Positions 1 through 64,000 of a stretch of DNA of 64,000 nucleotides are shown here, piece after piece. This stretch comes from an uncultured Candidatus Saccharibacteria bacterium (GTDB taxonomy: Bacteria > Patescibacteriota > Saccharimonadia > Saccharimonadales > UBA4665): the NCBI GenBank assembly GCA_937892705.1, contig CALBGR010000021.1:6572-70571 (forward strand). The letters run 5' to 3'. A program made the translations under genes and the position numbers. The number at the start of each line of letters is the position of its first letter. Within the stretch, counting starts at the first letter, position 1. The notes beneath the pieces were generated by a model that was not told the DNA's origin, did no database searches, and was given only the letters and a program-made list of their open reading frames with translations.

Positions 1-291
1 GTGGCAGAAATACACAAACCTGATATCATACTGCTCGATCTCATGATGCCTGGGATGAGTGGCGACGAAATGCTCACCCGCCTGCGCCAAACAGATTGGG
101 GAAGCGAAATCCGTGTCATCATCCTGACCAACATCAGTAAAAACGAAGCGCCGAGTGCGCTTCGTTTTTTACATGTTGATAGATATATCGTCAAAGCGCA
201 CACCACCCCGAAAGAGGTGGTAAAGATCATTCAAGAAGTCATAGGCACCCATAAAGTGTCTGGTCGTAAATTTGCAATAAACAGTAATTAA
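1..291 (+). CDS. response regulator receiver-domain protein, 5' partial (continues upstream of window)
   Basis: Receiver-domain core PDIILLDLMMPGMSGDE ... VIILTN ... VKA. The phospho-acceptor N-terminus is not in the window. Confidence 0.8.
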   Translation: MAEIHKPDIILLDLMMPGMSGDEMLTRLRQTDWGSEIRVIILTNISKNEAPSALRFLHVDRYIVKAHTTPKEVVKIIQEVIGTHKVSGRKFAINSN

Positions 292-302
292 GAGAGGGAG
301 TT

Positions 303-674
303 ATGGCAAAAATCACAATTGTTGAGGACGACCAAGCAATTTCACAAATGTACCGAATTAAGTTTGAAAGTGAAGGATATACGGTAGAAACAGCAGAAAA
401 TGGTAAGATTGGGCTAGAGGTCATTAAAAAAATGAAGCCAGACATTGTGCTTCTGGATGTGATGATGCCTGAAATGAGCGGTGACGAAGTACTAGAAGCA
501 CTCAGAGCCAGCAGCTGGGGCAAAAACATCAAAGTTATTGTACTGACCAACATAGGCGAACAAGAGCTTTCACCAAAAATTAAGGAACTTGGAGTAGAAG
601 CTGTTATCCTAAAAGCAGACATGACGCCACGCCAAGTTGCGGAAATTGTCAAAAAACAACTTGCAAAAACCTAA
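303..674 (+). CDS. single-domain CheY-like response regulator (receiver only)
   Basis: 123 aa with IVEDD ... PDIVLLDVMMPEMSGDE ... VLTN ... LKA. Paralogous to the preceding ORF. Confidence 0.88.
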   Translation: MAKITIVEDDQAISQMYRIKFESEGYTVETAENGKIGLEVIKKMKPDIVLLDVMMPEMSGDEVLEALRASSWGKNIKVIVLTNIGEQELSPKIKELGVEAVILKADMTPRQVAEIVKKQLAKT

Positions 675-693
675 CGCTTGAAAGATATATCTA

Positions 694-1992
694 ATGATGA
701 ATATAGCGATTGTCGGATTTAATGCCGAAGGTCGTGCTTCCTACGAATACTTCAAGAAGCAGGGACACCATATAACGATTTGTGATCAAAATGCGAGCTT
801 GGCTATTCCTGACGATGTGAACGCACAACTCGGACCACACTATCTGGACAAGCTAGATCGCTTTGATCTAATTGTACGCACCCCCGGTCTGCAACCCAGT
901 AAGATACTGGAACACAGCCCAAAAGTAAAACGTAAAATCACCAGTGGCACTAATGAGTTTTTTAAAGCCTGTCCAACAAAAAATATCATTGGCGTAACCG
1001 GCACCAAAGGAAAAGGCACCACTAGTACACTTATTGCACAGATACTGGAAGCTGCCGGCAAACGGGTACATTTAGGCGGTAATATCGGCGTGCCGGCACT
1101 AAGCTTTATCGACGACATTAAAAGTAACGACTGGGTTGTGCTGGAACTTTCGAGCTTTCAGCTGATGGACCTTGCCTACTCGCCGCCAATAGCAGTATGT
1201 CTGATGGTAGTTTCTGAACACATGGACTGGCACAAGGATATGGACGAGTATATTCAGGCAAAACAAAACCTTTTTGCTCATCAAACTGCTGATGATATAG
1301 CAATTTATTTTGCAGAAAACGAAACATCACGCCAAATTGCAAGTAAAAGCACAGGAAAGAAACTACCGTACTTCGCTTCACCCGGCGCCTATATAGAAGG
1401 TGGTTTTATAAAAATCGACAATCAAATAATTTGCCAAACAAGAGAATTGCAGCTGCTCGGCGAGCACAACTGGCAAAATGTGTGCGCCGCAATTACTGCC
1501 GTATGGCAAATCACGAAAGACATAGATGCTATCCGCAAGGTTGTTACGACATTTTCCGGCTTGCCACATCGACTGGAATTTATACGAGAAGTAAATGGCG
1601 TCTCATATTACAATGACTCATTTGCTACTACACCAGAGGCTGCTATAGTGGCGATGAACTCTTTTGAAGAGCCAAAACTGCTTATTTTAGGCGGATCAGA
1701 TAAAGGAGCTTCGTACGACGAACTAGCTCAAGCAGTGGCAAACAACAAAGTGCGCGCAGTAATCGTCATTGGAGAAACGGGCCAGAAGATTAAGTTGGCA
1801 CTTGGTGCAGCTGGATATCTAAGTGTGATTGACGGACCAGACACAATGCAAGAAATTGTAGCGAAAGCATACGAATATGCCGAACCCGGTGATGTTGTAC
1901 TGCTTTCGCCAGGCTCAGCAAGTTTTGGCATGTTTCAGGACTATAAAGACCGCGGCGACCAGTTTAGGCAAGCTGTGCAAGCACTCGCGTAA
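694..1992 (+). CDS. murD: UDP-N-acetylmuramoylalanine--D-glutamate ligase
   Basis: 432 aa. Mur ligase P-loop GVTGTKGKGTT, typical MurD N-terminus (IAIVGFNAEG) and C-terminal LLSPGSASFGMFQDYKDRG. Confidence 0.93.
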   Translation: MMNIAIVGFNAEGRASYEYFKKQGHHITICDQNASLAIPDDVNAQLGPHYLDKLDRFDLIVRTPGLQPSKILEHSPKVKRKITSGTNEFFKACPTKNIIGVTGTKGKGTTSTLIAQILEAAGKRVHLGGNIGVPALSFIDDIKSNDWVVLELSSFQLMDLAYSPPIAVCLMVVSEHMDWHKDMDEYIQAKQNLFAHQTADDIAIYFAENETSRQIASKSTGKKLPYFASPGAYIEGGFIKIDNQIICQTRELQLLGEHNWQNVCAAITAVWQITKDIDAIRKVVTTFSGLPHRLEFIREVNGVSYYNDSFATTPEAAIVAMNSFEEPKLLILGGSDKGASYDELAQAVANNKVRAVIVIGETGQKIKLALGAAGYLSVIDGPDTMQEIVAKAYEYAEPGDVVLLSPGSASFGMFQDYKDRGDQFRQAVQALA

Positions 1993-2611
1993 GTTGTTTA
2001 ACTACCGCTGCTTCAGGCTGCAGCACAACTGCTCGCCCAAGTGCAATCCGCTCTACCATCTTTTCAATCCAATGATAATGCGTACAACCCATTACAATGA
2101 CATCTGCACCGCGCTGAAGTGACTCCTCTATAACATCCCGGATATGTGCTTGATCAATTGCATCTTCTTCAATCATAGACGCCCAGCGGCTACAATCTGG
2201 CTCAAGTACCGTAATATGCTGTGCATAGCGTTTTTTAAGCTCCTTATACCGTTTGCTTGCCAATGTGGTCGGCGTAGCGCAAACGGTAATAACATTTGTT
2301 TTTGTAAGCTTGGCGGCTGGCTTCACCATCGGCTCAATACCAATAAGCGGCACCGACAAAGCCTTGCGCAGCTCCTGAATAATTGTGGTAGTGACCGTAT
2401 TGCAGGCAATTACTATCACATCACATCCCTGCTCCACCAAGTCTTGGAGTATGGGCAGCACAAGCTCATACAATGTTTCAGGTGTTTTGGTACCATAGGG
2501 TACATTTTTACGGTCTTGTGCGTACACCACCTGGTGTTCGGGTAGCGCTTTTCGTATCGCATTTGCAACAGAACGACCACCAACTCCAGAATCAAATACT
2601 CCTATCTTCAC
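1964..2611 (-). CDS. murI: glutamate racemase
   Basis: MKIGVFDSGVGG, catalytic motifs ACNT and GCTHY. Somewhat short (215 aa). Convergent 29-nt overlap with murD. Confidence 0.88.
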   Translation of the reverse strand: MKIGVFDSGVGGRSVANAIRKALPEHQVVYAQDRKNVPYGTKTPETLYELVLPILQDLVEQGCDVIVIACNTVTTTIIQELRKALSVPLIGIEPMVKPAAKLTKTNVITVCATPTTLASKRYKELKKRYAQHITVLEPDCSRWASMIEEDAIDQAHIRDVIEESLQRGADVIVMGCTHYHWIEKMVERIALGRAVVLQPEAAVVKQLTRVLAQLA

Positions 2612-3417
2612 TGTTCTATACGACCCCTTGCAGCACGAATTACGTTATCAAATAAAGCACAGATGGTCAGCGGCCCCACCCCGCCTTTTGGAGGTGTTAC
2701 CGTAAGGTCATCGCGCTCGTATACATCTGGATCAAGGTCACCTACTGTTTTACCGTCTTCTCCGGCAACACCCGCATCAACCACGATAGCCCCTCGCTTG
2801 AGCATAGCAGCATTAATCACTCCAGGACTACCGGTCGCTGTAATCACAATATCAGCACTTGAAACTTTTGCCTGTAGATTATCAGTAGACTCGTCAACTG
2901 CCGAAACAGACACACCAGAATTTTTCAGTATTCTCTCAAGCGGTGCACCTACCAGCTTACCGCGGCCAACAAGCAACACCTCTTTGCCCTGCAGATCGAT
3001 ATTATAACCAGCCAGCAGCCACAAAATAGCCATTGGCGTTGCTGGATCATATATAGCGCGCTTACCGAGCGCATCGACGTCTTTTTCAGGCGCCACCAAA
3101 TCAACAATTTCATCAGTTTGCGATGGGTCTTCAAGTGGCAGCTGCACTATCACACCATGTACGCTTTCATCTTCATTGAGCTTTTGGATTAGCGAAGCAA
3201 CTTCTGCTTGTTTCACCCGATGGATATCAACATCAATCAAAATATCCTCGCCATACTGCGTTTTCATCCGCATATAGACTTCGATTGCCGGATGCTCAAT
3301 AGTAACAACAATAGCTAGCTTCGGAAAAATATGATGTGCCTGCCGCAAACCACGAACCTGCCGCGCCTGCCGCTCTTTGATGAAGCTTGCCAGCTCACTG
3401 CCATTTAACAATTTCAT
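2608..3417 (-). CDS. folD: bifunctional methylenetetrahydrofolate dehydrogenase/cyclohydrolase
   Basis: 269 aa with VGRGKLVGAPL, ATGSPG and PPKGGVGPLT motifs. 4-nt overlap with the murI start. Confidence 0.92.
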   Translation of the reverse strand: MKLLNGSELASFIKERQARQVRGLRQAHHIFPKLAIVVTIEHPAIEVYMRMKTQYGEDILIDVDIHRVKQAEVASLIQKLNEDESVHGVIVQLPLEDPSQTDEIVDLVAPEKDVDALGKRAIYDPATPMAILWLLAGYNIDLQGKEVLLVGRGKLVGAPLERILKNSGVSVSAVDESTDNLQAKVSSADIVITATGSPGVINAAMLKRGAIVVDAGVAGEDGKTVGDLDPDVYERDDLTVTPPKGGVGPLTICALFDNVIRAARGRIEQ

Positions 3418-3471
3418 TTAATTTATTGTAACAGAGATGTACTAGAGTAAAAATAACGTATACTAGTAAAA

Positions 3472-3828
3472 ATGACTACTAAAAACCCTGTAATAATTCA
3501 TCAGCCATCTAAAACCGACCTACTGTTTGAAATCATCGGGTTGCAAACGGCACGCGGAAGAGTCCTCTTTTTTGGGATTGTTAGTATCTGTGTGTATCTA
3601 CTACCGGTAAATACACTGAAAAACTTCTCTCTTTGGAATCTACTTGATATCCACTCACCGTCTATCGGTCTCACTCGGGCATATCATTATGTACTGCATG
3701 GTGACTTTGCCAAAGCATGGGAACAAAATGATTTTATATTTGTAGTACTTATTGTCGGTATACCCATAATCGTAAAAGACGTATACAATGTTACCCAGCA
3801 AATAATAATTGGGAGATATTTTTCATGA
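3472..3828 (+). CDS. small membrane protein, DUF2752-like
   Basis: 118 aa, hydrophobic helices. The GLTRAYHYVLHGDF segment resembles the DUF2752 core. Confidence 0.55.
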   Translation: MTTKNPVIIHQPSKTDLLFEIIGLQTARGRVLFFGIVSICVYLLPVNTLKNFSLWNLLDIHSPSIGLTRAYHYVLHGDFAKAWEQNDFIFVVLIVGIPIIVKDVYNVTQQIIIGRYFS

Positions 3829-3991
3829 ATGACGAAAATCAGAATAACCAGGCACCTAACTCAACCATTCCACCGCAGCCTGGACAGTTTCAAAGTGCTA
3901 ATCCGCAATCCAATTATCGACCATATGAAAACCACCAATAGGTCCTACCCCACAGCCAGGTTTTCAGCCACAAGACGGACAAAAAGACTTT

Positions 3992-4180
3992 TTGGTTGCA
4001 ATTCTACTCTCAATTTTCGCTGGTACTATTGGCGTAGATCGTTTCTACCTCGGCTACACCGGACTCGGTATATTGAAACTTATCACAATTGGCGGCTGTG
4101 GTATCTGGTATATTATAGACATCATTTTGATTGCTACAGGCAAATTGAAAGACGCAAAAGGCCAGCCGCTCAAGCACTAA
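3992..4180 (+). CDS. TM2 domain membrane protein (probably longer: N-terminal Q/P/N-rich part lies in another frame from ATG 3825)
   Basis: [31 protein letters not shown] is a classic TM2 domain. An upstream 38-codon ORF (3825-3941) joins it if the A4 run at 3928-3931 were A5. Confidence 0.75.
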
Positions 4181-4283
4181 TTACATATCAGCAAAAACCT
4201 GCGGGCACTAACCAAAATATACGGCAAAAGGAGTATTGCATACTTCGCCTTAATCTGTTAAAATAGCTCCGTTGCCCGCAAGT

Positions 4284-4360
4284 GGGTCATTAGCTCAGCT
4301 GGTTAGAGCACCTGCCTTTTAAGCAGGGTGTCCTGGGTTCGAGTCCCAGATGACCCTCCA
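4284..4360 (+). tRNA. tRNA-Lys (anticodon TTT), CCA encoded
   Basis: Cloverleaf read by eye: acceptor GGGTCAT/ATGACCC, anticodon arm CCTGC-CTTTTAA-GCAGG, T arm CTGGG-TTCGAGT-CCCAG. Confidence 0.95.
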
Positions 4361-4369
4361 AATTAAGAG

Positions 4370-4396
4370 CCCTACACGAAGAAAGGTAGGGTTTTT
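4370..4396 (+). terminator. rho-independent terminator after tRNA-Lys
   Basis: Stem CCCTAC/GTAGGG followed by TTTTT. Confidence 0.7.
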
Positions 4397-4431
4397 AATT
4401 TGCCTCTTGTCATTTTTGTTATAGTTAGTTT

Positions 4432-4821
4432 ATGACAAAAATCAGCATCGAAGAAGATTGCGGCAATGCGCCAAAGAAGACATTTATTAAAGATTTTCTT
4501 ATTGCAACTACAACCGAGAATATCAATGACGCACTTGAGATGATAACCGATGATATCTCCATCAACACACCGGGTCAAACATTGGCGCATGGTAAAGAGG
4601 AAGCAGAACAATTATTTCGTAGCAACACTGCCAAAAATAAAGTATCGGAACTTATAGTGAAAAATATTCTTTCGCACGGCGACAAGGGTGCAGCTGATGG
4701 AGTTATGAGGTTTACAGACGACAGCAAAGTTGCTTTTTGTCACATATATACCTTTAGCAGCCACAAAAAGGATGCAAAGATAAAAACAATCACATCTTAT
4801 TCTGTAAAAGCTATTCTGTAA
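4432..4821 (+). CDS. hypothetical protein (possibly NTF2/SnoaL-like fold)
   Basis: 129-aa ORF with coding-like composition. No motif I can name with certainty. Confidence 0.55.
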   Translation: MTKISIEEDCGNAPKKTFIKDFLIATTTENINDALEMITDDISINTPGQTLAHGKEEAEQLFRSNTAKNKVSELIVKNILSHGDKGAADGVMRFTDDSKVAFCHIYTFSSHKKDAKIKTITSYSVKAIL

Positions 4822-4926
4822 AAGCATAACAAGACGCCGCGGAAGTTGATATTTTATTAATTTTATGTTACAATAATAAGATAGATATCTGTTATTCTAA
4901 ATCGCCTTATCTCTTATGGTATAAAA

Positions 4927-5430
4927 ATGGCAACCGCTGAAAAATTTTCAACCAGAGAATCCAAAAACACCGAAAACTACGACACACAACGTCGAGAGTG
5001 TCATAATCGCGCCTTCGATCTTGCCGTGGAGACACTTCGATACATGGGGAAACCGATAGTTGTTGATAAACCTGGCTACAAAGTTCGTCGACTTCGAACT
5101 ACAAACTGGGTACCCTATAGGCCACCAGACGCTCCTGAAATTTACACAAATGTACGTCTTCAGTATGTAGAAATTGGTGATACTGAATATAACCTGCCGG
5201 TTAAACGATTTGAAATATACGCTGAAGATAGCGTGATGCAATCTGACTCATCAACGACGCTCGTAGCAACACTGGAAAATCCCGCTACAGGAGCTTCTGC
5301 GATTGCCTATGAAGGCCGTTATATTCCAACCAAATATCGTCCAAAACTTGATGAAATAGTTGTTGATCTCGTGCAGCATATACGTGACACCGTACAAGCC
5401 GAAAGTGTTTATAGAAACTATATTAGTTAG
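4927..5430 (+). CDS. hypothetical protein
   Basis: 167-aa ORF, no recognisable motif. Confidence 0.55.
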   Translation: MATAEKFSTRESKNTENYDTQRRECHNRAFDLAVETLRYMGKPIVVDKPGYKVRRLRTTNWVPYRPPDAPEIYTNVRLQYVEIGDTEYNLPVKRFEIYAEDSVMQSDSSTTLVATLENPATGASAIAYEGRYIPTKYRPKLDEIVVDLVQHIRDTVQAESVYRNYIS

Positions 5431-5693
5431 CGCCGCTTACGAGATGTTTGTGGACGAGCCTCACTTACTACAAGCTTTCGGCCGCCAAATTCTGACCCAT
5501 GAAATTTTTGTATAGCAGCCTTGGCGTCGTCGTCATTTTCGTACTCCACAAAGCCAAAACCTTTGGAACGACCTGTTTCGTGATCGATAATAAGCTTTGT
5601 GGATGTTATGGTGCCTGCTGCTGCAAAAAACTGCGCAAGCTCTTCTTCGGTGGTGCTATACGGTAATGAGCCGATAAATAATTTTGTTGCCAT
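5427..5693 (-). CDS. RNA-binding protein with a single RRM domain
   Basis: RNP-2 LFIGSL and RNP-1 KGFGFVEY, with an Arg/Lys-rich tail. SD AAAGGAG upstream. Confidence 0.9.
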   Translation of the reverse strand: MATKLFIGSLPYSTTEEELAQFFAAAGTITSTKLIIDHETGRSKGFGFVEYENDDDAKAAIQKFHGSEFGGRKLVVSEARPQTSRKRR

Positions 5694-6209
5694 GATAATA
5701 CTCCTTTATGCTCGGAGGTAACATGGCAAACCAGTTAGCTGCTCCTCGGAACGATACTTTTTACTACTTCCTAGAAATTTTCACCCAGCAGCTAGTCTTT
5801 CTAGTAGCTTGACTATATCACACTCTTAAAAATATTGACATAAAAAATTTCTAAACTTTTGTAAAACGCGGTACTGTTTTGCCCTGCCACTCTACTGTTT
5901 TGAGCCAGTTTGCTACGGAGCGAATCCACGTAAGTTTTTCGCCATATTCTGCTTGATACACGACACTTGGTTCGAGTGTTGCTTTAGAAAGCGCAATGGA
6001 AATGACTTTGTAGAGTCTGTTTTCGTAATGTTTATACTGCGCGCCAACAGCAACCTGCTGCTGAGCTTTGGCAAGTCTTTGTTGTAGTGCTTTTTGAGAT
6101 ACGTCTCATACCAAGTGATTATACGCTTAGTGTATGAGTATGTGTGAAAGATTTTACTGTCAAAACAACGTCTCTTTTTCATACTACACATAAACCCTAA
6201 AGGAGGAGT

Positions 6210-6992
6210 ATGAAGGCACTATGGAAAGGATACGTCGTTCTCGGACAACTCGGCATACCAGTACGCCTTTACAGTGCTACGCAAAAATCGGGCGTAACGT
6301 TCGTACAACTCCATGAAAAAGATAGTTCGCCAGTTGAACGCCCGCTGTTTTGTAAAAAAGAAAATCGGGAAATTTCTAGCCATGAAACTATTCGCGGTGT
6401 CGAGTACGAACCGGGTAAATATGTCACATTTACCGAGCAAGAATCGGAGCGATCCTCCAACACAGAAACCAAAGCAATTACCATAAAACAATTTTGTGTA
6501 CCAAATCAGATAGCACCGCATTACTTTGAAAAACCCTACTACCTGGCGCCCGCCAAAGGCGGTGAACGGGGATACGCGCTCTTGCGTGATGGGCTGTCTC
6601 AAACCGGCATGGTAGCATTTGGACAATATTATTTTTACGGTAGTGAGCATATTGGAGTTATTGGAACGCTAGAAGACGTACTAGTACTCTATAAGCTTCG
6701 TTATGCTGACGAATTAGTGCCTCGAAACCAGATAAAAACTCCTCCGCTCTCACGACCAAACCCTGCTGAACTCGACATGATGAAAGCGGCCATTGAGCGA
6801 TACAGCGGACCGCTGCATATACGGGATTATCACGACGAATATACCGAGTATATAAAGCAACTCAGCGAATACAAGATAAAAGGACTACCAATGCCAAAAC
6901 CCGAGCAAGTACCTGCGCATGCTACCCCAGAAAGCGAAATTCATGCCGCACTGGATCAGATACTCAGCCGCAAACAACGCACTATTCAGTAA
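6210..6992 (+). CDS. ku: Ku protein (non-homologous end-joining DNA-end-binding protein)
   Basis: N-terminus ALWKGYVVLGQLGIPVRLYSATQ ... FVQLH ... IRGVEYEPGKYV matches the bacterial Ku consensus. 260 aa. Confidence 0.87.
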   Translation: MKALWKGYVVLGQLGIPVRLYSATQKSGVTFVQLHEKDSSPVERPLFCKKENREISSHETIRGVEYEPGKYVTFTEQESERSSNTETKAITIKQFCVPNQIAPHYFEKPYYLAPAKGGERGYALLRDGLSQTGMVAFGQYYFYGSEHIGVIGTLEDVLVLYKLRYADELVPRNQIKTPPLSRPNPAELDMMKAAIERYSGPLHIRDYHDEYTEYIKQLSEYKIKGLPMPKPEQVPAHATPESEIHAALDQILSRKQRTIQ

Positions 6993-7007
6993 CAATAAAA
7001 ATCTTTA

Positions 7008-8609
7008 CTACCTATTTTCAATGACGGTATCTATAAGCTCGTCATCTTCACCTTTCTTATGATGGTGTGGCAACCAAATGGCCGCAACAACCGCTGCAAC
7101 AGCAACAATACCTGCTGCAACGAGCATGGACTGTGACATGCCGCTCATCCAAGCAGCTTTAGCAGCCATTGCCAAGTCACCACCAACACTACCCATTTTA
7201 TCGGCCACTGACAATGCACCGGCAAGCGAATTGGTAGTAACTTCCTGCATATGCGACGGTAAACCAGTCAGTGCGTTAGTAATTTTTGCAGTGTAGTCTG
7301 AACTTAAAATTGCTCCCAATACTGCTATGCCTAATGATCCACCGAGCTCTCGAGCAGTATTATTCATTGCCGAACCCATACCTGCACGGTTACGCGGAAT
7401 TGCCGACATAAGCATATTGGTTGCCGGTGTCATCGTAAGCGACATACCCACCATCATCACCAACATACCGCCAACCACCTGCCAATACGAAGGTACTACC
7501 GGCCACTGTGACATGATAAGAAATGCAATTGATACAAGCGTAAGCCCAGCGGCGACCGTCCAACGTACTCCAACTTTCTTTACTATATTTGGCACAAATG
7601 GCGCAGTAAGCATCATAAGCATCATTATCGGCAACATCCTAATAGATGACTCCATGGTGCTATAGCCCATAATGAGCTGGAACAATTGACTCATGGAGAA
7701 GAAAATACCCATCAGCGCAAAGAACACAAGCATTATAGATAGCGCAGAAACTGAAAATGCATGGTTTTTAAATAAGCGAAGATCAAGCATCGGGTGTTCT
7801 ATGCGCAGCTGTCGCCAAATAAAAGCGCCAAGTCCTAGCACACCGACTGCCAGCGCAGCCAACACAGTCGTATCATCTAGTCCGTGTGAAGGCGCCTCAA
7901 TGATACCGTATATCAAGCCAAATAGTCCTACCACCGACAATACGCCGCTCAAAAAATCAACCGGCGTATGATGTTCGTCACGAGAGTTCGGCACTAACAA
8001 TTGGTTCAGTACAAACCCTATACCGCCCACAATCAAACTGAAGTAAAATACCGAATGCCACGAAAAGTGCTCCAACAAAAACCCCGTCACAATCGACCCG
8101 AGCGCTATCCCGCCACCAGCAACACCAGACCAAATTGCAATTGCCCGTGCACGTTCATGGCGCGGAAATACATTACCAATCACCGACAGTGTCGTCGGCA
8201 TCACCATAGCCGCCCCAATACCCATAATGGCACGTGCAACGATAAGCTCAATACCAGACCCGGCAATAAACGCAGCATATAGTGTGGCAAGCAAAAATAT
8301 TGCAAGCCCAATTTGCATCACCGTCTTTCGACCGTAATGATCAGCAAGGGCGCTTGCGGTAAACATCAGACTTGCAAAAATAAGCACATAAATATCTACC
8401 ACCCATGTAAGCTGCAACGAGGTAAGGTCCAGGTCACGTGCTAAAGTTGGCAGTGCAAGGTTAAGACTACTATTGCCTACGGTTACAAGCATCAAACCTA
8501 GACACAGTACCGCCAAGATCTTCCATCGTCTTGCATATACAGCTGGCTCAATACCGTCCACATCTTCTGTAGACAATGTAGCTTTAAGTTTGCGTCTTAT
8601 TTTTTCCAT
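7008..8609 (-). CDS. MFS transporter, DHA2 (EmrB/QacA, 14-TMS) family
   Basis: 533 aa, about 14 hydrophobic segments. LADHYGRK (motif A-like) and a typical DHA2 layout. Confidence 0.88.
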   Translation of the reverse strand: MEKIRRKLKATLSTEDVDGIEPAVYARRWKILAVLCLGLMLVTVGNSSLNLALPTLARDLDLTSLQLTWVVDIYVLIFASLMFTASALADHYGRKTVMQIGLAIFLLATLYAAFIAGSGIELIVARAIMGIGAAMVMPTTLSVIGNVFPRHERARAIAIWSGVAGGGIALGSIVTGFLLEHFSWHSVFYFSLIVGGIGFVLNQLLVPNSRDEHHTPVDFLSGVLSVVGLFGLIYGIIEAPSHGLDDTTVLAALAVGVLGLGAFIWRQLRIEHPMLDLRLFKNHAFSVSALSIMLVFFALMGIFFSMSQLFQLIMGYSTMESSIRMLPIMMLMMLTAPFVPNIVKKVGVRWTVAAGLTLVSIAFLIMSQWPVVPSYWQVVGGMLVMMVGMSLTMTPATNMLMSAIPRNRAGMGSAMNNTARELGGSLGIAVLGAILSSDYTAKITNALTGLPSHMQEVTTNSLAGALSVADKMGSVGGDLAMAAKAAWMSGMSQSMLVAAGIVAVAAVVAAIWLPHHHKKGEDDELIDTVIENR

Positions 8610-8860
8610 TCTCCTCCTTATTTGTTAACTATTGACACGTCAACTATTTTACACACTTCACTCCCGTTCAGTCCCATCAAAACAGAGACAGCTTTATGAT
8701 TTAGTAAAAACAAATCCACAAAATAATCGAAAAACTTAACCCTCGTCAGCACACCCTCAAATAATTCTTAAATTCTCTTTAAAAGTGTTGTATATATTAC
8801 GTCCATGCTCTATTATATTGATGAAATTTATAGGAGGATAGAAATAAGAGGATAGAACTT

Positions 8861-9831
8861 ATGAGACGTATTCGTAGTTTCATATATAAACCAATATATC
8901 TCATAACTGCTCTCATACTGCCTGGGGTATCCCTATTCTACACCCCTTCTATGCTACTGCTGCACCAGGCGATACAAATGATTGGCACACAGTGGGCAAC
9001 GCGGAATTTTCTGCTAGCGCAGCACACTTTATTAAATTAGCAATCAACAACGGCACCAAATATGTTGCATATTATGATGCTAGTCAAGGAGGCAAGGCAA
9101 CCGTGATGAAATTTGATGGTGCGAACTGGGTGCCGGTTGGTAGTCCGGGGTTCTCCGCAGGGTCAACACTATACGTCTCGCTGGCATTTGATCAAGGTAT
9201 ACCGTACGTTGCCCACACACACGACGACACTGAAAACAAAGTTACTGTTACAAAATTTGGCACCAATAGCGTTGACTTACCGCATGCACCGCATAATAAC
9301 ACACTGAATGTCACAACACCTATCGGTACTAATATCGAAAGTGCAAACCTCGTCACAGAAGACAACTTACCGACTCAAGATAACGAGTATCATTATCCAT
9401 TTGGTCTGGCCAATTTTAGTTTCACCACAGACTACACTAGCAATATCGTATCACTTACGTTTGAAACCGATTTACAACCCAACCAGATCACCGTACGTAA
9501 ATACAACCCTACTACAAATACCTACAATACTATTCCTGACGCCACCGTCACCAGCACGACCAACAATGGTAAGCCAGCCCTACAAATAAGCTATGAAATC
9601 ATCGATAACGGCGCATTAGACATTGACCCAACACCTGGAGCAATTACTGATCCAGTAGGCATAGCCATCGCTGAACAAAACACACTTAACACTTCCGACA
9701 CCAAACTCGGCGCCCCGAATACTGGCTTCACATCAACCGCTTTGTCACCAAGCATCTTCGCTGCAAGTACTGGTTTAGTTATCCTAACCTACGTAGCACG
9801 CCGCTATTTTCGTCAGATCCGCCGCACGTAA
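8861..9831 (+). CDS. sortase-anchored surface protein (frameshifted in this assembly near the C4 run at 8943-8946)
   Basis: ATG 8861 with SD AAGAGGA encodes the signal-like peptide MRRIRSFIYKPIYLITALILPGVSLFYTP. The body is in another frame (track ORF 8992-9831). The C-terminus is LGAPNTG, then a hydrophobic helix, then RRYFRQIRRT, which is a cell-wall sorting signal. Confidence 0.72.
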
Positions 9832-9872
9832 CCACAAAAACATTGAATCGGTTAGCATAAATTATTTACCCT

Positions 9873-10560
9873 ATGTCACATACAAACTACTTTAATAAAA
9901 AAATCCAAAAGCTGGCGATTTATATTAAGTAGTGTAGCTACAGTAGTTGCATTCGGGTTGATTGCGTACGGTGGATGGGGATTGTGGCAGTATTGGCACA
10001 CCACTCATGACCAACCTCAAACCATTACTCAAACTGTCATTACCCATTCTACCGACACACCAAATGAAACTAACCCTACTACTGCTTGCACTAACTACAA
10101 AGTAGCCGATAACCATCCAAAGCGAATTCATATACCTGCACTTGATGTCAGTGGTTGCATCACAAAGGTGGGTGTCGACCAACATGGCGCTATTGCAGCA
10201 CCTGATAATATTTACACAGCTGGCTGGTACATAAACAGCGCATTGCCCGGCCAACCGGGCCTCAGTATTATCGATGGACACTTGAGTGGGCGTTACAAAA
10301 AAGATGCTATTTTTCAACACCTTAACAAACTCAAAAAAGGTGAAACTTTTACAGTGACGCTCGGCAATGACAAGGTACTGAAATATCAGGTATTTAATGT
10401 GAAAACCGTGTCGCTCGACAATGCAATTGACACTCTGCTAGCCAAAGATCCAAACATTTCTAGTCAGCTAAATCTCATCACGTGCGGAGGTAGCTACGAC
10501 AAGACGACACAACAATACAACCGCCGTGTTATCGTTTCAGCTAAATTACTTAGCACATAG
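9873..10560 (+). CDS. sortase family transpeptidase (N-terminal anchor in another frame; A7 run at 9897-9903)
   Basis: Catalytic His (IIDGHLSG), Cys (LNLITCGGS) and Arg (NRRVIVSA). ATG 9873 joins the TM anchor SWRFILSSVATVVAFGLIAYGGW if A7 were A6. The uninterrupted part is 9958-10560. Confidence 0.82.
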
Positions 10561-10703
10561 CTAACTCACCAGTAATATTTGTTTGCGTCCCGTACCTTCT
10601 TTTGTATCTATCAAAGAAATCTAAATAAAGCCTGCGTCTCAAAACACTCACGACAGCTTTACTGTCGCAGTGACTGATTCAAATCCTTAAGCAAAACGAA
10701 AAA

Positions 10704-10723
10704 CCTCAACCGAATGGTTGAGG
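10704..10723 (-). terminator. hairpin terminator downstream of tRNA-Arg (possibly bidirectional)
   Basis: CCTCAACC-GAAT-GGTTGAGG, with a T-run on the minus strand (TTTTTCGTTTT). Confidence 0.7.
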
Positions 10724-10731
10724 CATTTTCG

Positions 10732-10808
10732 TGGTACACCGGGAGGGATTCGAACCCCCGACCCTCTGTTCCGAAGACAGATGCTCTAATCCGCTGAGCT
10801 ACCGGTGC
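10732..10808 (-). tRNA. tRNA-Arg (anticodon TCG), CCA encoded
   Basis: Minus-strand cloverleaf: anticodon arm TCTGT-CTTCGGA-ACAGA, T arm GGGGG-TTCGAAT-CCCTC, G1-U72 acceptor. Confidence 0.92.
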
Positions 10809-10863
10809 ATACACCAACAAGCAGATAATTGACAGTCAGCAGTTATTATACAACTGTAAGGTG

Positions 10864-11403
10864 TTACTTTGCAACAAAACGCCAGAGACGGTGTATGTCT
10901 TTCGCTATACCAATGCGCTTGGTGGCCTCGTATGATAGTTGCTCTATAGGGGGTAGTAGCAAAAATTTGCCGTCATTAAGTTTTGCGCCATTGTCTTTTC
11001 CGGTCACCGCAAGCGCCTGACATACTTTAGCAGGACCACTTGTCAGTTCATGATCAGGTCGGTTATTGCGACGTTTTCGCATTATCTCTAACCCTTCATC
11101 TGGCTGAATGGCACGAATGAGCACTGCTTCACCTCGCCCTTCCTGACCAGTGACGATATTCATACACCAATGCATACCGTAGGTGAAATACACATACATA
11201 TGCCCTGCTGGTCCAAACATCACTTCAGTTCGCGGCGTTTTGCCTTTATAACTATGGCTCGCGGCATCATCTTGGTTGTATGCCTCAGTCTCAACGATTG
11301 CACCACCAACTTTCGTCCCATCTGGTTCAACGGTATACAAACGCCAACCTATAAGCTGTTGGGCGACCGTAACAGCATCTGCCGCAAGATCTAGTTTCAT
11401 CAT
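10864..11403 (-). CDS. DNA-3-methyladenine glycosylase (MPG/AAG family)
   Basis: IVETEAY ... ASHSYKGKTPRTEVMFGPAGHMYVYFTYGMHWCMN is the MPG family signature. Confidence 0.88.
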   Translation of the reverse strand: MMKLDLAADAVTVAQQLIGWRLYTVEPDGTKVGGAIVETEAYNQDDAASHSYKGKTPRTEVMFGPAGHMYVYFTYGMHWCMNIVTGQEGRGEAVLIRAIQPDEGLEIMRKRRNNRPDHELTSGPAKVCQALAVTGKDNGAKLNDGKFLLLPPIEQLSYEATKRIGIAKDIHRLWRFVAK

Positions 11404-11406
11404 TTT

Positions 11407-12399
11407 TTATTCTACAATCTTTACTTCTTCTTCAAAACGCTCTGGACTTAAGTTTCCGCCACTTACTATACAGGCAACTGTTTTATCCTTGATAAGTGGT
11501 CGGATCTTTTCTAAAGCTGCTATCGATAAAGCACCAGCCAACTCCGGACGAAACCTTTCTCCATTCTGCCACATACGAGTAACATGTCTTCGCAGCGTTT
11601 GATTATCAGGATGAACTACCATATATCTATCATGCACCTCTTCCAAAGATCGTAAAACTATACCTCCTACTTGACGAACCGCCGCGCCATCTACAAAAGT
11701 CTCTATTGTATTAAGAGGTGATTTAGAACCTTTCAGCGCATGATCGAGTGATGCAGCTCCAGCTGGCTCAGCAGCAACATACTGCAAGGCTTGACGGTGT
11801 TTTGTAGCATGAATTATGCCGCTCAACAAACCTCCGCCGCCTACTGGTGCTACCACTACATCAAGATCAGACACACGCTGATCCAGCTCCTTTCCTATTG
11901 TTCCTTGACCAGATACAACCAATGGATCATCAAATGGATGCACGAAACTATCCCATAAATCCATCTCGTCTAGGTATGCTCTTCCTTTTTCGGCTGCCTC
12001 ATCGACTGTCTGCCCGGCGAGTACTATATCTACACATTTGCCACCTAGCTTTCTTACGAGATCTACCTTAAATCTAGGTGTGCCTTCCGGCATAAATAAA
12101 CGCGCTTTTACGCCAAAATACTGTGCACAATCCGCTACTGCTGCTGCATGATTACCCGCACTAAATGCAATAACCTCATCTAAATCACTACTCTCATGAT
12201 ATGAAAACCAATTAAAGCTACCTCTGAATTTGTACGCCCCTGTTCGCTGATTCAGCTCACTCACCAACAAGACGTTTGCATCAAATGTTTCCGATAAATA
12301 CGGATCGGCCATAATTTGTGTTGGTCTTACAGCGGTATTTTGCTCAAATAATGTCTGATATGCCTGTTCTACATCTATTGTTTCTGTATGTGTACTCAT
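11407..12399 (-). CDS. PLP-dependent threonine/serine dehydratase family enzyme
   Basis: TGAYKFRGS (PLP-lysine motif S-x-K-x-RG-like), SAGNHAAAVA, GGGGLLSG glycine loop. Confidence 0.82.
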   Translation of the reverse strand: MSTHTETIDVEQAYQTLFEQNTAVRPTQIMADPYLSETFDANVLLVSELNQRTGAYKFRGSFNWFSYHESSDLDEVIAFSAGNHAAAVADCAQYFGVKARLFMPEGTPRFKVDLVRKLGGKCVDIVLAGQTVDEAAEKGRAYLDEMDLWDSFVHPFDDPLVVSGQGTIGKELDQRVSDLDVVVAPVGGGGLLSGIIHATKHRQALQYVAAEPAGAASLDHALKGSKSPLNTIETFVDGAAVRQVGGIVLRSLEEVHDRYMVVHPDNQTLRRHVTRMWQNGERFRPELAGALSIAALEKIRPLIKDKTVACIVSGGNLSPERFEEEVKIVE

Positions 12400-12426
12400 C
12401 TCTACTCCTTATCACCCAAAAAGAAA

Positions 12427-12448
12427 AGCCCCCGGATTTCCGGGGGCT
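12427..12448 (-). terminator. rho-independent terminator after the tRNA-Gly/tRNA-Arg pair
   Basis: 9-bp GC stem AGCCCCCGG/CCGGGGGCT with loop ATTT. T-rich tract on the minus strand. Confidence 0.8.
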
Positions 12449-12587
12449 TGCAGTTTATTACAATTTCAATAACTAATAAGCAACACCCCCGTGCGGGAGA
12501 ATAATAATGTTGCTCATAATAATGTTGCTGAATTGCATACCTAGTCTGTAAATATAGAACTTTATAAAACAACTGTCCAATGCAACG

Positions 12588-12664
12588 TGGTACCCCGGGT
12601 AGGACTCGAACCTACAACCAACGGGTTAGAACTCCGTGACTCTATCCAATTGAGCTACCGGGGC
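12588..12664 (-). tRNA. tRNA-Arg (anticodon TCT), CCA encoded
   Basis: Acceptor GCCCCGG/CCGGGGT, loop containing TTCTAA. The anticodon stem has an A-C mismatch at the loop-closing pair. Confidence 0.85.
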
Positions 12665-12688
12665 ACATCACTGTAGCTCTCGATGATT

Positions 12689-12763
12689 TGGTGCGGGTGG
12701 CGGGAATCGAACCCGCATCTCCAGCTTGGAAGGCTGGCATAATAGCCTTTATACAACACCCGC
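12689..12763 (-). tRNA. tRNA-Gly (anticodon TCC), CCA encoded
   Basis: Acceptor GCGGGTG/CACCCGC, anticodon arm CCAGC-CTTCCAA-GCTGG, T arm GCGGG-TTCGATT-CCCGC. Confidence 0.93.
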
Positions 12764-12786
12764 TAATCACCAAGTATTATAACAGA

Positions 12787-14307
12787 TTACAATTCGTGGT
12801 ATACGGTAATTTGTGCACCAATAGAATTCAACCGTTCAGCCAGGTCTTCGTATCCCCTGTTAATAGTATAAACATTACGCAGCGTACTTGTACCTTTTGC
12901 AGCCAACATGCCGATCAGCAGTAGGCTTGCAGGGCGAAGCGCTGGCGGACAAAATACATCATTACGCTTAAAGGTTGTAGGGCCATCGATATATATACGA
13001 TGAGGGTCTACTAGCTCTACATTCATACCAATTTTAGTCATTTCTGTATAGTAAATAGCCCGATTTTCAAACATCCAGTCGTGAATTAAGGTACGACCAT
13101 GTGCCACCCCACAAATTGGCACAAAATACGGTATATTGTCAGGATTTATACCTGGCCAGAGATTTGGATGGAGCTTTTCAACTGGCGCCTTAAGAGTGCC
13201 ATTATGCTTGTAAATGGTGATATCTGCCAGCTCTGTCACACCATTATCTGATGGATAGGTTTTACTAACATCATATTGAAGCCCCATTTTCTTCAACTTC
13301 AACAGCTCAAGCCCAATCCAGTAAACAGGTACTCGCTCAATAGTAAGCTGAGAGTTTGTAGTAACTGCAGCAGAAATAAAGAACATCGCCTCAATCGGAT
13401 CTTCAGTAGGCGCAAAAGTAATATTCTTCTTTATATGCCTTACTCCAGTCACTCTAAGAACCGGCGAGCCAATACCTTCGATCTTCACCCCAAGCTTTTG
13501 TAAGAACTTACAAAGGTCTTGCACCATATAGTCTGCACTTGCACTCTGAATCACCGTCTCCTCTGGAGTGCGTGCAGCAGCCATAAGCGCATTATTGGTG
13601 ACTGTATTACCCTGTTCATACAGCACCACATGGCCTGCTGGTTTTTTATCAACTGTCACATCGTAGTGTCCGCTTTTAGCAACAACGTTGACGCCAAACT
13701 GTTCAAGCGCAAACAAATGTGGCGTCACCGTACGGGTACCCAACTTGCATCCACCAGCATACGGTATGCTGAATTCTCTGTAATCATGCATGAGTGAACC
13801 AAGTAGCATGAGTACACTCCGCGTTTTGCGTGCTGAAGCAGCATTCATGTTATCAAGCTTCAACTCTTGTGGTCTTCGGATTTCTAAATCGTTATTCTCA
13901 TACCACTTAACTTTTACGCCAATACTTTCGAGCACCTCAATAATACGGTTAACTTCTTCAATGCGAGGAAATCCTTTAAAACGAGTTACGCCATAGTTAA
14001 GCAAGCTTGCACAAAGCAGCGCTACTGCGGCATTTTTACTACGTTTGAGCGTTATACTTCCATGCAGCTCATGACCACCCTCTATCCGCAAATTAATACT
14101 TTTATCACCAATGCTGATAATCTGCTTATTGAGCGCATCACTTACCCGAGCAAGTGTTTCTATACTTAAATTCTGCTTGCCTTTTTCAATACGATTCACT
14201 GCTGACTGACTAGTGCCCAAACGTTTTGCAAACTCTGCCTGAGTAAGTCCACGCTCTTGCCTTACTTGAGCTATTAGCTGACCAATTTTTTCATTTGCCG
14301 CTGACAT
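12787..14307 (-). CDS. murA: UDP-N-acetylglucosamine 1-carboxyvinyltransferase with N-terminal XRE-type HTH domain
   Basis: Residues 1-65 are a canonical HTH_XRE (LTQAEFAKRLGTSQSAVNRIEKGKQNLSIETL). The rest is MurA/EPSP-synthase fold, with the active-site Cys loop YAGGCKLGTRTV. Confidence 0.87.
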   Translation of the reverse strand: MSAANEKIGQLIAQVRQERGLTQAEFAKRLGTSQSAVNRIEKGKQNLSIETLARVSDALNKQIISIGDKSINLRIEGGHELHGSITLKRSKNAAVALLCASLLNYGVTRFKGFPRIEEVNRIIEVLESIGVKVKWYENNDLEIRRPQELKLDNMNAASARKTRSVLMLLGSLMHDYREFSIPYAGGCKLGTRTVTPHLFALEQFGVNVVAKSGHYDVTVDKKPAGHVVLYEQGNTVTNNALMAAARTPEETVIQSASADYMVQDLCKFLQKLGVKIEGIGSPVLRVTGVRHIKKNITFAPTEDPIEAMFFISAAVTTNSQLTIERVPVYWIGLELLKLKKMGLQYDVSKTYPSDNGVTELADITIYKHNGTLKAPVEKLHPNLWPGINPDNIPYFVPICGVAHGRTLIHDWMFENRAIYYTEMTKIGMNVELVDPHRIYIDGPTTFKRNDVFCPPALRPASLLLIGMLAAKGTSTLRNVYTINRGYEDLAERLNSIGAQITVYHEL

Positions 14308-14481
14308 AACTAGATAAATATACCATATGTGATATTAAATTTCTATTTTTATTTTTACTTTGCTGCTAATTAGTATAGTCTTCCTTCGTCCAAATTGCTA
14401 TACTGAATTTATGATTTAGCTACTCTCGCCCTACTCCTGTATACTTTGGTAAACTATTCATTGACTTTTTGGAGGCGAGAC

Positions 14482-15759
14482 ATGGATGATAGGCAAATTG
14501 CAGACCTAATTGCAGCAGAAGAACAACGACAACGTGAAGGGTTAGAGTTAATTCCAAGCGAAAACTACGTAAGCCGTGATGTGCTCACAGCAATGGGGAG
14601 CGTATTTACAAACAAGTATTCCGAAGGGTACCCTGGCAAACGCTACTACGGCGGCCAAGAAGTGACAGATCAATTAGAAACCATTGCTATTGAGCGCGCA
14701 AAGAAACTTTTTGGTGCAGATCATGCTAATGTACAACCGCATTCTGGCGCACAAGCAAACGAAGCCGTGTACCATGCATGGTGCGAACCAGGTGACACAA
14801 TACTTGCCATGGATTTAAGTCATGGTGGTCATCTTACCCATGGGGCGCCTGTAACTGTATTGGCACGAAACTACAATTTCATACGCTATGGCATGAAAAA
14901 TATTGAAACAGGCGAAATTGACTACGACGAATTAAGAGATCTCGCCCTCAAACACAAACCAAAGATTATCCTTGCGGGGTTTAGCGCATATCCCCGAGAA
15001 CTAGACTATGCTAAATTTGCTGAAATCGGTAACGAAGTAGGCGCACTGCTAGTAGCTGATATGGCGCATATTGCCGGCTTAATAGCGGGCGGTGTTGCAA
15101 AAAATCCGTTTGATTATGGATTTCACGTCATAACAACCACTACCCACAAAACTCTACGCGGACCACGTGGCGGGCTTATTTTAAGCAAAGGTGTAGTAGG
15201 CAATCCATTGAAAGCACCCGAAAAAACTATTGAGAATATCCCTACTCTTATTGACCGTACTGTCTTTCCAGGTGTTCAAGGTGGACCATTAATGCATGTG
15301 ATTGCAGCAAAGGCCGTTGCTTTCGGTGAAGCATTGCAGCCAGCATTTAAAACCTACGCTGCACAAGTTCTGAAAAACGCAAGCAAACTTGCAACAGAAT
15401 TGCAAAATCACAATTTCAAACTTATCACTGGTGGTACAAGCAATCACCTTATCCTTGCCAACGTACAGGAAAGCTTCGGCCTGCATGGCGGTATCGTAGA
15501 AGAAGCTTTAGATAAAATCGGTCTAACACTAAACAAAAATACAGTTGCCGATGATCCGCTGCCACCATTCCGACCAAGCGGTATTCGTTTAGGAACCCCA
15601 GCTATCACTACCCGTGGTCTTGTTGAAGAAGACATGGTAACAATAGCCAATTGGATGAAGGAAGCTATTGACGCACGTGAAGACGAAACAAAGCTCAAGG
15701 AATTGCGCAAACAAGTAAAAGAGTTTGCCCTGCAATATCCGTTACCTAGCGATAACTGA
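14482..15759 (+). CDS. glyA: serine hydroxymethyltransferase
   Basis: LELIPSENYVS, TTTTHKTLRGPRGG (PLP-Lys). Start moved to ATG 14482, 6 nt after GGAGG (the track's TTG 14446 is less likely). Confidence 0.95.
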   Translation: MDDRQIADLIAAEEQRQREGLELIPSENYVSRDVLTAMGSVFTNKYSEGYPGKRYYGGQEVTDQLETIAIERAKKLFGADHANVQPHSGAQANEAVYHAWCEPGDTILAMDLSHGGHLTHGAPVTVLARNYNFIRYGMKNIETGEIDYDELRDLALKHKPKIILAGFSAYPRELDYAKFAEIGNEVGALLVADMAHIAGLIAGGVAKNPFDYGFHVITTTTHKTLRGPRGGLILSKGVVGNPLKAPEKTIENIPTLIDRTVFPGVQGGPLMHVIAAKAVAFGEALQPAFKTYAAQVLKNASKLATELQNHNFKLITGGTSNHLILANVQESFGLHGGIVEEALDKIGLTLNKNTVADDPLPPFRPSGIRLGTPAITTRGLVEEDMVTIANWMKEAIDAREDETKLKELRKQVKEFALQYPLPSDN

Positions 15760-15761
15760 CT

Positions 15762-16877
15762 CTAAAATGACGGATTTAGTGTACTGAGATCCAAATCACT
15801 TTCTGCGGTTTTCGTCTGCCCAACTGGTCCGTTTTGCTCATTGCTATTTGGCAAAATTTCCGGCTCTTGCTTGAGTGTAACCTCGAATTTCTTTTGCACA
15901 GCGTCTACAATTTTTTGCTTAAATGCAAGAAGTTGCTGCGACGAAGTTGCTTTTTCATTTACCAACACTAAAGGTTGCTTAGCCCAAGTAGCCATACCTG
16001 TTTCTGGGTCGTGATGGTCTTTAAATCCTGCCTTTTCGATCAACCATGCTGCCGATAATTTTATGCCTCTTCCTCCGTCCAAGCGCCAAAAAACAACGTC
16101 TGGATATGCAGACTGTATTTGCACAAAAGTTCCTTCATCTACAATTGGGTTTGAGAAAAATGAACCATTGTTTGCTACTTTTTTAGGGTCAGGAAGTTTT
16201 TCTGAGCGAATCTTTATGACAGCATCACGAATAATCTGAGGTGTAAATTCTGTAATACCTTGATCCTTCAGATAACGCTCAAGCGCCTGATAAAACGGAG
16301 GTTCGGGATTTTTCTTCTGTAAATGCAAGGTAATCGCAATTATAAAGTACCTTCCATGATCTACAGTTTTGAGTCTGCTTGTTCTATAGCCAAATTCTAA
16401 GTCATATTTAGAAAGAAAAGTAATGGATTTAGCCTGACGGTCGTACACCTCTGCACTTACAAACACATCAGCTATCTCTTGTCCGTAAGCGCCCACATTC
16501 TGCACAGGTGTAGCACCTGCAGTACCTGGTATCCAACTCAAAGCTTCAATCCCTGTAAGACCCGCTTCTACACTCCGCTGAACAACTGAGTCCCAATTTT
16601 CACCACTGCCAACCGTAATAAACACATCCCCACCATCTCGTTCTATTACTTCGTAGCGCTTGATTTTACTGACAATCAACAAACCATCAAACCCTTCGTC
16701 TCGCCATACGATATTACTACCATCACCTATCATAATAGCTGGCAAATTTTGCTCATCTGCCCATGTTAATGCGTCAAGCAACTCTTCTTTGGTACTGACT
16801 TCGACCACATATCGCACTGTACCTCCAAGCCGCATGGTAGAGTAATCCTTTAGCGACACATTTTCGAGCCTGTTCAT
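15762..16877 (-). CDS. murB: UDP-N-acetylenolpyruvoylglucosamine reductase with C-terminal extension
   Basis: YSTMRLGGT, IGDGSNIV, GAYGQE, FFSNP motifs. About 60 extra C-terminal residues. Confidence 0.9.
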   Translation of the reverse strand: MNRLENVSLKDYSTMRLGGTVRYVVEVSTKEELLDALTWADEQNLPAIMIGDGSNIVWRDEGFDGLLIVSKIKRYEVIERDGGDVFITVGSGENWDSVVQRSVEAGLTGIEALSWIPGTAGATPVQNVGAYGQEIADVFVSAEVYDRQAKSITFLSKYDLEFGYRTSRLKTVDHGRYFIIAITLHLQKKNPEPPFYQALERYLKDQGITEFTPQIIRDAVIKIRSEKLPDPKKVANNGSFFSNPIVDEGTFVQIQSAYPDVVFWRLDGGRGIKLSAAWLIEKAGFKDHHDPETGMATWAKQPLVLVNEKATSSQQLLAFKQKIVDAVQKKFEVTLKQEPEILPNSNEQNGPVGQTKTAESDLDLSTLNPSF

Positions 16878-16938
16878 GCTATATATAGTACACCTCTTTG
16901 CACTTGCATCCTATACCTAACAGAGGTACCATGAGTAT

Positions 16939-17493
16939 ATGGGCGATCAATCGGAGTTTAGACCATTTGTCGATTTAGGCGAGAAACTAAAGCGCATACG
17001 TCAGCAGCAAAAAGAATCGCTCGCTGAAGCAGCAGGCGCTGTAGAGCTCGCAGAAGATGAGTTATTGCGCATTGAGCAAGGCTACGAAAGGCCAAGCGAA
17101 GAAATCCTGATGTTGCTTATTAAGCATTTTGCTATGCAAGAGGATGAGGCTGTACAGCTATGGGAAATGGCTGGCTATGACAAACTTGAAGCCGAGGAAG
17201 ATGATGCGCCTGATACGCAAGGAACAAAATCAATTGTTATGACTATCGCTTTTGATCCACGAGTGATGTATAGCGACAGCGTACATATCAGTGGCAACCA
17301 GCACGGACTCGTGTTTACTTTTCTTCAGCCTGGCGGCGGTCAAATGCCCCCATTACCAATTGCTCGTATTGGTATGAGCCGTGATCAAGCTCAAAAGATG
17401 ATGGAGCTACTAAAAGATACTTTAGATCAGCTCAATAAAGCTACCGACGCTAAAAAACTACCGCCTAAATCCAAGTCTGACGAACAATCCTAG
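16939..17493 (+). CDS. XRE-family HTH protein with uncharacterised C-terminal domain
   Basis: LGEKLKRIRQQQKESLAEAAGAVELAEDELLRIEQG is HTH_XRE-like. Confidence 0.7.
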   Translation: MGDQSEFRPFVDLGEKLKRIRQQQKESLAEAAGAVELAEDELLRIEQGYERPSEEILMLLIKHFAMQEDEAVQLWEMAGYDKLEAEEDDAPDTQGTKSIVMTIAFDPRVMYSDSVHISGNQHGLVFTFLQPGGGQMPPLPIARIGMSRDQAQKMMELLKDTLDQLNKATDAKKLPPKSKSDEQS

Positions 17494-17556
17494 CTTATCG
17501 AGATATTGCCATTGTATTTTTGCACAATAACAGATATAATGGCATGGTTAGTTTAT

Positions 17557-17634
17557 GGCGAATGTAGCTCAGTTGGTTAGAGCGTCTGTTTGTGGCACAG
17601 AAGGTCGTGGGTTCAAGTCCCATCATTCGCCCCA
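17557..17634 (+). tRNA. tRNA-His (anticodon GTG) with encoded G-1 and CCA
   Basis: Extra 5' G opposite discriminator C. Anticodon arm TCTGT-TTGTGGC-ACAGA. Confidence 0.94.
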
Positions 17635-17652
17635 AATCCAAACACACTTAGT

Positions 17653-17680
17653 AATGACCCCTTGTGGTCATTTTTTATTT
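17653..17680 (+). terminator. rho-independent terminator after tRNA-His
   Basis: AATGACC-CCTTGT-GGTCATT followed by a T-run. Confidence 0.75.
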
Positions 17681-17773
17681 TGGCAAACTGAAAAAGTTTG
17701 CATTTTATAAAACAAGACTCATAAATACCTGCTCTGATATAATACTTTTTTGAAAGAAGCAAAAAGGAGACTT

Positions 17774-19651
17774 ATGAAAAAGCTTGTACGGTTTGTACGT
17801 GCATATAAATTATTTAGTTTTGCGCTTATTGCGAGCATAGTAGCACTTGGTTTAGATCTAGGCGGCCTTGATACAATCACACATTGGATACTTGGCATTT
17901 TGAGTGTTGCGGTGTTGCTGCCGCTTCTGTACGGCATGATTCAAGACATTCGTGACGGCACCTACGGCGTAGATATTTTAGCCGCAACCGCTATCGGTAC
18001 TGCAGTTATCATGCATGAATATTGGACAGCTGCGGTTATTATCTTGATGCTTACAGGCGGTGAAGCATTGGAACAGTATGCTGACCATCGAGCAAAAACA
18101 GAACTTGAAGCACTACTACATCAAGCGCCACAAAAAGCACATGTCATTCGTGGTCGTAAAGAAATTGACGTAAAAGCAAGCCAAGTTGTTAAAGGAGATA
18201 AATTAATTATCCGTCCTGGTGAACTTGTACCAGTTGATGCAGTTGTTTTGGAGGGTGTCGGCAGCTTTGACGAATCAAGCTTGACTGGCGAAAGCATGCC
18301 ACAAACTAAAAATCCAGGTGATGAGATTTTTAGCGGTACTGTAAATGTTGATGGTGCAATAACCGTTCGTGCACTTCGTCCCGCAGCTGAAAGTCAATAC
18401 GAACAGATTATTAAATTAGTAAAAAACGCCACCGCAAGTCGCGCACCATTTGTGCGTATGGCCGATAGATATGCAGTACCATTTACTATCGCTGCATATG
18501 TAATTGGTATTGGCGCATGGATGATTAGCGGTGACTCACTCCGCTTCCTGCAAGTACTGGTAGTAGCCACACCTTGCCCATTGATTTTAGCGGCACCAAT
18601 TGCAATTATTTCCGGCATGAGTCGAGCCGCAAAGCACGGTATTATTATCAAAAATGGCGGCGCTTTGGAGCGCCTAGCACAAGCTAAGACTTTTGCTTTT
18701 GACAAGACTGGAACATTGACTCGCGGTGAACTGTCAGTTGATAAAGTAAAGACGTTCAATAAACACCGAATCAAAGATGTCATTAGCCTTGCAGCTGCTT
18801 TAGAACATAATTCCAACCATGTGGTTGCTCAAGCTATTGTTCGTTATGCCAAAGACAAGAAAATCTCATATACAAAAGCAAAACGTGTAAAAGAATTTGC
18901 AGGCCTTGGACTCAAGGCGCATGTTGGTGGTCAAGACGTCTTAGTTGGCCGCGAACAACTCATGAAAGATCAAGATGTAACCTTTCCTAAAAGTTTTAAG
19001 TTCAATACCGGCAAGCAATCTGCAACATATGTAGCCGTCGATGGAAGCTTGGTTGGTATCATTAGCTTTACCGATGAAATTCGCGCAGAAAGCGCTCTTA
19101 CTATCAAGCGTCTAAAGCAAGCTGGTGTTAAACATCTCATGATGATAACCGGTGACAATAAGCAGACAGCTCGTGCAGTTGCTAAATCACTTGGTATTAA
19201 AAATGTTGTTGCTGAAGCGCTGCCAGCAGACAAGTTACATACACTCACCAGCCTGCCAAAAGACAAACATCCAACAGCTTTCATTGGCGATGGTATTAAT
19301 GATGCCCCGGTACTAACTGCGAGTGATGTTGGTATTGCACTTGGTGCACGAGGTGCTGCTGCAGCAGCTGAATCTGCAGATGTCGTAATTATGCTTGATG
19401 ACGTCGAGCGTGTTGCTGTAAGTCGTGAAATTGCAAACCGAACGTTCTTTATCGCAAAGCAAAGTATCTTGGTAGGTATTGGGCTAAGTGTAGTGCTTAT
19501 GGGTATTTTTGCAACCGGCATGTTTAAGCCAATTTATGGTGCACTCGCACAAGAAGTCATAGACATCATAGTAATTGTGAATGCATTACGTGCACATGGT
19601 AGTTTCAAAAACCAACACAAACTACCACCAAGCAACAAACAGCTGAGCTAG
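17774..19651 (+). CDS. heavy-metal-translocating P1B-type ATPase without N-terminal metal-binding domain
   Basis: DKTGTLT, TGDN, GDGINDAP. The TM6 motif is TPCP rather than CPC. Start set at ATG 17774 after AAGGAG. Confidence 0.9.
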   Translation: MKKLVRFVRAYKLFSFALIASIVALGLDLGGLDTITHWILGILSVAVLLPLLYGMIQDIRDGTYGVDILAATAIGTAVIMHEYWTAAVIILMLTGGEALEQYADHRAKTELEALLHQAPQKAHVIRGRKEIDVKASQVVKGDKLIIRPGELVPVDAVVLEGVGSFDESSLTGESMPQTKNPGDEIFSGTVNVDGAITVRALRPAAESQYEQIIKLVKNATASRAPFVRMADRYAVPFTIAAYVIGIGAWMISGDSLRFLQVLVVATPCPLILAAPIAIISGMSRAAKHGIIIKNGGALERLAQAKTFAFDKTGTLTRGELSVDKVKTFNKHRIKDVISLAAALEHNSNHVVAQAIVRYAKDKKISYTKAKRVKEFAGLGLKAHVGGQDVLVGREQLMKDQDVTFPKSFKFNTGKQSATYVAVDGSLVGIISFTDEIRAESALTIKRLKQAGVKHLMMITGDNKQTARAVAKSLGIKNVVAEALPADKLHTLTSLPKDKHPTAFIGDGINDAPVLTASDVGIALGARGAAAAAESADVVIMLDDVERVAVSREIANRTFFIAKQSILVGIGLSVVLMGIFATGMFKPIYGALAQEVIDIIVIVNALRAHGSFKNQHKLPPSNKQLS

Positions 19652-22053
19652 CCTCTGCTTAGCGCCTGTTCTATATCAGCACGAGTTATCCGCACTTCAC
19701 TACCAGGCTGCACCTGCTGGCTCAATACTTGGTTCGCCACAATATTTTCAACAGTGCGCTGAACGATGCGTCTCATCGGACGCGCACCCAAACGTGGATC
19801 ATACCCGACCTGTACCAAGAGTTGTTTTGCGTCATCATCCACTACCACACTGAGTTTTTGAGCAGCTAATGTTTTGTTAATGCCCTTTAAAATCAAATCA
19901 ATCACCTGCAGCAGTTCTGCTGGCTCCAACGGACGGAATAATACGATATCATCAAAACGGTTTAAGAATTCAGGACGAAACGTATTGCTGTTTATGAGCT
20001 CGTCGGTAAATTGCTGTTCAAAATCTTCAAGTTTTTCACCTGCTTCAATGTGTTGACGAATGCGATCTGCGCCAGCATTACTTGTCGCAATAATCACCGC
20101 ATCTCGAAACGATACTTCGCGGTTGTTAATGTCACGCAAAATACCTTCGTCTAAAACTTGCAACAGCGTATTCAGCACTTCTGGATGCGCCTTTTCAATT
20201 TCATCAAGCAAAACTACACTAAATGGCTGGCGAGCAATTTGCGCCGTTAAACTATGAGAATCTTGTGCGGGATCAGCAATGAGCCGTGCAACATCTTCAG
20301 ACCGAACATACTCATTCAAATCTAAGCGCACTAAATTATTCTCATCACCAAAAAATACCGCCGCAACACTTTTTGCCAGCTCTGTCTTACCCACACCTGT
20401 AGGACCTAAGAACAAGAACGTGCCAATCGGCCGATTTGTATTGCGCACCCCTGCTCGTGCACGACGCAGTGCATCACTTACTACCTGAACAGCGCGCGTT
20501 TGATTAATCATTCTTTCATGAATCAGCGCCTCAAGATTTAGTAACGTATTGCGCTCGGCTACAGTATCTGCTGCGCCAACCTTAACTCCCTGCGTTTGTT
20601 CAATTGCTTGTTCTATTGATCGGCGCGTAACAAGCGGCCCTTCACTAAAATTAGCCGCAGATTCCAAAAGCTTCAATGCCTTACCAGGCATGACTTGCTC
20701 TGTGATAAAACGCGAACTCAGCCTATAAGCTGCCTCGAGCGCTTGATAGGTATAGACAACCTTTTGCTGATGTTCAAAAAGTATAACCTGGTTTTGCATA
20801 ATATCCATAGTTTCAGCTTCATCTGTTGGTGGCACCACGATTCGATTCATACTCTGTACAAGCGCAGGATTATTTTGAGCAACTCGGGTCCAGCACTGTT
20901 CATCCATAGCCAGCACAATTCTTAATGCCCCGCCATCAAGGATTGGCATAAGTACATTGCTTAAATCAACCGAACCAGTGCCTTCTTCGAAAAACAAATG
21001 CGCATCATCAAAGAAAAGGATAATATTTTTTGCCCTAAGCGCCTCATAGCAAATTCGCTGCACTAACTCTTCCAGCTCACCTCGCCCTCTTGCATTTGCC
21101 ATAAGCGTAGAGGGATCCAAAGCGATAACCTGATGATAGTGTAATGATTTCGGTACCGCCGGATCGGCTTCAAGTAGCTGCTCAGCGAGCGCATATACAA
21201 GCTTGGTCTTTCCGCTGCCCAGTTGTCCAACCAGTGTTACATTGCGCCGACCAGCCTGCGCCAGTGTATTCGTAATGTGACTTACTAATTGAAGGCGGCT
21301 CGTACGCTCTCGCGCCAATGACCCGCCGTAAGCTACATGCTCACTAATGTTAAATCCCAGACGCTCCAAAAGCGGTATATACCCAAACGCCCAATCGCGA
21401 CCAATACCACCCTTTGGGCGACGCTGCTTATAAGCAGCGATCAAATCTTCTTCGTGCTTAAACCATGCAAGACCCTTTTCAATATCTTGTCGACCGACCC
21501 CTAAGTGAGCTAAGTAATCATCAATGCCTCTAATAGTCACTACTAAAGCAGTAACAAGCACAGCGGCATTGATTGTTTCAAAGCCATGAGCTCGTCTATA
21601 ATACTCAGCCTGCTGCCATATTATCGGCATTGCTTGCGTATCGGTACTTGCCATATCGTAAATAAAATCTTGACTAAGCAAGAACCGATTGCATATGAAA
21701 TTACAATCGGGAGTATTTTTTATAATGCCCATAAGCTCTTGGGGCGACGGATCACGCGACAAGCGAGCCAACACTACAGAATTCAATAACGCATCTATAG
21801 TATTAGTCTTACCCGGCGGTAAATGAGTAAGCGACTTACCCCACAAAGCCAAAGCCCAAATCGGACCAGCTAAACTCATTACCAGCCATCCAATACTGCT
21901 TTGCAACACAATAAGCAGCAACAGTCCTAAAACAACAAACAGCACTATAAATAAAGTAAACACAAAGTATACAGTCCGACCTCCTAGTACACGACCTAGT
22001 CGGGCCTGTTTAGCACGCCTGCTGCTGTAATTAAAAGTCATCTGATCATTCAT
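19648..22053 (-). CDS. membrane-anchored two-NBD Clp/Hsp100-like AAA+ ATPase
   Basis: N-terminal hydrophobic helices. NBD1 has GQLGSGKTK and Walker B IILFFDDAH (DD instead of DE). NBD2 has GPTGVGKTE and VVLLDEIEKAH. C-terminal ClpB_D2-small-like GARPMRR. The start ATG 22053 overlaps the upstream stop (ATGA). Confidence 0.85.
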   Translation of the reverse strand: MNDQMTFNYSSRRAKQARLGRVLGGRTVYFVFTLFIVLFVVLGLLLLIVLQSSIGWLVMSLAGPIWALALWGKSLTHLPPGKTNTIDALLNSVVLARLSRDPSPQELMGIIKNTPDCNFICNRFLLSQDFIYDMASTDTQAMPIIWQQAEYYRRAHGFETINAAVLVTALVVTIRGIDDYLAHLGVGRQDIEKGLAWFKHEEDLIAAYKQRRPKGGIGRDWAFGYIPLLERLGFNISEHVAYGGSLARERTSRLQLVSHITNTLAQAGRRNVTLVGQLGSGKTKLVYALAEQLLEADPAVPKSLHYHQVIALDPSTLMANARGRGELEELVQRICYEALRAKNIILFFDDAHLFFEEGTGSVDLSNVLMPILDGGALRIVLAMDEQCWTRVAQNNPALVQSMNRIVVPPTDEAETMDIMQNQVILFEHQQKVVYTYQALEAAYRLSSRFITEQVMPGKALKLLESAANFSEGPLVTRRSIEQAIEQTQGVKVGAADTVAERNTLLNLEALIHERMINQTRAVQVVSDALRRARAGVRNTNRPIGTFLFLGPTGVGKTELAKSVAAVFFGDENNLVRLDLNEYVRSEDVARLIADPAQDSHSLTAQIARQPFSVVLLDEIEKAHPEVLNTLLQVLDEGILRDINNREVSFRDAVIIATSNAGADRIRQHIEAGEKLEDFEQQFTDELINSNTFRPEFLNRFDDIVLFRPLEPAELLQVIDLILKGINKTLAAQKLSVVVDDDAKQLLVQVGYDPRLGARPMRRIVQRTVENIVANQVLSQQVQPGSEVRITRADIEQALSRG

Positions 22054-22424
22054 GCTAAAATCACCATCAATATTACTCCTACAATAGGCAATACGGGAAT
22101 AACGAGCCAAAAAACTGCCCATATGGTACCGATAGTGAGCACCAAAACCGCACCAACACACCCGCAAACTATCGTCATACTTCGCAAAACAGCACCAAAA
22201 ACCCGTGAAAATGTACGATCAAGCCGCGCCCGAATCTGAACGTTTAATGGCCCACGCACGCTACCTGCATCAATTTGGCGAAATGGTGCAAATAACGTTC
22301 GTGCCAACAAGCCTACCGAAAACGTTTCCAGTACTCGCAGCGTACGAAGCTGTACCTTATGCAAAACATCAAACCACGCCGTGGTATACCACCAAATCAG
22401 CATATCAACAACTATCATAAGCAC
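22050..22424 (-). CDS. small integral membrane protein, translationally coupled to the Clp-like ATPase
   Basis: 124 aa, hydrophobic N- and C-termini. ATGA stop/start overlap with the downstream gene. Confidence 0.55.
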   Translation of the reverse strand: MLMIVVDMLIWWYTTAWFDVLHKVQLRTLRVLETFSVGLLARTLFAPFRQIDAGSVRGPLNVQIRARLDRTFSRVFGAVLRSMTIVCGCVGAVLVLTIGTIWAVFWLVIPVLPIVGVILMVILA

Positions 22425-22452
22425 TATTATACATTTTTATATCTTCAGAATC

Positions 22453-23085
22453 TTACCCAAGTCTGTAAAGCACAATTGCTACCCACACTGGAACCGTAAT
22501 GTTATCAAGCCCTCGTACACTGAAGTTTTCGAGAAATGTCGCAATAAAGCTCGCACCAAGTATGATAGCCGCATGTATAGATGTATCTGTACCAATACTG
22601 TAACCCCAAAGAATTGCAACAGAAATGACAAAAAACGTTAGACTACCAACCACGCTTTTTACGTGTCCTAGTACTTTATATGAAGTCTTCTTACCATAGC
22701 GACTGCCTATCACCGCCGCCATACCGTCCGCCAGACTCATATGAAGCAGTGCTGCCATATACATCCAGCCATTCTGCGTAAGGACTGCGAGCAGTCCAAC
22801 GCTTATTGCAAAAAACACTTCTCCCATGGTAGGACGTTGTACGCTATGAATCGCCTGAAAAACATTTAAATATTTTGATATGCCTACCACTGCAACAAAT
22901 GCCGCACTCAGCAAAAGTATTTGATTCCAGCTAAGCAACAGCGGCCAAAACGCCACAAAACTACCTACTGTAATATGCACAAATTTGCGGCAAATTTCCG
23001 GCGGCAGTTTTTGACTACGGGACAAAAACTCTCCTACAATCAACAAACCAAACACTACAGCTACTACCAACCCAAACATCAACAT
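22453..23085 (-). CDS. polyprenol/dolichol-kinase-like membrane protein (CTP-dependent kinase / cytidylyltransferase superfamily)
   Basis: 210 aa, multi-TM, with RKFVHITVG and LADGMAAVIGSRYGK motifs. Confidence 0.6.
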   Translation of the reverse strand: MLMFGLVVAVVFGLLIVGEFLSRSQKLPPEICRKFVHITVGSFVAFWPLLLSWNQILLLSAAFVAVVGISKYLNVFQAIHSVQRPTMGEVFFAISVGLLAVLTQNGWMYMAALLHMSLADGMAAVIGSRYGKKTSYKVLGHVKSVVGSLTFFVISVAILWGYSIGTDTSIHAAIILGASFIATFLENFSVRGLDNITVPVWVAIVLYRLG

Positions 23086-23250
23086 ACCTGTATCCTGTCG
23101 TCTCTATAAATTGCTGCTTTCGTGTTTCCAATAGACCCCAAAGAATGGTGTATATACGTATTAATAAGACGTGCTATTTTCTGTAAAAAATTAATTATTT
23201 TTAAATCTATATGTTTCATAACAACTAGTCTCTATTGTAACGCCTTGTTA

Positions 23251-23288
23251 TAAAAAAAGAGAAGAGACCCGGGGGTAAGGGTCTCTTT
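23251..23288 (-). terminator. rho-independent terminator (minus strand)
   Basis: Stem AGAGACCC/GGGTCTCT. The minus strand continues TCTTTTTTTA. Confidence 0.75.
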
Positions 23289-23358
23289 GATGGGTTGCTT
23301 GTCGGGGTTGTTTTAAATTTTGGATGGGCTTTTTAGTGAAATAACGAGGGGTTATTCC

Positions 23359-23391
23359 TTATGATAAAAAGCCACATTTATCACTTGCCAT
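23359..23391 (-). CDS. 10-codon sORF (MASDKCGFLS) with strong SD; status uncertain
   Basis: GAGGAGG lies 7 nt upstream of the ATG. A TACAAT -10-like box is at 23427-23432. Two hairpins follow, the second an intrinsic terminator. Confidence 0.3.
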   Translation of the reverse strand: MASDKCGFLS

Positions 23392-23528
23392 ATACACACC
23401 TCCTCTCGTTACCAATTAGTGGTTACATTGTAGTAAGCATGTGGTGAAGGGACTGTGGAAAATCTTACAAACCTACTGAAACACGAAGTCGACAAGAGTG
23501 CTTCGTATGATCTATACAGCTCTTGTTA

Positions 23529-23542
23529 TTGATCTGAATCAC
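23529..23542 (+). promoter_or_regulatory. FNR/CRP-type inverted repeat TTGAT-N4-ATCAC upstream of the Crp/Fnr-family gene
   Basis: TTGATCTGAATCAC, 9/10 match to the TTGAT-N4-ATCAA consensus, about 75 nt upstream of ATG 23615. Confidence 0.5.
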
Positions 23543-23614
23543 AGAAATTGATGATATTTAATTTCGATTTAAGATTTGGTCCGTATGCTTATAGTTAGGA
23601 GGGGATGTGCACAA

Positions 23615-24313
23615 ATGAAAACTTCATCACTCGCCGCACTATTTCAAAACGGACGCAAACTTACCTACGAAAAAGACGAAATTATCATACGCGCTGAAGA
23701 CATACCTTCAGGCGTATATTACATTAATTCAGGCTGGGTAAAAGCATACACGCTAAGCAAAGATAAAGAACCAGCTATTGTCATGACGCTGTTTCCTGGT
23801 GATATTTTTCCATGTGCATGGGCACTCACCGGCATAGATCACGACCTACACTTCGCCGCATTAGACGAAACAGAAGTATCCCGTATCTCAACCAAACAAT
23901 TTAACACAGCCGTTAAAAATAATGCTCGTTTGTCTCGCGAATTGCTGCAAGTATTTGCAAATAACTTCTTCGCACTCACTAACGAGCTCACCAATATCCA
24001 ATACCACACTGCGAAAGAAAAAGTTATCTATCGCTTACTTTTCCTGGCTAAAAACTTCGGCAAAAAGGAGAACAATAAAATTGTTATACACAAACATATT
24101 CCGAATGAATACATTGCCCGCTCCACCAATATGACCAGAGAAACAACGAGCCGGGAAATGAGTCGTCTTACTCGAAAACGACTTATTAGACACACCGACG
24201 AGCAGATAATCATACCTGACATCAATGGACTTATTAAAGAAATTGAATACGATTCCAAAGGAGTAACTTCCCGGCCGCCTTTTACAAAGGTGCTCAGTGA
24301 TGCATTACAATAA
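23615..24313 (+). CDS. Crp/Fnr-family transcriptional regulator
   Basis: cNMP-binding-like beta-roll (GVYYINSGWVKAY) and a C-terminal HTH (ARSTNMTRETTSREMSRL). Start chosen after TAGGAGGGG. Confidence 0.85.
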   Translation: MKTSSLAALFQNGRKLTYEKDEIIIRAEDIPSGVYYINSGWVKAYTLSKDKEPAIVMTLFPGDIFPCAWALTGIDHDLHFAALDETEVSRISTKQFNTAVKNNARLSRELLQVFANNFFALTNELTNIQYHTAKEKVIYRLLFLAKNFGKKENNKIVIHKHIPNEYIARSTNMTRETTSREMSRLTRKRLIRHTDEQIIIPDINGLIKEIEYDSKGVTSRPPFTKVLSDALQ

Positions 24314-24334
24314 AGATAAAAGAAAGAGAATCTT

Positions 24335-25006
24335 ATGAAAGCACTATTAGTCGAAGACAACATCATGCTCGCACAGAGCATTAAAGACAACCTGCAACCG
24401 ACCTGGAACATTGAGATAGCAACGTCTGGTGAAGAAGGCGTAGAGTTGGCAAAAAACAAGACGTACGATGCAATCATTTTGGACCTAGGCCTACCTGGCA
24501 TGGATGGCCAAGATGTTTGTTTGGCGCTCCGCAAAACCAACATACATACTCCTATTCTCGTATTAAGCGGTGCTTCAGAAACCAACACAAAAGTTTCTCT
24601 CCTAAATAACGGGGCCGATGATTACCTGACAAAACCATTTAAGACCCTAGAACTCCAAGCGCGGCTCAACGCACTCGCCAGGCGCGGGGCACAAATAACA
24701 CAACCAAGTCCTATTCTTAAGGTTGACAATCTTATACTTGATCCTGAAAAGCGCATAGTAAAGCGAGGCAACAAGAAAATAGAATTGCGACGTAAAGAGT
24801 TTGACATCTTAGAGTATCTTATGCGGAATCAAGGCAAAGTAGTTAGTCGACCAATGATTATTAGTCATGTTTGGGACGCTCGACATGAGACCTGGAATAG
24901 TACAGTAGATGTTCACATAAAATACTTGCGTGATAAAGTCGACAAGCCGTTTAAGCGTAAACTTATTAAAACTGCACACGGGGTGGGCTATACTATTAGT
25001 AAATAG
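24335..25006 (+). CDS. OmpR/PhoB-family response regulator
   Basis: Receiver (LLVEDN ... ILDLGLPGMDG ... LTKPF) plus a winged-helix trans_reg_C domain (LRRKEFDILEYL ... IKTAHGVGYTI). Confidence 0.92.
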   Translation: MKALLVEDNIMLAQSIKDNLQPTWNIEIATSGEEGVELAKNKTYDAIILDLGLPGMDGQDVCLALRKTNIHTPILVLSGASETNTKVSLLNNGADDYLTKPFKTLELQARLNALARRGAQITQPSPILKVDNLILDPEKRIVKRGNKKIELRRKEFDILEYLMRNQGKVVSRPMIISHVWDARHETWNSTVDVHIKYLRDKVDKPFKRKLIKTAHGVGYTISK

Positions 25007-25035
25007 CCAGCGAAATTAAAAAGAAAGGAGCAATT

Positions 25036-25143
25036 ATGAACGAGCTCATTGCGCAAATCTTATCTGACAGCAGCATTCGCAGCAATGCCGTGCTAGAAGG
25101 TATTGCCATGCAGCAAGCTATAGCACAACCGTGGTGGAGCTAG
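25036..25143 (+). CDS. unannotated 35-aa peptide MNELIAQILSDSSIRSNAVLEGIAMQQAIAQPWWS (candidate signalling-peptide precursor)
   Basis: ATG 5 nt after AAAGGAG, sitting in the 180-nt gap between the regulator and kinase genes. Below the ORF-track length cutoff. Confidence 0.5.
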   Translation: MNELIAQILSDSSIRSNAVLEGIAMQQAIAQPWWS

Positions 25144-25149
25144 CATTTC

Positions 25150-25176
25150 GACCTAGGTACTATAGGTACCTAGGTC
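25150..25176 (+). promoter_or_regulatory. perfect 11-bp inverted repeat / hairpin between peptide ORF and kinase gene
   Basis: GACCTAGGTAC-TATAG-GTACCTAGGTC followed by TTTATAAGTT. Could be a partial terminator or an operator. Confidence 0.5.
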
Positions 25177-25186
25177 TTTATAAGTT

Positions 25187-26560
25187 ATGTTAAAAAAATT
25201 TTATTCCACATTTATTAAGCCTGTTTCGACTGACCCTGACCAAAGAAGTAGAGAGGTCGTACTAAATTGGCTCATTGCCGGCATGGGCTGTCTTTTTGCT
25301 ATTTTCTTTTTAACAAGTATTTTTGGATTTATTTTATACGGCAGAGCATACACCCTGTATTCACTATTCATAATAATCATTTTGCTCACAGCCACAGTGT
25401 TGTACGGATATAAATTTCGCAAAGATGAACGCATTCGTAAAATTGCAAGCAACTTAGTACTCCTGCTTTTGCTAGTTTCCGCCACGACTATTGTTTTACA
25501 ATGGGGCGTTACAAATATTTATGGAATTTTATTCTTTAGCCTAACAATCATTACAGCTGGTATACTGTTGGGTTCTAAATACGCTTTATACGTTGCCGGC
25601 GTTATTGCACTCCTGCTTGCAGCATTTAAATATGCCCATATTAACAATATCATTCAGCCGGATATGTCATGGGTGACAGAATCTACATCAATAGTGGAAG
25701 TAGTAAATCTCATCACTATATTTTTTATCATCGCACTTATTTCGTGGCTTTTTAACAAACAAATGGAACAGGCCCTAAAGCGCGCCCAGTTGTCAGAAGA
25801 AGCACTCAAAAAAGAACGGGACCTTCTTGAAGTAAAAGTTGAAGAACGTACTCGTGCTCTTCAAGAAGCTCAATTTGAAAAAATGCAGCAAATATATAAA
25901 TTCGCTGAACTAGGACACCTTAGCACAGCATTGTTTCATGATCTTGCCGGAAGTTTATCAAGTTTAAGTCTTGATATAGAATCGCTCCGCAAAAAAGGCA
26001 GCGGCGACTTAACAAAACGCATAGATAGCAACATCCAGTATATTGACGATGTTGTACAAAGAGTAAAGTCCCAAATCCAAGGCCGCGAAACCATAGAAAC
26101 ATTTGACATAGTTAGCACCCTGCAAGAAATTAAAAACATTTTATCTTACAATGCGCGAAAAGCACGTGTATATATTGAAATTGATGCCCCAAAAAATAAA
26201 TCTATCACCTATACAGGTAATTTACTGCGATTCCGCCAACTGATAATTAATCTAATTTCCAATGCTATCGAGGCATATCCGCCAGCAAAACCAAATGAAC
26301 CTACAAAAAATCGCCCTGTTATTATAAAACTTACTACCACTGCAGATAGTGTACTTATTCAAGTAACCGATTATGGATCGGGTATCCGAAAATCGGTACA
26401 AGAAAAAATATTTGACCCATTCTACAGCACAAAGCCCACTGGCTCGGGCATTGGACTGTTTATTGTCAAACAAATAACTGAAAAGGATTTCGGGGGCACT
26501 ATACGTCTAACCAGTAATGCAAAAACTGGTACAACCTTCAGCATATCCCTGCCAAAATAA
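25187..26560 (+). CDS. sensor histidine kinase with about 6 N-terminal transmembrane helices
   Basis: H-box LSTALFHDLAG, N-box LISNAIEA, G1 DYGSGI, G2 GSGIGL. A coiled-coil linker follows the membrane domain. Confidence 0.9.
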   Translation: MLKKFYSTFIKPVSTDPDQRSREVVLNWLIAGMGCLFAIFFLTSIFGFILYGRAYTLYSLFIIIILLTATVLYGYKFRKDERIRKIASNLVLLLLLVSATTIVLQWGVTNIYGILFFSLTIITAGILLGSKYALYVAGVIALLLAAFKYAHINNIIQPDMSWVTESTSIVEVVNLITIFFIIALISWLFNKQMEQALKRAQLSEEALKKERDLLEVKVEERTRALQEAQFEKMQQIYKFAELGHLSTALFHDLAGSLSSLSLDIESLRKKGSGDLTKRIDSNIQYIDDVVQRVKSQIQGRETIETFDIVSTLQEIKNILSYNARKARVYIEIDAPKNKSITYTGNLLRFRQLIINLISNAIEAYPPAKPNEPTKNRPVIIKLTTTADSVLIQVTDYGSGIRKSVQEKIFDPFYSTKPTGSGIGLFIVKQITEKDFGGTIRLTSNAKTGTTFSISLPK

Positions 26561-26562
26561 AC

Positions 26563-28497
26563 ATGAAAAAACGCATTTCCCGTGCCATACAAGAAGGGCT
26601 CGCCTATATCGCTACCGAACAAGAATCTGACGGTAGCTTTAAAAGTTATTTAAGTCTTGACCCTGATATACCAAACAAAGAAAACGCTGTTCGAACTGTT
26701 TTTATCCCTGCCATAATGCTCGCTGCTTTAGCAACATGCAAAACCTCAGAGTCGTTAAACATTCGGCAAAAACTTGCAGATTTTTTACTTTCACAGAAAA
26801 GCCCGCAATGGACATTTAATTTCTGGGCACACGATGAACCGCTGAAAAAGACAAGAAATTATCCAGATGACCTAGACGACACTTTTTGTGTCTACATTGC
26901 ACTTTATGCCCACAACCCAAGTCTCGTCACCCCTGAAGTACTTGCACATATGACGAAAGTTCTTGTATCTACCGAGAAAACACCGGGCGGCCCTTATAGA
27001 ACATGGCTTGTCCCTGCTAACAGCGAAGCAATATGGACAGATGTTGATATTGCAGTAAACAGCAACATTGCATACTTTCTTACAAAAGTATCCCGACCGC
27101 CAGCCGGACTCCATGCATACCTTGAACAATCTATCATATCTGGGCAAATTTCTTCCCCGTATTATCCGCCTAACTACCCTATCCTGTACTACTTGGCTCG
27201 TGCTTATACAGGCAATGCTAGTGATCGATTATTACAACTGATACGAAGGCACCATAAAACACATAGACTCTCGCTTATGGAGCGTGCACTTATGTGTACT
27301 GCTGTGATGACTATAACAAAAAGAGCCCAAGAAATTCATAAAGATATCCAGATTATTTTAAAAGCTCAAAAACCAGACGGATCGTGGCCTGCCAGGAGCT
27401 TCTGCACAGATCAGTATACTGAAGCAGGCGTATATCAAAATGGTTGCGCTGCACTCACCACTGCCCTCGTGCTAGAAGCACTCGCAACTTACCAGAATCT
27501 CATCCATGCACCAAGAACCCCGAAAAATCATGTATCTACAACCAAAGACACACTTACAAATAATGTATCTGCATTTGTGCAAAAATCGTGCAGTAAACTT
27601 AATCAGCCGCTCAAAGACTCCACATTGCTTGCAACCTCACATATACTAACCAGTACTAATGCTCAAGAGGTTACGCATTTTGCCAGCAACTTTAATAGCA
27701 GTCTCAAAAACCCGCTGCGTAATCAGTCTACACTGTTAGTCAAACTTGGCGCCGCGAATGTATTTGGCTGGACCGCCTACACGATTTACGATGACTTTCT
27801 AGACAATGAGGGTAAAGCTCAGCTTTTACCTGCCGCAAATACATCCCTTAGGCTGGCATACGAATTATTCCTTGATGCTTTGCCTAATCAAACCTTCAAA
27901 AACTTTGTACGCGAATCATTTAACAAAATAGACAATGCAAACACATGGGAATTAACACATTGCCGCTTTGACACGTACAACAAGCGAACCGTTACTATCG
28001 AAAAGGTGCCCGATTACGGAAACCTAGAACCACTTGCACATCGATCTGTCGGACATGCTATTAGCCCTTTGGCTGTCTTAGTAAAATCCGGTACCCCACC
28101 AGAATCTGCAGATTTTCAAGCTATATTCACCGCTATACAACACTATATTATTGCCAGACAATTAAATGACGACCTGCACGATTGGCAAAAAGATTTTCTT
28201 CACGGTCATATATCATACATTGTTGCCACACTCCTAAAGGAGTTTGCCCTAACACCAGGCACCTATAGATTTCATGAATTATTACCTTCTATGCAAAAAC
28301 ATTTTTGGTATTACACATTAAAAACTATATACAACGACATATTGCAGCACATTGAACTAAGCCGAAAAGCCTTGCAAAAAAGTTCCGTTTTGAAACGAGA
28401 TAACGTGATAGAAAACTTGCTTTATAAAATAGAAGAATCCGCTTATGAAACACTAGACAAACAGTCACAAACTATAGAGTTCTTAAAACATTTTTAA
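26563..28497 (+). CDS. fusion protein: N-terminal squalene-hopene-cyclase/prenyltransferase-like alpha/alpha toroid (DxDD) plus C-terminal trans-isoprenyl-diphosphate-synthase-like domain (two DDxxD motifs)
   Basis: QW-like repeats QESDGSF and QKPDGSW. DDLDDT at aa 102-107 (nt 26866-26883). DDFLD at aa 410-414 (nt 27790-27804). QLNDDLHD at aa 533-540 (NDDLHD at nt 28165-28182). The start is 2 nt after the kinase stop. Confidence 0.65.
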   Translation: MKKRISRAIQEGLAYIATEQESDGSFKSYLSLDPDIPNKENAVRTVFIPAIMLAALATCKTSESLNIRQKLADFLLSQKSPQWTFNFWAHDEPLKKTRNYPDDLDDTFCVYIALYAHNPSLVTPEVLAHMTKVLVSTEKTPGGPYRTWLVPANSEAIWTDVDIAVNSNIAYFLTKVSRPPAGLHAYLEQSIISGQISSPYYPPNYPILYYLARAYTGNASDRLLQLIRRHHKTHRLSLMERALMCTAVMTITKRAQEIHKDIQIILKAQKPDGSWPARSFCTDQYTEAGVYQNGCAALTTALVLEALATYQNLIHAPRTPKNHVSTTKDTLTNNVSAFVQKSCSKLNQPLKDSTLLATSHILTSTNAQEVTHFASNFNSSLKNPLRNQSTLLVKLGAANVFGWTAYTIYDDFLDNEGKAQLLPAANTSLRLAYELFLDALPNQTFKNFVRESFNKIDNANTWELTHCRFDTYNKRTVTIEKVPDYGNLEPLAHRSVGHAISPLAVLVKSGTPPESADFQAIFTAIQHYIIARQLNDDLHDWQKDFLHGHISYIVATLLKEFALTPGTYRFHELLPSMQKHFWYYTLKTIYNDILQHIELSRKALQKSSVLKRDNVIENLLYKIEESAYETLDKQSQTIEFLKHF

Positions 28498-28593
28498 TTT
28501 GTGCCATTTTCTAGTCTTAAGCGCGGGTGAAAATTATTACAGAACCGCACCGAAAGCATTTCTATACTACTTACTATAATTGAGGGCAAGCCA

Positions 28594-28992
28594 ATGGCAG
28601 ATACCTATCAACCCCAACATACAGGATGGAAAGGTTGGATATTGCTTACAGCTCTTTTAATGTTCTTTAGCGGCATTGTGCATATTGTATACGGAATTGG
28701 CGGCATATTTACTCATGGCTGGTATATTTATACTTCAAACAACGCATATATCTTCGATGCGAGCACTTGGGGTTGGTCAATGTTCATAGTAGGAATACTG
28801 CTTATGTTGTCCGCATTGTCTCTCGCAGCAGGTAATTTATTCGGACGTATCGTAGGAGTTATATTGGCCATAGCCAGCATTGTATTCAATATCGCACTTA
28901 TCGGCGCCACACCAATTTGGTCAGTGATTGCCATTATCCTTAGTATTATTATCATTTATGCAATTACTGCCCACGGCAGCGAAATGAAATAA
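28594..28992 (+). CDS. small 4-TM membrane protein (DUF7144-like)
   Basis: 132 aa, four hydrophobic helices, GWKGWILLTALLMFFSG ... PIWSVIAIILSIIIIYAI. Confidence 0.65.
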   Translation: MADTYQPQHTGWKGWILLTALLMFFSGIVHIVYGIGGIFTHGWYIYTSNNAYIFDASTWGWSMFIVGILLMLSALSLAAGNLFGRIVGVILAIASIVFNIALIGATPIWSVIAIILSIIIIYAITAHGSEMK

Positions 28993-29290
28993 TATCGGCG
29001 CTATCACTCCAAACCATAAACAACGGAATGTTAAACCGCCACAAACTTTACCAAACACCCTCTTTCTGGGAAAAACAGACGCATTAAATCCTGTAAATGT
29101 GGCAAAGTTGCCATACTCTGAAGAAATCGTAAGACGTTTACGTAATAACCTCAAAGAACAAACGGGTATCTACTTTCAGATCGATGATGTTACAGAGTAA
29201 CTAAAAATATCATTGTAAAAAAGTAGAGTTTCCAAAGCCTCACCTTCGACAAAAAACCTAAAAGAAAAAAGACGCCTGTAGTAGATAGTG

Positions 29291-29513
29291 TTTCTGGGAA
29301 AGAGGTCCCCATGGGGTAACAAAAACCTTCTCCTGCTTGAGAAGACTTAAAGTACTTTAACTGGCCGGAGTGAAAAGCAGCGCCCCACGGGCTTTTCCGT
29401 TCAGCCTTGCTCGAGGTAAGCTTCTGTGCGCGACTTCACCTCACCGAACCTTCATCATCTACAATGTTTTTCTGACAGAAAATAGTCGAAGAACCGAACT
29501 CTTAACCCAGAAA
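29291..29513 (+). ncRNA. candidate structured RNA of unknown class (strand tentative)
   Basis: Closing helix TTTCTGGG-a-AAGAG (29291-29304) pairs with CTCTT-aa-CCCAGAAA (29499-29513). At least five internal hairpins, for example CTTCTC/GAGAAG, GAAAAGC/GCTTTTC, GAGGT/ACCTC. An intrinsic terminator follows immediately on the plus strand. Confidence 0.35.
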
Positions 29514-29523
29514 AAGAAAAAAC

Positions 29524-29548
29524 GACCGTCGAAAGACGATCATTTTTT
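29524..29548. terminator. bidirectional intrinsic terminator
   Basis: GACCGTC-GAAA-GACGATC flanked by an A-run (5') and T6 (3'). Confidence 0.7.
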
Positions 29549-29550
29549 CT

Positions 29551-29558
29551 TGGTCGGG
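29551..29558. repeat. 8-nt copy of the tRNA-Pro 3' end (TGGTCGGG), candidate distal att core
   Basis: Identical to 35630-35637. On the minus strand it reads CCCGACCA followed directly by a terminator, as expected for an orphaned tRNA 3' end. Confidence 0.45.
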
Positions 29559-29703
29559 ATAAGCACAATACACTAGAACTCAAAAATTACCTCTTGCAGA
29601 ACTATGACAACTTCAATTTTGCCGTCGAACAAATACGAACAATTAAGAATATAGATGATGGCAAGCTACTCGTAGTCAAGTTATAATTGACTGAAAGGAG
29701 TTT

Positions 29704-29935
29704 TATGACAAACCTATCTGATGCAGCAGAAATTTTAAGACAATCTAAAAAGAATAAAGAGATCCAGGATAATAAGCCTATAAACTTCACGTCTACAGCT
29801 AAGACTAACGGTGTATCGGTGCATACGCTAAAAGCTGCTAGTGGTATTTCTGTACGTATGATGGATGACGATCCAAAGAAAATTAACATAGCCGAAATGT
29901 CCTCGAACCCTCAGCCAGAAAATAACCAGAAATAA
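29704..29935 (+). CDS. hypothetical small protein (island)
   Basis: ATG 29704 lies 4 nt after AAAGGAG. 77 aa, hydrophilic. Preferred over the antisense ORF 29602-29889. Confidence 0.5.
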
Positions 29936-29977
29936 TCCACCGCTACTGCACAACTTCTAAAAATACAGATGGTAACC

Positions 29978-30823
29978 CTACCGTTCGCTCATGATTCTAT
30001 TAATGATTTGGAATATTTTATCAAGGAATAGTACTTGCTTGAGTGATAATTGCTCTGATACGTAGCTGGAGTTCTCACCATGCAGAATTCTGTGCCGACT
30101 GGCTTGATTACTTAATTTAAACAGTTGGAGATTTTCTCTTTTCTGGATGCCCCTCAAGCTGTCGTTGGCAAAAAGTATATTTTTGAAGGAATAATAAATC
30201 GGATAGATATCAAAGTAATCATCTGCTGGTACATTATTATAGTCATCTAGGCCAAAGTGTCGGGCAAAGTTTACTTGCTGCTCACTTATAATTGTGTCGA
30301 GATTTTTAGACTTCATATTATCAATTGCCTGTTCTTTTGAAGCAGGAAACAGACTTTTAGCATAGTGGTCGATCTGTGCCATTGCTACAGGAATGCTCAA
30401 GCTGTATTTTCTTTCTATGTGTGCGTCCAGTAAGTCAACCAGTATCCTCCTTCTAGATTTAGGTATAAACCCATACTCAGCCCATCTTTCGCGCATTTCA
30501 TGAAGTTTCTGACTGCCATTTTTTCTCGACTGTCTAACAACTAGCTTGGTAAATGCCTTGTTGTACTCTTCGCTGCCTAAGGCTGCCTCAGTCTCATTGG
30601 CTGGCAAGTCATCAATAATAGAACCTGGATACCACCAGCCAGTTTTAATATTTATCTCATATTCGTCTACTCGTCTGTTAATTTGCCTGAAAAAATCCGT
30701 ATCAAACAGTTTTGACATATCCTTATTGATAGTTGATATAACATCTGTGATTGACTTTTGATAATCTCCCTGTATTGCTCTAATCGCACGCTGGATCGAA
30801 TCATATATACTGTCATTATTCAT
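29978..30823 (-). CDS. hypothetical protein with C-terminal Rx4H motif (HEPN/Abi_C-like candidate)
   Basis: 281 aa. NQASRHRILHGE near the C-terminus fits the HEPN Rx4-6H motif and the RNxxxHG-type Abi_C signature. Sits downstream of the XRE gene on the same strand. Confidence 0.4.
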   Translation of the reverse strand: MNNDSIYDSIQRAIRAIQGDYQKSITDVISTINKDMSKLFDTDFFRQINRRVDEYEINIKTGWWYPGSIIDDLPANETEAALGSEEYNKAFTKLVVRQSRKNGSQKLHEMRERWAEYGFIPKSRRRILVDLLDAHIERKYSLSIPVAMAQIDHYAKSLFPASKEQAIDNMKSKNLDTIISEQQVNFARHFGLDDYNNVPADDYFDIYPIYYSFKNILFANDSLRGIQKRENLQLFKLSNQASRHRILHGENSSYVSEQLSLKQVLFLDKIFQIINRIMSER

Positions 30824-30875
30824 AAATACATCTTACAGTTATCGACTACAAAACCTCAAAACCCTCACAAGTAAG

Positions 30876-31091
30876 TTAGAAGTCAGTTAAATCAGAAACT
30901 CTTACCTTTAGAGCTTTAGCAATCTTTTCAATACTTCTTAGCGATGGATTTTGTACACCACGCTCCACTCTGGAGATGTACCCACGATCAAGACCTGTCT
31001 CATGACCTAGCTTCTCTTGCGTAATACCTGCTTGTTGCCGATAGCACTTAACTCTTTGACCTAATTTTTGTAATACGCTTGTTCTTGCCAT
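30876..31091 (-). CDS. XRE-family HTH transcriptional regulator
   Basis: 71 aa, ITQEKLGHETGLDRGYISRVERGVQNPSLRSIEKIA. Confidence 0.88.
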   Translation of the reverse strand: MARTSVLQKLGQRVKCYRQQAGITQEKLGHETGLDRGYISRVERGVQNPSLRSIEKIAKALKVRVSDLTDF

Positions 31092-31216
31092 TGTAATTCA
31101 ACAATGACTAAAAGAGACTGATAAGACTACGCCTGATGAGTCTCTTTTATATTGATTTTACTCTGTAATTCTGGTAATAATTAAACAACGCTAAATAACT
31201 GAGAGGACAGACATAG

Positions 31217-32134
31217 ATGAAGGCTAAACTATCTGAAAATAAAAAATGGTACACGAAGAATCAGATAGTCATAGCCTTACTTGTCCTACTGTTCCCAGTG
31301 GGATTGTTTCTTATGTGGAAGCACTCCGATTGGACAAAGCGTACAAAAATTATAGTCAGCGTTATAGTTGCTATAGCCGCAATTTCAGGAGTCATTGCTT
31401 CATACAACTCGCCGCCATCAATAAGCGTTAATAATGCTCAATCGGACAGAATAAATACAGACGATAAGGAATATACTCTAACTGGAGAAGTATCCAGTCT
31501 GAGAGACGCAACACTAACGATTAATGAAGAATCTGTATCTCTGGACGGTATCAAGTTTTCGTATCATACGGAGCTAGAAGAAGGAGATAACACCTTTACA
31601 TTAGTTGCGACTAACAGCATCGGTGAGACTACAAAAGTCATAACAATCTATCGAACGACACAAGCCGAACTAGATGCACGAGCAGAAGCTGAGAGACTAG
31701 AGGCAGAAAAGAAGGCTGAGGAAAAGCGACGAAAGCAGGAGGAGGAAAAGAAAAAAGAGCAAGATAGCCAGTCTAATAACGACCAGCCTTCCGAAGCAGA
31801 TCAAAAACCATCGGTAGATCTAGCTAAGCAGACCGAAGAAAGCCTCAAGAAAGCATTAGAAATTTCTAGCTTCACTGAACTGCTTTTCCAGGACCCATCG
31901 TCTCTCATGGGATACATCGCTAGCTTTGAAAATGTAAACGACAGCACAGTACGTGTAGTTATCCAGACCGATATAGAGCGTAATGAGGCTCAACAGGTTG
32001 GTCGGGTTATATTTTCTACCGCTGCCTATGATAACGAGAACTTGAAGGCTCTTGATACGCTTGTCGTACGAGATATTTCTGGCATAGATAAAGCCAATAT
32101 CTACAGATGGGACATACCGGCTCTGAAGCGCTAG
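31217..32134 (+). CDS. membrane-anchored protein with Ig-like segment and charged coiled-coil linker (island)
   Basis: Two N-terminal TM helices, an EAERLEAEKKAEEKRRKQEEEKKKEQ low-complexity linker, and a globular C-terminus. Confidence 0.6.
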   Translation: MKAKLSENKKWYTKNQIVIALLVLLFPVGLFLMWKHSDWTKRTKIIVSVIVAIAAISGVIASYNSPPSISVNNAQSDRINTDDKEYTLTGEVSSLRDATLTINEESVSLDGIKFSYHTELEEGDNTFTLVATNSIGETTKVITIYRTTQAELDARAEAERLEAEKKAEEKRRKQEEEKKKEQDSQSNNDQPSEADQKPSVDLAKQTEESLKKALEISSFTELLFQDPSSLMGYIASFENVNDSTVRVVIQTDIERNEAQQVGRVIFSTAAYDNENLKALDTLVVRDISGIDKANIYRWDIPALKR

Positions 32135-32201
32135 CTGGAACCATAGAACGACCCCTGTTAAACACTCTTGACTGCCGTTGTATGACAGATACGATTAGGG
32201 T

Positions 32202-32831
32202 ATGGATAAACCTAGAAAAACCCAGACAAAAGCAACCAGAGTAAGAGGCTATGAACTTACCTGTGTAGACAATATGGCTTTCGATGAGCTGTCTAGCTCC
32301 CTGTTTAAAATGATGCGACAGAATCGTGAGAAGTCCGCCTGCTGGGCTGCCTACCTGTTGCATACATCAGGATATTATCGCTATGTCTGGAAACGGCTTC
32401 TGATATTTACATCTGAGGACATAGGCAACGCTAATCCTATGGCGATCACTGTCATTATGTCGCTTAAGCAAAGTTATGATTTCTGCATAGATAGCAAAAA
32501 TCGACAGTCTATAACAGCATATACGATATTGTTTCAAGCAGTTACCTACCTTTGCAGATCCATGAAAACCAGAGAAGCCGATTCGCTTGCTACATTGATT
32601 GATACTGAATACAACAACGGTAAACGCATTGAGATAGAAGATTGGACGAAAGATCCTCACACTGAGTATGGCAAGCAGAAATATGGCAAATGGGATGATG
32701 GCACTCCAGAAGAACGAAAAGAACGCTATCGTATGTGGGTAGAGGTTTGGTCTAAAGCAACTGATGAGCTAACACTACTTGACCGTTATATGCCAAAATT
32801 AAGACAGCTATGGGAGCTGGATGATGAATAA
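32202..32831 (+). CDS. stand-alone MgsA_C-like (RarA/WRNIP1 C-terminal domain) protein
   Basis: ACWAAYLLHTSGYYRYVWKRLLIFTSEDIGNANPMA ... AVTYLCRSMKTREA parallels the RarA C-terminal ALYWLARML ... ASEDIGLADP ... YLA..PKSN block. No AAA+ module. Confidence 0.55.
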   Translation: MDKPRKTQTKATRVRGYELTCVDNMAFDELSSSLFKMMRQNREKSACWAAYLLHTSGYYRYVWKRLLIFTSEDIGNANPMAITVIMSLKQSYDFCIDSKNRQSITAYTILFQAVTYLCRSMKTREADSLATLIDTEYNNGKRIEIEDWTKDPHTEYGKQKYGKWDDGTPEERKERYRMWVEVWSKATDELTLLDRYMPKLRQLWELDDE

Positions 32832-33762
32832 AGCAATATCTACTACTAGGATAAATAAAACGCAGTTATACAGTTTTGACGGACGTATCATACGCTCTTT
32901 GTTTTCTAACATCGATGTAGCACCTTCAACTCGAGATAATTACAAACGTAGAGCTACTCGCTTCTTACATTTCTGCAAGGGCAATGGTCTTGATTTAGAT
33001 ACGCTCCTAAAATATAAGCAGTCGTTGGCAGCAGACACTAGCATTGGTGTTCAGGCTAAGAATCAATACCTAACTGCTGCTAAAATTGCACTACGTCAGA
33101 TGTATAGACGAGGATATATACCAATTGACCTGTCATCAGATGTAAAATTATTCAAGCAAAATAAGAAGCATGTTGTATCAGGTCTTACTCAAGATGAAGT
33201 TAAGATAGTCAGTCAGTACCTGCGAGATAATCTGCCTAATGACCATGAACACATGCGACTTAGGGCATTAGTGGCTCTAATGTTATTTCAAGGACTAAGA
33301 CAGTGTGAGATTGTTCGGTTGAAGTTTGCGGACTTTGATATGGATAACGGTACATTACGCATACGTGGCAAAGGCAGAGATGACTATGAACTGGTTCATC
33401 TGCACCCCAACTGCAAGAAAGTGCTAACTTACTACATTTTTTCTGTTACTGATTGGTGGCTGGACTCATATTTATTCAGAAGTCGTGAGGGGCATCTAAA
33501 AGCACTGACTACCAGACAAGTTCACAGGATTATTAAAGAGAAACTATTCAAGCCTCTCGGCATCTCCAGGAGAGTGCATGGATTTAGACATCACTTTACT
33601 ACCGAGCTGATCAAAACATCGAATGGTAACCTACTGGAAGTTGCCAAGTTTACAAGACATAGAAGCTTGGAAATGCTACAGGTCTATAACGATGATATTG
33701 AGACTGAGAAATACTTGCCTACGTACTACTCCACATTCAAAGAAAAACTCGTCACTTCGTAA
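32821..33762 (+). CDS. tyrosine recombinase/integrase
   Basis: GLRQCEIVRL (Arg I), HGFRHHF (H-x-x-R), TRHRSLEMLQVY (catalytic Tyr region). Confidence 0.88.
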   Translation: MMNKAISTTRINKTQLYSFDGRIIRSLFSNIDVAPSTRDNYKRRATRFLHFCKGNGLDLDTLLKYKQSLAADTSIGVQAKNQYLTAAKIALRQMYRRGYIPIDLSSDVKLFKQNKKHVVSGLTQDEVKIVSQYLRDNLPNDHEHMRLRALVALMLFQGLRQCEIVRLKFADFDMDNGTLRIRGKGRDDYELVHLHPNCKKVLTYYIFSVTDWWLDSYLFRSREGHLKALTTRQVHRIIKEKLFKPLGISRRVHGFRHHFTTELIKTSNGNLLEVAKFTRHRSLEMLQVYNDDIETEKYLPTYYSTFKEKLVTS

Positions 33763-33845
33763 AGCATCCAGAAGTACCAAAATCTAAGGAATTGTTTGGA
33801 AAATTGTAGGGTTTTCCGCTAAATGGGGTATGTCGTTCTGTGCGG

Positions 33846-33929
33846 TTTCCGATAATTCTATGGACTTTCAGATAGGTCTGACACAACGCCATGAACGCTC
33901 CAATTTCCGATAATCCGACATATCGGAAA
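33846..33929. repeat. TTTCCGATAAT direct repeats plus inverted copy between the two recombinase genes
   Basis: TTTCCGATAAT at 33846-33856 and 33904-33914. TATCGGAAA at 33921-33929 forms a 9-bp inverted repeat with the second copy. Confidence 0.6.
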
Positions 33930-33984
33930 CTCCTGCTCTCCTGACACCTCAGATGGCTTATACTAATTACTGGAGAGCGGATTT

Positions 33985-35687
33985 GTGAACGATGACACTT
34001 CATTACTAAAAAAACTCATTGAGGAACATTTACCAAAAGATGAGCAAGAAATTGATCCTAAAACGATTAGATGGGCTTTATATGCAAGGAAATCAACAGA
34101 GAGCATAGAACGACAGGCTCGCTCCATACCCGATCAAATAGCCGACTGTCATGACGCCATACTACAACCGCTAGGAATTGTATTATCTAAGAAAGACATC
34201 TATACGGAAGAGCGTTCAGCCAAAGAGGCTGATACTCGACCTGTATTTCGTGATGTAATAAACGCCATTAAAGACAGTAAGTACGATGGCTTAATAGCAT
34301 GGCACCCAGACAGACTGGCTAGAAACATGAAAGAGGCTGGCGAAATAATAGACCTTATAGATAAAGGTGTTATTAAAGACCTAAAGTTTGCTCGTTCACA
34401 CTTTGAAAACACGCCAAGTGGCAAGATGACACTAGGCATCAGTTTCGTTCTATCAAAACACTACTCTGAACACTTGAGTGAATCAGTAAATCGGGGAAAT
34501 CGAAGAATTACAGAACGAGGTGGCATACTCTATAAATTCAAGCATGGGTACCGCATACAAGATACCCATAAACTTATAGCAGATGACGACAATTACTTAC
34601 TTATTCAAAAAGCCTTTGAAATGAGAACTAAAAACAAAACCCAGAAAGAAATTGCCGAATTCCTGAACAAGAGCAGCTACAAAGTGTATCGACGCAGTAA
34701 AGGTCATCAAGATTATACATTTGATGAAGATGCTATATCCAAGATGTTGAGAGACCCTGTATATGCTGGAGTAATCATTTATGGTAATCATGTTGGCTTG
34801 GTTGCGGATTATGATCCAACATTTACGCCTATGCTGACCGAACAAGAATTCCTTAACCTACATGGCGAAAAGAACTTCCTATCAAAGTCGTTCCGAGCAA
34901 GTACATCTAGTCAACCGAGAGACAATTCCAACTTCCTTAGGCGATTTGTTAAATGCGGTCATTGCGGCAGATTTATGACTACATCTGTTTCAAAAAGCGG
35001 TAGCACAAAGCAACACTATTTTTATTTCAGATGCGAGAATAAAGGTGGATGCGTAGTTGCTGGCACTGGTCCAAGAGGTGTGATAGCCCTTGATTATGCA
35101 ATCAACTTCCTAGACAATCATCGCTTTGTTACGGAGGAAAATTATAATCGCTATAAGATTGATGTTGAGGAAAGACTAAAGTTCGATACAGAAGAAAACG
35201 ACAGGATCATAGGTCAAGCTACTAGCTTATTAGGTAAAAGACGCAAAGAATTTGAAAACGCAAAAAAGCCGCAGCCGATAAGAGCAACGAACTCCATATC
35301 TTCTACACAGCCAGAGACCTCAAGAAGCTTGAAGATGAAATTAATACACTCGACAAAGAACTCAAAAAAGCCAGAAGAAAAAAAGCTAAGCAAGATGAAG
35401 CTATGCTGACCTACGAAAAATATCTCGAACTTTTTGAAAATACTGCGGAATTACTTCGGTCGTCAACCAGTATGTCGGCTGCTGATGAGATAATTCGTAT
35501 TTTCTTCTCGAACTTCACCGTTAAAGCTGAGCCAAAGAGCGAAAAAAGTAAACAAAAACTGTGGTCAATAACTAACCACTGTCTTGCAAAGCCTTTCGAC
35601 GAATTCGTCAAAAATGGTGAATTCCTTAATGGTCGGGGTGAAAGGACTCGAACCTTCGACCTCACGGTCCCAAACCGCGCGCGCTAG
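33985..35687 (+). pseudogene. large serine recombinase, split by a frameshift at the A6 run 35262-35267 (intact if A7); the 3' end runs antisense into tRNA-Pro
   Basis: Resolvase catalytic domain (ALYARKSTES ... DRLARN), recombinase domain, and Cys-rich zinc ribbon (CGHCGRFM ... FRCENKGGC). The coiled-coil tail continues in the frame of track ORF 35403-35687. Confidence 0.85.
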
Positions 35688-35706
35688 CCAACTGCGCCAC
35701 ACCCCG
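35630..35706 (-). tRNA. tRNA-Pro (anticodon TGG), CCA encoded
   Basis: C1-G72 acceptor CGGGGTG/CACCCCG, anticodon arm CGCGG-TTTGGGA-CCGTG, T arm GAAGG-TTCGAGT-CCTTT. Confidence 0.93.
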
Positions 35707-35774
35707 ATAGATAATAGGTAATTTTAGGGAAACAAGGGGTATTTTAACAGATTATGTTGTAATTGGCTAGAGTT

Positions 35775-36566
35775 TTATGTAACGACCTTTCGAATGTATT
35801 CTACTTTTTGCGCAAGACCAGTCGTAGGGTCAATCTGTACCCACAGCGCATTAAACTGTTTACGGCCCTTGTGTTCGATAATATTACGCGTTTGCACGGC
35901 ATCACGCCAGCGAGGCAATACAGAATCAAATGTTACACCCAAAGATGAATCAAGGGAGCCACACATGCCAACGTCTGTGATGTGTGCAGTACCTTTTGGT
36001 AATACTTGAGCATCAGCAGTAGGCACATGCCAGTGATCACCAACAACCATACTCACAAGTCCATCTAAATAATGTCCTATAATTACTTTTTCACTGCTAT
36101 AATCGCCGTGAAAATTAACTATAGTAGCAGCCCGCTCAATATTTTGATTTTCAGCCAAAATCATATCGATAGTTTTTAAGGGATTTTCTATAGTAATTTC
36201 ACGGCCAACTGTCCCGCCAAGCAGTGAGATGATTAAAATTTTTCCAGCTGAAGAGTCCGTATACTTCCATCCACGTCCAGGGCAATTATGCATATTTGCC
36301 GGCCCAATAACCGGCTGATTATCATCTTCAAGAAGCGGTGTCAGCTCTGGCCTGACGGGCGTATGGTTGCCACCGGTAAAAAAATCTACGCCTGCTCTTT
36401 GCAGGCGCTGCATATCTGACGGCAGCATACCCTTCCCATCTGAGACATTCTCTGCTTGAGCAACCACAAAATCTATTTGTTTTTCCTTGCGTAGATCCGG
36501 CAACAGCTGTTCAACAACTGCTATACCGGCTTCCGCCATAACATCACCCACGTATAGAACATTCAT
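35775..36566 (-). CDS. YmdB-family metallophosphoesterase (2',3'-cyclic-nucleotide phosphodiesterase)
   Basis: MNVLYVGDV, GNH, NFHGDYSSEK, GDHWHVPTAD, TDVGMCG. Immediately downstream of rny, as in Firmicutes. Confidence 0.88.
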   Translation of the reverse strand: MNVLYVGDVMAEAGIAVVEQLLPDLRKEKQIDFVVAQAENVSDGKGMLPSDMQRLQRAGVDFFTGGNHTPVRPELTPLLEDDNQPVIGPANMHNCPGRGWKYTDSSAGKILIISLLGGTVGREITIENPLKTIDMILAENQNIERAATIVNFHGDYSSEKVIIGHYLDGLVSMVVGDHWHVPTADAQVLPKGTAHITDVGMCGSLDSSLGVTFDSVLPRWRDAVQTRNIIEHKGRKQFNALWVQIDPTTGLAQKVEYIRKVVT

Positions 36567-36567
36567 A

Positions 36568-38082
36568 TTATTTAGCGAATTCTACTGCGCGGGTTTCGCG
36601 AATAACATTGACTTTGATAGTGCCTGGATATTGCATACTGGATTCAATTTTGGTAGCAATATCTCGAGCGAGTTTAATGGCATTGAGATCATCAATTTGC
36701 TGCGGTTTTACAAACACACGAACCTCACGACCAGCACTGATAGCATAGGCCTTCTCAACACCCTTAAAGCTTGTGGCTACATTTTCGAGCTCTTTCATAC
36801 GCTCGACAAAATTCTCAGCACTGATATTGCGCGCACCTGGACGAGCTGCACTAATAGCATCTACTACCCGCACAATGAGCGCCTCTACCGTAGTTGCTTC
36901 AACATCATCATGGTGTTGCTCGGCAGCAAGCGCCACTTCCTCAGGCGCACCGTACTTACGCAGCATTTCACCAGAAATATGATGATGCTTTCCTTCCATT
37001 TTATGAGTAAGTGCTTTACCTACGTCATGTACTAAAGCAGCATACTTAGCGGTTTTCACATCTGCACCTAATTCTTCGGCAATAATGCCAGCAAGATGCG
37101 CCATCTCAGTACTATGCTTCAATACATTCTGACCGTAGCTTGTACGATACTTCAATTCACCAAGCAGATGCAAAATCTCTTTTGGTATACCAAGTATGCC
37201 TACTTCACGTGCCGCATCTTCACCAGCACGAACTACTTCTTTTTCAACATTCTTCTGGGCTTTTGCCACTACTTCTTCAATGCGGCCAGGGTGAATACGA
37301 CCATCCTTCATAAGCATTTCAATCGCTTGACGCGCTACTTCACGGCGCACCGGATCAAAGCTAGAAAGCACTACATAGCCTGGCGTATCATCCACCATAA
37401 TGTCCACACCGGTTGCGCGCTGCAATGCATGGATATTGCGGCCTTCTTTACCAATAATACGGCCCTTCATTTCTTCGTCTTCAAGCTTAACGCTCGTGAC
37501 GGTACGCTCTGCAGTCACTTCGCTGGCCATACGTTCCATAGCAGACACGATAATCTCGGTTGCACGCTCTTCTGCATTTTCCTTGGCTTCGTTTTGCAGT
37601 TTATTAACCAAACCAATAAGGTCATTTTTTATGTCTCTCTCAGTCATCTGCATAAGCTTTTCTGCAGCTTCTGCTTTGGTAAGCTTTGCGATCTTCTCTA
37701 ATTTTTCTTGCTGCTTAACGCGAATTTCACGAATTTCGTCTTTCAAACTTTCTACTTCAGCCTCGGCCTTGCGGAGCTTTTCAGTACGCTTGTCAATCTC
37801 GTCAAGCTTTTTGTCTAAAGATTCTTCACGCTGAATCAAACGATTTTCAGTTTCTTTTAATTCACGACGGCGCGCCTGTTCATCTCTCCGTGCTTCCTCC
37901 GCAATTTTTGCAGCATCTTCACGTGCTGCTGCCGTAATTTTGGCAGCCTCTTTTTTTGCTTTTTCAAGTTCTTTTTTTGCTTCAGCTGCTGCTGAGCCTA
38001 TTTTTTGTTTTGTTATAAAAGTGTTCGCACCATAGCCAACACCTGCACCGACAAGAGCCAGCACGATGGCAAGTATTTCCAT
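36568..38082 (-). CDS. rny: ribonuclease Y
   Basis: N-terminal TM helix, long coiled coil, KH domain (GRIIGKEGRNI), HD domain (LVHDVGK). Start set at MEILAIV. Confidence 0.93.
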   Translation of the reverse strand: MEILAIVLALVGAGVGYGANTFITKQKIGSAAAEAKKELEKAKKEAAKITAAAREDAAKIAEEARRDEQARRRELKETENRLIQREESLDKKLDEIDKRTEKLRKAEAEVESLKDEIREIRVKQQEKLEKIAKLTKAEAAEKLMQMTERDIKNDLIGLVNKLQNEAKENAEERATEIIVSAMERMASEVTAERTVTSVKLEDEEMKGRIIGKEGRNIHALQRATGVDIMVDDTPGYVVLSSFDPVRREVARQAIEMLMKDGRIHPGRIEEVVAKAQKNVEKEVVRAGEDAAREVGILGIPKEILHLLGELKYRTSYGQNVLKHSTEMAHLAGIIAEELGADVKTAKYAALVHDVGKALTHKMEGKHHHISGEMLRKYGAPEEVALAAEQHHDDVEATTVEALIVRVVDAISAARPGARNISAENFVERMKELENVATSFKGVEKAYAISAGREVRVFVKPQQIDDLNAIKLARDIATKIESSMQYPGTIKVNVIRETRAVEFAK

Positions 38083-38270
38083 GTTTTTCCTTTCTATCGA
38101 ACAAACCGTCCGCAAAGACAATCGCTGTCACTTCACTAGTCTTTCAGCACGATTTGATAATCAAGTTGATAATTAATAAATTCCAAAAATGTGGATTGCC
38201 CCCAAAATCTGCAATTCCTAAAAATTACTATATGCCTGTTGCATAATTTTGGCAATCGTTCAGCAAAAAT

Positions 38271-38663
38271 TTATTTTTTCTGGGCAGTAGTATAGACTGG
38301 TGAGCCGTATTCAAGCGCTACTATTTTATCATCGTTACCCTTTTGCAAACGCTGAACACCCTCTATTTGCCACATATCACCCGTTACGCCAACAATCGGT
38401 ATACATAAACTGTATGCCAGTGCATCTGCAACACTTGCGCCAATGCGCAGACCCGTAAAACTCCCTGGACCCTTATACAGTACAATGCCGTCGATGTCAG
38501 ATAGCTCTTTATGAACTCCTTCTAATAGATCAGTAATTTTTACATGGATTGTTTCAGCTAATAGACGATGCGCTTCCCAGACTTCATACGCCAACTGAGT
38601 ATCGTCTTTATATAGACCTATTTCAGATTCCGGCTTATCGGTACGAATAGTAAGAATCAGCAT
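38271..38663 (-). CDS. tsaB: tRNA t6A biosynthesis protein TsaB (short form)
   Basis: GPGSFTGLRIG motif. 130 aa, N-terminal ASKHA half only. Confidence 0.8.
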   Translation of the reverse strand: MLILTIRTDKPESEIGLYKDDTQLAYEVWEAHRLLAETIHVKITDLLEGVHKELSDIDGIVLYKGPGSFTGLRIGASVADALAYSLCIPIVGVTGDMWQIEGVQRLQKGNDDKIVALEYGSPVYTTAQKK

Positions 38664-38690
38664 AATTAAATAGTAGTTTCTAAAAAGTGA

Positions 38691-39155
38691 TTAATGCAAG
38701 TTTTCTACAAGATATCTTAAGGTCTCTGGGTACGTAATATCCAATTTTCGAGCAGTTTCACCTGTTACAGTAATTTCAATACGCACCCGGTCCTCAGGCA
38801 GTACATCATGCACAATATCTGCCCATTCCACCACCACAACACTCTTGGGGTCACCTATTACTTCAGCAAGTTCGTCTGCGATGACACCAGGCTCAGGCAA
38901 GCGATAAAAGTCAAAGTGATATACATACAATTGACCCCCGCTGTATTCACGACTAATGGTAAATGTCGGGCTTGCGACGTGATCATGACTTCCCAAACCA
39001 GCCACCAACCCACGGGTAAAGGTTGTTTTACCGCCCCCAAGATCGCTCACCAATTCAATCACCTCGCCACCACGCAACCGAGAAGCAAACACTCGAGCAA
39101 TATGCTCCGTCTCCTCGGGACTGGCAGTTTGAATAACAGTATGACTTGTAGCCAT
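38691..39155 (-). CDS. tsaE: tRNA t6A biosynthesis ATPase TsaE
   Basis: GDLGGGKTTFTRG P-loop, SPTF, HFDFYR. Confidence 0.9.
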   Translation of the reverse strand: MATSHTVIQTASPEETEHIARVFASRLRGGEVIELVSDLGGGKTTFTRGLVAGLGSHDHVASPTFTISREYSGGQLYVYHFDFYRLPEPGVIADELAEVIGDPKSVVVVEWADIVHDVLPEDRVRIEITVTGETARKLDITYPETLRYLVENLH

Positions 39156-39191
39156 TTTCTGATAATACAGGAATCAAACAGAGGTAGCAAT

Positions 39192-39220
39192 TATACAAAA
39201 TCGCCAGTACAGCGTATAAT
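39192..39220 (+). promoter_or_regulatory. sigma70-like promoter (TATACA-N17-TATAAT), possibly producing a leaderless mRNA
   Basis: TATAAT at 39215-39220. ATG 39228 begins 8 nt after the -10 box. Confidence 0.4.
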
Positions 39221-39227
39221 GAGGCTT

Positions 39228-39743
39228 ATGCTTCGTTTGAGTGGAACGCTCCTAAACCGACCAGTCTTATCTCTGCGCACCGGCGGGATTGTAGCCACCG
39301 CTACGCACCCGATTATTAACCCTGACAATTTAAAGATAGAAGGTTTTTATTGTTTTGGCACTCACGACAAAGCCGCCAAAGTATTGTTATATCAGGATAT
39401 TAGAGACATTATTATGCAAGGTTTCATAATTGATGATTATGGTGTGCTTGCTGAACCGGAAGAACTCATCAGACTCAGAAAAATCCTGGAAATCGGTTTT
39501 GACCCTATGGGCAAACAAGTAGTCACCGTTAGTAAGCAGAAGGTCGGAAAGGTGAGTGATTACGCCGTCGAAATGGAAACAATGTATATTCAAAAAATTT
39601 ATGTCACACAGTCATTATTTAAAAGCTTTACTGGCGGCAATTTAGGTATTGACCGCTCACAAATCCACGAAATTACTCCCAAAAAAATCATCGTCCAAGA
39701 TTTATTGAAATCATCGCCAGCCGCAACTCCAGCAGGTATTTAA
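39228..39743 (+). CDS. PRC-barrel domain protein (two PRC-like repeats)
   Basis: LLNRPVLSLRTGG and MGKQVVTVSKQKVGKVSDYAV. The upstream part of track ORF 38808-39743 is antisense to tsaE and is discarded. ATG 39219 is an alternative start. Confidence 0.65.
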   Translation: MLRLSGTLLNRPVLSLRTGGIVATATHPIINPDNLKIEGFYCFGTHDKAAKVLLYQDIRDIIMQGFIIDDYGVLAEPEELIRLRKILEIGFDPMGKQVVTVSKQKVGKVSDYAVEMETMYIQKIYVTQSLFKSFTGGNLGIDRSQIHEITPKKIIVQDLLKSSPAATPAGI

Positions 39744-39749
39744 GAAGCG

Positions 39750-40367
39750 CTATTCTTTGTCCAATTCAGATAATACTTCTTTTATGTCGCCGTAGCTAAA
39801 TCCTTGTCGACTCAAATATGCCAGTAGCTTTTCACTGTCTTGATATTTTGCCTGTCTGCGTTTTCGGATAATAAGCTCTTTTAGCACAGTCTTCTCATCT
39901 GTATCATCACTAGCAAGTACTTCATCAATAATTTCTTCACTAATATGTTTTTGCTTCAGTTCAAGTCGCAAACGTCTTATAGATAGGGGTTTGAGCAGGC
40001 GACGGCTTGCAACCCAAGACTCAGCAAATGCTTTATCATCAATGAAATGATTAATACTTAACTTGTTAAGTATTTTTTCTTGTAGAGCAGGGGGGCAGGC
40101 TTTGCGCTGTAAATACATCTCGATTTCCCACATGGAGCGAGGACGGATCGCTACGTAACGCAAAACTTGGTTGTATATTTTATCGTCAGCCGATAATTTC
40201 TTATACTCTTTTAATTCGCTTTCCGATAACGCTTGTCCTACATGCAGTTTTGTATCTAAAAGCGCTGTATCACTCAGCGAAAAAGCATACTTATTATCAA
40301 CAAAAACTGAATATCGCCCCTTTCGTTTTTCTTGCTGCTTTATCGCTGTGATTTTCATGGGCAACAA
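39750..40367 (-). CDS. recX: recombination regulator RecX
   Basis: Three-helix repeat architecture, directly downstream of recA. RYSVFVDNKYAFSLS is a typical RecX N-terminus. Confidence 0.85.
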   Translation of the reverse strand: MLPMKITAIKQQEKRKGRYSVFVDNKYAFSLSDTALLDTKLHVGQALSESELKEYKKLSADDKIYNQVLRYVAIRPRSMWEIEMYLQRKACPPALQEKILNKLSINHFIDDKAFAESWVASRRLLKPLSIRRLRLELKQKHISEEIIDEVLASDDTDEKTVLKELIIRKRRQAKYQDSEKLLAYLSRQGFSYGDIKEVLSELDKE

Positions 40368-40391
40368 TAGGTAAATATACGTCTTCTATAT

Positions 40392-41405
40392 TTACTCGTT
40401 GTTTGCCGCTTCGGTAACTTTCTTGGCAATTTCTTCCAGAACTTTCGGATTTTCTTCCAAGTACTTCTTTGCTGCTTCGCGCCCCTGACCAATCTTAGCG
40501 CCATTATACGCAAACCAGGCACCAGATTTTTCCACAATATTATGTTCTACCGCCAGATCAAGCACATCGCCAGAACGAGAAATGCCTTGGTTGTACATAA
40601 TGTCAAATTCAGCCTGACGAAATGGTGGCGCAATCTTATTCTTTACTACCTTTACTCGCGTGCGATTACCGATGACCTCTTCACCTTGTTTGATTTGTGA
40701 CACACGGCGAATATCCATACGAACCGATGCGTAAAACTTCAACGCATTACCGCCAGTAGTCGTCTCCGGATTGCCAAACATTACACCAATTTTCATACGG
40801 ATTTGGTTAATAAAGATTACAGTTGCCTTAGAGCGTGAAATTACTCCAGTAAGCTTACGCAGCGCCTGGCTCATGAGCCGAGCCTGTAAGCCCATGTGAC
40901 TATCACCCATATCGCCTTCGATTTCAGCACGTGGTGTCAACGCAGCCACAGAGTCAACTACAATTAAGTCCACCGCATTAGAACGCACCAGCGTCTCAGC
41001 AATCTCAAGCGCCTGCTCACCATTATCCGGCTGGCTGAGTAGCAAATTGTCTACATCCACGCCAATCCGTTTTGCATATGATGGATCAAGTGCGTGCTCA
41101 GCATCGATAAATGCTGCGGTGCCACCTTGCTTTTGGATTTCAGCAATAGCGTGAAGTGTTAATGTCGTCTTACCAGAACTTTCTGGACCGTAAATTTCTA
41201 TAATGCGGCCTTTTGGTAGTCCGCCTCCCAGCGCAAGATCCAAGCTTAAAGAACCGGTAGGAATACACTCCACCTGCACATTTGTCTGCTCGCCCAACTT
41301 CATAATTGAGCCTTTACCAAACTGCTTCTCAATGGTTTCAAGCGCTAGATTCAAAGCTTTTGCTCTACCGTCAGCTTGCGCCTTTTGAGCCTTATCATTG
41401 GCCAT
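40392..41405 (-). CDS. recA: recombinase RecA
   Basis: [34 protein letters not shown]. Confidence 0.97.
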
Positions 41406-41550
41406 GCACTACCCTCCTCAAGATACTCCTGCCTTACACTTCTATTACTTTAATTATACCATGTAACTCTTTAACTTTCCCCTAAATACTTTTGTCCTGT
41501 CATTACCCTCTTATAATGCTTGTGGCTTTCCTATATAATGAATAGTAAAC

Positions 41551-43371
41551 ATGCGCATATCAGATTCACTTGTAGAAAAATTGCTTGAGGACACCGGCAA
41601 GGTCACTGCTGATCAGTTAAAGGCGCTCCGAGAACAGACAAAAACCGAGAAAAAACCTTTGCAAGATCTTGTTATTAAAAACAATATCTTAAGCGAAAAA
41701 GAACTGACAAAACTTTTTGCTGAAGAAATCGATGTACCATTTATAGAACTAAATCCTCGCGAGATCAAACGCCAGCATCTAAAACTCATACCTGAGCGAA
41801 TTGCACACCAGTACCGTGCAGTAGTCTTTGATGTAGACGAAGACGGCAACAATATGTTAGCCATGGAAGATCCTGACGACATCCAGGCAGTCAGTTTTTT
41901 GCAGAAACAGCTTGGCACTAATCTGAAACTTTATATTGCAACTGCAAGTCAAATTCAAGCAGCACTCGAACAGTACCGAGGAAATATCAGCAGCGAACTC
42001 ACAAAAGTAATTGCCGGCGACGAAGACACAGAGGAAACGTTTGAAGAAGAAGTAAGTGAAGAAGATTTAGCCGAAGATTCCCCTATAGCCCAAACGGTAA
42101 ATCTCATCATTGAATACGGCGTCAAATCTGGCGCAAGCGATATCCACATAGAGCCACGTGAAAATTTTGTTGTTATCCGTTACCGCATAGACGGTATATT
42201 GCGTGAAGCTAATAAGCTACCGCGTAAGCTACTACCATCTTTAGTTTCGCGCATCAAAATCCTATCCAACCTAAAAATCGATGAACACCGCACGCCTCAG
42301 GACGGCAGATTTAAAGTGCATTTTGGAGGCAATGTGTATGCGCTTCGTGTCTCAACACTCCCGATCATAGACGGAGAAAAGGTGGTCATGCGTATCCTGA
42401 ATGAGACTAGCCAAGCCGCCACACTTGAAGAACTGGGTTACTGGGGTATTTCACTCCGCACCATCAAGCACGCAATCATCCAGCCACACGGCATGATTTT
42501 AGTTACCGGCCCAACTGGTTCTGGTAAGTCTACCAGCTTATTCAGCGTACTCAGCATGCTCAATAATCCAACAGTGAATATATCCACCATTGAAGATCCG
42601 ATTGAGTACCGAATTGTAGGCGCTAACCAAACCCAAGTAAATCCACAAGCCGGTATGACTTTCAGCAGCGGGCTTCGCGCACTGCTTCGCCAAGACCCGA
42701 ATATTATCATGGTGGGTGAAATCCGCGATGGTGAAACCGCAGGGCTTGCAGTACAGGCAGCACTGACTGGCCACTTGGTGTTCAGCACACTACACACCAA
42801 CAATGCCGCAACATGTCTTCCTCGACTGCTAGATATGAACATTGAGCCGTTTTTGATAGCAAGCACTGTACGAGTTGTGGTGGGTCAGCGATTGGTACGG
42901 CGACTCTGCCCTGACTGTCGTGAAGTATTCGAACCTGATGCTACAACACTCGATGACCTCATGAAGGCATTCAGCCTCACAGAGCCTGGCGATATGAAGC
43001 ACATACACGAACTAGAAAAACAAGCACTTGAGGAAGGTATTGGTAAAACCAACACATCCAAGGTTAATACGGCATCAACCGCCGAACTTTCCACAAACGA
43101 AAAAGGAATTATGAGGCTTTGGCGCGCCCACAAAGAAGGCTGCGAAAACTGTAACCACACAGGCTACAAAGGCCGAGCTGGTATTTATGAAGTGCTTGAC
43201 AATACCGAGGACATCCAGAAACTAATTGTGGCCAATGCAACAAGTGAAGAAATCCAAAACACCGCCATCAAAAACGGAATGATGACCATGCAAATTGACG
43301 GGCTCATAAAAGCACTACGTGGCCAAACAAGTATTGAAGAAATTTTGCGCGTAACTGCTAGCGGAGAGTAA
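41551..43371 (+). CDS. pilB: type IV pilus assembly ATPase (GspE/PilB family) with N-terminal T2SSE_N domain
   Basis: GPTGSGKST Walker A, Asp/His boxes, tetra-Cys motif CPDC ... CENC. Confidence 0.93.
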   Translation: MRISDSLVEKLLEDTGKVTADQLKALREQTKTEKKPLQDLVIKNNILSEKELTKLFAEEIDVPFIELNPREIKRQHLKLIPERIAHQYRAVVFDVDEDGNNMLAMEDPDDIQAVSFLQKQLGTNLKLYIATASQIQAALEQYRGNISSELTKVIAGDEDTEETFEEEVSEEDLAEDSPIAQTVNLIIEYGVKSGASDIHIEPRENFVVIRYRIDGILREANKLPRKLLPSLVSRIKILSNLKIDEHRTPQDGRFKVHFGGNVYALRVSTLPIIDGEKVVMRILNETSQAATLEELGYWGISLRTIKHAIIQPHGMILVTGPTGSGKSTSLFSVLSMLNNPTVNISTIEDPIEYRIVGANQTQVNPQAGMTFSSGLRALLRQDPNIIMVGEIRDGETAGLAVQAALTGHLVFSTLHTNNAATCLPRLLDMNIEPFLIASTVRVVVGQRLVRRLCPDCREVFEPDATTLDDLMKAFSLTEPGDMKHIHELEKQALEEGIGKTNTSKVNTASTAELSTNEKGIMRLWRAHKEGCENCNHTGYKGRAGIYEVLDNTEDIQKLIVANATSEEIQNTAIKNGMMTMQIDGLIKALRGQTSIEEILRVTASGE

Positions 43372-43377
43372 TACATT

Positions 43378-44592
43378 ATGCCAAATTTTCTTTACACAGC
43401 CCGTACCGCCTCAAATACCACACAAACTGGCACAGTAACTGCACAGAATAAAGCTGCTGCCATAGAAAGCCTTAAAGCCAAAGGCTTGCATCCTCTCGTC
43501 GTGAAGCCAGCAGAAAAAAGCAGCCTGCAAATGGAAATCAAGCTGCCCAGCAGCAAAAAAGTCAAACCCAAAGACATTGTGGTATTTACTCGGCAATTCG
43601 CCACGATGATTAGCGCCGGGGTGCCAATTCTAAAGGCTCTGAGCACACTCAAAGATCAGGCCGAATCAGTTTCCTTAAAAGCTGCCCTAGAACAAGTAAC
43701 TCTTGATGTGCAAGGCGGCACGTCACTCTCAGACGCTTTAGCCAAGCATCCGAAGGTTTTCTCAGACATCTATATAAACATGGTGCGTGCAGGCGAAGAA
43801 GGCGGTATATTAGACCAAATATTAAACCGTCTAGCTACCCAAGTTGAAAAAGATAGTGCTATTAAAAGCAAATTTAAAGGCGCGATGATTTATCCAAGCG
43901 TCGTATCAGCAGTAGCTGTTATTGCAGTTATATTTTTGATGGTTGGAGTAATCCCAAAACTTACAGCCATTTTACAGGAAAGCGGTGGCGAACTACCACC
44001 ACAAACCAAACTCATCATCTTTATTAGTGACACACTTATGACCAAATGGCCAATCATACTTGGTGTCATTGGCGGTGGACTATTTATGTTAAGGCGCTGG
44101 GCCAAAACAACTGTCGGCCGCCGCAAACTTCATATGTTCTTCTTGAAAATGCCAATTTTCGGCAAAATCACTATGAAAGTAAATATTGCACGCTTTGCAC
44201 GCACCTTCAGCTCCCTGCTCGGTGCCGGTGTCTCTGTTAACGAATCGCTCGAAACTACTGCTGGAGCACTCTCAAACGTCATAATACGTGATGCATTACT
44301 TGACGCTAGCAAAATGATTCGCAACGGCCGCACTGTGTCCGAAAGTTTAGCTGCTAGCGGTATTTTGCCAGAAATTATTATCCAGATGGCTGCAGTAGGT
44401 GAAGAAACTGGCCAGCTTGACACCGTGCTAAACAAAGTGGCTGAATTTTACGAACAAGAAGTTGACACCGTAATCAACAGCTTATCATCCATTATCGAGC
44501 CAATTCTTATCGTTGGTCTTGGTGCAGTCGTTGGTTTTATCGTGGCAAGTGTTCTTGGTCCTATCACTGCCCTCCAAGGCTCAATTCAATAG
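43378..44592 (+). CDS. pilC: type IV pilus platform protein (GspF/PilC family)
   Basis: Two GspF repeats (FTRQFATMISAGVPI, FARTFSSLLGAGVSV) and three TM segments. Confidence 0.92.
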   Translation: MPNFLYTARTASNTTQTGTVTAQNKAAAIESLKAKGLHPLVVKPAEKSSLQMEIKLPSSKKVKPKDIVVFTRQFATMISAGVPILKALSTLKDQAESVSLKAALEQVTLDVQGGTSLSDALAKHPKVFSDIYINMVRAGEEGGILDQILNRLATQVEKDSAIKSKFKGAMIYPSVVSAVAVIAVIFLMVGVIPKLTAILQESGGELPPQTKLIIFISDTLMTKWPIILGVIGGGLFMLRRWAKTTVGRRKLHMFFLKMPIFGKITMKVNIARFARTFSSLLGAGVSVNESLETTAGALSNVIIRDALLDASKMIRNGRTVSESLAASGILPEIIIQMAAVGEETGQLDTVLNKVAEFYEQEVDTVINSLSSIIEPILIVGLGAVVGFIVASVLGPITALQGSIQ

Positions 44593-44724
44593 CTTAAAAC
44601 GTTAGAGTTTTCCACTGATACAACAGATTAGAACGCGGATAGATATTGACAATTAACCATTAGCGATATAGATTGAAGAAGTAACTATTAAAATTTAAGT
44701 TCGCCATTAGGGGGGCACCATATA

Positions 44725-45156
44725 ATGCGAAAAACAAATCAAAAAGGTTTCACGATCATTGAGCTTTTGGTCGTAATCGTAATCATTGGTATTTTGGTAG
44801 CATTAGCATTGCCACAGCTGTTTGCTGCACAGGCACGCGGTCGTGATGCTGATCGTAAGAACGACCTAAAGAACCTTCAGCAAAAGCTAGAGACATACTT
44901 TAACGACAATGATAAGTATCCTACAAGCATTTCAGCATCAGGTTTTGCTGATGCAAACATCACAGCTGATGACATGAAGGGGCCAAGGGATACTACTTAT
45001 ACCTACACCTGTACCTCAACCCCGAACGATCCTTGTCAATCATATGAGCTGAGTGCAACACTTGAAAACAAGAAGGACAAGGACGCTAACAATGGTGTAT
45101 ACACACTTCGAAGCGTAAATCAGCCTGAAAGCTCAAATAATCAGCAAGAAGACTAA
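44725..45156 (+). CDS. type IV major pilin
   Basis: Prepilin signal KG|FTIIELLVVIVIIGIL. A strong terminator lies immediately downstream. Confidence 0.9.
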   Translation: MRKTNQKGFTIIELLVVIVIIGILVALALPQLFAAQARGRDADRKNDLKNLQQKLETYFNDNDKYPTSISASGFADANITADDMKGPRDTTYTYTCTSTPNDPCQSYELSATLENKKDKDANNGVYTLRSVNQPESSNNQQED

Positions 45157-45178
45157 CTAAAAAAGTCTTGTTACCCAA

Positions 45179-45205
45179 AACCGGCTGCACGTACAGCCGG
45201 TTTTT
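45179..45205 (+). terminator. intrinsic terminator/attenuator after the major pilin gene
   Basis: AACCGGCTG-CACGTA-CAGCCGGTT followed by TTTTT. Confidence 0.8.
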
Positions 45206-45227
45206 GTATGGTAGAATAAACATAAGC

Positions 45228-45620
45228 ATGAAAATAAGTCAGGGTGGTTTTACTATTGTGGAGCTTATAGTCACTACGGTGGTCACTGGATTAATTGTTG
45301 TGGCTGTAATGAGCTTATTTATCATCATAGAACGCACCCAATACAGTACTCAATTACTTGAGACTGCTACCCGCGCAGGCGAACAGCAAATAGAATCATT
45401 ACGGAATAATAACTATAGTTCGTTAACTCCAGGAGAAAATATTAATTTTACCAACAACCTGCCAGCTGACTTACCAAGTCCACGCAGTGGTATTGTTGCA
45501 GTGAGTGAACCTGTCCCTGGTATTCGACGCGTAGACGTAACCATAACATACCGAGACGGCAGCAAACAAAAAGAAGTAAAGCTCAGCTCACTCATTGGAC
45601 AGATAGGAATTGGTCAATGA
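45228..45620 (+). CDS. minor pilin (prepilin-type N-terminal methylation domain)
   Basis: MKISQGG|FTIVELIVTTVVTGLIVV. Start set at ATG 45228 rather than track 45168. Confidence 0.8.
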   Translation: MKISQGGFTIVELIVTTVVTGLIVVAVMSLFIIIERTQYSTQLLETATRAGEQQIESLRNNNYSSLTPGENINFTNNLPADLPSPRSGIVAVSEPVPGIRRVDVTITYRDGSKQKEVKLSSLIGQIGIGQ

Positions 45621-46282
45621 AAAATGTTCAAAAATTCCAAACTGGCTTTACGCTCGTAGAACTCACTGCAGCAACAGTTATCACCGGCATCCTGATATTA
45701 ATCGTCATGGGATTTACGGTCAATTCTTTCGTGCAGATCAGCATTGATAGTGCACGAAGCGATCTACTCCGCGAAGCACAAATCAGCTTAGACACCATAA
45801 CGCAGGACATTAGACTGAGTAGTAATGCATATGAAAACAACAGCATCTCAGATCCAAATGCACCAGGCGGCACAAACGAATGGACAGCCAGCAACAATGT
45901 CCTCATATTAGCCACAGCAGCACAAGACCGAGACCGTAATATTATTTTTGCTGATCCCCTACATTACACAAGCGAGAAAAACAATAAAATTTACTTTGTT
46001 CAAAATAGCACATTGTATCAACGCACATTAGCCGCCGACGTGCCAAACAATGCCGCCTCTACCACATGCCCAGAAACAAAAGCCAATAGCAGTTGCCCTC
46101 TGGACAGCAAATTAGCCAAAGACGTACAAACTTTCTCTATAAAGTATTTTGATGGCAATAACCAAGAAGTACCTCCTAATCAAGCACGCTCAGTTGAAGT
46201 TGCTCTTGTATTACAAACCGCTAAATATGGAAAGCAAATAACTGCAGAGTATAAGACAAGGACGGTATTCCGCAATGAATAA
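45617..46282 (+). CDS. minor pilin (PilW-like)
   Basis: QTG|FTLVELTAATVITGILI. Confidence 0.8.
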   Translation: MKNVQKFQTGFTLVELTAATVITGILILIVMGFTVNSFVQISIDSARSDLLREAQISLDTITQDIRLSSNAYENNSISDPNAPGGTNEWTASNNVLILATAAQDRDRNIIFADPLHYTSEKNNKIYFVQNSTLYQRTLAADVPNNAASTTCPETKANSSCPLDSKLAKDVQTFSIKYFDGNNQEVPPNQARSVEVALVLQTAKYGKQITAEYKTRTVFRNE

Positions 46283-47735
46283 GCTAGCTAAAATACTTCT
46301 TTGTAAACCTTCTGATCAGCGAGGCGTGATGCTTATCACAATTATCACCGTTGGCATAATTGTGACCTTTGTAGGATTATCGCTTGCTGATCTCACCATT
46401 AATCAATACCACCGCACGTATGAAAATATATACCGCGCAAATGCTACACTTGTCGCTGAAGCAGGCATCGAAAGAACACTCTACGAACTTAATAACAACA
46501 ATGACTTCTCTGGTTATACTACCGAGCAAGAATTTTTCAATGAAAACGGACGCGGTCGAGCAACATATACTACCCGTGTCATTGACGGTCCAAACGGACA
46601 AAAATTTATCGAATCCACTGGAAAAACCTATCGCGGAACCAACAAACTGGTAAGTAGCCGCAGTATACGGGTTAGCCTGGTAGGTACAGCCTCTACGGCA
46701 CCTTCAGTATTTGCCGGTGCTGGCGGACTTATTTTAGGAGGCGCGGCTACTATCAACAATTCCGATATTCACGTAAACGGTTATATACAGATGTCTGGAG
46801 CAGCACGTATTGGCAGCGATTCACATCCCGTAAATGTAAATGTAGCAAACGCTAATTGCCCTACTGGCAACAATCCTGGACCTACTTATCCAAGTGTCTG
46901 TGCCAGCGGCCAACCTATCAAGATACCTGACTGGAGCACCGTCAGTATCATCGGTACTGTTTGCGCCACCGGACAAACACAAGCCAAGTTTCCTGATTCA
47001 CAGTGGAATAACAACCCTCCACAGATCCGCGCAGGAGCAAGTGGTGGCAGTGGATTAGTGCCAGGCTGTGTAGCCCCAATAGCTCCAATGCCTGAATACA
47101 ACCGCACAGAACACATTTCCCGCATGACTACTACTGGCAGCATGGCAAGCAACACCTACAACTGCAACAACTGGATAAGCGGCAGCGAATTTAAACGAAC
47201 CTGGCCAGCGAATCTAACATTAACCGGCAATGTCTCTATCGGCAGTTCTTGTGATCTTACCATAACCGGTGATGTATATATAACTGGCAACTTTTCTGTC
47301 AGCGGAGGCGCAACCATAAGAATTGCTGACAGCCTAGGAACAACTGTACCGACTATAGTAGTGGACGGCACTGTAAGCTTAGGCGGTGGCGGCAAAATCC
47401 TTGCAAACTCTAGTGGCACTACTGTACAGATTATTAGCTTCAAAAGCACAGCACCTTGCAATCCTAACTGTACAAACGTTACTGGCACCGACCTATACAA
47501 CTCCAGCAAACAACAAAACGTTACCGTGGACGGCGGCGGCAGTTACCCTGGCGTAGGTGTATGGGCATACTGGTCGAAAGCAAAAATCTCAGGCAGCGGC
47601 CTTGTCGGTTCAGTCATTGGCCAAACTATCGACATGGAAGGAGCCGGCAACATTACCTTTGGAACATCTCTTTCGTCGGGTACTACCACCTGGACTATAC
47701 GAAGCTACCAGCGCATATTTGAGGAAGTAAATTAG
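46275..47735 (+). CDS. large PilX-like pilus-associated protein (candidate tip protein/adhesin)
   Basis: N-terminal hydrophobic helix without Glu5, then a PilX_N-like YHRTYENIYRANATLVAEAGIE. The C-terminus is Gly/Ser/Thr/Asn-rich and repeat-like (beta-helix-like composition). Confidence 0.7.
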   Translation: MNKLAKILLCKPSDQRGVMLITIITVGIIVTFVGLSLADLTINQYHRTYENIYRANATLVAEAGIERTLYELNNNNDFSGYTTEQEFFNENGRGRATYTTRVIDGPNGQKFIESTGKTYRGTNKLVSSRSIRVSLVGTASTAPSVFAGAGGLILGGAATINNSDIHVNGYIQMSGAARIGSDSHPVNVNVANANCPTGNNPGPTYPSVCASGQPIKIPDWSTVSIIGTVCATGQTQAKFPDSQWNNNPPQIRAGASGGSGLVPGCVAPIAPMPEYNRTEHISRMTTTGSMASNTYNCNNWISGSEFKRTWPANLTLTGNVSIGSSCDLTITGDVYITGNFSVSGGATIRIADSLGTTVPTIVVDGTVSLGGGGKILANSSGTTVQIISFKSTAPCNPNCTNVTGTDLYNSSKQQNVTVDGGGSYPGVGVWAYWSKAKISGSGLVGSVIGQTIDMEGAGNITFGTSLSSGTTTWTIRSYQRIFEEVN

Positions 47736-47751
47736 GATCGACTTTGATATA

Positions 47752-48858
47752 ATGACATACGAAGGAACTTATGCTTTGATGGGCAGCATAAAAACACCGT
47801 TATTTTTTAAAGACAAACCGCTTTTCGGATTTGATATTGGCACAGGCTCAATTAAAGTCATGCAGGTTGGGTCAGAAGCACGTAAAAAACGTCCCGTAGT
47901 TGGATATGGCATGATCCGGTTCGATGGCACTAAAACTATGCGGGATGGTGAAATTATAGACATCAAAACGGTTGCAAAAGTCGCCAAAGAACTCTTCCAG
48001 CATCAACTTATCGGTGATATCACTACCCATCGTGTTGCGCTGTCGGTCCCAACATTTCGAACATATACTCGCGAGTTACAACTACCCAAAATGAGCGACA
48101 AAGAACTCGCCCAGGCAGTGCAGGCAGAAGCAGAACAATATATACCGCGCCCACTTGATGAATTGTACATAGATCACACTATTACAGCACGTACAGAAAA
48201 CGAAATTACTGTGTACATGGTAGCCGTTCCACGCAATATCGTTGATTCCTATATCAACCTTACCCAAGTTCTCGGCCTTGAAGCAGTATTCATTGAACCT
48301 AGTATTATTTCTTCCACAAGATTGCTTGGGCTTGATACTCATAATGAAATACCTGGTGTGCTCGTAGATTTCGGCACCCGCTCTGCAGACGTGTCAATTT
48401 TCGACAACCAGCGAGTTACCGTATCAGGCACAGTACAATCTGGTGGTGATTTATTTACTGAACGCATCAAAGACGCACTAGGGGTTAATCAAGAAGAAGC
48501 AACACTTATTAAAACCAAATACGGCTTAAGCCTGAGTAAAAAACAGGCCGAGATTCGTAAAGCCGTAGAACCGCTTCTCAGCCAAACGATCAAAGAAGTA
48601 AAGCGCATGGTGCGCTACTACGAAGAACGCGGCGACAACACAAACAAAATCGGTCAAATTATAACCATGGGCGGCGGAGCCAATATGCCTGGATTAAATG
48701 ACTATCTCACTGAACACTTGCGCATGCCAGTGCGTATGTTTGATCCATGGCAAGTACTTGATTATGGCAAGCTGCAACCACCTAGTTACGCAGAGCGGTC
48801 AATGTACATGACAGTAGCTGGTTTGGGTCTTGTGTCGTCAAAAGGAGTGATCACATGA
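47752..48858 (+). CDS. pilM: type IV pilus assembly protein PilM
   Basis: Actin-like ATPase fold, FGFDIGTGSIKVMQV, MGGGANMPGL. Confidence 0.88.
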   Translation: MTYEGTYALMGSIKTPLFFKDKPLFGFDIGTGSIKVMQVGSEARKKRPVVGYGMIRFDGTKTMRDGEIIDIKTVAKVAKELFQHQLIGDITTHRVALSVPTFRTYTRELQLPKMSDKELAQAVQAEAEQYIPRPLDELYIDHTITARTENEITVYMVAVPRNIVDSYINLTQVLGLEAVFIEPSIISSTRLLGLDTHNEIPGVLVDFGTRSADVSIFDNQRVTVSGTVQSGGDLFTERIKDALGVNQEEATLIKTKYGLSLSKKQAEIRKAVEPLLSQTIKEVKRMVRYYEERGDNTNKIGQIITMGGGANMPGLNDYLTEHLRMPVRMFDPWQVLDYGKLQPPSYAERSMYMTVAGLGLVSSKGVIT

Positions 48859-49463
48859 TTAATCTGCTTCCACCAGACCTAAAACAATCATTGGCATTTG
48901 CGCATTACAACACAAAGCTCATAAAGATTATTACTGGGCTGGGCATTGGTATTGCTGGCATATGCATCACACTAATCGCAGGACTGGTTTATCTGCAAAT
49001 GGAAATCAATGCTGCGCAAGATTCTGTGGATGATACGAAAGCATTCCTAAAGCAACAACAAGAAGCCGAAACAATCGCCCGGGTAGAAGATATAAGCAGC
49101 AGCCTGAAGCTTGTCGTAAATGTATTGTCTCAGGAGATACTATTTTCAAAACTCTTACGACAAGTCGGAGCAGTCATGCCGCCCGATACCGTGCTACAAG
49201 ATCTCAGGTTGAGTAATGAATTAAATGGCGCCATTGAATTAAAAGCAGGCGCAAAAGATTATAATTCCGCCACCCAAATTCAAGTTAACCTTGAAAAATC
49301 ACCAAATAGTATTTTCGAAAAAGCTGATCTCGAAGATGTCAGCTGTCGCTCAGGTGAAGGTGCTGATAATGCTTACCCTTGCCAGGCAAGCCTTACCGCC
49401 GTATTTAACAAAGACAATGACTTCACTCTGCTCAATCCAAAGAAGCCGGGAGGATCACAATGA
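48855..49463 (+). CDS. pilN: type IV pilus assembly protein PilN-like
   Basis: MINLLPPD N-terminus, single TM, coiled coil. Confidence 0.8.
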   Translation: MINLLPPDLKQSLAFAHYNTKLIKIITGLGIGIAGICITLIAGLVYLQMEINAAQDSVDDTKAFLKQQQEAETIARVEDISSSLKLVVNVLSQEILFSKLLRQVGAVMPPDTVLQDLRLSNELNGAIELKAGAKDYNSATQIQVNLEKSPNSIFEKADLEDVSCRSGEGADNAYPCQASLTAVFNKDNDFTLLNPKKPGGSQ

Positions 49464-50068
49464 CATCTAAGAAGCTGTTCTACATCCTGCTTGGCTTTGT
49501 AGCTATACTCATTGTTATCGCAAGTGCCTTGACTTATCAAGGACTTAGCATGCTCCAGAAAAAAGGCAACAAACTAACTGAACTCAAAACACAACAAGCT
49601 GCACTGCGCATCCGTCAGGCCGACCTTGAAACTGCCAAGCACGACGTCAAAAAATACGAAGAACTAGAAAAAATCAGCAAAGCTATCGTGCCACAAGAAA
49701 AAGACCAGGCACGTACAGTCCGTGAGATCGTGGTCATTGCTCAAGAATCAGGCATACCACTAGAATCCATACAATTCCCATCATCAGAGCTCGGCGCACC
49801 TAAGGGCAAAAACAGTAAATCAAAAATTAATCCATCAACAACACAACTCACTCCTGTACCAGGTGCGAATGGTCTGTACGCCATGGAGATATCTGTTAAA
49901 TCCGATAGCAAAGCACCTGTACGATACAATCAGCTGCTAAACTTCCTTGAACGTCTTGAACAAAATCGACGCACCGCTCATGTGACCAACATCGCCATAG
50001 ATCCGTATAAGGATAATCGTAATTTAATTACTTTCACTATTACATTAAACGTATACATAAAGCCATGA
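49460..50068 (+). CDS. pilO: type IV pilus assembly protein PilO-like
   Basis: Single TM plus coiled coil, overlapping start/stop within the pil operon. Confidence 0.7.
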   Translation: MTSKKLFYILLGFVAILIVIASALTYQGLSMLQKKGNKLTELKTQQAALRIRQADLETAKHDVKKYEELEKISKAIVPQEKDQARTVREIVVIAQESGIPLESIQFPSSELGAPKGKNSKSKINPSTTQLTPVPGANGLYAMEISVKSDSKAPVRYNQLLNFLERLEQNRRTAHVTNIAIDPYKDNRNLITFTITLNVYIKP

Positions 50069-50364
50069 ATATAGACAAAGACACACTTATTAGTAAAATA
50101 AATGCCCTACTTGCGCTCATTCAGCGTCATGCGTTATTTTTAGGTATTGTGGGTTTTAGCCTTGTATACGGCTACATAATCTGGCAAGTATCTTCACTTG
50201 TTGCCGTTGAGCCTAGCGAAAAAGAAATATCCGAACAACTAAAGCGCGCCCCGCGTCCAAAACTTGATAAAGAAGCTGCTCGGATTATAGAAAATCTAGA
50301 ATCAGAAAATATCAACGTTCAGACCGTCTTGAACGAAGCACGCGAAAATCCGTTTAGTGAATAA
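50065..50364 (+). CDS. small single-pass membrane protein, last gene of the pil operon
   Basis: 99 aa, 4-nt overlap with the preceding gene. Confidence 0.6.
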   Translation: MNIDKDTLISKINALLALIQRHALFLGIVGFSLVYGYIIWQVSSLVAVEPSEKEISEQLKRAPRPKLDKEAARIIENLESENINVQTVLNEARENPFSE

Positions 50365-50376
50365 GTTGTGCTTTAA

Positions 50377-51141
50377 CTAATCTTCATCAATAATCGGACG
50401 ACCGTTTTTAAACGCCTCGACAGCATTATTAAGAATTGCTATCTGTCGTTTTGGATCTGCCACATAGCTAAAACGGTACGTAGTCTCATCACCTTCGGTA
50501 GAAAGCCGTATAGAACCGTAATTAAATAAATGCTGGAAGATATTTTCCTGCCGATAACTCGCATCCTCAATATTCGCCAAGCTTACTGTTTGCTCGTGCT
50601 TTGAGAATAAACTGTGTTGAATCTCCTGAATAACACTCTCATTAGTTAGAAAAAACTTGTTCTGAACATACACGTACGCGGCTATAAAACCACCGATTAA
50701 AAAGAGTAAGCACAGTAAAATTGCCAACATGCTGACCGAGGCTACCGATGGCAAATTATCAGGATTTGCAGCAGAGTTACGGAATGAACTATAGAAAGGT
50801 ATTGCACTTAACAAAAACACCACCATAAAACCTACAAAACCAAAAATCGGTACAAGTCCGATTGGATGCCTGCGAACCGCACTAATTACATACTCCCCTT
50901 CACTTAAATTGAGTGATGGGTATTTCTTGCGCGATTCTTCGTGACGTGCGCGTGCTTGCTCACTAATTTTTGGAGGTATAGGGTCAAGCGGACGAGTCAT
51001 GTGCACCACTTGCGGATGAGCATGTACTTGTTGTAGCGTATGAGATGCAGGTGGGTGCAAATACAATGGCCTGCCTTCTGTGTCATATGCTACTGGTTTG
51101 GAATAATCAGGCTCTGCTGTGTGTTGGTTTTTTGGATCCAT
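50377..51141 (-). CDS. membrane protein with bacterial PH (YdbS/YdbT-like) domain
   Basis: LSEGEYVISAVRRHPIGL, then two TM helices, then a PH-like domain. Confidence 0.7.
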   Translation of the reverse strand: MDPKNQHTAEPDYSKPVAYDTEGRPLYLHPPASHTLQQVHAHPQVVHMTRPLDPIPPKISEQARARHEESRKKYPSLNLSEGEYVISAVRRHPIGLVPIFGFVGFMVVFLLSAIPFYSSFRNSAANPDNLPSVASVSMLAILLCLLFLIGGFIAAYVYVQNKFFLTNESVIQEIQHSLFSKHEQTVSLANIEDASYRQENIFQHLFNYGSIRLSTEGDETTYRFSYVADPKRQIAILNNAVEAFKNGRPIIDED

Positions 51142-51148
51142 ACCCCTA

Positions 51149-52195
51149 TTATATCAGGTTGGTCTGCTCAGCATTTTGGGCTGATGGCTGCACTTTACCC
51201 AAGTGAATATACGCTTTATGAGTTACTTTCCGGCCTCGCGGCGTACGCTCAAGCATACCGATCTGCATGAGATATGGCTCAAAAAAATCTTCTATAGTCG
51301 TACGTTCATCGCCAGTAATTGCTGCCAACGTATCCACGCCCACCGGACCACCACCATGATGATCAATAATTGCTTCCAATAACCTACGATCAGCAGCGTC
51401 AAGGCCGATCGCATCTATTTCCAGTAAATCTAGTGCATTGTGAGCTACAGTAGTATCTATAACACCATCGCCATTGATGTCTGCATAGTCCCGCACACGC
51501 TTTAACAATCTGTTAGCAATACGTGGCGTTAATCGCGACCGCGCCGCAATAATATCAGCAGCCTCTGGATAAATTGCCACACCTAAAATATTTGCTGAAC
51601 GGTTTATAATCTTAGCAATTTCCTCAGGTGTGTAAAATTCTAAACGATGCATAATGCCAAATCTATCACGTAGCGGCGCCGCTAATGCTCCCGTTCGTGT
51701 TGTTGCGCCAATAATAGTAAATCTCGGCAAGTCTAAACGGAGACTTTTTGCACTTGGACCCTTTCCAAGCATAATATCCAGCTTGAAATCCTCCATTGCC
51801 GAATACAACACCTCTTCAACACTTCGATGCAACCGATGGATTTCATCAATAAACAAAATGTCGCCATCCTGCAAATTAGTAAGCAGACTTGCCAGATCTG
51901 CCGCTCTTGCAACTGCTGGTCCGCTTGTGATACGTATTTGCGACCCCATCTCATTCGCAATCACACTTGCCATAGTAGTCTTACCCAGTCCTGGCGGCCC
52001 ATACAATAGCACATGATCTATCGGTTCACCTCGTTTTTTTGCAGCTTCTATTGCCAACTTGATATTTTTCTTTAAACGCTCCTGGCCAATATAACTCGCA
52101 AAATCTTTTGGACGCAGCGTATTTTCAAGCTGCTGCTCTTCCTGGCCAGTATCATCATCCGGCACGTGTGTGTTTACTATCCGCTCAATAGCCAT
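51149..52195 (-). CDS. ruvB: Holliday junction helicase RuvB
   Basis: [22 protein letters not shown]. Confidence 0.96.
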
Positions 52196-52201
52196 ACATC
52201 A

Positions 52202-52780
52202 TCATCCCTTTTTTAGTGCTAGTCTTACTCGCTCTTCTGTAGGTAGACTAGGGTCAATCTTATCCAACGCTATTTGTGCATCAGCCTCAGTAAATCCAAG
52301 TGCCACAAGAGCTTGCAATGCCTCGTCTTGCGGATTAATGCCTGCACGACTCACCACACCCTCAGCTGCTTCACCTACTGGCACACCTACCTTGTCTCGT
52401 AGTTCAACTACTATCTGTTCGGCAGCCCGCTTACCAACACCTTTTGCGCCCTGCAAAAATTTCACATCACCATTTGCAATCGCCATCCGTACTCTATCGC
52501 TTGGACCAATATCCAGCACTGCCAATGCTACCTTTGGTCCAACATTCTTTACGCTCAATAGCTGCTCAAAAAGCGATTTTGTCGCAACATCAATAAATCC
52601 ATACAGGTCATGAGCATCTTCTTTGATATGTTCATGAATATACAACTTTACTTCTTTACCAACCGCCAGTTTTTCTGCATCGGTAGCGGTTACAAATATG
52701 CCGTACCCCACACCGGCACATTCCAGTACGACACTCTGTGTATTCTCGGTAACAATCCCTCTAAGCGTTACAATCATCAC
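52202..52780 (-). CDS. ruvA: Holliday junction DNA-binding protein RuvA
   Basis: OB fold, HhH repeats (LLSVKNVGPKVA, LQGAKGVGKRAA), domain III. Confidence 0.93.
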   Translation of the reverse strand: MMIVTLRGIVTENTQSVVLECAGVGYGIFVTATDAEKLAVGKEVKLYIHEHIKEDAHDLYGFIDVATKSLFEQLLSVKNVGPKVALAVLDIGPSDRVRMAIANGDVKFLQGAKGVGKRAAEQIVVELRDKVGVPVGEAAEGVVSRAGINPQDEALQALVALGFTEADAQIALDKIDPSLPTEERVRLALKKG

Positions 52781-52785
52781 ACCTA

Positions 52786-53256
52786 TTATCTCATACTTTG
52801 TGCATGCATAAGCGCAGCAGCAATGGCATCTGCGCAGTCATCAGGTTTTGGTACTTCTTTTAATCCTAAAGTTATGCGCACCATTTCTTGCATTTGTTTT
52901 TTATCTGCTCGCCCATAGCCTGTCAGTGCTTGTTTAATTTGCAGCGGGGTGTATTCAAAAATCTCCAACCCCGCCTGTCTGCCACACAAAAGCACTACGC
53001 CTCGAGCTTGCGCTACTGTCATTGCAGTTGTGACATTTTGCGCAAAAAACAGTTTTTCGACCGACATCACATTCGGCTTCGTATCAGCAATAATTTCAGT
53101 TAGCTCATCATAAATAGTCTGAAGACGTACTGCATCATCTTCTTTCACGGGTGTACGAATGATACCTGCATCAACAAGCTTCACCTGTCCGTTGAGAGAT
53201 TCAATAACACCAAAACCTAAAATCCCTGTGCCTGGGTCAATTCCGAGAATCCGCAT
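52786..53256 (-). CDS. ruvC: Holliday junction resolvase RuvC
   Basis: MRILGIDPG, EKLFFAQN, DCADAIAAAL. Confidence 0.94.
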   Translation of the reverse strand: MRILGIDPGTGILGFGVIESLNGQVKLVDAGIIRTPVKEDDAVRLQTIYDELTEIIADTKPNVMSVEKLFFAQNVTTAMTVAQARGVVLLCGRQAGLEIFEYTPLQIKQALTGYGRADKKQMQEMVRITLGLKEVPKPDDCADAIAAALMHAQSMR

Positions 53257-54022
53257 ATACTTTTATAAGTTCCTCATGAATTAAACCATTACTCATAATG
53301 GCGCCATTTACCGGCCGATCGTACCGTTGCTCATTGCCATCAAGATCTGTCACCTTTCCGCCAGCTTCTTCAATAATAACTTTTAGTGCTGCCACATCAT
53401 GGACCGTATGATGCGGAAAAATTCGCCCTTCAATCACACCTTCGGCTAAAGTACACCCTGCATGCACCAAGCCTGGCGAGCTATTGACAAACACCCGTTT
53501 TTCAGCCAACTTACGCACCAGTTCAACATTATTAAACACATCTCGCAATCGGCTGCTCGAGGAGCCAATTCGTATATCTTCTTTGCCCCATTTTCGGCGT
53601 GACACCGTTATTGGCTGTCCGTTGCAAAATGCGCCTTTTCCTATAGCAGCATGATACAGCTCATCTGTCCATGGGTTATACGCCACCCCAACCACCGGCC
53701 TACCATCATCCACAAAAGCGAGCGAAAACATTGAAGTAGGCACGTGAATCATAAAAGCTACCGTACCGTCTATTGGATCACAAACCCACAGTTTGGTGCG
53801 TTCCGGCATCCAATTAGCTTCTTCGCCAATGACACCATATTCTGGAAAATGACCTTGGACTTTTTTGATAAGTAGTTCGTTAATTTCTGTATCAGCGATT
53901 GTAACTGGCGTATTGTCAGTTTTAATCGTAACTTTCTGGTCAATACGATAATATTTTTTCATTATCGCGCCAGCTTCCCTTGCTATATCATGAGCAAAGG
54001 CCAATTCTCTTTCGTACACCAT
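53237..54022 (-). CDS. inositol monophosphatase family protein
   Basis: GEE, WVCDPIDGT, and AALKVIIEEAGG motifs. Confidence 0.88.
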   Translation of the reverse strand: MVYERELAFAHDIAREAGAIMKKYYRIDQKVTIKTDNTPVTIADTEINELLIKKVQGHFPEYGVIGEEANWMPERTKLWVCDPIDGTVAFMIHVPTSMFSLAFVDDGRPVVGVAYNPWTDELYHAAIGKGAFCNGQPITVSRRKWGKEDIRIGSSSSRLRDVFNNVELVRKLAEKRVFVNSSPGLVHAGCTLAEGVIEGRIFPHHTVHDVAALKVIIEEAGGKVTDLDGNEQRYDRPVNGAIMSNGLIHEELIKVYADSRN

Positions 54023-54026
54023 ATAA

Positions 54027-54755
54027 CTAGCTTAGCAGCTCATCAGGAATATCAAAATTGACGTGAGTGTTTACCACATCATCCAGACCTTCAAGCGCAT
54101 CCATAAGCCGCATAATTTTACCCGCAGTTTCCTTATCATTGATTGCTACAGTGTTGTTCGGCACAAATGTCTGCTCCGCCTCAATCACCTCTACACCAGC
54201 TTCTTTCAGCGCATCACGAACTTTTGTCAAATTTTTTGGCGCGGTATAAACCACTAATTCACCATCTTCTTCTTGCACATCATCAGCGCCTGCGTCCAAA
54301 GCCTGCAGCACTAAATCATCACCGCTACCTTTGATACGAATCATACCTTTTCGGTCAAACTGAAAGGCTACCGCACCCCGTTCCGCAATATTGCCGCCGT
54401 GCTTACTGAATGCCAATCGCACTTCAGGATATGTACGGTTTACATTATCTGTAGCACATTCAACCAATACTGCCACACCACCCGGGCCATAACCTTCATA
54501 CATCACTTCCTGGATCTGTTCACCACCTAGTTTTCCCAGGCCACGATCGATTGACCGCTGAATATTCGTATTAGGCATGTTCGCAGCACGCGCCTTTTCG
54601 ATCGCTAATGCCAGCGCCGGATTCATATCCGGATCCCCACCATTTTTAGCAGCCAGAGCAATCTGATTGCCAATCTTTGTAAACAACGCTCCACGCTTTG
54701 CATCTTCAACTGCTTTGCCACGCTTAATCTTTGACCATTTATTATGTCCAGCCAT
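54027..54755 (-). CDS. YebC/PmpR-family DNA-binding regulator
   Basis: MAGHNKWSKIKRGKA N-terminus, 242 aa. Confidence 0.93.
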   Translation of the reverse strand: MAGHNKWSKIKRGKAVEDAKRGALFTKIGNQIALAAKNGGDPDMNPALALAIEKARAANMPNTNIQRSIDRGLGKLGGEQIQEVMYEGYGPGGVAVLVECATDNVNRTYPEVRLAFSKHGGNIAERGAVAFQFDRKGMIRIKGSGDDLVLQALDAGADDVQEEDGELVVYTAPKNLTKVRDALKEAGVEVIEAEQTFVPNNTVAINDKETAGKIMRLMDALEGLDDVVNTHVNFDIPDELLS

Positions 54756-54808
54756 ACTACAACTCCATCACACTAATAACTTTTCTTATCTGTTATTATA
54801 CCAGGTTG

Positions 54809-55459
54809 CTAGAGGTTTATTTCTTTTTCCAGACACTTACTCAATTTTTGCACGTCAGGAATAACAATCCTGCCTCGCTTCACACTAATAAGATGCTGCT
54901 GTTTTAGTTTTTGTATCTGTCGATTAATCGTTTCACGCGATAATCCTGCCCTTGACGCCAAATCTTTCTCGCTGATACGCAACACTGCCTTGCCATCTTC
55001 CCAATCATACAAACGCACTTCCGAGAGCAATTCATAAATCAGTCTGCTTTTTGCAGTGCCAGTCATAAGACACAGCACCCTACTGAGGGTACTATCCATA
55101 TCAAAAAATATTTTTGTTAATAATCCATACAACACATTTGCATTTGACCGCAAAAACCGCAACACCTCGCCAGTAGGAGCGCGATAAATTTCTACAACAG
55201 TTTCTGCTTCAAAAAAATACTTGTTTGGCAAATGTGTCAGCGCTGGAACCAAAGGAAAACACATAGGCGCCTTGAAGATACGCACCACGATCTGATCACC
55301 TCTATACGAAATAGCATACTGCTTCACCACTCCATTTTTTAGAAAGTACAACCATTCTGATGCCTCACCAGGAAATAAAAGTATCTGACCTTTCTCATAA
55401 CGCTGACAGGAATATCTATCAAAATATTCCTGCATTGTCTGTGCTAAATCTGTGGTCAT
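54809..55459 (-). CDS. Crp/Fnr-family transcriptional regulator (second copy)
   Basis: cNMP-binding-like barrel plus C-terminal HTH LASRAGLSRETINRQIQKL. Confidence 0.85.
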   Translation of the reverse strand: MTTDLAQTMQEYFDRYSCQRYEKGQILLFPGEASEWLYFLKNGVVKQYAISYRGDQIVVRIFKAPMCFPLVPALTHLPNKYFFEAETVVEIYRAPTGEVLRFLRSNANVLYGLLTKIFFDMDSTLSRVLCLMTGTAKSRLIYELLSEVRLYDWEDGKAVLRISEKDLASRAGLSRETINRQIQKLKQQHLISVKRGRIVIPDVQKLSKCLEKEINL

Positions 55460-55523
55460 AAGCGACCCCTATTTTACACTATATACCTGTATCTATTAAT
55501 AATTCTTAAATTAGCCTTAAGAA

Positions 55524-55537
55524 GTGATAAAAATCAC
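55524..55537. promoter_or_regulatory. perfect inverted repeat GTGAT-N4-ATCAC in the divergent promoter region
   Basis: GTGATAAAAATCAC lies between the Crp/Fnr gene (minus) and the membrane-protein gene (plus). Same half-site as the box at 23529-23542. Confidence 0.5.
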
Positions 55538-55617
55538 TTATTTGATATAAAATTTGTTATTTTATTGGCTTTCAAATCAATGCACAATCCATTAATAAAG
55601 CAAATACCGAGGCAACT

Positions 55618-56085
55618 ATGACAAATAACGGAATCGAAACACAGCACGGAGCCCTGTATAAATCCCTACTGCTACTATTGGCTTTTAATGGAATAACTGC
55701 TGTCCTCGGCGGTATAGCACTGATTACCAATATCATAAGCCCTGATATAGAGCTGCTTAGAAATACCTTGTTTTCCAGTTTTGTCATACCGGGCATATTA
55801 TTAACGGTGATCGTCGGCGGAAGTGCGCTCGCTGCACTGTTGCTTTTCATCAAAAAACACGATTTTGCCGCCCTTGTCGCCTTGCTATCCGGCTTCATCA
55901 TGGATACGTGGATATTGGCAGAAATGCTACTTATTGTAGAATTTTCCTGGTTTCAAATTCTCTATCTTATAACAGGCATAGGAGTTGTTATCTTATCTGC
56001 AGAATTTCTTCTGAGCAATCTAGAACAGCAAAACACTGCTCGGCCTAAAACCAATAACACTACCGGTGATCAAGGAGCCAGTTAG
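55618..56085 (+). CDS. integral membrane protein (4 TM)
   Basis: 155 aa, hydrophobic. Preferred over the antisense ORF 55572-55901. Confidence 0.6.
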   Translation: MTNNGIETQHGALYKSLLLLLAFNGITAVLGGIALITNIISPDIELLRNTLFSSFVIPGILLTVIVGGSALAALLLFIKKHDFAALVALLSGFIMDTWILAEMLLIVEFSWFQILYLITGIGVVILSAEFLLSNLEQQNTARPKTNNTTGDQGAS

Positions 56086-56129
56086 AAAATTCATAGCCCC
56101 AATATCATGTATGACATATGTATATAAGT

Positions 56130-56291
56130 ATGAATAATTCAATCGGAAAACTATTGGCAGTAAGCGCACTCATCGGCACCATTCTTTTGACACTGCTAGG
56201 CGGTTTGGCACTAGTAATACATAGTTTACGGCGCGTTAATCTAACGCTTCTTCTTGACCTTAACAAAAATAGCAAACGGGATAACAGCTAA
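56130..56291 (+). CDS. possible 53-aa single-pass membrane peptide
   Basis: MNNSIGKLLAVSALIGTILLTLLGGLALVIHSLRR. No clear SD. Confidence 0.3.
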   Translation: MNNSIGKLLAVSALIGTILLTLLGGLALVIHSLRRVNLTLLLDLNKNSKRDNS

Positions 56292-56323
56292 AAATAAAAA
56301 TACCCCAAGACAAGCCTGGGGTA
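56291..56323 (-). terminator. terminator downstream of the second tRNA-Lys
   Basis: TACCCCA/TGGGGTA stem. The minus strand continues TTTTTATTTT. Confidence 0.7.
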
Positions 56324-56330
56324 CTTTTAT

Positions 56331-56407
56331 TGGAGGGACCACTGGGACTCGAACCCAGGACACCCTGCTTAAAAGGCAGGTGCTCTAACCTGCTGAGCTA
56401 TGGTCCC
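56331..56407 (-). tRNA. tRNA-Lys (anticodon TTT), second copy, CCA encoded
   Basis: The anticodon, variable and T arms are identical to the copy at 4284-4360. The D arm differs by one loop base and the acceptor stem differs (GGGACCA/TGGTCCC). Confidence 0.95.
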
Positions 56408-56448
56408 ACAGTTTCTCAACAGGAGAAAATTAACTCCTTATATTATGC

Positions 56449-56955
56449 TTATTTGACGAAAAATGTCAATGGTGTTTTTCCTTTAGAATCATCTGCTTTT
56501 TTGCGCATTCTTAAAAACAAAAAACTACATAACGTACCTACACCCACTATCAGCGCCTTATGCCCTTCTACCATTCTCCATACATCACTACGCACAATTT
56601 CAGACTTCGTAGCGCCATCCAAAAAAGGAACCGTCAACAATAACCCAAACAAACCAACAAAAACCGCTGGAATAATATTCAACCAAATCTGCTTTTTTGC
56701 TACTGTTTTCATCATAAATATCGCCACCAACAGTACGGGTCCCCATAATAACACCAACCCAGCAATCACATTGGTTACCTCTGTCGGAGGCGCAATATAC
56801 CCACGCAAGGCATCCACCAAATCAAGCGACACATAAGTACCTAATACGCTACCCAAACAGAGTGCTAAAAACGCTGTTGCTGCATTTGCTCGCAACAACG
56901 TCAACGCCGCCACTGGTGCAGCAATAATTAATCCTGCAAATATATTCGGATCCAT
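56449..56955 (-). CDS. integral membrane protein
   Basis: 168 aa with 5 hydrophobic helices. The opposite-strand ORF 56330-56836 overlaps the tRNA and is rejected. Confidence 0.6.
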   Translation of the reverse strand: MDPNIFAGLIIAAPVAALTLLRANAATAFLALCLGSVLGTYVSLDLVDALRGYIAPPTEVTNVIAGLVLLWGPVLLVAIFMMKTVAKKQIWLNIIPAVFVGLFGLLLTVPFLDGATKSEIVRSDVWRMVEGHKALIVGVGTLCSFLFLRMRKKADDSKGKTPLTFFVK

Positions 56956-56973
56956 TACGCTTATGATAGCACG

Positions 56974-57450
56974 TTAAAAGTTAAAATTTTGCCCAATTTT
57001 TATATTACTGCCCTGTATAGTACCAGCATTAAATTCAATGACATATTTTGCTTCACCACAAAAACTCTGCGGATATGTTTCGGGCGCAATATGTTCGACT
57101 ATTTTCGTAATTTTTTTATTACTATCAAGCCACACCATATCCAAAGAAAACTTCATATCTTTCATCCACATACATTGTTCTTCCTGTTTTGGAAACACAA
57201 ACAGCATTGCATCATTTTTACCTAAGCTATCCCATCCACTAAGGCCCTGGATACGCTCCGGTTCTGTATCAGCAACACGCAAGTGAATCTCTCTTGTCCC
57301 TATCGAGACCACTTTACTATATGGTGACGTCCCCCTTTGGCTATATACAACAGCAATTCCAATAATGACCGCGAGCAAGATACCAACAAGCAATATATTA
57401 CGCGCCCACTTTATCCTTACGCCGTTTACCTTTAGCGTTTTGTTCAACAT
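56974..57450 (-). CDS. DUF192 (COG1430) family protein
   Basis: MLFVFPKQEEQCMWMKDMKFSLDMVWLD. The 53-nt overlap with rimK may be avoided by the TTG start at 57393. Confidence 0.75.
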   Translation of the reverse strand: MLNKTLKVNGVRIKWARNILLVGILLAVIIGIAVVYSQRGTSPYSKVVSIGTREIHLRVADTEPERIQGLSGWDSLGKNDAMLFVFPKQEEQCMWMKDMKFSLDMVWLDSNKKITKIVEHIAPETYPQSFCGEAKYVIEFNAGTIQGSNIKIGQNFNF

Positions 57451-58300
57451 AATCTATTATTTTAGCCGCCACGTTGCGATTCGTCACTTGCTCAATAGCA
57501 AACCCCGGACTTGCATTCACCTCTAATACCAGCGGCCCTCGGCTGCTTCGCATCATATCAACACCGCAGATCGGCAAGCCCATTGCTTTTGCTGCTTTTT
57601 GTGCCGTTTTACGTTCTTCTTGTGTCAGCTTTATTGGCTTACCTTCTCCACCCTGATGCAAATTCGAGCGAAAATCATCATCAAGACTTTGACGTTTCAT
57701 ACTCGCCACTACCTTTCCATTCACTACAAATGCACGAATATCCGTGCCGGCGCTTTCAGCAATATATTCCTGTACTAAGAAGTTCACGCCTTCCACATAA
57801 AATGCCTGCATTACCGCTTTTGCCGCCTTGCGTGTTTCTGCGAGCACGACACCATTTCCATGAGTGCCACGCGCAACCTTGATAATAGCTGGCGCACCGC
57901 CTACCTGTTCAAGTACATCTTCCACATCCGCAGTTTCCCGTGCAAATACCGTTTTTGGAATACCAACGCCAGCTTTCGCTAAAAGCTGCAGACTGCGCAA
58001 CTTATCACGTGAACGAACAATAGCAATCGAACTGGTAGTCGTAAAGACGTTCTGCATCTCAAACTGCCGCACAATAGAGCTACCATATCGCGTCAAACTT
58101 GAGGCAATCCGTGGAATGACCGCATCAATATCTCTTAGTTCTTCACCTTCATAACGGATAACCGGATTATTACTTTCAACAGACACATAACACTTTGCGT
58201 AATCAACAACACAAACTTCATGCCCACGGCTCAGCGCCTCTTCTTTGAGCCGCCGAGTTGAGTAATTACCTGGACCTCTTGATAAAATTACAATTCTCAT
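57398..58300 (-). CDS. rimK: RimK-family ATP-grasp ligase (alpha-L-glutamate ligase)
   Basis: MRIVILSRGPGNYSTRRL, ATP-grasp motifs, LEVNASPG. Confidence 0.88.
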   Translation of the reverse strand: MRIVILSRGPGNYSTRRLKEEALSRGHEVCVVDYAKCYVSVESNNPVIRYEGEELRDIDAVIPRIASSLTRYGSSIVRQFEMQNVFTTTSSIAIVRSRDKLRSLQLLAKAGVGIPKTVFARETADVEDVLEQVGGAPAIIKVARGTHGNGVVLAETRKAAKAVMQAFYVEGVNFLVQEYIAESAGTDIRAFVVNGKVVASMKRQSLDDDFRSNLHQGGEGKPIKLTQEERKTAQKAAKAMGLPICGVDMMRSSRGPLVLEVNASPGFAIEQVTNRNVAAKIIDYVEQNAKGKRRKDKVGA

Positions 58301-58315
58301 ACTACCTACCTCTTA

Positions 58316-59638
58316 TTACAATCTGTTTTTTAATTTTCTTTTTATAAATTTTGCAAATGCTTTTTGTTTTTCGTCTACAAACGCACCGCTAGCTATCTGA
58401 GGCGAGTCATTGATTTCTAAACAATACCACTTTTTGGTCGTTTTGTCTTGTATAAAGTCCGCTCCTGCTACCGCAATTTTTAGCAATCGCACCCCTTGTA
58501 CAGCCTGAGTTACAACGCTTTGAGGTACCTTTGAAACAGCAACCATCTCTGCAGCCCCTTCCTTTGCAGTATTGTTAAGATGCGTTCCCTGTTGACCAAC
58601 CCGCAGCATCGCAATATCAACCTGCTGACCAATAACAACAAACCGGTAATCACCATCATTCGGTATATATTGCTGCGCAATAAGACGCACTTTATGATCT
58701 ACAGCCCATTTGCTAATTTCATCAAAGGTTTTTCGGTCTTTGATCAGGAAATTGTTCCTGCCTTTGTTTTCATGGATATCTTTCAATATAAACTGCTCGC
58801 CGAGCTGTTCACGCAAAGTGTCATAAGAATCTGGCAACGTATGTATCGGCAGCAATATACTCTTTGGAATATCTATACCACCTTCTTGCAGCAGCACATA
58901 TTGCAAAAGCTTGCTCGTCGGAGGATGTAGCTTAACAATACTGTCAAAAAACAGCACATTTCGCTTCTCTACATAGTGTGCTACCGCAGCCGCTAAATCA
59001 GGCGCAACCGAAAATGTCTTGAAATATACCATCGCAAAATCTGCTACATCCTTACCTGATTGGTGTAGCCGGATAGAAACACCTTCATTGGAAATCACAA
59101 ATTCCAAATCATCATACGTGGCAAGCGTAAAGCGAAGATCAGGTTCTTGTTTCTGAATTGCGGTAAAAAACTGATCTACAGAACCAATATGTTTTGAACT
59201 TAATACAAGCACCTCCGGTTTCTTCTGAGCATCTCTATACGCCACATCAACGATAAACTTCCCATGCATCGTTCGGCGCCCTATCAAAATAGGAAACTTA
59301 TTAGCCGACCGATTCGCGAGCGTAAAGCGCGCCTTTATCACTTTGCCCGCAATCGCTACCGTTAGCTTTACCTTATAGCGTAGTTCACTCTGGCCAAATG
59401 AATTTTTCACATGACTTACCGTATAGTCTTCCGTACTCAAGGTCTCGCCAGTGTAAAACGGCGATGTCGGGCCAAACAGCGTAAAGAATAACACTCCATC
59501 GCGCTCATGCACGTTGCTCGCCCATATCGCTGAAGAATCCGCACCCGTATCTGTTTTTGCAGGCACACCCTTAATACCATACTGTACGATATCGACAGTG
59601 GTATTCGGACCTAATACTATCGGTTGTTTCTTATTCAT
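58316..59638 (-). CDS. fusion of retropepsin-like (DUF785/RimB-like) domain and second RimK-type ATP-grasp domain
   Basis: The N-terminus has KTDTGADSSAIW (D-T-G aspartyl-protease-like). The C-terminal half is ATP-grasp-like (CLEINDSPQ). Confidence 0.7.
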   Translation of the reverse strand: MNKKQPIVLGPNTTVDIVQYGIKGVPAKTDTGADSSAIWASNVHERDGVLFFTLFGPTSPFYTGETLSTEDYTVSHVKNSFGQSELRYKVKLTVAIAGKVIKARFTLANRSANKFPILIGRRTMHGKFIVDVAYRDAQKKPEVLVLSSKHIGSVDQFFTAIQKQEPDLRFTLATYDDLEFVISNEGVSIRLHQSGKDVADFAMVYFKTFSVAPDLAAAVAHYVEKRNVLFFDSIVKLHPPTSKLLQYVLLQEGGIDIPKSILLPIHTLPDSYDTLREQLGEQFILKDIHENKGRNNFLIKDRKTFDEISKWAVDHKVRLIAQQYIPNDGDYRFVVIGQQVDIAMLRVGQQGTHLNNTAKEGAAEMVAVSKVPQSVVTQAVQGVRLLKIAVAGADFIQDKTTKKWYCLEINDSPQIASGAFVDEKQKAFAKFIKRKLKNRL

Positions 59639-59678
59639 ACCTAACCTATTTCATACCTAACCTATATTTGTGTGTTTA

Positions 59679-60086
59679 TTATATGTCTTTGTGGCAGCTT
59701 ATTGCTGCCAAATATGCAACGTGCTTAGTGTTCAAATTTTGCCAAAGCTTATGTGCTACGCGGTGAGGCTCAGGCACACCATACAACTCCTTTGATGCTT
59801 CAGTAAACCTATTTGCAACTATTTCGCGCTGCCCTTCTGACACATGCTGTAACAGTCGCCCAGTTCGTATAAAATTCCCTACCGCAGCTACTCGAGCGCG
59901 TTCATCTTCTCGTACACCACCAGGCTCACTTTCTAAAAATTCAGTAAAAATTCTGTTATCTTGATCTTTTGCATACTGTTCTTCTATTTCGAGCAAAGGG
60001 TATGACAATACAGCTGAATCTTTTAGCTGTTCAGCTCGCTCAAAGGCTTTCAACATTTTTGCCGGTGGATCACTATTTTCTGGCAC
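59679..60086 (-). CDS. hypothetical protein
   Basis: 135-aa ORF, acidic, helical composition. Confidence 0.5.
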   Translation of the reverse strand: MPENSDPPAKMLKAFERAEQLKDSAVLSYPLLEIEEQYAKDQDNRIFTEFLESEPGGVREDERARVAAVGNFIRTGRLLQHVSEGQREIVANRFTEASKELYGVPEPHRVAHKLWQNLNTKHVAYLAAISCHKDI

Positions 60087-60131
60087 TCTTCTTATTATAA
60101 CACATTAGTAGATATTTTTCAATAGTTTTTA

Positions 60132-60160
60132 TTGCTTATGTTTTCTAATTATGTTATAAT
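60132..60160 (+). promoter_or_regulatory. sigma70-like promoter TTGCTT-N17-TATAAT giving a probable leaderless transcript of the GGDEF gene
   Basis: TATAAT at 60155-60160. ATG 60167 starts 7 nt after the -10 box. No SD is possible. Confidence 0.5.
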
Positions 60161-60166
60161 AGCACC

Positions 60167-60781
60167 ATGTCAGTAGCAGCACACCGACCAACCCCAGAAA
60201 CACCTCGCGGACACTCCATTTTGTCCGTTGAGCAGCTACTGCATGAGCGAAATATTGACCAGTTAACAGGGCTTCGTAACCGACTGTCGTTTACTGAAAG
60301 ACTACCGCATATTCTAGAAAAAAACCCAGGCGAAACTGCCCTTATTATGATAGACCTCGATGGCTTTAAAAAAATCAATGATACCTACGGCCATAGTGTC
60401 GGCGACAAACACCTAATAAAGTCAGCAACCTACCTGCGGCAAAGCACCGATGAGCGGCCCGGAGATGAAGCATATCGATTCGGTGGAGATGAGTTTGCGA
60501 TAGTTGCTCGAGGAATCCATCGTCAGGAAGATTTAGATACCCTAATAGCCCGCATCCAATCTGGTATTGACACAATTGGTGAGGGCGGTTCAGTAGGTGG
60601 AGCAAGACACATTCCAGGCCAATCAGCAGAGGAGCTCATTGCGGCCGCCGATCAAGCAATGTACGAGGTCAAAGAAAACCGTAAAAAGCAGGCCTTTGAG
60701 GCGCTACCACGCCGCAAGCAAATTGCCGCAAAAGTCGGCAACACGCTGCTGCGATACGCAGACGTAGACCCGCCTCGTTAA
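60167..60781 (+). CDS. diguanylate cyclase (stand-alone GGDEF domain)
   Basis: LTGLRNR, DLDGFKKINDTYGH, FGGDEF active site. Only about 30 residues precede the domain. Confidence 0.88.
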   Translation: MSVAAHRPTPETPRGHSILSVEQLLHERNIDQLTGLRNRLSFTERLPHILEKNPGETALIMIDLDGFKKINDTYGHSVGDKHLIKSATYLRQSTDERPGDEAYRFGGDEFAIVARGIHRQEDLDTLIARIQSGIDTIGEGGSVGGARHIPGQSAEELIAAADQAMYEVKENRKKQAFEALPRRKQIAAKVGNTLLRYADVDPPR

Positions 60782-60783
60782 AA

Positions 60784-61869
60784 TTAAAATAGTCCGCGCT
60801 TTTTAGACGCCCGTTTAAACTCCTCGAGGAGTTCTTTTTGTTTTTTAGAAAGCTTTGTAGGAGTATCTACTACAATGGTCACAATATGCGCCCCACGGGT
60901 TTTACCACGCATATGCGGCACACCATGACCAGAAAGTTTAAAATCAGTGCCGCTTTGCGTGCCTGGCGGTACCTTCATGGTAATTGGCCCATCAACTGTT
61001 TCAACCACTACTTCAGTCCCGAGCGCAGCATCAACCATACTGATATGTTCTTGGCTAAGGATCAAGTCGCCCTCGCGCGTAAACTTTTTGTGCGGTCTTA
61101 CCCGGATATTTACGTACAGATCGCCTTTCGGCCCATTAGCAATCGCTTCGCCATGCTCGCGTAATCGTATAGTGGCACCATCGTCAACACCAGCAGGGAT
61201 CTTGAGTCTGATTTTTTGGTTCCGACTTTGGGTACCCTTCCCGCGGCATACCGTACAAACTTTCTCCGGTACCTTACCGGTACCCTTACAGGTAGGACAG
61301 GTACTCGCCTGCTGAATGTTGCCAAAAATCGTTCGTGTTTGTGTTACCACCTGACCAGCACCGCCACAGGTATCGCACTTCTTTAGTTCGTACCCAGGTT
61401 CAGTAGTAGTACCTTTACAATGCTCACAAGTATCTTCAAGAGTAAGGTTGAGTGTTGCCTCAGTACCAAATACTGCTTGTTCAAAAGTAATCTCTACGCT
61501 TGTCTCGATATCATTACCACGTGCATTGCGCCTCCCTCGTCCACTCGACTGACCACCAAAGAAACTACTGAATATGTCACCGAGGCCAAGGTCGCCAAAG
61601 TCAAAATGCATACTCTGGCCGCCGAATCCCGCAAATGGATCACCAGCAGCACTACCACCTACGCCAGCGTGCCCAAACTGATCATACCGCTGGCGCTTGC
61701 TGGGGTCTTTGAGCACCTCATATGCTTCATTAATCTCTTTAAACTTTGCCTCGTCACCACCTCGATCAGGATGATGCTCAATAGCCAATCGGCGGAATGC
61801 TTTTTTAATTTCGTCCGCGCTGGCATCTCGACTGACCCCTAAAATTTCATAATAGTCTCGTTTTGCCAT
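60784..61869 (-). CDS. dnaJ: molecular chaperone DnaJ
   Basis: [13 protein letters not shown] region, four CxxCxG repeats. Confidence 0.96.
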
Positions 61870-61885
61870 TACCTTATTCTACCAG

Positions 61886-62203
61886 TTATTCGTTTAAGGT
61901 TTCTTTTAGCCAGTGTTTCGCATCTTCAGAAACATGAGCTACTGGGATCGCCTGCAAAACAAATGTTTTATAGCTGTGCAGCTTTTTGACTTCAGCCTCC
62001 ACCTTTTCAAAAAGGTGCGCCGCACTATGCATTATCAGCTTTATCTCATTCGCTGTCTCAAGATCACCCTGCCAGTGATATTTCGATTTTGTCTCAAAAA
62101 ATTCTACACACGCTACCAACCGCTTCTCAAGCAGGGAGTCAGCAATACCTTGAGCTTCTTGCCAACTCCCACAACTTAAGACCAGCTCAACAAACTGCGA
62201 CAT
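61886..62203 (-). CDS. cutA: divalent-cation tolerance protein CutA
   Basis: LVACVEFFE..KSKYHWQGDLE, a typical CutA1 core. 105 aa. Confidence 0.85.
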   Translation of the reverse strand: MSQFVELVLSCGSWQEAQGIADSLLEKRLVACVEFFETKSKYHWQGDLETANEIKLIMHSAAHLFEKVEAEVKKLHSYKTFVLQAIPVAHVSEDAKHWLKETLNE

Positions 62204-62208
62204 TATCT

Positions 62209-64000
62209 CTATTTATCTTTCTTGTCAGTGTCTTTATCGTCAACAACTTCGCCTTCGATAGGCTCATCTTTGTCAGATTTTTTGTCGTCAGCTTTATCGT
62301 CAGCTTTTTCAGCATTTTCCTTGCTTGCAGCCTCATATAGCTTCGCACCAATCGGCATCAGTTTATCATTTAACTCCTTGGCTGCTGCCTCAAGCTTCTC
62401 TTTGTCAGATTTCTCATCACCTAATACTTTCTTAGCAGCTTCTATTGCATCATCTAAAGTCTTCTTGTCATCATCAGACAGTTTATCGCCGTTGTCTTTC
62501 TTGAGTTTTTCTGCTTGATAAATTGTACTGTCAAGTTGATTGCGAGCCTCAACCGTTTCGCGCTTTTTCTTGTCCTCTTCAGCATGCGCTTCGGCTTCTT
62601 TTGCCATTTTCTCAACTTCTTCCTTGTCAAGGTTACCGCTACCAGTAATCGTAATGCTCTGTTCTTTGCCAGTGCCCTTGTCTTTCGCGGTCACATTCAA
62701 GATACCGTTCGCATCGATATTAAAGGTAACCTCAATCTGTGGTACGCCACGAGGTGCAGGCGGAATACCATCGAGCACAAAGCGGCCAAGACTCTTGTTG
62801 TCCGCAATCATTTCGCGCTCACCTTGCGCAACATGGATCTCTACCTGAGACTGATTATCAGCAGCTGTTGAGAAGATCTCGCTCTTAGAAGTTGGGATAG
62901 TGGTATTACGTTCAATCAGCTTGGTCATCACACCACCCATCGTCTCAATACCAAGACTGAGCGGCGTTACATCAAGCAGCAGCACATCTTTCACATCACC
63001 TTGCAGCACACCACCCTGGATAGCTGCGCCAATCGCCACTACTTCATCCGGGTTTACACCCTTCATCGGCTCTTTACCAAAGATTTGCTTTACTTTTTCC
63101 TGTACAGCAGGCATGCGGGTCATACCGCCTACGAGCACAACCGCATCAATGTCACTTGCCTTAAAACCAGCGTCTTTCAACGCTTTTTCACATGGTTCAG
63201 CAGTCTTGTCAATCAAATCAGCCACCAAACTTTCAAGCTTAGCGCGGGTCAACTTGTGCTCAAAGTGTTTTGGACCTTCAGCATCAGCTGTTAAGAATGG
63301 TAGATTTATATCTACTTCCTGCGCTGTTGAAAGCTCAATCTTTGCCTTTTCAGCTTCGTCACGCAGACGCTGCATTGCAGCCCTGTCTTCTGTGAGATCA
63401 ATACCGTGCTCCTTCTTAAATTCATCAACAAAGTAGTTCACGATCGCACGGTCAAAATCTGCGCCACCCAAATGTGTGTCACCATTGGTTGCTTTTACTT
63501 CAAATACACCGTCACCAAGCTCAAGAATTGATACGTCAAATGTACCACCACCAAGATCGTATACTGCAATCTTTTCGTCGTCTTTTTCTTTATCCAAACC
63601 ATACGCAAGCGCTGCAGCAGTCGGCTCATTAATAATACGCTTTACTTCCAACCCAGCAATCTTACCTGCGTCTTTGGTAGCCTGGCGCTGAGAATCATCG
63701 AAATATGCAGGTACAGTAATAACTGCTTCTGTTACTTTCTCACCAAGAAAAGCTTCAGCGTCAGCTTTGAGCTTTGAAAGCACCATGGCGCTGATTTCTT
63801 CTGGGCTGTATTCCTTGTCGCCCATTTTTACTTTCACACCATTGCCGCTTTTGACGATCTCATACCCCATAAGCTTGAGATCGCGTTGCACCTCTTTGTC
63901 GTTAAATGTTCGGCCAATAAGACGTTTTACTTCATAAATTGTATTTTTTGGATTGGTAACCTGCTGACGGCGAGCTACCTGACCCACTAAACGTTCACCA
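62209..64000 (-). CDS. dnaK: molecular chaperone DnaK, 5' partial (N-terminus beyond window end)
   Basis: [30 protein letters not shown]. Lys/Asp-rich C-terminal tail. Confidence 0.97.

Follow-up and report, generated by a model that had tools for sequence, protein, structure and literature searches.

A conserved Patescibacteria gene cassette predicted to make and sense a ribosomal peptide bearing a cyclised isoprenoid

The cassette described here, from a 64-kb window (the whole stretch of DNA analysed) of an uncultured Saccharibacteria genome, probably makes and senses a ribosomal peptide that carries a cyclised isoprenoid on a single conserved tryptophan, combining a ChrPC-like maturase with a two-component logic like that of ComQXPA. 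The data establish which genes make up the cassette, that they occur together almost universally, what two folds the large enzyme has, that its catalytic residues are conserved, that the peptide is truly encoded and that a prenyl-diphosphate synthase recurs in the operon, and it is from these that we infer a biochemical function and role. If the proposal is correct, the cassette is a candidate cell-to-cell signalling system in the ultra-small Patescibacteria, for which none was described in the literature searched.

All five open reading frames (ORFs) of the operon lie where an earlier, sequence-only reading had placed them, and Pfam domains agree with its calls for the Crp/Fnr regulator, the response regulator (RR) and the histidine kinase (HK). 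The features of the locus are as follows:

23615..24313, + strand: Crp/Fnr-family regulator (cNMP_binding E 3.6e-14, HTH_Crp_2 E 8e-11)
24335..25006, + strand: OmpR-family RR (Response_reg E 7e-24, Trans_reg_C E 3e-25)
25024..25030, + strand: Shine-Dalgarno AAAGGAG of the small ORF, read in the sequence 5 nt before the ATG
25036..25143, + strand: precursor peptide gene, 35 aa, MNELIAQILSDSSIRSNAVLEGIAMQQAIAQPWWS (jackhmmer family, Shine-Dalgarno, codon pattern)
25150..25176, + strand: perfect palindrome GACCTAGGTAC-TATAG-GTACCTAGGTC, then TTTAT (sequence; RNAfold -21.6 kcal/mol, z = -5.9)
25187..26560, + strand: polytopic sensor HK (HATPase_c E 3e-23; about six TM helices with short loops, then the kinase core)
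26563-28497, + strand: 644-aa enzyme gene, starting 2 nt past the kinase stop
26563..27510, + strand: N-terminal domain of the enzyme, class II cyclase (AF2 model, Foldseek, profile match)
27538..28497, + strand: trans-IPPS-fold prenyltransferase-like domain, aa 326-644 (fold model, motifs)

The conserved core comprises the RR, the small ORF, the polytopic HK and the 644-aa enzyme, and is shared by essentially all of 80 related loci, which span several Patescibacteria classes (Saccharibacteria, Microgenomates and Parcubacteria). A specific full-length kinase homologue (E 1e-63 to 1e-186) adjoins the enzyme gene in 76/80 loci and a specific RR homologue is found in 69/80, with a median offset of about -2.9 kb relative to the enzyme gene, so that homologues of the enzyme almost always keep the two-component and small-ORF company first seen in the window. 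Loci missing parts of the cassette are accounted for by truncated contigs, and L068, the one apparent exception to synteny, has these same genes, arranged divergently. Chance falls far short of explaining a layout that recurs in essentially all the related loci examined. The Crp/Fnr gene is the first gene of the operon in the window organism; only 12/80 loci have a homologue of it within 6 kb, directly upstream of the RR in seven of the 12, and the gene is therefore an accessory, lineage-specific part outside the conserved core.

Judged by its pattern of conservation, the small ORF is a real gene. Its shortness and the lack of a match in Pfam or NCBIfam might suggest a non-coding leader sequence or a fortuitous ORF within the RR-HK spacer, but this has become a vanishingly improbable explanation, already effectively refuted. 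A jackhmmer search of the 8,806 small ORFs of the 80 loci gave 70 matches, all on the operon strand and immediately upstream of the kinase gene, with no match elsewhere among those ORFs. Across these 70 loci, in different classes, the frame, a length of 34-41 aa, the head motif and the near-C-terminal Trp are all kept, an SD-like motif precedes 56/70 of the ORFs, and substitutions in 60 close pairs follow a coding pattern, with 505, 372 and 1150 at codon positions 1, 2 and 3. Furthermore, public gene callers list the exact 35-aa product as a gene on 40 contigs, so the description of the ORF as unannotated does not apply everywhere. The precursor plan is an N-terminal (I/L)L(T/S)DxxxR head, a variable middle, PW and then one to seven residues; besides Met1, the only invariant side chains are the head Leu and Arg and the near-C-terminal Trp, which is the sole Trp in 68/71 peptides and is directly preceded by Pro in 56/71. 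The window peptide has Trp codons at 25132-25137, and of the two residues to which they correspond, at -3 and -2, only one Trp is invariant, and the second Trp of the WW pair noted in the sequence-only reading is not conserved. Between the precursor stop and the kinase gene sits the palindromic hairpin. Hairpins occupy the same position across loci, their place conserved but not their sequence (median z = -2.42, 37/70 below -2), as against a control region past the RR stop (median z = -0.2, 8/64 below -2), and the element is probably an attenuator or transcript stabiliser.

The HK has about six TM-like segments within aa 24-185, and its sensor half diverges faster than its kinase half (31% versus 39% identity). 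Of all parts of the cassette the RR evolves most slowly, with 49% mean pairwise identity, compared with 26% for the peptide tail, 31% for the HK sensor and 36% for the prenyltransferase domain. Peptide divergence correlates most strongly with that of the prenyltransferase domain (r = 0.46) and does not follow the RR; between peptide and HK sensor the partial Mantel r is 0.19, a weak signal in a kind of test that shared ancestry inflates. The overall pattern resembles that of ComQXP pherotypes, and adjacency together with this weak co-variation would link the peptide product to the kinase.

The N-terminal half of the enzyme had been called a cyclase from its motifs, and the call now extends beyond them. 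Its AF2 model (pLDDT 94.5) retrieves the drimenol synthase AsDMS (Foldseek E 4.6e-10), small SHC-like cyclases and, also among the best structural matches, MstE (E 4e-8), which cyclises prenylated aromatics, while a profile of the domain aligns with the class II domain of AsDMS at E 3.5e-18 (profile positions 25-308). The DxDD proton-donor motif PDDLDDT (aa 101-107, nt 26863-26883) aligns with PDDLDTT of AsDMS (PDDLNTT in the D333N mutant entry), and D105 is therefore the counterpart of the catalytic acid D333. Among 59 homologues, D103, L104, D105 and D106 of DDLDDT (aa 102-107) are invariant and T107 is kept in at least 90%; the QW-like repeats proposed earlier are likewise conserved (Q20, G24; Q269, G273, W275). 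The AsDMS cyclase domain and MstE both have the single alpha/alpha-barrel fold with the DxDD acid at the same position as here. In AsDMS the fusion partner is a HAD phosphatase and the substrate is free FPP; in the present enzyme the partner is a prenyltransferase. MstE works as a separate enzyme on a small meroterpenoid, whereas the presumed substrate here is a peptide, but MstE cyclises a prenyl chain already on an aromatic ring, which is the type of reaction proposed.

The C-terminal domain (model pLDDT 93.8) carries a first Asp-rich, FARM-like motif, YDDFLD, at nt 27787-27804 (DDFLD, aa 410-414) and a Gln followed by a second Asp-rich, SARM-like motif, QLNDDLHDWQKD, at nt 28159-28194 (QLNDDLHD, aa 533-540). 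These two motifs and that of the cyclase domain stand at the positions previously reported for them, and their key Asp and Gln residues prove invariant in the 59 homologues: D410 and D414 in the first (D411 in at least 90%), and Q533, D536, D537 and D540 in the second, along with W541 and D544. FARM lies on helix alpha4 and SARM on alpha8, as in IPPS and StheQ, and HexPPS, GGPPS, DPPS, FPPS and the indole prenyltransferase Ord1 make up most of the best 50 Foldseek matches (best TM 0.60-0.67), bearing out the suspected similarity to isoprenyl synthases. The PF00348 profile matched 0/59 members, and sequence searches found no PDB sequences and, by hhalign, no match to the in-operon IPPS. Since no sequence homology to ComQ is detectable either, assignment to the trans-IPPS fold is a prediction resting on the modelled fold plus motifs. 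The invariant Gln, three residues before SARM, is the counterpart of Q212 in StheQ, and PMC13290415 describes such a Gln as a hallmark of Trp recognition in ComQ, PalQ, ChrPC and Ord1. Ord1 (Foldseek E 6e-4, TM ~0.6) and PalQ share with this domain the all-alpha IPPS fold, FARM and the Gln just upstream of SARM; unlike the present enzyme they have no cyclase domain or associated two-component system, and Ord1 acts on free tryptophan while PalQ needs a terminal Trp.

Prenyl donor supply is suggested by a PF00348 synthase (E ~1e-53), closest to GGPP and FPP synthases, in 23 of the 80 loci, where it usually overlaps the enzyme stop codon, starting within 4 nt of it in 16/23, and lies between the RR and the small ORF in 3/23; none was found within the 64-kb window. 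The invariant IPPS residues of these true synthases (G47, K48, R51, R98, R99, K192, T193) have no counterparts in the C-terminal domain, which lacks any invariant Lys among the 59 homologues, and their absence argues against chain elongation by this domain. Co-encoding of a dedicated GGPP/FPP synthase also suits a quite unlikely alternative, in which the 644-aa protein would work on its own as a bifunctional terpene synthase, one domain ionising or building the chain and the other cyclising it, to give a polycyclic lipid that stands in for a hopanoid or sterol in the membrane; the two-component system would regulate it, with the small ORF as a kinase accessory and not a substrate. Where StheQ has a pseudo-SARM, the second motif here (DDxxDxxxD) is complete, and its spacing also fits class I terpene-synthase metal motifs, yet the best 50 structural matches of the domain are mostly IPPS-type enzymes and Ord1, not terpene cyclases, and the upstream Gln is a Trp-prenyltransferase signature according to PMC13290415. 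In favour of this alternative, fusions of class II cyclase and alpha-fold domains exist in diterpene synthases, and abietadiene synthase is among the full-length Foldseek matches, though with a poor TM of 0.25; AsDMS, to which the cyclase domain is closest in sequence, also uses free FPP. A kinase accessory, however, would hardly explain the invariant head Leu and Arg and near-C-terminal Trp, or a peptide divergence that follows the prenyltransferase domain and not the RR.

On the preferred reading, a lipopeptide made and sensed by the cassette, the 35-aa precursor would be transcribed with the operon, and the hairpin past its stop may favour the peptide transcript over downstream genes. The C-terminal domain would bind a C15-C20 allylic diphosphate via FARM and Mg2+ and alkylate the conserved Trp on its indole, in the manner of ComQ, StheQ, PalQ and the ChrPC P domain, with the LTDxxxR head probably serving as recognition element. 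D105 of DxDD would then protonate the distal double bond of the attached chain and the N-terminal domain close it into a polycyclic terpenoid, paralleling MstE on prenylated aromatics and the NctPC and ChrPC C domains on prenyl-Trp peptides. According to PMC13290415, characterised trans-IDS-like peptide prenyltransferases all target Trp, and in prenyltransferase-cyclase ('PC') fusions prenylation of Trp is followed by cyclisation of the attached chain. The lipopeptide may exit the cell or insert into the membrane; in the weakest step of the model, the membrane-embedded sensor of the adjacent kinase would detect it and signal via the OmpR-type regulator, hence the logic of Bacillus ComQXPA.

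With the enzymology unchanged, the modified peptide could instead be primarily an effector (an antimicrobial, host-directed or membrane-active lipopeptide), with the two-component system controlling production or immunity; this is considered rather unlikely. NisRK provides a two-component precedent in the regulation of nisin and immunity to it, and a host-directed lipopeptide is plausible for Patescibacteria, which are episymbionts. However, specialised-metabolite clusters are usually patchy, whereas this cassette is kept by vertical descent throughout entire classes and has a short core, one copy of the precursor and, always, its kinase and regulator. Neighbour clustering of the 80 loci found polyprenyl synthase as the sole other family in more than 12 loci and no conserved exporter, leader protease, RiPP recognition domain or immunity gene, although an ABC transporter lies near the cassette in 9 loci. 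Nisin is itself both effector and signal, so one role does not preclude the other. In favour of an effector, the literature treats known PC-type products as natural products of the RiPP class and not as signals.

The cassette has the same parts list and logic as ComQXPA and StheQ/StheX (Sphaerobacter), namely an IPPS-fold enzyme, a short peptide with a near-C-terminal Trp, a polytopic kinase and a regulator, adjacent on one strand. StheX, farnesylated on its Trp at -2, shares its WW-x ending with the window peptide, and here as in ComQXPA divergence is fast in the enzyme, peptide and sensor but the regulator is conserved. The likeness to ComQXPA claimed in the sequence-only reading thus stands as logic but not as homology: no defining Pfam family of ComQ, ComX, ComP or ComA is matched here (PF00348 for ComQ, PF05952 for ComX, PF07730/HisKA_3 for ComP), the regulator has a Trans_reg_C (OmpR-type) and not a GerE-type DNA-binding domain as in ComA, the gene order is A-X-P-Q and not the Q-X-P-A of Bacillus, the peptide has 35 aa against 52-73 in ComQXPA and StheX, and the class II cyclase domain is extra. 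The fusion enzyme, meanwhile, had been called novel, but its architecture is known from the PC maturases of RiPPs, including ChrPC with its trans-IDS-like P domain (Hubrich et al. 2024, via PMC13290415). As described there, ChrPC also joins trans-IDS-like prenyltransferase and MstE-like class II cyclase domains in one polypeptide and is encoded next to a ribosomal precursor in which a Trp lies internally; the chemistry reported for its type, C10-C20 prenylation of Trp followed by chain cyclisation, is here predicted from folds, motifs and the GGPP/FPP-type synthase. In the present enzyme the cyclase is N-terminal and the prenyltransferase C-terminal. By the same description, the present cassette differs in having a two-component system in fixed synteny, a 34-41-aa precursor with its own LTDxxxR head and a spread across Patescibacteria; for a PC-type fusion, both the two-component coupling and this spread appear unreported in the literature searched.

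Every element that the sequence-only reading had placed in this operon was found at its position, and Pfam confirmed the identities of the Crp/Fnr regulator, the response regulator and the histidine kinase.

Genes and elements of the operon (window coordinates, strand, description)
23615-24313, + strand: Crp/Fnr regulator, identified by Pfam
24335-25006, + strand: OmpR-type response regulator, identified by Pfam, with a Trans_reg_C DNA-binding domain
25036-25143, + strand: 35-codon ORF, with AAAGGAG 5 nt 5' of its ATG
25150-25176, + strand: perfect 11-bp palindromic hairpin 3' of the small ORF stop (z = -5.9)
25187-26560, + strand: histidine kinase with HATPase_c and about six TM-like segments within its first 190 residues
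26563-28497, + strand: 644-aa ORF, starting 2 nt past the kinase stop

A Crp/Fnr homologue is found in 12 of the 80 related loci that were compared, i.e. it is lineage-specific. A promoter consensus scan of the region was uninformative (15 sites against 17.9 expected), no direct repeats that might serve as response regulator boxes were found 5' of the operon, no Rfam family was detected across window 22000-30000 and no prenyl-diphosphate synthase was found within the 64-kb window. Directly 3' of the enzyme gene lies a DUF7144 four-TM membrane protein (28594-28992, +), which probably falls outside the cassette because, among the 80 loci, it is conserved at that place only in L002, the closest relative having one.

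Several other features of the surrounding DNA were recorded. A ClpB/ClpC-like double AAA+ ATPase (19648-22167, -; AAA_2, ClpB_D2-small and AAA_lid_9) has an unusual N-terminus of ~200 aa with hydrophobic segments and no recognisable Clp_N domain. At 29978-31091 (-) a 71-aa HTH_3 (XRE-type) regulator is encoded directly 5' of a same-strand 281-aa ORF without a Pfam match, a pair that resembles a small regulator-effector or toxin-antitoxin-like module; L081, an otherwise near-identical contig, has different genes there, which marks the site as a variable spot. A possible surface protein of 305 aa is encoded at 31217-32134 (+); it has a TM anchor at its N-terminus, a weak match to a Glucodextran_B-like (Ig-like) domain and a low-complexity stretch rich in Lys and Glu. 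GC skew across 1-64000 is negative in nearly all 2-kb bins and falls steadily to a cumulative -3.6, indicating that the whole window lies on one replichore with a C-rich + strand.

The enzyme belongs to a family with at least 792 matched clusters at 90% identity, and an exhaustive profile search of 50%-identity clusters returned 1,397 representatives with E no higher than 1e-30, a number that rises to 3,511 when the cut-off is relaxed to 1e-3. The best 150 of these representatives are ~600-680 aa long, with two shorter exceptions that are probably truncated entries. In one-genome-per-species data the enzyme occurs in at least 220 genomes, almost all of them labelled as Saccharibacteria, Microgenomates, Parcubacteria or other Patescibacteria. 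The related loci L020, L031, L042, L043, L045, L049, L051, L059, L061, L067, L069, L074 and L080 include cassettes in MAGs labelled as Gammaproteobacteria, Bacillota, Methylomirabilota, Dormiibacterota or Vitreimonas, which are GTDB species representatives with long contigs; these are probably mislabelled or contaminated bins and not a sign of wider spread.

The neighbourhood of the enzyme gene is strongly conserved. A kinase homologue (E 1e-63 to 1e-186) adjoins it in 76 of the 80 loci and the regulator lies 5' in 69, the loci without one or the other being those in which the contig ends too early. Adjacent genes on one strand, in the order A-X-P-Q (regulator, peptide, kinase, enzyme), are seen in the window and ~70 loci. 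An apparent exception without small ORF and kinase, L068, was ruled out, since both genes are present there in divergent form and partly masked: positions 3700-6600 hold a polyprenyl synthase, a peptide beginning MSEVLKKALTDKSAR and a kinase divergent from the enzyme gene, with a receiver-only response regulator convergent and downstream, and runs of N break the peptide and kinase. Unbiased neighbour clustering of the 80 loci recovered one further recurrent family besides the enzyme, kinase and regulator, a polyprenyl synthase (PF00348, E ~1e-53) present in 23 loci; its start is 4 nt or less from the enzyme stop codon in 16 of these, and in three the synthase gene separates the regulator from the small ORF. 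The solved structures nearest to this in-operon synthase are GGPP and FPP synthases (E 5e-69 to 2e-63), a kinship that points to a C15-C20 donor. The same clustering found no conserved exporter, protease or RRE-type partner near the cassette.

Wherever a locus has sequence between its regulator and kinase genes, that stretch contains a small ORF of 34-41 aa. An iterated profile grown from the window peptide matched 70 of 8,806 small ORFs taken from both strands of the 80 loci, each of the 70 being located directly 5' of the kinase gene and on the operon strand. Differences between 60 close pairs at codon positions 1, 2 and 3 number 505, 372 and 1150 at the nucleotide level, a Shine-Dalgarno-like motif precedes 56 of the 70, and a hairpin 3' of the stop recurs across loci (median z -2.42, vs -0.2 for the post-regulator spacer). 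The peptides share the head M-x-x-hydrophobic-hydrophobic-x-x-(I/L)-L-(T/S)-D-x-x-x-R, followed by a variable stretch and then usually A-x-P-W plus 1-7 residues. The Trp is invariant, lies 1-7 residues from the C-terminus in all 71 peptides, is the sole Trp in 68 and is preceded by Pro in 56. The sequence-only reading had drawn attention to two adjacent Trp residues in the window peptide; the second is not conserved, and a single Trp is common to the peptides.

The Asp-rich motifs named in that reading held up in an alignment of 59 homologues of the 644-aa enzyme, where D103, D105 and D106 of PDDLDDT, D410 and D414 of YDDFLD, and Q533, D536, D537, D540 and D544 of QLNDDxHDWxxD are invariant, and T107 and D411 are kept in at least 90%. 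An AlphaFold2 model built from the family alignment (pLDDT 94.5, pTM 0.84) has two domains with a short disordered linker between them, around residues 317-326. Pfam and NCBIfam gave weak alpha/alpha-toroid matches at aa 240-350 only, and phmmer against PDB sequences found nothing.

Foldseek neighbours of the N-terminal domain are the drimenol synthase AsDMS (E 4.6e-10), small SHC-like proteins and MstE, which cyclises prenylated aromatics (E 4e-8). Its profile aligns nearly full-length with the AsDMS cyclase domain (E 3.5e-18), pairing PDDLDDT with the AsDMS sequence PDDLDTT. That sequence appears as PDDLNTT in the D333N mutant deposited for AsDMS, which identifies D105 as the counterpart of the catalytic acid D333. 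The domain combines an alpha/alpha-barrel fold with a DxDD acid placed at the catalytic position, as in class II terpene cyclases of the AsDMS/MstE monodomain type.

The C-terminal domain is not assigned by Pfam or NCBIfam, a profile hmmsearch against PDB sequences detected no relative, and hhalign against the in-operon synthase family gave E 0.19 with the region of the first Asp-rich motif (FARM) alone aligning; given the failure of all sequence-level searches, the domain is assigned by fold and motif alone. Modelled separately (pLDDT 93.8), its top 50 Foldseek matches are mostly trans-isoprenyl diphosphate synthases (IPPS) together with the IPPS-fold indole prenyltransferase Ord1 (best TM 0.60-0.67), and helices alpha4 and alpha8 carry its two Asp-rich motifs, just as they carry FARM and the second motif, SARM, in IPPS and the ComQ homologue StheQ. 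For a chain-elongating IPPS the criteria applied were a PF00348 match together with GKxxR, RRG after the FARM, a KT motif and C-terminal Lys residues. No PF00348 match was obtained for the window protein with an E cut-off of 1, or for any of the 59 family members with a cut-off of 0.01, and the residues invariant in true IPPS (G47, K48, R51, R98, R99, K192, T193, K248 and K258) have no counterparts in the C-terminal domain, which has no invariant Lys either; the IPP-binding residues being missing, this reading was rejected. A class I terpene cyclase, expected to have a class I alpha fold closest to terpene cyclases and DDxxD plus an NSE/DTE motif, was also considered; DDxxD is present, as is a DDxxDxxxD motif with NSE/DTE-like spacing, but this reading is not favoured, the structural neighbours being IPPS-type enzymes and Ord1. 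The top 50 include a single terpene-synthase entry, one chain of the bifunctional variediene synthase. The invariant Q533, three residues before the SARM and equivalent to Q212 of StheQ, suggests a Trp prenyltransferase, since a Gln before the SARM is a Trp-recognition feature common to ComQ, PalQ, the P domain of ChrPC and Ord1 (PMC13290415, a 2026 review).

The most economical reading of the combined results is a RiPP-type pathway, in which a C15-C20 diphosphate would serve the C-terminal domain to prenylate the conserved Trp, and the N-terminal class II domain would then protonate the distal olefin via D105 and cyclise the chain. On chemical grounds prenylation before cyclisation is sensible with a farnesyl donor: were FPP fully bicyclised at the outset, its diphosphate would no longer be allylic and a prenyltransferase could not ionise it. 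The same order is reported for NctPC and ChrPC (PMC13290415). The product, or a membrane-inserted form of it, would be the kinase ligand, as in ComQXPA, a role suggested by the constant presence of a polytopic kinase and a regulator alongside the other genes. Mean pairwise identity rises from the peptide tail (26%) through the kinase sensor (31%), prenyltransferase domain (36%), kinase core (39%) and cyclase domain (42%) to the regulator (49%), a ranking that suggestively parallels the pherotype pattern of comQXP vs comA. Peptide divergence tracks that of the prenyltransferase domain best (partial Mantel r = 0.46) and shows no relation to that of the regulator after control for the kinase core (r = 0.015). 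Peptide-sensor co-variation is positive in partial Mantel tests. These statistics are all taken as suggestive only, because shared phylogeny inflates such tests. Taken as a whole, the mechanism of Trp prenylation, cyclisation and sensing is considered reasonably probable, its enzymology being the firmer part and the signalling role of the product the less secure.

Patescibacteria account for much of the diversity of bacteria and have minimal genomes and a host-attached lifestyle, and to our knowledge how they sense one another or their hosts is largely unknown. The cassette is kept across several Patescibacteria classes, and its retention, costly for a ~1-Mb genome, implies an important function. 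That the Patescibacteria (CPR) hold an ancient, vertically inherited pheromone system, made of a short ribosomal peptide, a polycyclic (sterol- or drimane-like) terpenoid on its Trp and a dedicated membrane kinase, is a more tentative proposition, judged to fall somewhat short of an even chance; if it is true, the system would be a candidate for the first cell-cell (or symbiont-host-surface) communication system in these ultra-small episymbionts. Should the mechanism hold, it would offer a concrete, testable signal and receptor pair for Patescibacteria, extend Trp-prenyl peptide pheromones well past the Bacillota, mean that cyclised-terpenoid RiPPs, known only since 2024, can act as signals, and provide a large, diverse set of compact prenyltransferase-cyclases with very short substrates for peptide lipidation biocatalysis.

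The likeness to ComQXPA that the sequence-only reading had put forward extends to the parts list and stops short of homology. Judged by the locus criteria of PMC4008528, both systems consist of four adjacent same-strand genes, but the order in the window is A-X-P-Q. ComQ is a single-domain isoprenyl transferase of PF00348 (PMC4008528), whereas the window enzyme has two domains, 644 aa and no PF00348 match. ComX is a 52-73-aa precursor of PF05952 with Trp within 5-10 residues of the C-terminus (PMC4008528); the window peptide family has its Trp in a similar position, but is shorter and lacks PF05952. ComP is a polytopic kinase with HisKA_3 (PF07730) and HATPase_c (PMC4008528), and the window kinase shares HATPase_c and the ~6 TM segments, although PF07730 was not matched at E up to 1. 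Finally, ComA is a response regulator with a LuxR/GerE DNA-binding domain (PMC4008528), in place of which the window regulator has the OmpR-type Trans_reg_C. The cassette is an analogue of ComQXPA, not a homologue.

The closer parallel is with the prenyltransferase-cyclase (PC) RiPP maturases of the ChrPC type, reported in 2024 by Hubrich et al. and described in PMC13290415 as a trans-IDS-like P domain plus an MstE-like class II cyclase domain. Set against that description, the modelled window enzyme likewise unites a trans-IPPS-fold domain and an AsDMS/MstE-like class II domain in one polypeptide; it has both the FARM and the Gln directly before the SARM that mark the active site (PMC13290415), and an adjacent gene encodes a precursor-like peptide whose invariant Trp is the predicted attachment site. 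A fusion of this type, originally thought novel, therefore has precedent. No paper tying Patescibacteria or Saccharibacteria to ComX-like or terpene-RiPP systems emerged from full-text searches, although the 2024 mining by Hubrich et al. may already list the family, and no description of a cyclised-isoprenoid RiPP with a two-component receptor was met in the literature searched. The interpretation as a signalling operon is supported with three corrections: its relation to ComQXPA is one of analogy, its fusion enzyme has precedent and its peptide has one conserved Trp. Among known systems, the evidence supports placing it with the cyclised-isoprenoid RiPP maturases, here conserved through a major, poorly understood bacterial radiation in fixed linkage with a two-component system and with very short precursors of a separate family.

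What the first reader, a model, noticed from the sequence alone, without database searches (positions are those of the whole stretch)
29551..35637. About 6.1-kb integrated element at tRNA-Pro carrying both a tyrosine and a large serine recombinase
The last 8 nt of tRNA-Pro (minus strand CCCGACCA; plus strand TGGTCGGG, 35630-35637) recur at 29551-29558. On the minus strand, the distal copy is followed immediately by a good intrinsic terminator (29524-29548). That is what the original tRNA 3' end plus its terminator would look like after an insertion displaced them.

Between the repeats lie:
- A small ORF.
- An Rx4H protein and an XRE regulator.
- A membrane/coiled-coil protein.
- An MgsA_C-only protein.
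- A tyrosine recombinase.
- A large serine recombinase, whose ORF reads antisense into the tRNA (last ~19 codons).

No phage structural or conjugation genes are present, so this is a minimal integrative island. Two unrelated recombinases in 3 kb is unusual.
Basis: partly seen in the sequence, partly recalled or inferred. Interest (0 to 1): 0.6.

Follow-up and report, generated by a model that had tools for sequence, protein, structure and literature searches.

The report
Serine-integrase island in tRNA-Pro
A 6.1-kb mobile island sits exactly at the 3' end of a proline tRNA gene in an uncultured Saccharibacteria genome, and it was very probably inserted by a large serine integrase from a clade, widespread in these ultra-small bacteria, that targets tRNA genes, which textbooks assign to tyrosine integrases.

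Summary
Observation confirmed to the base. Five contigs from the same species have an empty site. They match the window up to 29558 and resume at 35630, sharing one TGGTCGGG. In them, tRNA-Pro is followed directly by the 29524-29548 terminator.

The element is 29559-35629 (6,071 bp) plus an 8-bp direct repeat. It is a compositional outlier: GC is 39.9% against 43.4% for the rest of the window.

The integrase is most likely the large serine recombinase (LSR), not the tyrosine recombinase:
- 60 of 80 homologous LSR genes across Saccharimonadales and other CPR phyla end against a convergent tRNA (40 are tRNA-Pro).
- Only 4 of 18 such loci carry the tyrosine recombinase.
- An ACTnGAAC motif lies 5 bp further from the core on the element side than in the tRNA T-arm. 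This matches the published zinc-ribbon-motif offset for LSR attP versus attB.

The window's LSR gene is broken by a 1-nt deletion in an A-tract (A6). Another sample holds the same element with A7 and an intact ORF.

The MgsA_C-only protein and the Xer-like tyrosine recombinase form a conserved two-gene module, found both with and without the LSR.

This is an ordinary kind of element with an unusual integrase-target pairing.

The parts
29551..29558 (.). Left copy of the 8-bp direct repeat TGGTCGGG (attL core). It is the displaced last 8 nt of tRNA-Pro (CCCGACCA on the minus strand).
   Evidence: empty-site contigs have a single copy joining 29558 to 35638.
29559..35629 (.). Body of the integrative element, 6,071 bp.
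   Evidence: Absent from 5 conspecific contigs and present at 100% identity in 4. GC is 39.9% against 43.4%, the lowest of 91 windows. Tetranucleotide distance is 0.266 against 0.126 +/- 0.015.
35630..35637 (.). Right copy of the direct repeat (attR core). It is the 3' end of the functional tRNA-Pro.
35630..35706 (-). tRNA-Pro(TGG), the target gene. It is intact after integration.
   Evidence: ARAGORN; Rfam tRNA, 63.6 bits.
29510..29548 (-). Hairpin plus U-run. It is the tRNA-Pro terminator in empty-site strains and forms the left (B) arm of attB.
   Evidence: Folding. It is directly adjacent to the tRNA in the empty-site contigs.
29572..29579 (+). ACTAGAAC motif in the element-side (P') arm, at positions 22-29 counted from T1 of the core.
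   Evidence: The same motif (ACTyrAAC) is at the same position in 8 related elements.
35646..35653 (+). ACTCGAAC, the T-loop/T-stem of the tRNA read on the plus strand, in the B' arm at positions 17-24. This is 5 bp closer to the core than the P' motif.
   Evidence: Sequence. The 5-bp offset rule for the zinc-ribbon-domain (ZD) motif in attP versus attB comes from PMC3783163.
29705..29935 (+). Small ORF of 76 aa with no family match.
   Evidence: Called as a gene in other assemblies.
29978..30823 (-). 281-aa all-alpha protein of a small uncharacterised family, with a conserved R243-x4-H248-G motif.
   Evidence: 18 homologues, no Pfam match. Conserved columns. AF2 model pLDDT 80.7. No PDB fold match.
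30876..31091 (-). XRE-type HTH regulator, most similar to restriction-modification controller (C) proteins. It lies upstream of the 281-aa gene.
   Evidence: Pfam HTH_3 2e-15; PADLOC Control_protein 7e-17.
31217..32134 (+). 305-aa protein with an N-terminal membrane anchor, an Ig-like segment and a charged coiled region.
   Evidence: Weak Glucodextran_B and Cadherin-like matches.
32202..32831 (+). Stand-alone MgsA/RarA C-terminal-domain protein. Its stop overlaps the tyrosine recombinase start.
   Evidence: Pfam MgsA_C 1.4e-9. The pairing with the tyrosine recombinase is conserved.
32821..33762 (+). Xer-like tyrosine recombinase, 313 aa, intact.
   Evidence: Pfam Phage_integrase 1.4e-17. NCBIfam XerA/XerC/XerD-like, below the cut-offs.
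33904..33929 (.). Perfect 9-bp inverted repeat with an 8-bp spacer (TTTCCGATA-ATCCGACA-TATCGGAAA) in the spacer between the two recombinase genes. Candidate tyrosine-recombinase core site or operator.
   Evidence: The exact repeat is not conserved in G350 or G123, which have other short repeat arrays there.
33985..35409 (+). LSR reading frame 1. The first 427 codons or so are genuine (Resolvase, Recombinase, Zn ribbon). The last 47 codons or so are out of frame after the A6 tract at 35262-35267.
   Evidence: All homologues are single ORFs of 540-620 aa.
35256..35687 (+). LSR C-terminal part in the -1 frame (coiled-coil and tail). It runs 58 nt into the tRNA on the antisense strand.
   Evidence: It is colinear with the single-frame homologues. 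The A7 allele joins the frames.
35561..35579 (-). Terminator-like hairpin inside the LSR 3' coding end, about 50 nt downstream of the tRNA. Likely the replacement tRNA terminator in the occupied state.
   Evidence: Equivalent hairpins are visible in G350 and G123.
29362..29470 (-). Host-side relic, not part of the element. It is a decayed tRNA-Pro 3'-end copy (TGGCCGGAGTGAAAAGCA) with about 64 nt inserted in the T-loop, followed by CGAACCTTC.
   Evidence: Present in empty-site strains. Same architecture in six genomes.

Best explanation
This is a 6,071-bp site-specific integrative island with no phage or conjugation genes. It inserted into the 3' end of tRNA-Pro(TGG) of a Saccharibacteria (Saccharimonadales) chromosome.

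Integration mechanism:
- Integration was a conservative attP x attB exchange inside the 8 bp TGGTCGGG. This is shown.
- The exchange was catalysed by the element's own large serine recombinase (LSR). This is inferred from comparative data.
- The LSR gene ends at attP, so in the integrated state its last codons are read from the antisense strand of the tRNA.
- The target half-site is built from the acceptor end and T-arm of the tRNA.
- The LSR zinc-ribbon-domain (ZD) motif (ACTyGAAC) sits 5 bp further out on the element arm, as expected for LSR attP versus attB sites.
- The crossover dinucleotide lies within TGGTCG, probably the TC. This is inferred.
- The tRNA stays intact. Only its last 8 nt and its terminator are displaced. 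A hairpin inside the LSR 3' end probably serves as the new terminator.

State of this copy:
- In this strain the LSR carries a 1-nt deletion in an A7 tract, which truncates it inside the coiled-coil region.
- The genome has no second LSR, so this copy is probably locked in place.
- A sister allele with A7 is intact.

Other genes:
- The MgsA_C-only protein and the Xer-like tyrosine recombinase form a conserved accessory pair. Their most likely job is resolving or maintaining the excised circle, or acting on an internal site. This is a guess.
- The XRE/C-protein-like regulator and the 281-aa Rx4H protein are cargo, possibly a defence or toxin module. This is also a guess.
For: Empty and occupied alleles in one species:
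- Breakpoints are exact and share one 8-bp core.
- The element is a compositional outlier.

LSR domains:
- Resolvase, Recombinase and Zn ribbon are present.

LSR association with tRNAs:
- 18 of 29 best homologous loci in the order abut tRNA-Pro, and 3 abut tRNA-Gly.
- In a scan of species-representative genomes, 60 of 80 homologues (34-59% identity) have a convergent tRNA 1,465-1,700 nt from the start of the match. Of these, 40 are tRNA-Pro and 20 are other tRNAs. Six more loci sit at contig ends.

Tyrosine recombinase is dispensable for the site:
- Only 4 of 18 LSR-at-tRNA-Pro loci hold a tyrosine recombinase.
- LSR-only elements in G052 and G112 show the same terminator + TGGTCGGG left junction.
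- None of 11 stand-alone tyrosine-recombinase loci has a tRNA within 1.5 kb.

Site is actively used:
- A different LSR element occupies the same tRNA-Pro in a contig whose flank haplotype is identical to that of the empty strains (L094).

att-site anatomy:
- The P' motif is at 22-29 in 8 elements, against 17-24 in the tRNA. This matches the 5-bp ZD shift described in PMC3783163.

Frameshift:
- A6 is found in five assemblies.
- A7 is found in L093.
- The A-tract is not conserved in 17 homologues.
- G000 has a single LSR.
Against: - No recombination assay was possible, and no excised circle was seen.
- An 8-bp identical core flanked by short inverted repeats (CCTTAA / ATAAGC) would also suit a tyrosine recombinase.
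- The ZD-motif offset is seen on one arm only. The other P arm lies in coding sequence and the B arm is a variable terminator.
- No recombination directionality factor was identified.
- The roles assigned to the MgsA_C/tyrosine-recombinase pair and to the cargo are guesses.
Confidence: 0.82

Rival explanations
1. The Xer-like tyrosine recombinase, not the LSR, integrated the element. The 8-bp repeat would be its overlap region, flanked by inverted binding elements. The LSR would then be a passenger or serve another reaction.
For: - tRNA 3' ends are the classical targets of tyrosine integrases (PMC4383910).
- Identity of 6-8 bp between partners is what tyrosine recombinases require.
- The tyrosine recombinase is intact here while the LSR is broken.
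Against: - 14 of 18 related islands at tRNA-Pro lack any tyrosine recombinase detectable with a profile, yet some show the same TGGTCGGG junction.
- The tyrosine recombinase + MgsA_C pair occurs in 11 other loci, none with a tRNA within 1.5 kb.
- The LSR gene, not the tyrosine recombinase gene, abuts the att site in 60 of 80 loci.
- The tyrosine recombinase is Xer-like and lacks an arm-binding N-terminal domain.
Confidence: 0.08
2. The A6 tract is functional. It would be either a programmed -1 ribosomal frameshift site or a phase-variable homopolymer. The zero frame reads GC-A-AAA-AAG, the dnaX/IS911-type slippery heptamer. Either mechanism would keep integrase production low or switchable.
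For: - The heptamer A_AAA_AAG is in the correct frame at 35262-35268, and a -1 slip gives exactly the homologous protein.
- A6 and A7 alleles coexist in the species.
Against: - The A-tract is absent from all 17 homologues examined (longest A-run is 2-6, at non-equivalent codons).
- All homologues are single ORFs.
- The zero-frame stop is 47 codons downstream, and no stimulatory structure was noted.
- Two alleles in different strain backgrounds are equally explained by one mutation.
Confidence: 0.08
3. The polymorphism is a deletion, not an insertion. On this view the island is ancestral and immobile, and the 'empty' strains lost it by chance recombination between the two 8-bp repeats.
For: The element-bearing haplotypes W and M differ from each other about as much inside the element as in the flanks. 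This is compatible with vertical descent of the occupied state.
Against: - The loss would have to be exact to the base and restore a perfect tRNA plus terminator.
- The element has foreign composition.
- It is absent from the three other species of the genus.
- The same site carries a different LSR element on the empty-type haplotype.
- Precise loss at the att core is itself what site-specific excision produces.
Confidence: 0.04

Closest known systems
Genomic islands in tRNA/tmRNA genes driven by tyrosine integrases (Islander class; Williams 2002; Hudson et al. 2015, PMC4383910)
   Same: - Insertion at the 3' part of a tRNA gene, which stays functional.
- A displaced tRNA fragment marks the far end.
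- The integrase gene sits next to the att site.
- Distribution among strains is sporadic.
- The site acts as a hot spot, with remains of earlier events.
   Different: - The likely integrase is a large serine recombinase.
- The duplicated segment is only 8 nt (part of the acceptor end plus CCA), not the usual 15-50 nt.
[quoted passage not shown]
Large serine integrases of phages (A118/LI, phiC31, Bxb1; Rutherford et al. 2013, PMC3783163)
   Same: - Resolvase + Recombinase + zinc-ribbon + coiled-coil architecture.
- attP lies beside the int gene.
- The common core is short.
- The ZD-like motif is 5 bp further from the centre in attP than in attB.
   Different: - The target is a tRNA gene end rather than a protein-coding gene.
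- attP lies inside the integrase ORF, so the C-terminal tail changes on integration.
- The carrier is a 6-kb island with no phage genes.
- No directionality factor was recognised.
SCCmec-type cassettes moved by Ccr large serine recombinases
   Same: - Small to medium non-phage, non-conjugative islands.
- An LSR inserts them at the extreme 3' end of a conserved housekeeping gene without inactivating it.
- Tandem or composite occupancy of the site occurs.
- There are weak NCBIfam matches to CcrA/B/C.
   Different: - The target is rlmH (orfX), not a tRNA.
- The Ccr matches are far below the family cut-offs.
- The cargo is unrelated.
Tycheposons and cryptic elements of Prochlorococcus (bioRxiv 10.1101/2020.12.28.424599)
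   Same: - Small cargo-carrying integrative elements at tRNA-associated island sites.
- A minority (27 of 937) carry a large serine recombinase instead of a tyrosine recombinase.
   Different: - A different phylum, and no sequence relation was tested.
- In the part of that paper I read, a tRNA-specific LSR clade and its att anatomy are not described.

Membership tests
Site-specific integrative element (genomic island) | Occupied and empty alleles with identical breakpoints in related genomes | tested here: met
   Five empty and five occupied conspecific contigs. The junctions share one TGGTCGGG.
Site-specific integrative element (genomic island) | Direct repeat (att core) at both ends, with an integrase gene on board next to one end | tested here: met
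   8-bp repeat at 29551 and 35630. The LSR gene ends at the right core.
Site-specific integrative element (genomic island) | Excised circular form (attP) detectable | tested here: inconclusive
   The 40-nt attP junction was not found in JGI metagenome contigs.
Large serine recombinase (serine integrase) | N-terminal resolvase catalytic domain with the serine nucleophile, followed by a Recombinase domain and a zinc ribbon with a coiled-coil insert | tested here: met
   - PF00239 3.8e-19 and PF07508 1e-8.
- PF13408 3.6e-4, below the gathering score.
- The YARKST motif is visible.
- The coiled-coil region is inferred from sequence.
- In this copy the ORF is frameshifted inside that region.
Large serine recombinase (serine integrase) | attP and attB share only a short core, with the ZD motif displaced about 5 bp outward in attP | tested here: met
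   - The shared core narrows to TGGTCG across elements.
- ACTnGAAC is at 22-29 in eight P' arms, against 17-24 in the tRNA.
- This is seen on one arm only.
Large serine recombinase (serine integrase) | Catalyses attP x attB recombination at a 2-bp crossover without host factors | not testable with these tools
   Needs an in vitro or heterologous recombination assay.
Tyrosine-integrase tRNA island (Islander type) | A tyrosine integrase is responsible, and the island carries a tDNA fragment long enough to rebuild the split gene | tested here: not met
   - Only 8 nt are duplicated.
- The tyrosine recombinase is missing from 14 of 18 related islands at the same site.
- Homologous pairs elsewhere are not next to tRNAs.
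Prophage | Capsid, terminase, portal or tail genes | tested here: not met
   Apart from the integrases, the regulator and an 'ATPase' hit for MgsA_C, the only PHROG matches were weak hits to families of unknown function. No Pfam structural domains were found.
Integrative conjugative or mobilisable element | Relaxase, coupling protein or type IV secretion genes | tested here: not met
   None found with Pfam or NCBIfam among the seven ORFs.
HEPN/Abi-type toxin (for the 281-aa cargo protein) | HEPN fold with a catalytic Rx4-6H motif | tested here: inconclusive
   - R243-x4-H248 is nearly invariant in 18 homologues.
- There is no Pfam or PADLOC hit.
- The confident AF2 model has no PDB fold match (E >= 0.8).

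The most novel reading that the evidence does not exclude
The window's LSR belongs to a CPR-wide clade of large serine integrases whose natural attB is the 3' end of a tRNA gene. The target is mostly tRNA-Pro, with switches to Leu, Glu, Val, Gln, Gly and others. These integrases would read the T-arm as the zinc-ribbon motif and carry attP inside their own ORF. If so, this would be the first described serine-integrase lineage with tDNA specificity. It would also be a ready-made integration tool for Saccharibacteria.
Probability: 0.55. Interest if true: 0.65.

Novelty: new variant of a known kind. Interest (0 to 1): 0.55.

Why it matters
1. It overturns a working rule of island finding. The rule says tRNA sites mean tyrosine integrases and serine integrases mean protein genes. 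It fails for a whole radiation of bacteria, where 60 of 80 homologous LSR genes abut a tRNA.

2. Saccharibacteria and other CPR bacteria are very hard to manipulate genetically. The attB here is a conserved tRNA-Pro end present in most members, including a human-oral TM7 lineage (L147). A native, factor-independent integrase with that target, and with natural variants for other tRNAs, is an obvious candidate for an integration vector.

3. In genomes of 0.8-1 Mb, these small islands appear to be a main route for exchanging cargo. Relatives carry methyltransferase and restriction-like genes.

4. The one-species set of empty, occupied (broken integrase), occupied (intact integrase) and differently occupied alleles gives a natural experiment on island turnover.

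Tried and rejected
1. T-loop crossover with a left boundary near 29362. Related loci show an 18-22-nt tRNA 3'-end copy further left, so I first suspected this. The empty-site contigs contain that region, so it is host flank.
2. Rfam search of the left flank and of a related locus found nothing credible.
3. Programmed frameshift. Judged unlikely because an A7 allele exists and the tract is not conserved.
4. Search for the excised circle. An exact 40-nt junction gave no hit in the metagenome contigs.
No read-level test of excision or of A6/A7 heterogeneity was possible.
6. Fold search for the 281-aa protein found no match. The HEPN idea stays open.
7. Looking for a conserved tyrosine-recombinase site. 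The 9-bp inverted repeat at 33904-33929 is not conserved in the two closest elements.
8. Pinning down the crossover dinucleotide by dyad symmetry of the arms. This was ambiguous (TG, TC or CG) because the P arm is coding sequence and the B arm is a variable terminator.
9. Same-genus genomes G001-G003 as empty sites. None is clean. G002 and G003 keep decayed LSR 3' ends on the tRNA, and G001 has the locus split over two contigs.

Full report
**What is there.**
The window is contig 21 of an 840-kb, 22-contig genome. All relatives with named records are Candidatus Saccharimonadales / Saccharibacteria MAGs.

- tRNA-Pro(TGG) lies at 35630-35706 on the minus strand.
- Its last 8 nt, read on the plus strand as TGGTCGGG, recur at 29551-29558. 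The identity is exactly 8 nt.
- Next to the distal copy, on the minus strand, a 16-bp hairpin with a U-run folds as an intrinsic terminator.
- Seven ORFs lie between the repeats:
  - a 76-aa ORF;
  - a 281-aa protein of an uncharacterised family;
  - an XRE regulator most like restriction-modification controller (C) proteins;
  - a 305-aa membrane-anchored protein;
  - a stand-alone MgsA_C protein;
  - a Xer-like tyrosine recombinase;
  - a large serine recombinase (LSR).

**Is it more than chance?**
The 8-mer alone is not. It occurs three times in the window against 0.73 expected, and one copy lies inside the element.

Exact-protein look-ups with the two flanking genes returned contigs of the same species from other samples.

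- Five contigs (L088, L090, L091, L092, L096) match the window at 99.4% up to 29558. They then continue at 35630 at 99.7%, with one TGGTCGGG shared. In them tRNA-Pro is followed directly by the 29524-29548 terminator.
- Four others (L089, L097, L098, L099) contain the element at 100% identity over 9 kb.

The element is therefore 29559-35629 (6,071 bp) plus an 8-bp target duplication.

It is also a compositional outlier:
- GC is 39.9% against 43.4%, the lowest of 91 windows of equal size.
- Tetranucleotide distance is 0.266 against 0.126 +/- 0.015.

It is absent from the three other species of the genus.

**The serine recombinase is broken here.**
The gene is split. Frame 1 (33985-35409) goes out of register at GCAAAAAAGCC (35260-35270). 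The homologous protein continues in the -1 frame, which is open from 35256 to 35687 and ends 58 nt inside the tRNA on its antisense strand.

- All homologues are single ORFs of about 540-620 aa.
- A contig from another sample (L093) carries the same element (99.75% identity) with A7 instead of A6 and an uninterrupted ORF.
- The A6 site happens to form the slippery heptamer A_AAA_AAG in the right frame. However, the A-tract is not present in any of 17 homologues. I therefore read it as an ordinary frameshift mutation.
- The truncation falls in the coiled-coil region, which serine integrases need for synapsis (PMC3783163).
- The genome has no other LSR, so this copy is probably immobile.

**Which recombinase put it there?**
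Four lines of evidence point to the LSR.

1. Association with tRNAs.
   - In 401 genomes of the order, 168 have LSR homologues. Of the 29 best loci, 18 have tRNA-Pro (TGG or GGG) and 3 have tRNA-Gly, convergent and abutting the LSR 3' end. Three more sit at contig ends.
   - In a scan of one genome per species, 60 of 80 homologues (34-59% identity) have a convergent tRNA 1,465-1,700 nt from the start of the match. These come from Saccharimonadales and other CPR phyla. Of them, 40 are tRNA-Pro. The rest are Leu, Glu, Val, Gln, Ala, Ile, Met and His. Six more are at contig ends.
   - By chance, about 1% would be expected.
2. The tyrosine recombinase is dispensable for the site.
   - A profile search finds it in only 4 of 18 LSR-at-tRNA-Pro loci.
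   - LSR-only islands in G052 and G112 have the same 'terminator + TGGTCGGG' left junction.
   - Homologous tyrosine recombinases occur in 20 of 401 genomes.
   - In 11 stand-alone loci none has a tRNA within 1.5 kb.
3. Use of the site within this species. A contig with exactly the empty-site flank haplotype carries a different LSR 3' end on the same tRNA-Pro (L094). The site is therefore used repeatedly by LSR elements.
4. The att-site anatomy fits the serine-integrase rule.
   - Counting from T1 of TGGTCGGG, the element-side arm carries ACTAGAAC at positions 22-29 (29572-29579).
   - Seven related elements from three other arm families carry ACTyrAAC at the same positions.
   - The tRNA side has ACTCGAAC, its T-loop/T-stem, at positions 17-24 (35646-35653).
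   - Rutherford et al. showed that the zinc-ribbon-domain (ZD) motif lies 5 bp closer to the centre in attB than in attP (PMC3783163).
   - In the G394, G316 and G324 elements the shared core shrinks to TGGTCG or TGGTCA. The crossover must therefore lie in those six bases. The geometry favours the TC, which corresponds to base 72 and the discriminator of the tRNA. This last step is inference.

**The second recombinase.**
The MgsA_C-only gene overlaps the start of the tyrosine recombinase gene. The trio MgsA_C - tyrosine recombinase - LSR is conserved in the two closest elements, G350 and G123, which have LSRs 55-56% identical. Five of the 11 stand-alone tyrosine recombinase loci also have the MgsA_C gene immediately upstream, without an LSR.

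'Two recombinases in 3 kb' is thus a conserved module, and the tyrosine recombinase with MgsA_C is a functional pair in its own right. The recombinase is Xer-like.

A perfect 9-bp inverted repeat with an 8-bp spacer lies in the spacer before the LSR gene (33904-33929). It has the shape of a tyrosine-recombinase core site, but it is not conserved in the relatives. My best guess is multimer resolution or maintenance of the excised circle. This is unproven.

**Cargo.**
The XRE protein matches R-M controller proteins (PADLOC 7e-17). It precedes the 281-aa gene.

For the 281-aa protein:
- It has 18 homologues and no Pfam match.
- It has a nearly invariant R-x4-H-G motif.
- It has a confident all-alpha model but no PDB fold match.
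- A HEPN-like toxin is therefore possible but not shown.

The related islands in G350 and G123 carry methyltransferase-like and large restriction-like genes, which suggests defence cargo in this element family.

**History of the site.**
The flank left of the terminator is not pristine.
- 29040-29320 is a stop-containing remnant of the 3' end of a gene that is intact in G001-G003.
- 29362-29470 is a decayed copy of the tRNA-Pro 3' third, with about 64 nt inserted in the T-loop.
- Both are present in the empty-site strains, so they predate this island.

The same arrangement lies left of the LSR islands in five other genomes: tRNA 3' copy matching that genome's own tRNA variant, structured insertion, hairpin, then the att core. 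This led to the side finding reported under 'noticed in passing'.

**Comparison with what is known.**
In kind this is a genomic island in a tRNA gene. The unusual feature is the integrase class.
- Surveys of mycobacterial prophages show the same split (PMC10654092).
- The large LSR-mining preprint does not mention tRNA in its main text.
- A minority of Prochlorococcus island elements carry LSRs.

I cannot exclude that later large surveys list tRNA-targeting LSRs. I therefore rate this a new variant of a known kind rather than something categorically new.

**Limits.**
- There was no biochemical test.
- No excised circle was found.
- The ZD offset is seen on one arm only.
- The roles of the tyrosine recombinase pair and the cargo are guesses.

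Noticed in passing
window 29362-29470 (degenerate copy); L078 12555-12686, L079 8118-8245 and 16182-16313, L084 5915-6046, L077 1928-2057 and 15959-16109, L038 8989-9079 and 16432-16553, L116, L118: A structured module of about 95 nt, with three covarying hairpins and conserved GGTGAGA...CGnAAGG...CGGGGTCGCnnnnGTGACC.

- It sits inside the T-loop (sometimes after the D-arm) of partial tRNA copies that flank genuine tRNA genes (Pro, Gly, Arg, His, Leu, Val).
- It is on the same strand as the tRNA and is often in tandem.
- A covariance model finds up to 12 copies per genome in 10 of 41 relatives.
- The one copy scanned (L078) has no Rfam match.
- The layout fits miniature elements that integrate in tRNA T-loops and rebuild the tRNA.
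   Followed up: partly
L115 (G029:C16) 33-8257: Two tandem 4.1-kb units. Each holds an LSR of a second subfamily (38% identical to the window's), two small ORFs and one copy of the structured T-loop module just beyond the LSR 3' end. This suggests the module is the end of an autonomous LSR element family.
   Followed up: no
L094 (SRR18352859 contig), first 250 nt in window orientation: A third allele of the same site in the same species. A different LSR 3' end (...KAFSKLEKAQTVLIGRG...) abuts the identical tRNA-Pro. Its flank haplotype is identical to that of the five empty-site contigs.
   Followed up: partly
L095 and L099 (both from SRR5251487): One contig ends 4 nt into the att core and the other ends inside the tRNA. 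Many relatives' contigs also start or stop inside tRNA-Pro. These assembly breaks are what mixed occupied and empty populations would produce.
   Followed up: no
L104, L105, L107, L108, L114; window 32202-33762: The MgsA_C-only protein and the Xer-like tyrosine recombinase recur as an adjacent pair in other Saccharimonadales genomes. There they have no neighbouring LSR or tRNA. I know of no described function for this pairing.
   Followed up: partly
window 35561-35579 (minus strand): A terminator-like hairpin is embedded in the LSR coding 3' end, about 50 nt downstream of tRNA-Pro. Similar hairpins are visible in G350 and G123. It is probably the replacement terminator for the tRNA once the island has displaced the original one.
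   Followed up: partly
window 29040-29320 and 28990-28992: - 29040-29320 is a pseudogene remnant (in-frame stops) of the 3' end of a 247-aa gene that is intact in G001-G003.
- The gene order relative to the DUF7144 gene differs between genus members.
- The DUF7144 protein is 132 aa here but 141 aa in the empty-site strains, because of a TAA/CAA difference at the stop codon.
   Followed up: partly
L076 (G112) 5565, 6991, 7653: Three successive copies of ...TTATTTATAGTGCTTATGCTT|TGGTCGGG, 1.4 kb and 0.66 kb apart, lie left of an LSR island. They may be a tandem array of small units at the same att core.
   Followed up: no
window 31999-32006: A third exact copy of TGGTCGGG lies inside the element, in the 305-aa gene. 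It shows that the 8-mer alone could have misled boundary calling.
   Followed up: yes
L036 (G002) about 8300-8402; L037 (G003) 2940-3300: The other species of the genus keep decayed LSR 3'-end fragments fused to their tRNA-Pro. The rest of each recombinase gene is missing. These are relics of earlier LSR islands at the same site.
   Followed up: partly
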